In this document: in pieces, positions 1 through 20,000 of the stretch
Numbering within the stretch: position 1 is the first letter of the stretch
Layout of the letters: the number at the start of each line of letters is the position of its first letter
Virus record (IMG/VR): IMGVR_UViG_3300034102_000864
Coordinates: 56,592 to 76,591 of that record
Direction: 5' to 3' (one strand)
Length of the DNA stretch: 20,000 nt
DNA from: an uncultured virus (IMG/VR IMGVR_UViG_3300034102_000864)
Lineage: Duplodnaviria > Heunggongvirae > Uroviricota > Caudoviricetes
Translations under genes and position numbers: made by a program
The notes under the pieces: model-generated
What the model was told of the DNA's origin: nothing
Databases searched by the model: none
The model's input: only the letters and a program-made list of their open reading frames with translations

Positions 1-45
1 GTAGGAAAAACAAACATTGTAAGAGTTATTGATTGTGTGAGATAA
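1..45 (+). CDS. 3' end of upstream gene (VGKTNIVRVIDCVR*), possibly baseplate hub/gp5-like protein
   Basis: Open frame from base 1 to TAA at 43-45, 1 nt before the next ATG. The VIDCV ending resembles cyanophage baseplate-hub proteins as recalled from memory; only 14 codons are visible. Confidence 0.45.
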   Translation, partial: VGKTNIVRVIDCVR

Positions 46-46
46 A

Positions 47-637
47 ATGACACTTAAACCAGAACATACGCTAACAGATAATACCTATGGAACCATTTTT
101 ATGGGTCCTTCCGGTGACGAGAAGAATAATCCTGGAACACATTATGTGAGATCTTTGGCCAATGGAAACATTGAAATGCATACAAAACCAGGAAATAAAT
201 CTGAAATTATTCAAGGAACAAATCATGAAGTTGTCGTTGGTTCAGTTCCTGGAGATGATCGAAAGAAAAAAGAAAAAGAAACTGTAGCAAGATCTATTAC
301 TGTTAAAGATGGTGATATTGCTATCATTGCAGAAAATGGTAATATTAAATTAAAAGCTAAAAATATTTTTATTGAAACTGTTGGTGATGGTAATGATGGA
401 TCATTTATGGTAAAGGCAAACGAAGCCATTACAATGGTTGCTGGTGAACAAATGACTTTAGGTGGTGCAAAAATTTGTTTGTCAAGTGCAGACTCTATAA
501 CATTAAATGGTCAGGGTTTGCTTTACATTTTATGCAAAGATATTAGTGAGGGTTCCCCATTATCTGGATTATTAAGTAATTTTGTTCCTGGAGCAGTTTC
601 AAAATTAATCGATGCAATTGCGTTAAGTTGCAAATAA
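47..637 (+). CDS. Virion structural protein, probable gp5/VgrG-like beta-helix spike segment
   Basis: 196-aa ORF with short alternating beta-strand repeats (GDIAIIAENGNIKLKAKNIFIE, ANEAITMVAGEQMTLGGAKICL), lying in a structural-gene context. Confidence 0.6.
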   Translation: MTLKPEHTLTDNTYGTIFMGPSGDEKNNPGTHYVRSLANGNIEMHTKPGNKSEIIQGTNHEVVVGSVPGDDRKKKEKETVARSITVKDGDIAIIAENGNIKLKAKNIFIETVGDGNDGSFMVKANEAITMVAGEQMTLGGAKICLSSADSITLNGQGLLYILCKDISEGSPLSGLLSNFVPGAVSKLIDAIALSCK

Positions 638-646
638 GGAGAAAAT

Positions 647-1468
647 ATGGCATTTACTAAACTTGAGAGTGGTACTTTAGACGTTTTTAGTCCTTTAGCC
701 GGTGGAGCTCTTCTTTTTCCAAAAGGATTTTGGGAACCTGGAACTGCATCAATACATAAACTACATTGTGGTCAGGGAGCATCTGCAGTACCATTTTCTG
801 CATCACTGGTTGTAGGACCATCTATAACTTCACCACTTTCAATTAACACTGTTGGAATGGAAGTTCTCACTGGAGTGAGAAATTTATTTGGTGTTGATAC
901 TACAGTTGGGCAAGATATTAGTCTTGGTGCATTGAATGTTGAATGGTCTTCTCTAGGGAATCATTTTACTGGTGCAGAATTTATAGTAAGTCCACTTGCA
1001 GAATCTGTATCTCCACGAATACCTTTAAGTGCTTTAAGTGGTGATTTAAATGGTTTTTGGAAAGTCAATGGTCTTCCAGTATCTGGAGAACCTGATTTAA
1101 CATCTGATGTAAGATTGAAGAAAAATATTGAGACCTTTAGTAATGGGCTAGAAATCATTCTTCAGTTAAATCCCGTTCGATTTGATTGGAGAGAAGATTT
1201 ATGTCCTGATTCTTTCTTAAATGAATATAGAGAACCAGAAGATGAATATGGTTACCCTGGAGAAATTAAAAGACAGTATGGTTTAATTGCACAAGAAGTA
1301 GAAACAATTGCACCAGATTTAATTGGTGAAAGAAAAATGTATGATGAAACATACAAGTTGATTAGATATGAAAAGATTGTTCCGATTTTAATTTCTGCCG
1401 TCAAAGATCAACAAGATCAAATAGATGAATTGAAGAGAGAAATACAATCTTTAAAAGAAAATAAATAG
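647..1468 (+). CDS. Tail spike/fibre-like protein with C-terminal Peptidase_S74 intramolecular chaperone
   Basis: SD AGGAG upstream. Motifs SDVRLKKNI, LNPVRFDW, GLIAQEVE and YEKIVPILISAVK followed by a coiled coil from ~1103. Confidence 0.85.
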   Translation: MAFTKLESGTLDVFSPLAGGALLFPKGFWEPGTASIHKLHCGQGASAVPFSASLVVGPSITSPLSINTVGMEVLTGVRNLFGVDTTVGQDISLGALNVEWSSLGNHFTGAEFIVSPLAESVSPRIPLSALSGDLNGFWKVNGLPVSGEPDLTSDVRLKKNIETFSNGLEIILQLNPVRFDWREDLCPDSFLNEYREPEDEYGYPGEIKRQYGLIAQEVETIAPDLIGERKMYDETYKLIRYEKIVPILISAVKDQQDQIDELKREIQSLKENK

Positions 1469-1487
1469 ACAAAAAGTGAATTGAAAG

Positions 1488-3134
1488 ATGGATCAAAGTT
1501 TAAAAAATAGCATCATTAATATTTTTAAAGAAGAGCAAGATCAAATGGATGGTGCTCTAGATAATAAGAGTGACGTAAAAGCACCTGATACAATTACTGA
1601 ATATACTGTCACACAAAATTCTGATGGTACTTGGTCTAAAAATGAAAGAACAAAAAAACCTGATTTTTATGATGGTAGTGTAGATAAGAAAAATAGAGAT
1701 AAAGTTAAAAAAAAGGCAAAAGACTTACAAGCATTTTGCAGAGAAATTGATAATAAAATTTTAGATTTCAATTCTCAAATTGATGCCAAAAAACAACAAT
1801 TGGTCAGTCTAACAGCACAGGCAAAAACTGCAAATTGTTGGGTAGGTACTGCTCATAGTTTACCTGTTGGTGGAATATCCAAATATTATGGAACAGATAT
1901 TGCATTTAATGGTGAAGTTGAAAATATTAAAATTTATCCCAAAATGGCAGGTCCTCAACAGGATAATAATGCAAAAAATGTATTTGATCCAGATACAATA
2001 TATACACTAAATGATACTTACTCTGGATATGGTTATAAGAATCTACCAGAGAGAGTAGTTTATGAAAATACAGACGGTGTTGGAACTGGTTCTAGTATCG
2101 ATGGTAGTGGTAGTTCTCTAGGTGCTGTAAAGTTCGATATTTCAAAAATACAGTCTGATCACAATGCACGTTCATTCAGTTCAGTTGGTGTTGGCACTAA
2201 TGCAATTTGGACTTGGTACTATGACGGAGCAACTTCACCAGCAACTTGTGTTTCTATTGCAAATAGCATAGACAGCATTTACGACGAAATTATATCCTTA
2301 AGAAAAGAAAGAAATGCTTTAAGACGTGATTTGAACGTAATAAAAGATAAAAAGATGGAAAAAGAACTTGCTTCTTGGGGACTAAACAGAGTCGCATCGG
2401 AAGTAAAGGAAAGAAAGACGGTTCATACATCTGTGATTAATGCAATTAATAGTTTTAATGATGATATTACTGTCAATGATAAGTCTCTTGTTCTTTATCT
2501 TGATGCCGGAGACAATGATTCTTATTCTGGAGTCGGAACTTCTTGGTATGATTTGAATGGTAGTGGTAAAGTTGCAACTCTTGTCAATGGTCCTACTTAT
2601 GATTATGCAAATGGTGGATCGATTGTATTTGTTGAAATTCCAAATCTACAGTATGCAACAGTATCTACTTCAACAGTTACTGCACATTCTAATAATCCAT
2701 TTACGTTAGAATCGTGGGCAAAAAATACATTAAGTGGTGATTATAATACTGTTTTAACTGCAGTTGGACCAGATAGAGAAATTGGATTTCATAATGGACA
2801 ATTTCTTTATGGTGGAAATGGTGGTGCTGGAAATACATTAAGATTTGCTGGGACAAATACAATAGGAAATTGGTATCATTTAGTGATGACTTTTGAAGGT
2901 TTAGGAGACAAGATAGCAAAATTTTATGTAAATGGAGTTTTAATTGATGCAAACTCAATTGGTGATAATGGAGCAACTTCAACTTCTACTATAAGGATTG
3001 GTTCTTACTCTACTTCTGGATCTGAATTTTTAACTGGAAATGTTGCAATTGCACGAATTTATAATAAGTGTTTATCGGCAGCAGAAGTAACACAAAACTT
3101 TAATGATACTAAGGGAAGATTTAACATCTCATAA
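1488..3134 (+). CDS. Structural protein: coiled-coil N-terminal region plus C-terminal LamG/concanavalin-A-like domain
   Basis: From ~2485: LVLYLDAG..SYSGVGTSWYDL, FTLESW, WYHLVMT, FYVNG, GNVAIARIYNKCLSAAEVTQNFN, typical of phage LamG_3 domains. Confidence 0.8.
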   Translation: MDQSLKNSIINIFKEEQDQMDGALDNKSDVKAPDTITEYTVTQNSDGTWSKNERTKKPDFYDGSVDKKNRDKVKKKAKDLQAFCREIDNKILDFNSQIDAKKQQLVSLTAQAKTANCWVGTAHSLPVGGISKYYGTDIAFNGEVENIKIYPKMAGPQQDNNAKNVFDPDTIYTLNDTYSGYGYKNLPERVVYENTDGVGTGSSIDGSGSSLGAVKFDISKIQSDHNARSFSSVGVGTNAIWTWYYDGATSPATCVSIANSIDSIYDEIISLRKERNALRRDLNVIKDKKMEKELASWGLNRVASEVKERKTVHTSVINAINSFNDDITVNDKSLVLYLDAGDNDSYSGVGTSWYDLNGSGKVATLVNGPTYDYANGGSIVFVEIPNLQYATVSTSTVTAHSNNPFTLESWAKNTLSGDYNTVLTAVGPDREIGFHNGQFLYGGNGGAGNTLRFAGTNTIGNWYHLVMTFEGLGDKIAKFYVNGVLIDANSIGDNGATSTSTIRIGSYSTSGSEFLTGNVAIARIYNKCLSAAEVTQNFNDTKGRFNIS

Positions 3135-3192
3135 CCAGTTTTCCAACTGGCACACTTGACACCAACCCCCATTTACCCTATAATATGGGGGT
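3135..3192 (+). promoter_or_regulatory. Early-type sigma70 promoter preceded by conserved box CCAGTT-N4-AACTGGCACA
   Basis: TTGACA 3156-3161, 17-bp spacer, TATAAT 3179-3184 (perfect consensus). Box at 3135-3154. Inverted repeat ACCCCCAT 3165-3172 / ATGGGGGT 3185-3192 flanks the -10. Confidence 0.9.
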
Positions 3193-3209
3193 AATCAACG
3201 GAACACCAA

Positions 3210-3410
3210 ATGAGCACCGCACAAGAGACCGTCCAAGGCATTGTGATTGATGTATGCAGCAAGTCTTTTCTTCTTCTGAGTGATCAGGGAAACACCAAGA
3301 CTGTACAGTGCGACAATACCGAAGAGTTTATGAACGTGTTGGAAGTTGTTACTGCTCAACTTGATCCTGAGCAGATTGAGTATGCTGACCTTGCCATTTA
3401 CGGTGAGTGA
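3210..3410 (+). CDS. Small acidic hypothetical protein (early gene)
   Basis: 66-aa ORF directly downstream of the consensus promoter. It has no TTA or ATA codons. Confidence 0.8.
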   Translation: MSTAQETVQGIVIDVCSKSFLLLSDQGNTKTVQCDNTEEFMNVLEVVTAQLDPEQIEYADLAIYGE

Positions 3411-3426
3411 TGCTATAATATAAATA
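3391..3426 (+). promoter_or_regulatory. Overlapping sigma70 promoter and T4-type late promoter
   Basis: TTGCCA 3391-3396, 17 bp, TATAAT 3414-3419, overlapping TATAAATA 3419-3426. Confidence 0.75.
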
Positions 3427-3441
3427 CCGAAAAAGAAACGA

Positions 3442-3615
3442 ATGGAAGTTTTCACAGTGGAAGAGTTTCAAGAGAGGTTTGACGAACTCATTGAGAGAGT
3501 GGAAAACGGAGAGCAATTAGGTATAATTAATGAGAATGGGCAGGCAGCAGTTATGATGCCTGCAGATGATGACTTTGTACGAATACACACTGTGTGTAAT
3601 AACGAAGCATCATAA
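3442..3615 (+). CDS. Phd/YefM antitoxin-like small protein (57 aa, not in the ORF track)
   Basis: Translated by hand: MEVFTVEEFQERFDELIERVENGEQLGIINENGQAAVMMPADDDFVRIHTVCNNEAS. It fits the Phd N-terminal pattern (E-F..F..L..V..GE...I...G..AV.MP). Confidence 0.75.
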   Translation: MEVFTVEEFQERFDELIERVENGEQLGIINENGQAAVMMPADDDFVRIHTVCNNEAS

Positions 3616-3623
3616 ACGCAGAA

Positions 3624-3711
3624 GCGAGTGAGACTTGGTAGTCAGAGGAGTCTTATAAACTCTTTCCGCCAGATTAGCGGCTTTGACCTGGTTCGAATCC
3701 AGGCACTCGTA
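3624..3711 (+). tRNA. Non-canonical tRNA, anticodon UAU (Ile), long variable arm
   Basis: Acceptor GCGAGTG/CACTCGT, discriminator A. T arm CCTGG-TTCGAAT-CCAGG. Anticodon arm GGAGT-CTTATAA-ACTCT (TAT 3654-3656). D arm GACT-TGGT-AGTC. V arm CCGC-CAGATTA-GCGG. No encoded CCA. Confidence 0.8.
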
Positions 3712-3755
3712 TCACTCTAAACTACATTAGAGTATAAATAAAAGTGTAGAGTGGT
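3711..3755 (+). promoter_or_regulatory. T4-type late promoter inside an RNA hairpin upstream of the HNH gene
   Basis: TATAAATA 3733-3740. ATCACTCTAAACT 3711-3723 can pair with AGTGTAGAGTGGT 3743-3755 (one mismatch, one G-U). Confidence 0.7.
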
Positions 3756-3764
3756 CTAACTTCT

Positions 3765-4184
3765 ATGGTAGGAACTTGTAAAAAATGCGAGAAAACTTTT
3801 AAATATTCTCCATCCCAATCAAACGGCATCTATTGTTCCAATAAATGTCAGCAAGAATACCTTTATGAACAAAATATTACTGATTGGTTGTCCAAAAAAA
3901 TAACTGGAAAAGTTAGGGATGGAAGGCCAAGTGATTTTGTTAGAAGGTATATGCTTGAAGAAGCAGGACATAAATGTTCTGAATGTGGTTGGGGAAAAGC
4001 AAATCCAGTAAATGGTATTATCTACCTTGAAATAGACCACATAGATGGTTCGAGAGAAAATGGATACAAAGAAAACTTACGAGTTTTGTGTCCAAACTGT
4101 CATACTTTGACTGATACTTATAAAACTTTAAACAAAAAAGTTGGGTATCATAAAAAAAGAAAGCAGTTAAACGAGCTGGTTTAG
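3765..4184 (+). CDS. Free-standing HNH (homing) endonuclease with N-terminal Zn-binding module
   Basis: CKKC..YCSNKC module, then CSECGW, LEIDHIDGSRENGYKENLRVLCPNCH. It sits between two tRNA genes. Confidence 0.9.
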   Translation: MVGTCKKCEKTFKYSPSQSNGIYCSNKCQQEYLYEQNITDWLSKKITGKVRDGRPSDFVRRYMLEEAGHKCSECGWGKANPVNGIIYLEIDHIDGSRENGYKENLRVLCPNCHTLTDTYKTLNKKVGYHKKRKQLNELV

Positions 4185-4247
4185 CAATCTGGCGAATGCA
4201 ATCGACTCATAATCGATGGGAGGCGAGTTCGATCCTCGCAACCAGCA
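4175..4247 (+). tRNA. tRNA with CAU anticodon, non-initiator (Ile2/lysidine or elongator Met)
   Basis: Acceptor GCTGGTT/AACCAGC, discriminator A. Anticodon arm ATCGA-CTCATAA-TCGAT (CAT 4208-4210). T arm GCGAG-TTCGATC-CTCGC. Position 1:72 is paired and the three consecutive G-C anticodon pairs are absent, so it is not fMet. Confidence 0.9.
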
Positions 4248-4248
4248 C

Positions 4249-4281
4249 TTGACCACTACAACTCTATGAGTTATAATGGTC
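4249..4281 (+). promoter_or_regulatory. sigma70 promoter for tRNA-Leu with an overlapping imperfect palindrome
   Basis: TTGACC 4249-4254, 17 bp, TATAAT 4272-4277. Dyad GACCACTACAACTC-TAT-GAGTTATAATGGTC at 4251-4281. Confidence 0.75.
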
Positions 4282-4289
4282 TCATACAA

Positions 4290-4372
4290 GCGAGTATGGT
4301 GGAATCGGTAGACACACCAGACTTAAAATCTGTTGGGCATTGCTCGTGGGAGTTCAAGTCTCCCTACTCGCA
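4290..4372 (+). tRNA. trnL: tRNA-Leu(UAA)
   Basis: Acceptor GCGAGTA/TACTCGC, discriminator A. D loop GGAATCGGTAGAC. Anticodon loop CTTAAAA (TAA 4324-4326). Long V arm GGGC-ATT-GCTC. T arm GGGAG-TTCAAGT-CTCCC. Confidence 0.95.
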
Positions 4373-4378
4373 CTAAAA

Positions 4379-4385
4379 ATAAATA
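4379..4385 (+). promoter_or_regulatory. Putative T4-type late promoter
   Basis: ATAAATA about 20 nt upstream of the ATG at 4405. Confidence 0.6.
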
Positions 4386-4404
4386 CAAGATATGGGAATT
4401 TCCT

Positions 4405-4710
4405 ATGTCTTATCGTATCGATCACGCATACTGCTGGTACAATAATGGCAGTATGATTGTGAAGATGTACTTTATCAATCATATTCCTTTTACATTTGAC
4501 GAACTTCCCGATGGACACTTATATGATCTAGATCTTTGTAGATTGGCAGACAAAGAAAGATCTTTTGAGCCAGAAGACTTGTACAGAAATTCTTTCTATC
4601 TGATAGATGAAGAGGTACATCCTTGCTTCTTTCCAGTTGAGTTAGAGAATCCTGAAGATATGCCTGACGATATAGAATTTGAATATGATGGGGAAGATTT
4701 GACTAACTAA
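4405..4710 (+). CDS. Acidic hypothetical protein (101 aa, MSYRIDHAYCWY...)
   Basis: The track start at 4333 lies inside tRNA-Leu. The ATG at 4405, after the late-promoter motif, is the credible start. Confidence 0.8.
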   Translation: MSYRIDHAYCWYNNGSMIVKMYFINHIPFTFDELPDGHLYDLDLCRLADKERSFEPEDLYRNSFYLIDEEVHPCFFPVELENPEDMPDDIEFEYDGEDLTN

Positions 4711-4713
4711 ATA
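4707..4713 (+). promoter_or_regulatory. Putative late promoter (CTAAATA) for the large tail-fibre gene
   Basis: TAAATA core overlapping the upstream stop codon, 32 nt before the ATG at 4746. Confidence 0.55.
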
Positions 4714-4745
4714 AAACATAGAAATCTTCTGGTTGTTATAATCCG

Positions 4746-7700
4746 ATGCCTCTTAATAAGTTAGATAATTTTATCAAGAATACTGAAGGTCGTATTCTTT
4801 ATGTAAGTCCAAGTGATCTTGATTCAACAGACAGTATTGATAATCAGGGTAATTCTCTTGCCAGACCCTTTAAAACAGTTCAGAGAGCACTTTTAGAGGC
4901 TGCAAGATTTTCATATGTGAAGGGTGATGATAATGATATTACAGAAAAAACAACAATTTTACTTCTTCCTGGTGAGCACATAATTGATAATAGACCAGGT
5001 TTTAGACTTTACAATGATGCAGGGACTGCTAAAGTCGTATCACCAGATTCGAGTATTGGTGTAACAAATCCAACTGCAACTGCAGCTTTAAGTTTATCAC
5101 TTTCTTCTAATTTTGATTTAACTCAACTTGATAATATCCTATACAAGTTTAATAGTATTTACGGTGGTGTTATCGTACCTAGAGGTGTATCGATAGTTGG
5201 TTTAGACCTTAGAAAGACAAAGATTCGTCCTAAGTATGTACCAAACCCAACAGACTCATCAGCATCTAAAACTGCTATTTTTAGACTCACCGGTGCTTGT
5301 TACTTATGGCAGTTTTCTTTCTTTGATGCTAGAGAAAGTGAATTAGCATATACAAATCCAACAGATTTTACTGATACAGCAAAACCAACATTTTCCCACC
5401 ACAAAGTAACGTGTTTTGAATATTGTGATGGTGTAAACAAATATGCTAATACTGGTCTTACAGACCTTGATATGTATTATGCAAAATTATCTCACGCATA
5501 TGGCACTAGTGCTGGTACGAGAGAAATTGATCAAAAATATCCAACTGATGCTGGTGGGTTTGCAAAACAACGTCCAGAATGGGAAATTGTTGGTGCTTTT
5601 GATAGTGATGTAATTCCTGTTTCTGCAATTAGTATTAGCTCTTCTGGTAGCAATTTAGTTACAGTCACAACATCAGTTCCTCACGAATTTAATGAAGGAA
5701 CTCCAATCAAGGTTAGAAATGTAATTCCAGTAGATTACAATATTTCCACAAAAGTTCAAACAGTTTTAAGTGATACTAAATTTACTTATTTGATTCCTAA
5801 TGCAAGACGAGATCTTGACTTAAATGGCAATGCTTCTTCTGCAACTGTAGTTATTGAAACTGATACTGTTTCTGGTGCTTCTCCTTATATCTTCAACATC
5901 TCTATGCGTTCTGTATGGGGTATGAACGGAATGCACGCTGATGGTGCAAAGGCTTCTGGTTTCCGTTCAATGGTTGTTGCCCAATTTACGGGTGTTTCTC
6001 TGCAAAAAGATGATCGTGCTTTTGTAAAATACTTCCAAGATTCTAGAAAGTATATTGGAATTGATGTAACTAAAGTAACAGGATCGGAATTATCTGGTCG
6101 ATCTTCATCTACAGATCCTGGGACTGCATTCCACCTAGATCCTGCAGCAATTTACCGAAATGGTTGGGAGTCTTCTCACATTAAGGCATCGAATGATTCA
6201 TTTATTCAGGTCGTATCTGTATTCGCAATTGGATTTACTAAACATTTTGATGGAGAATCTGGTGCAGACTACAGTATTACAAACTCTAACTCTAACTTTG
6301 GACAAATTTCTCTAAATGGTGATGGTTTTAAAGCAGAAGCATTTGATAAAGATAATAATTTATTCCTGACAAATATTGTTACACCCAAATCTATTGTAGG
6401 AACGCCAAAAACCGTTGACTGGATTTCACTTGATGTTGGAGTTACAACTACTGTCGGTGTATCAACTCGACTCTATCTGTTTGGATTTAAATCTCAAGAT
6501 GATATTCCACCAGTTTTAACTCAAGGATATCGCATTGGTGGCGCAGTAAATGATAAGTTGTATGTGACAATAAACAATGTCGAATATTCGGCAGACATTG
6601 TGATGTCTGATGGAGTGACTAGTAGTGTAAAAGATTACACAGTATCAACTGTCAATAATAATAGATTTACACTAAGTAGTGCTCATACTCTAGAGAATAC
6701 AGAAAAAGTTACATTACAGAGTTTAAGTGGAGATCTTCCTGAAAATATTACCGAGCACACTGTTTATTATGCAATTACTTCTAGCATTAATGCTACTCGA
6801 ACAGATGGTATAACGTTATCATCAACTCAGATTCAACTTGCAACTTCTCAGGCAGATGCAAGTCTTGGTATTCCCGTTACAATTTATGGTGGTAAAGATC
6901 TTAAACTTTTAAGTAGAGTTCACGATAAACAAGCTGGAGATATTGGGCATTCTGTTCAGTTTGATTCTACGAATAAGCAATGGTTTATTACTGTAAAATC
7001 AACAAACAATACAATCTATAGTCAACTTGCTGCTTTAGGTGTCGGTGGATATCAAGCTAGAACTGATCCATCGTATATTAAGAGGATTCCAGATACAAGA
7101 AGTTTGGATGAAAAATTATATAAACTTAGAGTTGTCATTCCAAAAGAACTTTTGGGTGCAAAAGCTCCAGAACCTGGATTTATTATTCAAGAGAGTAGTA
7201 CAACTGGTGCAAGAAATGATTCCGATTTCCTTCTTCCAACTACCAGGAATCTAAATTATTTTGACTACAATTATAGTAAAAATCCAAGATTAATTGCAAG
7301 TTGCTCAAGATCTACTGCAGTTAATGGAGTTTATACTGTAACAGTTGTAAGTGAAACCCCTCACGATCTCCAAGTTGGCAATAGCATTAAAATTTATAAT
7401 GTAAAAGATTCTACTCTTAATCCATTTGGTGAATATGGATATGGGTATAATGGAAAGTTTTCCGTAAAATCTGTAGTAAACGATATGGCGTTTACTTATG
7501 ATATTGTATCTGGAGTATCAACAAACGCAACATTCCCAACTACAAGAGGAACTTCTTGGCCAAGATTTGAGAAAAATGATGTAAAAAATAACTTTGTTGT
7601 TTATCGCAGTGTTGTTATTTCTGAATATGCGGAAGGTCAAAGAGATGGTGTTTATCATCTGTTTGTTATAAATGCAGACAATAGAGTTGAAGAAGAGTTT

Positions 7701-10586
7701 ACTTCAAGTGCATACACTCAAAATATTGTAGATCTTTATCCACAATTAGATAGAGACAATATCAATGATAACCCTCCAGCTTCTAAATCTTATGCACTTA
7801 GAGCACCTCTGGGTAAAGTTATAACAAATGATTTAAAGCGTAGTCTTACAAGAGAAACCACAGATAAATTTGCTAGGACATTTGGGTTTGGTTTAGGAAT
7901 TACCACTGTATCAACTGCATCAACTTCTGCAACATTAAGTTTTGATAGAAATCACGGATATGGTGGTATAATTTCTGTTGGCATCTCATCTGGTGGAGTT
8001 GGATATTCAACTGGTACTTATTATAATGTTAAAATTTTACCAGATGGAACCATAACAAGTAATTGGCAAGGTGCTACTGCAACTGTTGTAGTTAATAGTA
8101 GTAGAAACGTATCTTCTGTTCAAATTACAAACCCTGGATCTGGATATGCATCAGGAACCTATCAATTAGATGAAAGTGTAATTGGAAACAACGGTGCTTC
8201 GACAAATGTATCATTGACTGTAACTTCTGGCGGCATTTCAACTTCAATTGGTCAAGTTGTGCAAGTCACTGGTATTGGTACAACATCTGATGGTTATTAC
8301 AGAATTAGTGGAGTTCCTGCTCCAAATCAAATTTCAATCGCAAAAACTGCAGGAGATCCAACAGCAATAGTTGGACAATATGCATTCCTTGTTGGTCCAT
8401 CGATCTCAATTTCCTCAATAGAATCAAATGCCACTCTTGGGATTACTACTTTCAATTGCTCTTCAGCACACGGATTAGTTGCTGGCAATAAATTTAGAGT
8501 CATTGACAGCAACAATAATAATCTTGGTGATTATTTGGTCAATTCAAGAGTTGGAGTTAACACATTTAATGTGGCATCTGCAGGTATCACCACAGCTGCA
8601 TTTGTATTGAAGCACGGATTGGCATCAAATGATGGATCTTCTGATCAGGCATCAGAAAACTTAAGTACAAGAACTAGTTTCATCTTTGATAAGGAAATTG
8701 CTTATGTTGTTGGATTTACTGATGATACAAAAATTAGAATCTCAGTTCCATCGTCTGGAGTAGGAACTGCAAATAGATTCTACTATGGATCTTACATTCA
8801 AATTGATGATGAGATTATGAGAGTTGCAAGTAACACTCTCGGTGGAACATTCAATGATGAGATTACAGTTCTTCGTGGTGTTCTTGCTACAAGAAAAGTA
8901 TCTCACGATGTTGGATCAATTATTAGAAGAATTTCTCCAGTTCCTTTAGAAATTCGTAGACCAACGACAATGAGAGCGTCTGGTCATACATTTGAATATC
9001 TTGGTTATGGTCCTGGAAACTATTCAACAGGTCTTCCTCAAGTACAAATTAGATCTCTGACGGAAAGAGAAGAGTTTCTTTCCCAATCTCAAGAAAAGAG
9101 TGGTGGTATTGTTGTTTACACTGGTATGAACAACAGAGGAGATTCTTTCCAAGGAAACTCCAAATCAACTGCAGCTAGTGGTCAAATTGTCACGTTTGAC
9201 ATTCCAACACCAACGATTACTGGTGAAAATACATCTAGATTGAGTGTTGTATTTGATGAAGTTACCGTTAAAGAAAGAATCGTTGTAGAAGGTGGTAGTT
9301 CAAATACTGTTCTTTCTCAGTTTGATGGACCATTAAATGTTAATGGTGAATCTAACTTTACTGCACCAGTTATAGTTAGACATCTCTTTACTGTTAGAGA
9401 TGAAACTGACTCTACTAGTGTTACTAATGGTGCTTTAATGGTTACCGGTGGTGCTGGTATTGCAAAGAATGTAACGATTGGTGGAACTTGTAGAGTTGTC
9501 AATACAATAGACTCCACATCTTCCACAACAGGATCTTTAATTATTTCTGGTGGAGTTGGTGTTGCAAAAACCATTACAGTTGGTGGATCATTAAATATTA
9601 ATGCTGGAATAGGGACTACTAGACTAAATTCATTAAGTGTTAGAGGAAGTAACAACTCATCTCCAATCGCAGCAAAGTCTGGTTCGCACGATACAGTTTG
9701 GTCTGTTTTACCTCATAGTGATGGAATTACTTACCTTTCTTCAGGAACATATTATGACAATGGATCTTGGATTCACGCTTCACCTAATACAAATAGTTGT
9801 CTTCTTGGAATAACTGGTCTAACTGGAGCAAGATGGTATGCATCGGGAAATTCGTCTGCTACTTGGAACTTAGCAAGTGATGTTCAACTTTGGGATAATA
9901 CTGGTGTTTGGAAAAATACTATTAACATTGGATCAAATACTGCTACCATAGGAACTTTAAATGTTACCAATACAACTACTTTTAGTAGTACTGTAAACTT
10001 TACTTCTAATGCATCTTTTGCTGATAATGATGTATTAAATTTTGGTGATGGTAATGACTTACAAATTTTCCATAATGGAAGCAATAGTTACATTGATGAT
10101 GCCGGAACTGGTATTCTATACATAAGATCTAATCAAACTGAAATACAAAAATATACTGGAGAAACAATAGCTCAATTTGTATCAGATGGAGCAGTAAATC
10201 TCTACTATGATAACTCCAAGAAATTTGAAACTACAAATACAGGAGTAAGTATTAGTGGAGAAATAACTGCCAGTGGTGATATCACAGCATTCTTCACTTC
10301 TGACCAAAGATTGAAAGATAATATTGTTGCGATTGAAGATCCACTTGCAAAAGTACTTTCAATTAGTGGTAACACTTATACTTGGAATGAAAAGTCTGGT
10401 AAAGAAGGAAATGATGTTGGTGTAATTGCTCAAGAAGTTCTTGAAGTTCTTCCAGAAGCAGTTACAACAAGAGATAATGGATATCTTGCGGTTCGATATG
10501 AAAAACTTGTCCCACTTCTTGTAGAAGCAATCAAAGAACTCTCACATAAAGTTGAAGTTCTCGAACAAAAACTACAAGATAAATAA
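4746..10586 (+). CDS. Large tail fibre/virion structural protein with C-terminal Peptidase_S74 chaperone
   Basis: 1946 aa. N-terminal pectin-lyase-like start (ILYVSP..GNSLARPFKTVQRAL..ILLLPGEH), repeated H-x-L-x-x-G beta modules, tandem STSxTxGxLxxxGGxGxAK repeats, then SDQRLKDNI..GVIAQEV..YEKLVPLLVEAIKEL from ~10299. Confidence 0.9.
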   Translation: MPLNKLDNFIKNTEGRILYVSPSDLDSTDSIDNQGNSLARPFKTVQRALLEAARFSYVKGDDNDITEKTTILLLPGEHIIDNRPGFRLYNDAGTAKVVSPDSSIGVTNPTATAALSLSLSSNFDLTQLDNILYKFNSIYGGVIVPRGVSIVGLDLRKTKIRPKYVPNPTDSSASKTAIFRLTGACYLWQFSFFDARESELAYTNPTDFTDTAKPTFSHHKVTCFEYCDGVNKYANTGLTDLDMYYAKLSHAYGTSAGTREIDQKYPTDAGGFAKQRPEWEIVGAFDSDVIPVSAISISSSGSNLVTVTTSVPHEFNEGTPIKVRNVIPVDYNISTKVQTVLSDTKFTYLIPNARRDLDLNGNASSATVVIETDTVSGASPYIFNISMRSVWGMNGMHADGAKASGFRSMVVAQFTGVSLQKDDRAFVKYFQDSRKYIGIDVTKVTGSELSGRSSSTDPGTAFHLDPAAIYRNGWESSHIKASNDSFIQVVSVFAIGFTKHFDGESGADYSITNSNSNFGQISLNGDGFKAEAFDKDNNLFLTNIVTPKSIVGTPKTVDWISLDVGVTTTVGVSTRLYLFGFKSQDDIPPVLTQGYRIGGAVNDKLYVTINNVEYSADIVMSDGVTSSVKDYTVSTVNNNRFTLSSAHTLENTEKVTLQSLSGDLPENITEHTVYYAITSSINATRTDGITLSSTQIQLATSQADASLGIPVTIYGGKDLKLLSRVHDKQAGDIGHSVQFDSTNKQWFITVKSTNNTIYSQLAALGVGGYQARTDPSYIKRIPDTRSLDEKLYKLRVVIPKELLGAKAPEPGFIIQESSTTGARNDSDFLLPTTRNLNYFDYNYSKNPRLIASCSRSTAVNGVYTVTVVSETPHDLQVGNSIKIYNVKDSTLNPFGEYGYGYNGKFSVKSVVNDMAFTYDIVSGVSTNATFPTTRGTSWPRFEKNDVKNNFVVYRSVVISEYAEGQRDGVYHLFVINADNRVEEEFTSSAYTQNIVDLYPQLDRDNINDNPPASKSYALRAPLGKVITNDLKRSLTRETTDKFARTFGFGLGITTVSTASTSATLSFDRNHGYGGIISVGISSGGVGYSTGTYYNVKILPDGTITSNWQGATATVVVNSSRNVSSVQITNPGSGYASGTYQLDESVIGNNGASTNVSLTVTSGGISTSIGQVVQVTGIGTTSDGYYRISGVPAPNQISIAKTAGDPTAIVGQYAFLVGPSISISSIESNATLGITTFNCSSAHGLVAGNKFRVIDSNNNNLGDYLVNSRVGVNTFNVASAGITTAAFVLKHGLASNDGSSDQASENLSTRTSFIFDKEIAYVVGFTDDTKIRISVPSSGVGTANRFYYGSYIQIDDEIMRVASNTLGGTFNDEITVLRGVLATRKVSHDVGSIIRRISPVPLEIRRPTTMRASGHTFEYLGYGPGNYSTGLPQVQIRSLTEREEFLSQSQEKSGGIVVYTGMNNRGDSFQGNSKSTAASGQIVTFDIPTPTITGENTSRLSVVFDEVTVKERIVVEGGSSNTVLSQFDGPLNVNGESNFTAPVIVRHLFTVRDETDSTSVTNGALMVTGGAGIAKNVTIGGTCRVVNTIDSTSSTTGSLIISGGVGVAKTITVGGSLNINAGIGTTRLNSLSVRGSNNSSPIAAKSGSHDTVWSVLPHSDGITYLSSGTYYDNGSWIHASPNTNSCLLGITGLTGARWYASGNSSATWNLASDVQLWDNTGVWKNTINIGSNTATIGTLNVTNTTTFSSTVNFTSNASFADNDVLNFGDGNDLQIFHNGSNSYIDDAGTGILYIRSNQTEIQKYTGETIAQFVSDGAVNLYYDNSKKFETTNTGVSISGEITASGDITAFFTSDQRLKDNIVAIEDPLAKVLSISGNTYTWNEKSGKEGNDVGVIAQEVLEVLPEAVTTRDNGYLAVRYEKLVPLLVEAIKELSHKVEVLEQKLQDK
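10579..10585 (+). promoter_or_regulatory. Putative late promoter
   Basis: ATAAATA 17 nt upstream of the ATG at 10603. Confidence 0.6.
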
Positions 10587-10602
10587 TTAAAAAGCATATA
10601 AA

Positions 10603-13332
10603 ATGGCAAATTATAGGAAGTCATTTAACTTTAGAAGTGGAGTTCAGGTTGATAATGATCGATTTATTGTAGATGGAAGAGGAAATGTTGGAGTAGGAAC
10701 GTCTGCTCCAAATAGAATTCTTGATGTATATGGTACTGCGAGATTTGATGGAACAACAGAATTAAATAGGATTCAAACCTCTGGAGTTTCCACATTTACG
10801 TCATTAGTAAACATTGGATCTAGTGTATTCTTAAATCCATCTACTGGGATTATATCGGCCTACTCTTATCGAGGTGATGGTAGACTTCTTGATGGTGTGA
10901 TTGCTATCGCTACTGATGGTTGGAAAGTAAAGGCAGGAACTCTTTCTACAACTTTTAGTGTTTATGTCGGTCTTGGGTCTGATATTGCTCAGACAAGATT
11001 CCAAGTTGGATTAGGAACGTCAACGTTTGTTGTTACTGATAGTGGCACTATTGGAATTGGAACAATATCACCAGCATCAAAATTTCACGTGGTTGGTGAT
11101 GCATTAATTTCTAATAGGTTAGTATCTTCAAATATTACTGTTGGTACTGGATTAAGTGTTTCTGGAATTTCTACACTTGGAGTCACCACATTCACAGGTG
11201 CCGTAAGTTTTGGTTCTTCCATTTACTTTGGTGATAATGATGTATTAAATATTGGTGATAGTAATGATTTACAAATTTATCATAGTGGATCTACTAGTTT
11301 TATTTTAGATAATGGAACTGGAAATCTTGCTTTAGGATCAAATGGAGATAGGGTTTCTATAGTAAAAGGAGATGGAACAGAAACTCTTGCAAGATTTAAT
11401 ATAGACGATTCTGTTGAACTTTGGTTTAATAACGTAAAAGAATTTGAAACCACTGGATATGGTGCAACTGTTTATGGAGTTTTACAATCCGAAGGACTTC
11501 AATCTTCTGGAATTACTACATTAGCAGTTAATAGTTCTTCGGATGCATTAAGAATTACTCAACTTGGTTCTGGAAATGCCTTAGTTGTTGAAGATGAAAC
11601 AAATCCCGATTCAACACCTTTTGTAGTTACTGGTATTGGAAGTGTTGGTATAGGAAAAGCAAGTCCCGTAGCAAAACTTGATGTTGTAGGAGATGCAAGA
11701 ATTTCTAATTCTGTTCTTGCATCTACTTTTATTGGTGATTTAACAGGAACAGCAACAAATGCAACAAACCTTTCAGATGGTGCAAATATTACTACGGGCA
11801 CAATTAATGATGCGAGATTGCCAGATATAATTACATCAAACCTATCAGCATCCACAGGAATTTCTACAGTTACTAAACTTAGATCTGAAAGTATTGGAAT
11901 TGGAACCGATACTTTTACTTCAGATTTAGCAATCATAAAGGATGCCTCAGTTTCTCTTGAATTAATTTCTAGAACGGGAAATACAACAATAGGTCTTGGT
12001 TCAGAAACTATAGGTAATAATAACACAGCAAGAATTAAATATACACCACTCAGTCAAGTTTTAGATTTTGAAAATTATGGATCTGGAGAAGTTAATTTCC
12101 ACGTTCATAAGGGAACTGGTGCAGTAGTTGGTACTCAAACTGGAGGATTTTATTTTAAAACTGGTTCTGTCAGTAGGACCTTGATGAATTTGGCTTATGA
12201 TGGAAGAGTCTCAATAAATGAAGAAGTTCCTTTATTGACTGATTTAGGTTACCGATTGATGGTCAATGGCAACACCAAAATTAGAGGAAGATTAGATTTA
12301 GATCAAGGAATAACTGCTGGTATTGTAACTGTTTCCAGTTTAAACAGTGTGAGTCCATCTACATTCCCAACAACTCAAAACTTTAACACTCAATCTGGAA
12401 TATCAACATTTAATCAGTTTAGAGTTACAAATCTATTAAATGTAACTGGTGTAAGTTCTTTTGCGGGAATTACAACGTTCCTTAGTGGAGTTTCAATTGG
12501 TAGTTCCACTGTAGGTACAAATAGCCCATTAAACATTTATTCGACAGCAACATTAACAAATTCTACTCTTGGACTGTCTACATCAAAAATTTATTATGAT
12601 TATGTGGGAGGAATAACGACAGGATTCTCAGATCCAAGAAATCAAACAAAATTAAGTGGACTTATTGCGGATCCAAATAAGAAAATTTCTGCGTTTGGTT
12701 ATGGTGATTATCAAGTAAGAACCGGTGGATTGAGTATTATTTGTCAAGATTATATTAATATACATCCATCCATTGCCATTACTACTGCAGGTAATTGGGA
12801 AGGATTGACTGTAGCAGAAAATAGTGATATGGGTCTAAGATATTCAAATGGTAGTAATTTACCAATGATTGGTATTAATACTATATTTGCAAGATCAATT
12901 GTTGATGTTGGTTATGCAGTAACTTCAATGAATAGTTACTTTATACCACCAAGATTAACGACCACAGAACTTTATTTTGTAAGTCAATTGTGGAATCCTG
13001 CAGTTGCTGGTCCTTCAGCAGGTAACTGGTTTAATCATTTGAGAGCAAATTCTTCTACTCCAAATGGTGTTGTAAGTGGTGCAATTGTTTTTGATACAAC
13101 TGCATCACAACTTAAGGTTGGTATTGGAAGCACGACTTTTGTTGGTATTGCAACATTTACAAATAATCATAGTGGATTTAGTGCATTTATTCCACCTAGG
13201 ATGAGTACCACTGAAAGAAATACAATGACAAATGCTGGTATTTCTAGTGGAGCAATCATTTATAATTCCACAACAGATAGATTGGAAGTCAGGTTAAAAG
13301 GTTCCTGGTTTGGTATTACAACTGCAGTCTAA
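10603..13332 (+). CDS. Tail fibre-like structural protein
   Basis: 909 aa, G/S/T-rich. GNVGVGTSAP..LDVYG, GIGTISPASKFHVVG and GSVGIGKASPVAKLDVVG repeats, many SGISTF motifs and a duplicated C-terminal FIPPR module. Confidence 0.85.
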   Translation: MANYRKSFNFRSGVQVDNDRFIVDGRGNVGVGTSAPNRILDVYGTARFDGTTELNRIQTSGVSTFTSLVNIGSSVFLNPSTGIISAYSYRGDGRLLDGVIAIATDGWKVKAGTLSTTFSVYVGLGSDIAQTRFQVGLGTSTFVVTDSGTIGIGTISPASKFHVVGDALISNRLVSSNITVGTGLSVSGISTLGVTTFTGAVSFGSSIYFGDNDVLNIGDSNDLQIYHSGSTSFILDNGTGNLALGSNGDRVSIVKGDGTETLARFNIDDSVELWFNNVKEFETTGYGATVYGVLQSEGLQSSGITTLAVNSSSDALRITQLGSGNALVVEDETNPDSTPFVVTGIGSVGIGKASPVAKLDVVGDARISNSVLASTFIGDLTGTATNATNLSDGANITTGTINDARLPDIITSNLSASTGISTVTKLRSESIGIGTDTFTSDLAIIKDASVSLELISRTGNTTIGLGSETIGNNNTARIKYTPLSQVLDFENYGSGEVNFHVHKGTGAVVGTQTGGFYFKTGSVSRTLMNLAYDGRVSINEEVPLLTDLGYRLMVNGNTKIRGRLDLDQGITAGIVTVSSLNSVSPSTFPTTQNFNTQSGISTFNQFRVTNLLNVTGVSSFAGITTFLSGVSIGSSTVGTNSPLNIYSTATLTNSTLGLSTSKIYYDYVGGITTGFSDPRNQTKLSGLIADPNKKISAFGYGDYQVRTGGLSIICQDYINIHPSIAITTAGNWEGLTVAENSDMGLRYSNGSNLPMIGINTIFARSIVDVGYAVTSMNSYFIPPRLTTTELYFVSQLWNPAVAGPSAGNWFNHLRANSSTPNGVVSGAIVFDTTASQLKVGIGSTTFVGIATFTNNHSGFSAFIPPRMSTTERNTMTNAGISSGAIIYNSTTDRLEVRLKGSWFGITTAV

Positions 13333-13335
13333 TAC

Positions 13336-13364
13336 TTGACATAATCCTCAAATACCACTAGACT
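13336..13364 (+). promoter_or_regulatory. sigma70 promoter
   Basis: TTGACA 13336-13341, 17 bp, TAGACT 13359-13364. Confidence 0.75.
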
Positions 13365-13396
13365 ACCTTTGTCTGGGTTGGAGATGAGGCTCTAGG

Positions 13397-13451
13397 CCAC
13401 TTTAAGAACCGTCACAGGACCCCTCACAGGGTCCTGTTTTTGCTGTATAAT
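13397..13451 (+). promoter_or_regulatory. Conserved box, hairpin and -10 element (early-type promoter, copy 2)
   Basis: CCACTT-TAAG-AACCGTCACA 13397-13416; TATAAT 13446-13451. Confidence 0.75.
13414..13441 (+). terminator. Rho-independent terminator-like hairpin
   Basis: ACAGGACCC-CTCACA-GGGTCCTGT followed by TTTT. Confidence 0.65.
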
Positions 13452-13464
13452 ATTCCTATATTCA

Positions 13465-14700
13465 ATGAGACCTGTGATTCAACTCCGTCCACACCAAGAA
13501 CGTGCTCTGGATGCTCTTGTCAAGTATCAGAAAGGTCAAGTCATCATTCCGACTGGTGGTGGTAAGACCAACGTTGCTATCTTTGATGCTTTGCGTGAGT
13601 TTCAATCTGATGCTCCTAAGACCATTGTAGTGGTTGCTCCTCGCATTCTACTTGCTGAGCAACTTTCTAGTGAGTTTCTTGAGTTTATCACCACTGCTGC
13701 TGTTCTTCACGTTCACAGTGGTGAGACGCATCACCAGAGCACCACTAAACCTGCTGAGATTCATAACTGGTCTCTTCGTGCTTATAAGCATCAACTGATT
13801 TTCACTACCTACAACTCCCTGCAACGTCTGCAACAGGCAGATCTTAAGGTTGATACGATTTACTTTGATGAGGCACACAACAGTGTTCAACGTCACTTTT
13901 TCCCTGCTACGGAGCACTTCTCTTCTACTGCTGACCGCTGCTATTTCTTCACTGCTACTCCTAAGCATTCTGCTACTATTTCCAAACCTGGGATGAATGA
14001 TGGTGCAGTGTATGGTCAGGTGATCTGCAATGTGCCAGCACCTGAACTTGTTGAGGGTGGTTTCATTGTGCCCCCTAAGGTTGTGGTGCAGCAGTTTGAG
14101 ATGCTGGGTAAGGGTCAAATCGTTGCTGATGTTGACTGTGAGAATCTGATTCAGACCATCGATGCTCAAGATGTGGGTAAGGTTCTGATTTGCTCCAAGG
14201 CAACTAAGCAGATTCAGAATCTGGTTTCTCAGACTGATTTTTGCACTCAACTGGAGGATCGTGGTTATTCTTGGATGTATATTACTGCCAAGACTGGTGC
14301 CGTGATTGATGGTCGTAAGGTCAACCGTGAGGTATTCTTTGACACTCTCTCTGCTTGGGGCAAGGATGACTCTAAGAAGTTCGTTGTTCTTCACCACAGC
14401 ATCCTGAGCGAAGGCATTAACGTTTCTGGACTGGAGGCAGTGCTGTTTATGCGGTCTATGGACTACATTGGGATCTCCCAGACCATCGGACGGGTGATCC
14501 GTCTCCACAAGGACGACGCAGAGGGTCTCAGCAGTGGCAGGATTGCCCCTGGTGCCCTTGCAGACTACACCAAGTCGTTTGGACTGGTCTGCATCCCTGT
14601 CTACTCTTCTGTGGGCATCAGCACCGCAAAGAAGGTGCAAGCAGTGGTCGATACGGTGTTCAATCAAGGTCTCCCTGCCATCAGCGTTGTCAAACGTTGA
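13465..14700 (+). CDS. Superfamily 2 DEAD/DEAH-box helicase (ResIII-like)
   Basis: Q motif LRPHQ, Walker A PTGGGKT, VVAPRILL, TTYNSL, DEAH, TAT, LSEGINV, QTIGRVIR. The start could instead be GTG at 13474. Confidence 0.93.
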   Translation: MRPVIQLRPHQERALDALVKYQKGQVIIPTGGGKTNVAIFDALREFQSDAPKTIVVVAPRILLAEQLSSEFLEFITTAAVLHVHSGETHHQSTTKPAEIHNWSLRAYKHQLIFTTYNSLQRLQQADLKVDTIYFDEAHNSVQRHFFPATEHFSSTADRCYFFTATPKHSATISKPGMNDGAVYGQVICNVPAPELVEGGFIVPPKVVVQQFEMLGKGQIVADVDCENLIQTIDAQDVGKVLICSKATKQIQNLVSQTDFCTQLEDRGYSWMYITAKTGAVIDGRKVNREVFFDTLSAWGKDDSKKFVVLHHSILSEGINVSGLEAVLFMRSMDYIGISQTIGRVIRLHKDDAEGLSSGRIAPGALADYTKSFGLVCIPVYSSVGISTAKKVQAVVDTVFNQGLPAISVVKR

Positions 14701-14715
14701 TTTTTCTGCTAAACT
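14687..14715 (+). promoter_or_regulatory. sigma70 promoter with extended -10
   Basis: TTGTCA 14687-14692, 17 bp, TGc-TAAACT with the -10 at 14710-14715. Confidence 0.55.
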
Positions 14716-14740
14716 ACTTACACACAAGGAGGAATCCCCA

Positions 14741-14878
14741 ATGCGTTGCAAAGTCGAACTCTATGTTGCTGGTAAAGTGTTCTATGAGCACGTTGAAGCA
14801 CGGGACTATCAGGATGCCAAACGTACTGCAATTGCACGTAATCCAACAGCAAAAGTGGTCAGTGTGACTGCCGTATGA
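14741..14878 (+). CDS. Small hypothetical protein (45 aa, MRCKVELYVAGK...)
   Basis: SD AGGAGG at 14727-14732. ATGA overlap with the next gene. The track start at 14534 overlaps the helicase. Confidence 0.85.
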   Translation: MRCKVELYVAGKVFYEHVEARDYQDAKRTAIARNPTAKVVSVTAV

Positions 14879-15096
14879 ACATTCAAAACGAAACTCTCCT
14901 GAACTCTGTACCAGGAGACCCAAATGGATATGTGACTAAAGATGGAATGTGGGCAGCAGTTCCTTGGGGAAAAAAATTCATTATCATTCATAATGGACAT
15001 CAAGTTCATACTGCAAACAACTACAAATCCGCAAAAACCTACATTCAAAAGTCCGCAAAAGGTGCATCGGTTTCTAGTTTAGATAAGTTTCTTTAA
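14875..15096 (+). CDS. Hypothetical protein
   Basis: 73-aa ORF joined to the previous gene by an ATGA overlap. Confidence 0.8.
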   Translation: MNIQNETLLNSVPGDPNGYVTKDGMWAAVPWGKKFIIIHNGHQVHTANNYKSAKTYIQKSAKGASVSSLDKFL

Positions 15097-15128
15097 ACTC
15101 GTTAAATAGTATAACTGTCCTACACATT

Positions 15129-15299
15129 ATGGAAGAATCTTCTGAACTCAAATGGAATCGTGGTCTTGACTTGTTTATTGAAAGTGTTCATAAACCAGAC
15201 CACGAACTCCGTCAATGTGCTCACAATCAAAAGTGTTACAACGAACTAATGGCAGTTCGTGACCACGTTTTAGAATATCTAAAAACAATCAGACGATGA
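15129..15299 (+). CDS. Hypothetical protein (56 aa, not in the ORF track)
   Basis: MEESSELKWNRGLDLFIESVHKPDHELRQCAHNQKCYNELMAVRDHVLEYLKTIRR. TAAATA at 15103-15108 upstream; ATGA overlap downstream. Confidence 0.8.
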   Translation: MEESSELKWNRGLDLFIESVHKPDHELRQCAHNQKCYNELMAVRDHVLEYLKTIRR

Positions 15300-15526
15300 C
15301 TTATTACGGTTGGTTTGTTGTATTTGCAGTAGTGGCATACTTCATTGTAACAGATGATAGTGTCGCTGCTGCTTTTTATTATCTTATAAGGTTAGCAAAA
15401 TCTAACTTTGAGAAACAAAAGTGGTGGTTACTGAACAATCCACGTAATCCTGTGGTAAAATATCTAATGTGGCGTCGTTCTATGAAACTCGCAAAGGAGT
15501 TAATGGACGAATACGAAAATAAATAA
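15296..15526 (+). CDS. Small predicted membrane protein
   Basis: Hydrophobic N-terminus YYGWFVVFAVVAYFIV and an ATGA overlap with the previous gene. Confidence 0.75.
   Translation: MTYYGWFVVFAVVAYFIVTDDSVAAAFYYLIRLAKSNFEKQKWWLLNNPRNPVVKYLMWRRSMKLAKELMDEYENK
15519..15525 (+). promoter_or_regulatory. Putative late promoter
   Basis: ATAAATA 21 nt upstream of the ATG at 15547. Confidence 0.55.
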
Positions 15527-15546
15527 CACTACATCTGGTAATACGT

Positions 15547-15873
15547 ATGCTCTCTACACAATATCGCCTGCGTCTTGAAGTAATCTGCGATAAGATTGCA
15601 ACTGGCGATGAGGTGAGTTTAGAAGATATGATCTGGGCAGAAAAACTTGCAAAAGCAAATCGATCTGCTGGAACAATGCTACGTCAGGCAAGAAGGAAAG
15701 CAGAAAATCCTGATATGCAAGACGGAGATATGGATGATTTTTTGAATCAACTTGACATTGGTGGTACTGGAAACGAACGTTTTGGTATTAAAGGATTTAA
15801 TAGTGTTGATGATATTGTAGATTTCTTTGGTGAAGGTAGGGATAAACCAGATGATTGGAGACAACGTGACTGA
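15547..15873 (+). CDS. Cyanophage-type hypothetical protein (MLSTQYRLRLE...DDWRQRD)
   Basis: 108-aa ORF resembling a family recalled from T4-like cyanophages; function unknown. Confidence 0.8.
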   Translation: MLSTQYRLRLEVICDKIATGDEVSLEDMIWAEKLAKANRSAGTMLRQARRKAENPDMQDGDMDDFLNQLDIGGTGNERFGIKGFNSVDDIVDFFGEGRDKPDDWRQRD

Positions 15874-16369
15874 TAGAATTATCAGTCAATACACTGACAT
15901 ATTTGATGAAACCCAGGTAAATAATATTTGGGAATACTTAACTAAACCAAATTGGGGATTTTGGCAGTCTAGTAGACCAGACTCTAAAAATTTTTTCTGG
16001 TATATGAATCTTGATGATCATTCCTTTTTCACTCAAGAATTATTTTCTAAAATTAAAACTTTAATTGGTGAAGATTTTTTTATTGAAAAAGTCTATGCGA
16101 ATGGTCAAACTTTCGGATTAGATGGGGAATTTCATATTGATGACCCAGATGATAATGCATATACTTTTCTTTATTACCCTATGAGAGATTGGAATTTATC
16201 TTGGGGTGGTGAAACAGTCATTCTTGATCCTGAAGGTGTGATAAGCACTATACATCCGATGCCAAATAGTGCTATAATATTCCCATCAAATTGGTTACAC
16301 TGTGGTAAATCACCATCTAAAAACTTCACAGATTTGAGAGTCACCATTGCTTATAAATTGAAAAAATGA
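15866..16369 (+). CDS. 2OG-Fe(II) oxygenase (prolyl-4-hydroxylase-like)
   Basis: HxD (FHIDD), WNLSWGGET, FPSNWLHCG and the distal R (LRVTIAYK). Probable GTG start at 15866 after SD GGAGA; the track start is 15827. Confidence 0.9.
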   Translation: MTDRIISQYTDIFDETQVNNIWEYLTKPNWGFWQSSRPDSKNFFWYMNLDDHSFFTQELFSKIKTLIGEDFFIEKVYANGQTFGLDGEFHIDDPDDNAYTFLYYPMRDWNLSWGGETVILDPEGVISTIHPMPNSAIIFPSNWLHCGKSPSKNFTDLRVTIAYKLKK

Positions 16370-16551
16370 AACCCAACTTTCGTAAGGTATTAGAGATGGC
16401 ACTGGAAGAAGGTGTTCGATTTGGATACAATCGTGCTCATAAACACGTAGAAAATCCACATCAAGATGCTGTGGTTGATTGTGTGGTAGATTGTGCGATG
16501 AACTCCCTGTATGAATGGTTTGATTTTGAGGAGAACAATGAACTTGGTTAA
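16366..16551 (+). CDS. Hypothetical protein
   Basis: 61 aa with an ATGA overlap. Confidence 0.8.
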   Translation: MKPNFRKVLEMALEEGVRFGYNRAHKHVENPHQDAVVDCVVDCAMNSLYEWFDFEENNELG

Positions 16552-16837
16552 ATTTAATAAACGCAAATTTTTGATTAAGTACAATCATCGTGAAGATTTT
16601 GGGCACGAATGGTATGTTCAGATCTTAAATATCAAGCGTTGGAGTTTGATTCAAGCATCTGTAAGTTGGAATGATTATCCATCCTGGCCTTATCTACAAA
16701 TTAAGTCTGGATCTGGTGATGTGTTGAGTATTCTATTTTGGGCATATAAGTTTGGATTTGATATTGATTTTATCTCTCGCACTTGGAACTGGGATCATTT
16801 GGAGGAACTAGATGAAGACGAAACTGAACTGGTTTGA
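16538..16837 (+). CDS. Hypothetical aromatic-rich protein
   Basis: SD GAGGAG before the ATG at 16538; the track start at 16511 is less likely. Confidence 0.75.
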   Translation: MNLVKFNKRKFLIKYNHREDFGHEWYVQILNIKRWSLIQASVSWNDYPSWPYLQIKSGSGDVLSILFWAYKFGFDIDFISRTWNWDHLEELDEDETELV

Positions 16838-17159
16838 GTATTACTTCGGTCATTGTTTCCAAACTGGTTGGAGAGAAATCTGGAACAACTTTAAGATGTG
16901 GAGAGATCTCATCAGTGGAAACTATGCCGATTATGCTCTGCTAAAGAATGACGACCCATACGAAGAATGTTATCAGTGGTTCTGGACTTCTATCAATCTT
17001 GACGAAACATATCCTAAAGAGTTTCTTGAGTACCTGATGGAAATGTGTGACAGAATTGATCGGGGTGAAGAGAAACTGATTCCATTGGATGAAGATTTCT
17101 TTAATAGAATAAAAGAACTTACTGATGATATAGAGTTGAATGATGAAGACTTTACCTGA
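16812..17159 (+). CDS. Hypothetical protein
   Basis: 115 aa with SD GGAGG at 16801-16805. Confidence 0.8.
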   Translation: MKTKLNWFEYYFGHCFQTGWREIWNNFKMWRDLISGNYADYALLKNDDPYEECYQWFWTSINLDETYPKEFLEYLMEMCDRIDRGEEKLIPLDEDFFNRIKELTDDIELNDEDFT

Positions 17160-17343
17160 TAAAAGAGAACTGGATATTATGTGGACGGTTGCCACATCGA
17201 CCAGTATTGAAACTGGCACAAGACCCCACTACGGGTTTGCCAACCTGCTGTATGATTACCTCACAGACAACCTCAAAAACAAATACGGAGTTGAACTCTG
17301 CTATGAACCTCAAAGAGAAGAAGGCACTGCTCAAGAAACTTGA
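17140..17343 (+). CDS. Hypothetical protein
   Basis: 67 aa, filling the gap between overlapping neighbours. Confidence 0.65.
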   Translation: MMKTLPDKRELDIMWTVATSTSIETGTRPHYGFANLLYDYLTDNLKNKYGVELCYEPQREEGTAQET

Positions 17344-17575
17344 GACTGCCTACAATACCTGTTTTGATTGTGGGAAGAAGTATGGAGTGTATTCTGTAGG
17401 ATGCTCCTCTGTTTATGAGTCAAAGTGTGGTGTATGTGGTGAAATCAAACCCATTACGGAGACTCGTGACTTTGCTTATTTCTTTCCTACCATTCGAAAA
17501 CTGAAACTAGAGATTCAAAATGAGAAGAGTAACAGTCAAACCAAAGTCCAGCAAAGCGAAGAACCGTCTTGCTAA
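17303..17575 (+). CDS. Zn-ribbon-like hypothetical protein
   Basis: MNLKEKK.. with CFDC and CGVC motifs. The ATG at 17303 is preferred over the track start at 17189. Confidence 0.7.
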   Translation: MNLKEKKALLKKLETAYNTCFDCGKKYGVYSVGCSSVYESKCGVCGEIKPITETRDFAYFFPTIRKLKLEIQNEKSNSQTKVQQSEEPSC

Positions 17576-17735
17576 TACTATGGACAACAATCCTGTTTGT
17601 ATTGTAGAGCAGGATACTGGTGGTGAATTGTTCCTTGCTTCCGAAAATCGTAAATACTTTTTTTGGGTTAGCACTCGCACTGGTACTAACCGTTTTGGTG
17701 ACAAATCTGACGCACATTGGGAGGTTATTGAATGA
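17520..17735 (+). CDS. Hypothetical basic protein
   Basis: 71 aa with an ATGA overlap with the next gene. Confidence 0.75.
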   Translation: MRRVTVKPKSSKAKNRLANTMDNNPVCIVEQDTGGELFLASENRKYFFWVSTRTGTNRFGDKSDAHWEVIE

Positions 17736-18013
17736 GTTTTTCTAAAACTGTTTCTGTTTTTGCTGCTCTTGCAAGTATCTTTGCTGCTGGTGCTACTGGT
17801 TGGAAACTTGCAGATTCACAAAAAGAAGTTCCTTTGAGTCCATTAGACCAAAAGGTGATGGAGTTGGAGAAGAAATTGGACCAAGCACAGCAACCGCAAG
17901 TTGCTCCTGAACCAGTAAAACTTCCAGCACCTATCGTTCAAACACCACTACAACCTAACGTACTTCCTGCTCCAACACCACCTCCTCCTGTTTCCGAAAA
18001 TGCCACTCCTTGA
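17732..18013 (+). CDS. Membrane-anchored or secreted protein with coiled coil and Pro-rich tail
   Basis: Hydrophobic VSVFAALASIFAAGATG, heptad segment LDQKVMELEKKLDQ and C-terminal PAPTPPPP. Confidence 0.75.
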   Translation: MSFSKTVSVFAALASIFAAGATGWKLADSQKEVPLSPLDQKVMELEKKLDQAQQPQVAPEPVKLPAPIVQTPLQPNVLPAPTPPPPVSENATP

Positions 18014-18194
18014 TACTCTCAACTACTTCATACAAGACCAAGAAGGACACCTACAATGTCTTGAATGGGACATCAGGGAGGAAACCAATTATGAGAACAA
18101 TGACATTGATTGGTATTGTGAACAGTATGATGAAGCAAAACAACGAATAGAAGACCTTAAACAAATCAAATCCATTATTGAAGCACAACAATGA
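18000..18194 (+). CDS. Acidic hypothetical protein
   Basis: 64 aa in the overlapping gene chain. Confidence 0.75.
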   Translation: MPLLDTLNYFIQDQEGHLQCLEWDIREETNYENNDIDWYCEQYDEAKQRIEDLKQIKSIIEAQQ

Positions 18195-18385
18195 CTTACG
18201 ATCAACTCTACGAGCACATTGTCAACTACATTGCTCAACCACTAGATGATAAGCGTCGTGCCTGTCTGATTCTGGGTGCATTTATGGAGTTTAACCTTGA
18301 TTGTCTTGATGAAGGTGTAGACCCTCGCACTATTGATATGACTGGTTTTGTGAATGAGAAACTTGATGAACTGGAGGGCAAATGA
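18191..18385 (+). CDS. Hypothetical protein
   Basis: 64 aa with ATGA overlaps at both ends. Confidence 0.8.
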   Translation: MTYDQLYEHIVNYIAQPLDDKRRACLILGAFMEFNLDCLDEGVDPRTIDMTGFVNEKLDELEGK

Positions 18386-18642
18386 GATTTCGTGATATTG
18401 AGTTCCGTTGGAGTAAATGCAACAACAAGTATGAACTCGTTAAGTGGTATCAATCTAATGGTTCAGGACAAGAGAACTGCTATGTGATTGCTTTTTTTGA
18501 TAAAGGCAAAGAGTGTTATGATATGAGAACCATCGGTACTAGGTTCTTTGAGGATAAAGATGCCTGGGTTGTAGGTAAGTATGGTTTGGAGTTTCTAAAT
18601 GAAATCTTTGAGATTGAAAGGATTGAAGAGGAACTGAAATGA
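18382..18642 (+). CDS. Hypothetical protein
   Basis: 86 aa, SD GGAGG, ATGA overlaps. Confidence 0.8.
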   Translation: MRFRDIEFRWSKCNNKYELVKWYQSNGSGQENCYVIAFFDKGKECYDMRTIGTRFFEDKDAWVVGKYGLEFLNEIFEIERIEEELK

Positions 18643-18890
18643 ATAAGGACGAATACTACGATTGGATTGCCGAAAATGATTCATATCCAGAACATTCTCA
18701 TAAGTGGATAGTGGGACTTTATACTCCTGATGGTGGTAGATTTGATATGCTACACAGATACTTTGGACCTTTTGAAACCAAAGAACAAGCACGGGTATTC
18801 GCAGCAGATTATAAGGACAAATACACAAAACCAGGATTTATTTCCAGAACCAAAATCTTCCCACTCTGTGAGGTAGTAAAGGACACTTGA
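18639..18890 (+). CDS. Hypothetical protein
   Basis: 83 aa, SD GAGG, ATGA overlap. Confidence 0.8.
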   Translation: MNKDEYYDWIAENDSYPEHSHKWIVGLYTPDGGRFDMLHRYFGPFETKEQARVFAADYKDKYTKPGFISRTKIFPLCEVVKDT

Positions 18891-18938
18891 AGAACTGGCA
18901 CAGGGCATCTCCACAGGTGCCCTTTTTCGTTGTATAAT
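18883..18938 (+). promoter_or_regulatory. Conserved box, hairpin and -10 element (early-type promoter, copy 3)
   Basis: ACACTT-GAAG-AACTGGCACA 18883-18902; TATAAT 18933-18938. Confidence 0.8.
18902..18927 (+). terminator. Rho-independent terminator-like hairpin
   Basis: AGGGCATCT-CCAC-AGGTGCCCT followed by TTTT. Confidence 0.6.
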
Positions 18939-18960
18939 GACTTTATAAACAAACAAACCA

Positions 18961-19293
18961 ATGACTGAACTTACTCCTGAAGCACAAGCAGTTGTAGATG
19001 CCTTCTATCGTGAATTGCCCCCAAACTATCAGCAAGGAGGTATTACTGCTGCTCTCCGTGCTGCTATTGATAGTGTAGTTCCTGAAGAAGCAGAAGCACC
19101 GAGGGCACAGTTTGATTGTCCTCCTCGTAAGTTGTGGTCAATCAATAAAGAAAAAGAAAGGTGGGGATATGAGCATTCAGATCATCTGAGGAGGCAGTTT
19201 GCTCAAGACAAACTGGATATTCGTTGGGAACAACGACAACAAACCCGTGCTTTGATGCTTGCTATTGTCGTTGAACTTGAGAACCTGAAATGA
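18961..19293 (+). CDS. Hypothetical protein (paralog family member 1)
   Basis: 110 aa directly after promoter copy 3. It has no TTA or ATA codons. Confidence 0.8.
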   Translation: MTELTPEAQAVVDAFYRELPPNYQQGGITAALRAAIDSVVPEEAEAPRAQFDCPPRKLWSINKEKERWGYEHSDHLRRQFAQDKLDIRWEQRQQTRALMLAIVVELENLK

Positions 19294-19466
19294 ACTACCT
19301 CTGCCTTGTTGATGGTGTTGTAGAATACGGTAGCACAGACCTCTACCAATTCAATCATTATCGTATGGTGTATTACGAAGACCACAAAGATGCTGAAAAT
19401 GTAGAGTATCTTGTGCTGACTGATGAGGCATACAACGAAATGTTCCCTTGTGAGGATGAAGAATGA
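19290..19466 (+). CDS. Acidic hypothetical protein (58 aa, not in the ORF track)
   Basis: MNYLCLVDGVVEYGSTDLYQFNHYRMVYYEDHKDAENVEYLVLTDEAYNEMFPCEDEE, with ATGA overlaps at both ends. Confidence 0.8.
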   Translation: MNYLCLVDGVVEYGSTDLYQFNHYRMVYYEDHKDAENVEYLVLTDEAYNEMFPCEDEE

Positions 19467-19705
19467 CTAAAATCCAACTCAAAGCAATCACAGTTACTTA
19501 CACCAGAACTCTCACAGTTTCACCCACAACTGAAATGTTTGAGGACTGGGAGGATTATCCAGACCAAGAAGGATTTGAGAGTTTAGTGCTTAATGAATTG
19601 TTTGATAAAATCCATTATGAGATGGGAGGACCCGCAAATCCTATGCCTTACACTGATGTAAAACAGTTTGAAACCGTTGAGATTGACTGGGAGGGTGAAG
19701 AATGA
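19463..19705 (+). CDS. Acidic hypothetical protein
   Basis: 80 aa with ATGA overlaps. Confidence 0.8.
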   Translation: MTKIQLKAITVTYTRTLTVSPTTEMFEDWEDYPDQEGFESLVLNELFDKIHYEMGGPANPMPYTDVKQFETVEIDWEGEE

Positions 19706-19878
19706 CTGACGCAGCATACAAAGTTTGGGAAGCATTCAAAGCAGAATTGATTGTAGAACCCACCGATGATATGAAAGAAGCACTTGCTACTGCTATTCGT
19801 GAGATTGCTGACCAACTTTATTTTGACCCTGATGTAGATTATCTAAATCGTCTTTCCTATAATGTGGAGGCACTATGA
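19702..19878 (+). CDS. Hypothetical protein (58 aa, paralog family member 2, not in the ORF track)
   Basis: MTDAAYKVWEAFKAELIVEPTDDMKEALATAIREIADQLYFDPDVDYLNRLSYNVEAL, with SD GGAGG and ATGA overlaps. Confidence 0.8.
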   Translation: MTDAAYKVWEAFKAELIVEPTDDMKEALATAIREIADQLYFDPDVDYLNRLSYNVEAL

Positions 19879-20000
19879 CTGAACGAGCACAAAAGATTAT
19901 GAAAGCATACGAAGCAGAGGATACTTACAACTTTCCAAAAGATGGAGTTGTTGCTGTTATTCGTGCTATTGTGAATGAACATCAATACTATCAGTGTTGT
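19875..20000 (+). CDS. Hypothetical protein, truncated by the window (paralog family member 3)
   Basis: MTERAQKIMKAYEAEDTYNFPKDGVVAVIRAIVNEHQYYQCC..., with SD GGAGG and an ATGA overlap. Confidence 0.75.
   Translation, partial: MTERAQKIMKAYEAEDTYNFPKDGVVAVIRAIVNEHQYYQCC

Follow-up and report, generated by a model that had tools for sequence, protein, structure and literature searches.

Avoidance of A-ending codons in the helicase gene and gp32 of an AT-rich, T4-like cyanophage from lake water

Phage T4 carries eight tRNAs of its own that complement its codon usage, and in the bldA regulon of Streptomyces the codon TTA is read by a single, developmentally regulated tRNA. The codon-usage classes of T4 are said to follow the time of expression, as reportedly described by Cowe & Sharp 1991 and Kunisawa 1992, and Enav et al. 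2012 reportedly described for cyanomyoviruses a strategy of a low-GC genome combined with phage tRNAs that have AT-rich anticodons. Phage tRNAs whose anticodons start with T supplement the pool of GC-rich Synechococcus, and TAT (Ile) is listed among the anticodons absent from cyanobacteria (Limor-Waisberg et al., 2011, PMC3152331); in its available parts that study is genome-wide and draws no early/late or gene-level partition. In the T4-like cyanomyovirus Syn9, UUA makes up 0.81% of codons in early, 2.49% in middle and 1.46% in late genes, and AGA makes up 0.79%, 2.78% and 1.97%, respectively; the middle genes being richest in both, replication genes are not uniformly adapted. For two Synechococcus genomes, the available parts of the same paper give codon shares of 0.09-0.46% for UUA and 0.35-0.53% for AUA (its Table S2), and they report an enrichment of UUA, AGA and ACA in those phage proteins whose synthesis fails (PMC11726456).

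The phage analyzed here is a T4-like cyanomyovirus (Kyanoviridae-type) from lake water. The window is a stretch of 20,000 nucleotides (positions 56,592 to 76,591 of IMG/VR record IMGVR_UViG_3300034102_000864) from a partial contig of 76.6 kb, which encodes T4-type families (gp59 loader, gp32, baseplate, tail tube, tail-fibre, and head-closure proteins) and on which no capsid or terminase genes were found. Features of the window are listed in Table 1. Like T4, this is an AT-rich T4-type phage with tRNAs for A-ending codons (Leu-UAA and an AUA reader, joined in relatives by Arg-UCU, Thr-UGU, Ser-UGA, Pro-UGG, and Gly-UCC tRNAs), and it has fewer such codons in early than in late genes, the classes here being motif-based. 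Unlike T4, its host appears to be a GC-rich picocyanobacterium, the tRNA that reads AUA combines a UAU anticodon with a long variable arm, and the contrast is sharper, with TTA at 0/78 Leu and ATA at 0/46 Ile codons in the pooled genes directly behind sigma-70-type boxes. It shares with Syn9, likewise a T4-like cyanomyovirus, early genes that are poor in UUA and AGA; the available parts of the Syn9 study, which is experimental and concerns host resistance, contain no comparison of orthologues across host genera and do not point to a group of genes behind sigma-70 promoters that lacks TTA, ATA, and AGA altogether (PMC11726456).

Table 1. Coordinates of features in the window; codon counts are TTA among Leu, ATA among Ile and AGA among Arg codons.
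Feature	Position	Strand	Remarks
Perfect sigma-70 consensus TTGACA-17-TATAAT	3156..3184	+	Upstream of ORF 3210
Small DUF7294 gene	3210..3410	+	TTA 0/6, ATA 0/4, GC3 0.48
Sigma-70-like TTGCCA-17-TATAAT, TG-extended	3391..3419	+	Overlaps TAAATA late motif; upstream of ORF 3442 and tRNA(UAU)
Phd/YefM-like small gene	3442..3615	+	29.4 bits, just below 29.8 cut-off
tRNA(UAU), 88 nt	3624..3711	+	ARAGORN; 3-bp D stem, long (class-II-like) variable arm
HNH endonuclease gene	3765..4184	+	Between tRNA(UAU) and tRNA(CAU)
tRNA(CAU), elongator Met or Ile2	4175..4248	+	ARAGORN; Rfam tRNA model 55.2 bits
Sigma-70-type TTGACC-17-TATAAT	4249..4277	+	13 nt upstream of tRNA-Leu
tRNA-Leu(UAA), TTA reader	4290..4373	+	ARAGORN; Rfam tRNA model 58.4 bits
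Tail-fibre gene behind TAAATA late motif	4746..10586	+	GC3 0.17, TTA 42/126, ATA 19/134, AGA 56/76
Late structural gene behind TAAATA motif	10603..13332	+	GC3 0.15, TTA 31/68, ATA 16/71
Second sigma-70-like site TTGACA-17-TAGACT	13336..13364	+	Right after tail-fibre gene, 5' of hairpin
Hairpin and T run, then TATAAT	13414..13451	+	Terminator-plus-early-type-promoter box, 13 nt 5' of helicase start
Probable SF2 helicase gene, cyanomyovirus core 'helicase'	13465..14700	+	411 aa; ResIII, DEAD, phrog_16 matches
367-aa antisense ORF	13648..14751	-	In codon register with helicase
Hairpin and T run, weaker sigma-70-like TTGTCA-17-TAAACT	14680..14715	+	Upstream of ORF 14741
Conserved 45-aa phage gene (phrog_685)	14741..14878	+	TTA 0/1, ATA 0/1
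Second hairpin, T-run, TATAAT box	18902..18938	+	Built like box at 13414
110-aa gene	18961..19293	+	Behind box 18902..18938; TTA 0/10, ATA 0/5

The helicase assignment is carried by ResIII (68.8 bits, 6.8e-19) and DEAD (61.7 bits, 9.4e-17) domains above their cut-offs and by a match to phrog_16 'DNA helicase' at 8e-64; the C-terminal Helicase_C domain, at 21.8 bits, lies below its cut-off of 23.5. A total of 427 phage records match the protein, cyanophages almost throughout, and the closest relatives have Synechococcus as host. A preliminary description of this DNA had noticed that the gene contains no TTA or ATA codon, and the counts confirm this (0/30 Leu and 0/30 Ile codons, respectively). 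That depletion is real, and it extends beyond those two codons, since ACA (0/27), TCA (0/29), and AGA (1/17) are also avoided and CTA occurs once, at 13648-13650. The gene thus avoids nearly every A-ending codon of the split codon boxes. A occupies the third position in 41/412 codons and T in 176/412, giving a GC3 of 0.47.

The antisense ORF and the codon register that it shares with the helicase were likewise as first described, the coordinates and a mod-3 check ((14751-13465) mod 3 = 2) being in agreement, and it terminates at the single CTA of the helicase. Were it a real overlapping gene, it would bar TTA, CTA, and TCA from the helicase frame, and both its register and its length speak for this, an open antisense run of such length having arisen in 0 of 20,000 synonymous resamplings. 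However, in-register antisense stops number 0 in the orthologue of S-SM2, 1 in S-SCSM1, 6 in S-SKS1, 14 in P-SSM2, and 20 in P-TIM68; ATA, ACA, and AGA, which create no stops on the opposite strand, are avoided in the helicase too; and gp32 shows the same codon avoidance. Given these stops in the Prochlorococcus phages and S-SKS1, the ORF was rejected as a gene, and it is almost certainly not one. Rather, the frame is open because the helicase lacks TTA, CTA, and TCA, and it is a by-product, not a conserved gene.

To express the avoidance as a single value, F was defined as the share of TTA, ATA, AGA, ACA, TCA, CCA, GGA, and GTA among the codons for their amino acids. Among the 57 contig genes of at least 90 codons, gp32, which lies elsewhere on the contig and has a helicase-like codon profile, has an F of 0.016 and the helicase 0.037; the next lowest value is 0.14 and the median is 0.355. 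A purely compositional origin of this profile, in which mutation bias or recombination made the helicase locally GC-richer and TTA and ATA disappeared incidentally, selection related to tRNAs playing no part, has in its favor that every A-ending codon is low in the helicase, and that a GC3 regression on the other contig genes gives the helicase just 1.9 expected TTA (P of zero, 0.14) and 2.7 expected ATA (P of zero, 0.06), so that the depletion relative to this GC3-matched regression is weakly beyond chance. Most of the helicase depletion is predicted by the GC3-matched null, but the drop in split boxes exceeds a uniform GC3 shift. In the Lys, Glu, and Gln boxes, the A-ending share of the helicase and gp32 is 0.47, down from 0.79 (OR 0.24, CI 0.17-0.34); in split boxes it is 0.07, down from 0.43 (OR 0.10, CI 0.07-0.15; 0.05 without Ala), a drop that is 2.4 to 5 times stronger as an odds ratio. 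Moreover, the third positions of the helicase are rich in T, not in C; resampling codons from the nine other genes with a GC3 of at least 0.33 yielded a TTA-free and ATA-free gene in 0/20,000 trials; and for the helicase and gp32 of four phages pooled, the regression expects approximately 24 TTA and 16 ATA, as compared to 2 and 0 observed. The profile is also held in the orthologues of Synechococcus phages and lost in those of Prochlorococcus phages, as detailed below. Composition on its own is, for these reasons, considered improbable.

If the helicase (and gp32) had been acquired horizontally in recent times, from the host or from a phage of higher GC, and its sequence were as yet unameliorated, this would account for its GC of 0.48 as compared to approximately 0.35 in the surrounding DNA and for its nucleotide identity of 76% to S-SKS1. 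Yet the nearest helicase protein is only 68% identical, the gene order from tail fibres to helicase to small genes, and with it the site of the helicase after the tail-fibre module, is kept in P-SSM2, S-SCSM1, and S-SKS1, and the orthologues of other AT-rich Synechococcus phages have the same bias. Further, host genes are C-ending (psbA GC3 of 0.77-0.87), whereas the helicase is T-ending, and this preference of the phage for T argues against host-to-phage transfer. On synteny, T-ending bias, and conservation, a horizontal origin was rejected as very improbable.

Promoter classes were assigned by motif, and the temporal class of the helicase is that of its promoter motifs only; the gene is unmentioned in the main text of PMC7238727 and PMC6708340, and a temporal class for it was not found in the supplement of PMC7238727, which lists orthologue groups. 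The box upstream of the helicase carries a -35-like CTCACA inside the hairpin loop. It should be noted that sigma-70-like matches are not enriched in the window, where 52 were found as compared to 70.9 +/- 9.3 in shuffles. The absence of TTA and ATA from ORFs 3210-3410, 14741-14878, and 18961-19293, and the free use of both in the late gene that starts at 4746, were reproduced, and the late gene at 10603 uses both as well (Table 1). Set against the zeros of the boxed genes given above, genes with TAAATA promoters pool to 198/558 TTA and 102/600 ATA (Fisher, p = 4e-14 and p = 5e-4, respectively), and in the pooled late genes TTA makes up 0.44 of Leu and ATA 0.25 of Ile codons. The earlier proposal that codon choice tracks promoter class therefore stands insofar as the boxed genes lack both codons, but the match to class is not clean. 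ORF 3442-3615 is an exception, with an 11/12 sigma-70 box and yet TTA at 1/2 and ATA at 2/4; a second is contig ORF 38469 (50 aa), which has a 10/12 box match and two ATA codons. Conversely, the late major capsid gene gp23 is nearly devoid of both codons in three Synechococcus phages (TTA 2/114, ATA 0/57), which indicates that expression level counts beside timing, yet the tail-tube gene shows no such avoidance (F of 0.42). Small genes at 14875-19878 that lack a box have TTA at 17/121 (14%) and ATA at 12/81 (15%). In favor of the partition, gp59, which lies just upstream of gp32 and has no box, contrasts with that neighbour in having TTA at 5/16 and ATA at 4/13. Among complete relatives, where motif-based promoter classes are noisy, the contrast is modest (e.g., 50/482 vs. 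254/1063 TTA in S-SCSM1).

Phage tRNAs for TTA and ATA, which the preliminary description had placed in a tRNA island, are present, tRNA-Leu(taa) being recognized by ARAGORN and the tRNA(tat) being supported by compensatory changes. The latter (3624-3711) had no match to Rfam RF00005, even at E<=1; ARAGORN folds it as a cloverleaf with four stems and a 7-nt anticodon loop. Its compensatory changes fall in the acceptor, T, and variable-arm stems of S-SKS1 and 17 distinct IMG/VR variants, among which the anticodon loop is invariant because the search pattern included it. A narrow literature search did not find a tRNA with a long variable arm in cyanophages. In S-SKS1 and S-SM2, tRNA(UAU) and tRNA(CAU) are adjacent. 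The G1-C72 pair of tRNA(CAU) argues against an initiator, and blastn of this tRNA against E. coli genomes returned no match. In complete relatives, the tRNAs cover the avoided codons further, with Arg-tct, Thr-tgt, Ser-tga, Pro-tgg, Gly-tcc, Val-tac, and Ala-tgc.

For psbA of four marine Synechococcus, the correlation across 30 wobble classes (NNY, NNA, NNG) has an r of 0.97-0.99 with the helicase and gp32 and of 0.41-0.52 with late genes; for psbA of freshwater Cyanobium and Synechococcus, the corresponding ranges are 0.88-0.97 and 0.27-0.59. Here psbA stands in as the only proxy gene, and its profile correlates fairly well with that of the helicase and gp32, at 0.77-0.99, in all cyanobacteria tried. 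TTA and ATA are both absent from psbA in 4/4 of the marine Synechococcus. Helicase orthologues of 8/8 Synechococcus phages (45-68% protein identity) contain 0-1 TTA, 0-1 ATA, and 0-3 AGA, with F of 0.03-0.17, whereas those of 5/5 Prochlorococcus phages contain 4-14 TTA and 3-17 ATA, with F of 0.26-0.43; on the helicase tree, the host label requires at least two changes. The Synechococcus phages compared carry 6-25 tRNAs and the Prochlorococcus phages 0-4. P-HM1 and P-HM2, from which the helicase orthologue is absent, were for that reason counted for gp32 and tRNAs only. In Syn9, the helicase and gp32 have neither TTA nor AGA, and gp32 is low in F also in the Prochlorococcus phages P-SSM7 (0.11) and P-RSM4 (0.17). 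The helicase and gp32 profile thus splits Synechococcus-type from Prochlorococcus-type cyanomyoviruses in 13/13 cultured relatives. Together with the psbA match and the Synechococcus-infecting closest relatives, this supports the earlier suggestion of a GC-richer host.

The depletion is probably caused by translational selection on genes that depend on host tRNAs, which is the most likely of the explanations considered. The genome holds two codon dialects. Most genes, chiefly virion genes behind TAAATA promoters, follow an AT-rich baseline (GC3 of about 0.15) with free use of TTA, ATA, AGA, ACA, TCA, CCA, GGA, and GTA. Selection would keep the others (helicase, gp32, and small genes 3210, 14741, and 18961) on NNY and NNG codons, presumably those for which a GC-rich picocyanobacterial host has plentiful tRNAs. 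Since the selected genes take T over C at the wobble position, they remain fairly AT-rich. The avoided codons would be served by phage tRNAs (Leu-UAA, the unusual Ile-type UAU, and a CAU, with more in complete relatives), of which tRNA-Leu, at least, appears to carry its own bacterial-type promoter. The helicase, gp32, and the small genes may be transcribed early by the host RNA polymerase, and the selective cause would lie in tRNA availability at the start of infection combined with high expression.

The preliminary description went further and proposed a translational timing gate, whereby late proteins wait for phage tRNAs and codon choice schedules or licenses the late program. In three Synechococcus phages, all of which carry tRNA-Arg(tct), AGA accounts for 28/65 Arg codons in late gp23 vs. 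3/92 in the helicase, gp32, and gp45 (Fisher, p = 4e-10), and this, like the separate sigma-70-type promoter of tRNA-Leu, is what such a gate would lead one to expect. However, gp23 is poor in exactly the two codons that the gate proposal named, TTA and ATA; late genes already have TAAATA promoters, making a second timer unnecessary; the small non-late genes use both codons at the frequencies given above; and WH8102, a sensitive host, itself expresses these tRNAs. The gate was thus not borne out and is unlikely. The bldA regulon resembles the proposed gate in that one rare Leu codon with a limiting reader can switch gene sets; it differs in that most genes of this phage use TTA more than any other Leu codon and many other codons behave alike. 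Gating of the bldA type was rejected because TTA is common.

Rather than a new mechanism, the two-dialect pattern is a clean example of a habit known from T4 and marine cyanophages. Under translational selection, the avoided codons would be set by the host tRNA that each requires and not by GC content alone, which agrees with experiments showing that cyanophage infection can succeed or fail depending on the supply of tRNAs. The codon profile places this lake phage among those of GC-rich hosts, and so offers a handle on an uncultured phage from its sequence only. There is, in addition, a small chance that the tRNA set, expressed from bacterial-type promoters, genuinely licenses translation and switches host range. 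In that case, the AT-rich late proteome, including the capsid gene of the relatives with its AGA, GGA, and GCA codons, would be unmakeable in GC-rich picocyanobacteria before phage tRNAs accumulate, while the early set, having no TTA, ATA, or AGA, would need only the tRNAs of the host. As the dedicated AUA reader, the widespread, long-armed tRNA(UAU) would then allow this in hosts that lack a UAU tRNA, and the host genus of an uncultured cyanophage would be predictable from how its helicase and gp32 use codons.

The window forms the final 20 kb of one 76,591-base viral contig, identified by its PHROG and Pfam matches as a T4-like cyanomyovirus: tail-fibre, baseplate, tail-tube and head-closure genes are present, along with genes for a gp59 loader, the DNA-binding protein gp32, ThyX, PhoH and an exonuclease. 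All 24 public runs listed for positions 10001-20000 carry lake-water or freshwater metagenome labels, and 10 of them contain half or more of the sampled words, so the phage appears to be a freshwater one. The predicted product of the gene at 13465-14700 is a superfamily-2 helicase, as judged from matches to ResIII (6.8e-19) and DEAD (9.4e-17), with Helicase_C at 21.8 bits, slightly below the 23.5-bit cut-off. Among the 427 phage records that match it, almost all of them cyanophages, 425 contain full-length relatives, the closest being that of the Synechococcus phage S-SCSM1 (68% identity), and P-SSM2, S-SCSM1 and S-SKS1 share its location, a tail-fibre module being followed by the helicase and then a run of small genes; acquisition of this gene by horizontal transfer is an unlikely origin of its codon usage.

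The absence of TTA and ATA from the helicase, noted in the preliminary description, was confirmed: TTA supplies 0 of 30 Leu codons and ATA 0 of 30 Ile codons, with no TCA and a single CTA. The 367-aa antisense ORF (13648..14751, minus strand) does lie in the helicase codon register, and its end coincides with that sole CTA (13648-13650); that it represents a genuine gene is unlikely. Neither codon occurs in ORFs 3210-3410, 14741-14878 and 18961-19293, as described, and the late genes starting at 4746 (TTA 42/126, ATA 19/134) and 10603 (TTA 31/68, ATA 16/71) use both. ARAGORN recovered the described tRNA island, comprising tRNA(tat), tRNA(cat) and tRNA-Leu(taa), the only three tRNAs of this contig, which is partial, so that further tRNAs may lie elsewhere in the genome. 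The interpretation originally attached to these observations, that early genes use host tRNAs alone and late genes need phage tRNAs, which could serve as a translational timing gate and would imply a host of higher GC content, was partly supported.

The anomaly extends beyond TTA and ATA to the entire codon dialect of the helicase. Its GC3 is 0.47 versus 0.13-0.19 in virion genes, and A and T occupy 41 and 176 of 412 third positions, respectively. Codons that are low include ACA (0/27), TCA (0/29), CGA (0/17), AGA (1/17), CCA (2/16), GTA (2/41) and GGA (3/27), while the A-ending GCA (10/33) and CAA (14/25) are still used. Far from the helicase, gp32 behaves in the same way (TTA 0/31, AGA 0/13, GC3 0.43); gp59, immediately upstream of gp32 and without a promoter box, has TTA 5/16 and ATA 4/13. 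When F is taken as the share of TTA, ATA, AGA, ACA, TCA, CCA, GGA and GTA among their amino acids, gp32 (0.016) and the helicase (0.037) stand well apart from the rest of the 57 contig genes of at least 90 codons (median 0.355; next lowest 0.14). Outside the window, three large phrog_19111 paralogues (624, 627 and 746 aa; function unassigned), interspersed with glycosyltransferase-like genes, show the most extreme A-ending use on the contig (A3 0.44-0.48, AGA 23-30 per gene).

A regression with GC3 of the remaining codons as predictor of TTA/Leu and ATA/Ile, fitted over the other contig genes, gave an expectation of 1.9 TTA (probability of zero, 0.14) and 2.7 ATA (0.06) in the helicase. By the criterion for refutation set in the preliminary description, a general shift in GC3 explains most of the absence in this gene, but the shift itself is non-uniform across codon boxes. 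For helicase plus gp32, the boxes of Lys, Glu and Gln lose fewer of their A-ending codons (0.79 to 0.47; odds ratio 0.24, 95% CI 0.17-0.34) than split boxes do (0.43 to 0.07; odds ratio 0.10, CI 0.07-0.15; 0.05 without Ala). A passage of Limor-Waisberg et al. (PMC3152331) gives CTT, CTC and CTG anticodons as absent from cyanobacteria, so that Lys, Glu and Gln codons have one tRNA per box; because these boxes fall less than split ones, strong avoidance is limited to codons requiring a separate UNN-anticodon tRNA. Pooled over this phage and three relatives, helicase plus gp32 contain 2 TTA and 0 ATA versus about 24 and 16 expected by the regression, and none of 20,000 resamplings that drew on the other nine contig genes whose GC3 reaches 0.33 produced a TTA- and ATA-free helicase. 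Pure composition is thus an unlikely explanation.

The "early-promoter box" does exist as a motif, although the window holds no excess of sigma-70-like matches as such (52 versus 70.9 +/- 9.3 in shuffles).

Promoter motifs and neighbouring features (window coordinates unless marked contig)
Feature	Location	Detail
Hairpin, T run, TATAAT	13414-13451	-35-like CACA inside hairpin loop
Hairpin, T run, TATAAT	18902-18938	-35-like CACA inside hairpin loop
Perfect TTGACA-17-TATAAT	upstream of 3210	
Weaker box version	upstream of 14741	
TTGACC-17-TATAAT	upstream of gp32 (contig 42728-43651)	
Sigma-70-like TTGACA-17-TAGACT followed by strong hairpin and T run	13336-13442	hairpin about 50 nt after the site; whole set within 132-nt gap preceding helicase
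Putative bacterial-type promoter of tRNA-Leu	4249-4277	
tRNA(UAU) gene	3624-3711	88 nt
HNH endonuclease gene	3765-4184	3' end overlaps tRNA(CAU) start by 10 nt
phrog_19111 paralogues	contig 26672-35882	

With classes assigned by motif alone, boxed genes pooled contain TTA 0/78 and ATA 0/46, in line with the proposed link to promoter class, but exceptions exist, namely ORF 3442-3615 (11/12 box overlapping a TAAATA motif; TTA 1/2, ATA 2/4) and a 50-aa ORF with a 10/12 box match and two ATA. Small unboxed genes at 14875-19878 are in between (TTA 17/121, ATA 12/81), and the motif-class contrast in TTA is modest in complete relatives (50/482 vs 254/1063 in S-SCSM1, 33/359 vs 137/802 in S-SM2 and 124/425 vs 447/1057 in P-TIM68). 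The late major capsid gene gp23 is low too in three Synechococcus phages (TTA 2/114, ATA 0/57), whereas the tail-tube gene shows no such avoidance (F about 0.42), indicating that expression level matters besides timing. AGA, in contrast, does separate abundant late genes from early ones (28/65 Arg codons in gp23 vs 3/92 in helicase, gp32 and gp45 combined, p = 4e-10), and this difference offers the best hint of reliance on phage tRNAs later in infection. The sigma-70-like site, hairpin and T run preceding the helicase could give rise to a short transcript without coding function or to a helicase mRNA leader subject to attenuation. ORF 3442-3615, with early- and late-type promoters on one side and the tRNA(UAU) gene on the other, resembles small antitoxin genes of the Phd/YefM type (29.4 bits, slightly below the 29.8 cut-off); no adjoining toxin partner was seen.

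The psbA gene of cyanobacterial genomes served as a proxy for a highly expressed host gene. In four marine Synechococcus it contains no TTA, ATA, AGA or TCA, 0-1 each of ACA, CCA and GTA, 2-4 GGA and 4-5 GCA; the same codons are avoided in the phage genes, and GGA and GCA are tolerated in both. Single-codon RSCU correlation is modest (r 0.28-0.41) since the host favours C where the phage favours T. With codons pooled by likely reader into 30 wobble classes (NNY, NNA, NNG), r between helicase plus gp32 and psbA of the marine Synechococcus is 0.97-0.99, compared with 0.41-0.52 for late genes; for psbA of freshwater Cyanobium and Synechococcus the figures are 0.88-0.97 and 0.27-0.59. Because other cyanobacterial psbA still correlates at a fairly high 0.77-0.94, the comparison lends support without being sharp.

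Helicase orthologues were compared in 13 cultured cyanomyoviruses. All eight from Synechococcus phages (S-SCSM1, S-SKS1, S-SM2, Bellamy, S-T4, S-PM2, S-RIM50 and Syn9) have 0-1 TTA, 0-1 ATA and 0-3 AGA (F 0.03-0.17), and all five from Prochlorococcus phages (P-SSM2, P-TIM68, P-RSM4, P-SSM7 and P-SSM4) have 4-14 TTA and 3-17 ATA (F 0.26-0.43); P-HM1 and P-HM2 lack an orthologue. Host types are interleaved on the helicase tree, the Prochlorococcus label requiring three changes, of which at least two are forced by well-supported branches. The same host-linked trend is seen in gp32, gp45 and MazG, although gp32 is fairly low too in P-SSM7 (F 0.11) and P-RSM4 (F 0.17). Phage tRNA gene number follows the split, both in Synechococcus phages (S-SCSM1 9, S-SM2 11, S-SKS1 13, Syn9 6, S-PM2 25, S-RIM50 8, S-T4 7, Bellamy 10) and in Prochlorococcus phages (P-TIM68 0, P-SSM2 1, P-SSM4 0, P-HM1 0, P-HM2 0, P-RSM4 3, P-SSM7 4). 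As three close relatives with complete genomes have tRNAs for the avoided codons (Leu-taa, Ile-tat, Arg-tct, Thr-tgt, Gly-tcc, Pro-tgg and Ala-tgc, besides Ser-tga in S-SM2 and S-SKS1 and Val-tac in S-SM2), to avoid A-ending codons in general is largely to avoid the codons that phage tRNAs read.

The tRNA(UAU) gene itself is atypical, with a 3-bp D stem and a long variable arm (4-bp stem, 7-nt loop), and the Rfam tRNA model gives it no match. Compensatory changes occur in its acceptor, T and variable-arm stems (S-SKS1 and 17 distinct IMG/VR variants), an 88-91-nt tRNA(tat) is found at 70 of 80 loci fetched from at least 119 matches, and the variable-arm loop always contains GAT, which is also the major tRNA-Ile anticodon. 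In S-SCSM1 and S-SM2 its place is taken by a tRNA(tat) of ordinary form and 74 nt; a limited literature search found no report of a long-variable-arm tRNA in cyanophages. The reservoir phage S-SRM01 has a 98.9% identical tRNA and the same tRNA(UAU)-HNH-tRNA(CAU) layout, and in S-SKS1 and S-SM2 both tRNA genes directly adjoin. The HNH gene looks like a mobile endonuclease inserted in the cluster.

Selection by host tRNAs on promptly and abundantly translated genes, combined with an AT-rich remainder that leans on phage tRNAs, is probably the explanation. Genes under host-type promoters that need immediate, abundant translation would be selected for codons of abundant host tRNAs only, and the remaining genome would drift toward AT, relying on phage tRNAs, of which tRNA-Leu, at least, has its own putative bacterial-type promoter. 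A regulatory gate set by phage tRNAs, which would delay late translation, is a less likely alternative and is not needed, since late genes already carry TAAATA promoters. The codon/tRNA principle was reportedly recognized in T4 by Cowe and Sharp in 1991 and Kunisawa in 1992. For cyanomyoviruses, low-GC genomes complemented by tRNAs with AT-rich anticodons are described in an earlier study (Limor-Waisberg et al. 2011, PMC3152331), and one supplementary table gives the shares of UUA (0.81, 2.49 and 1.46%) and AGA (0.79, 2.78 and 1.97%) in early, middle and late Syn9 codons, respectively (Zborowsky et al., PMC11726456, Table S1). What is added here is that the codon partition is sharp at the level of single genes, that it agrees with the host by wobble class, and that the codon profile switches with host genus.
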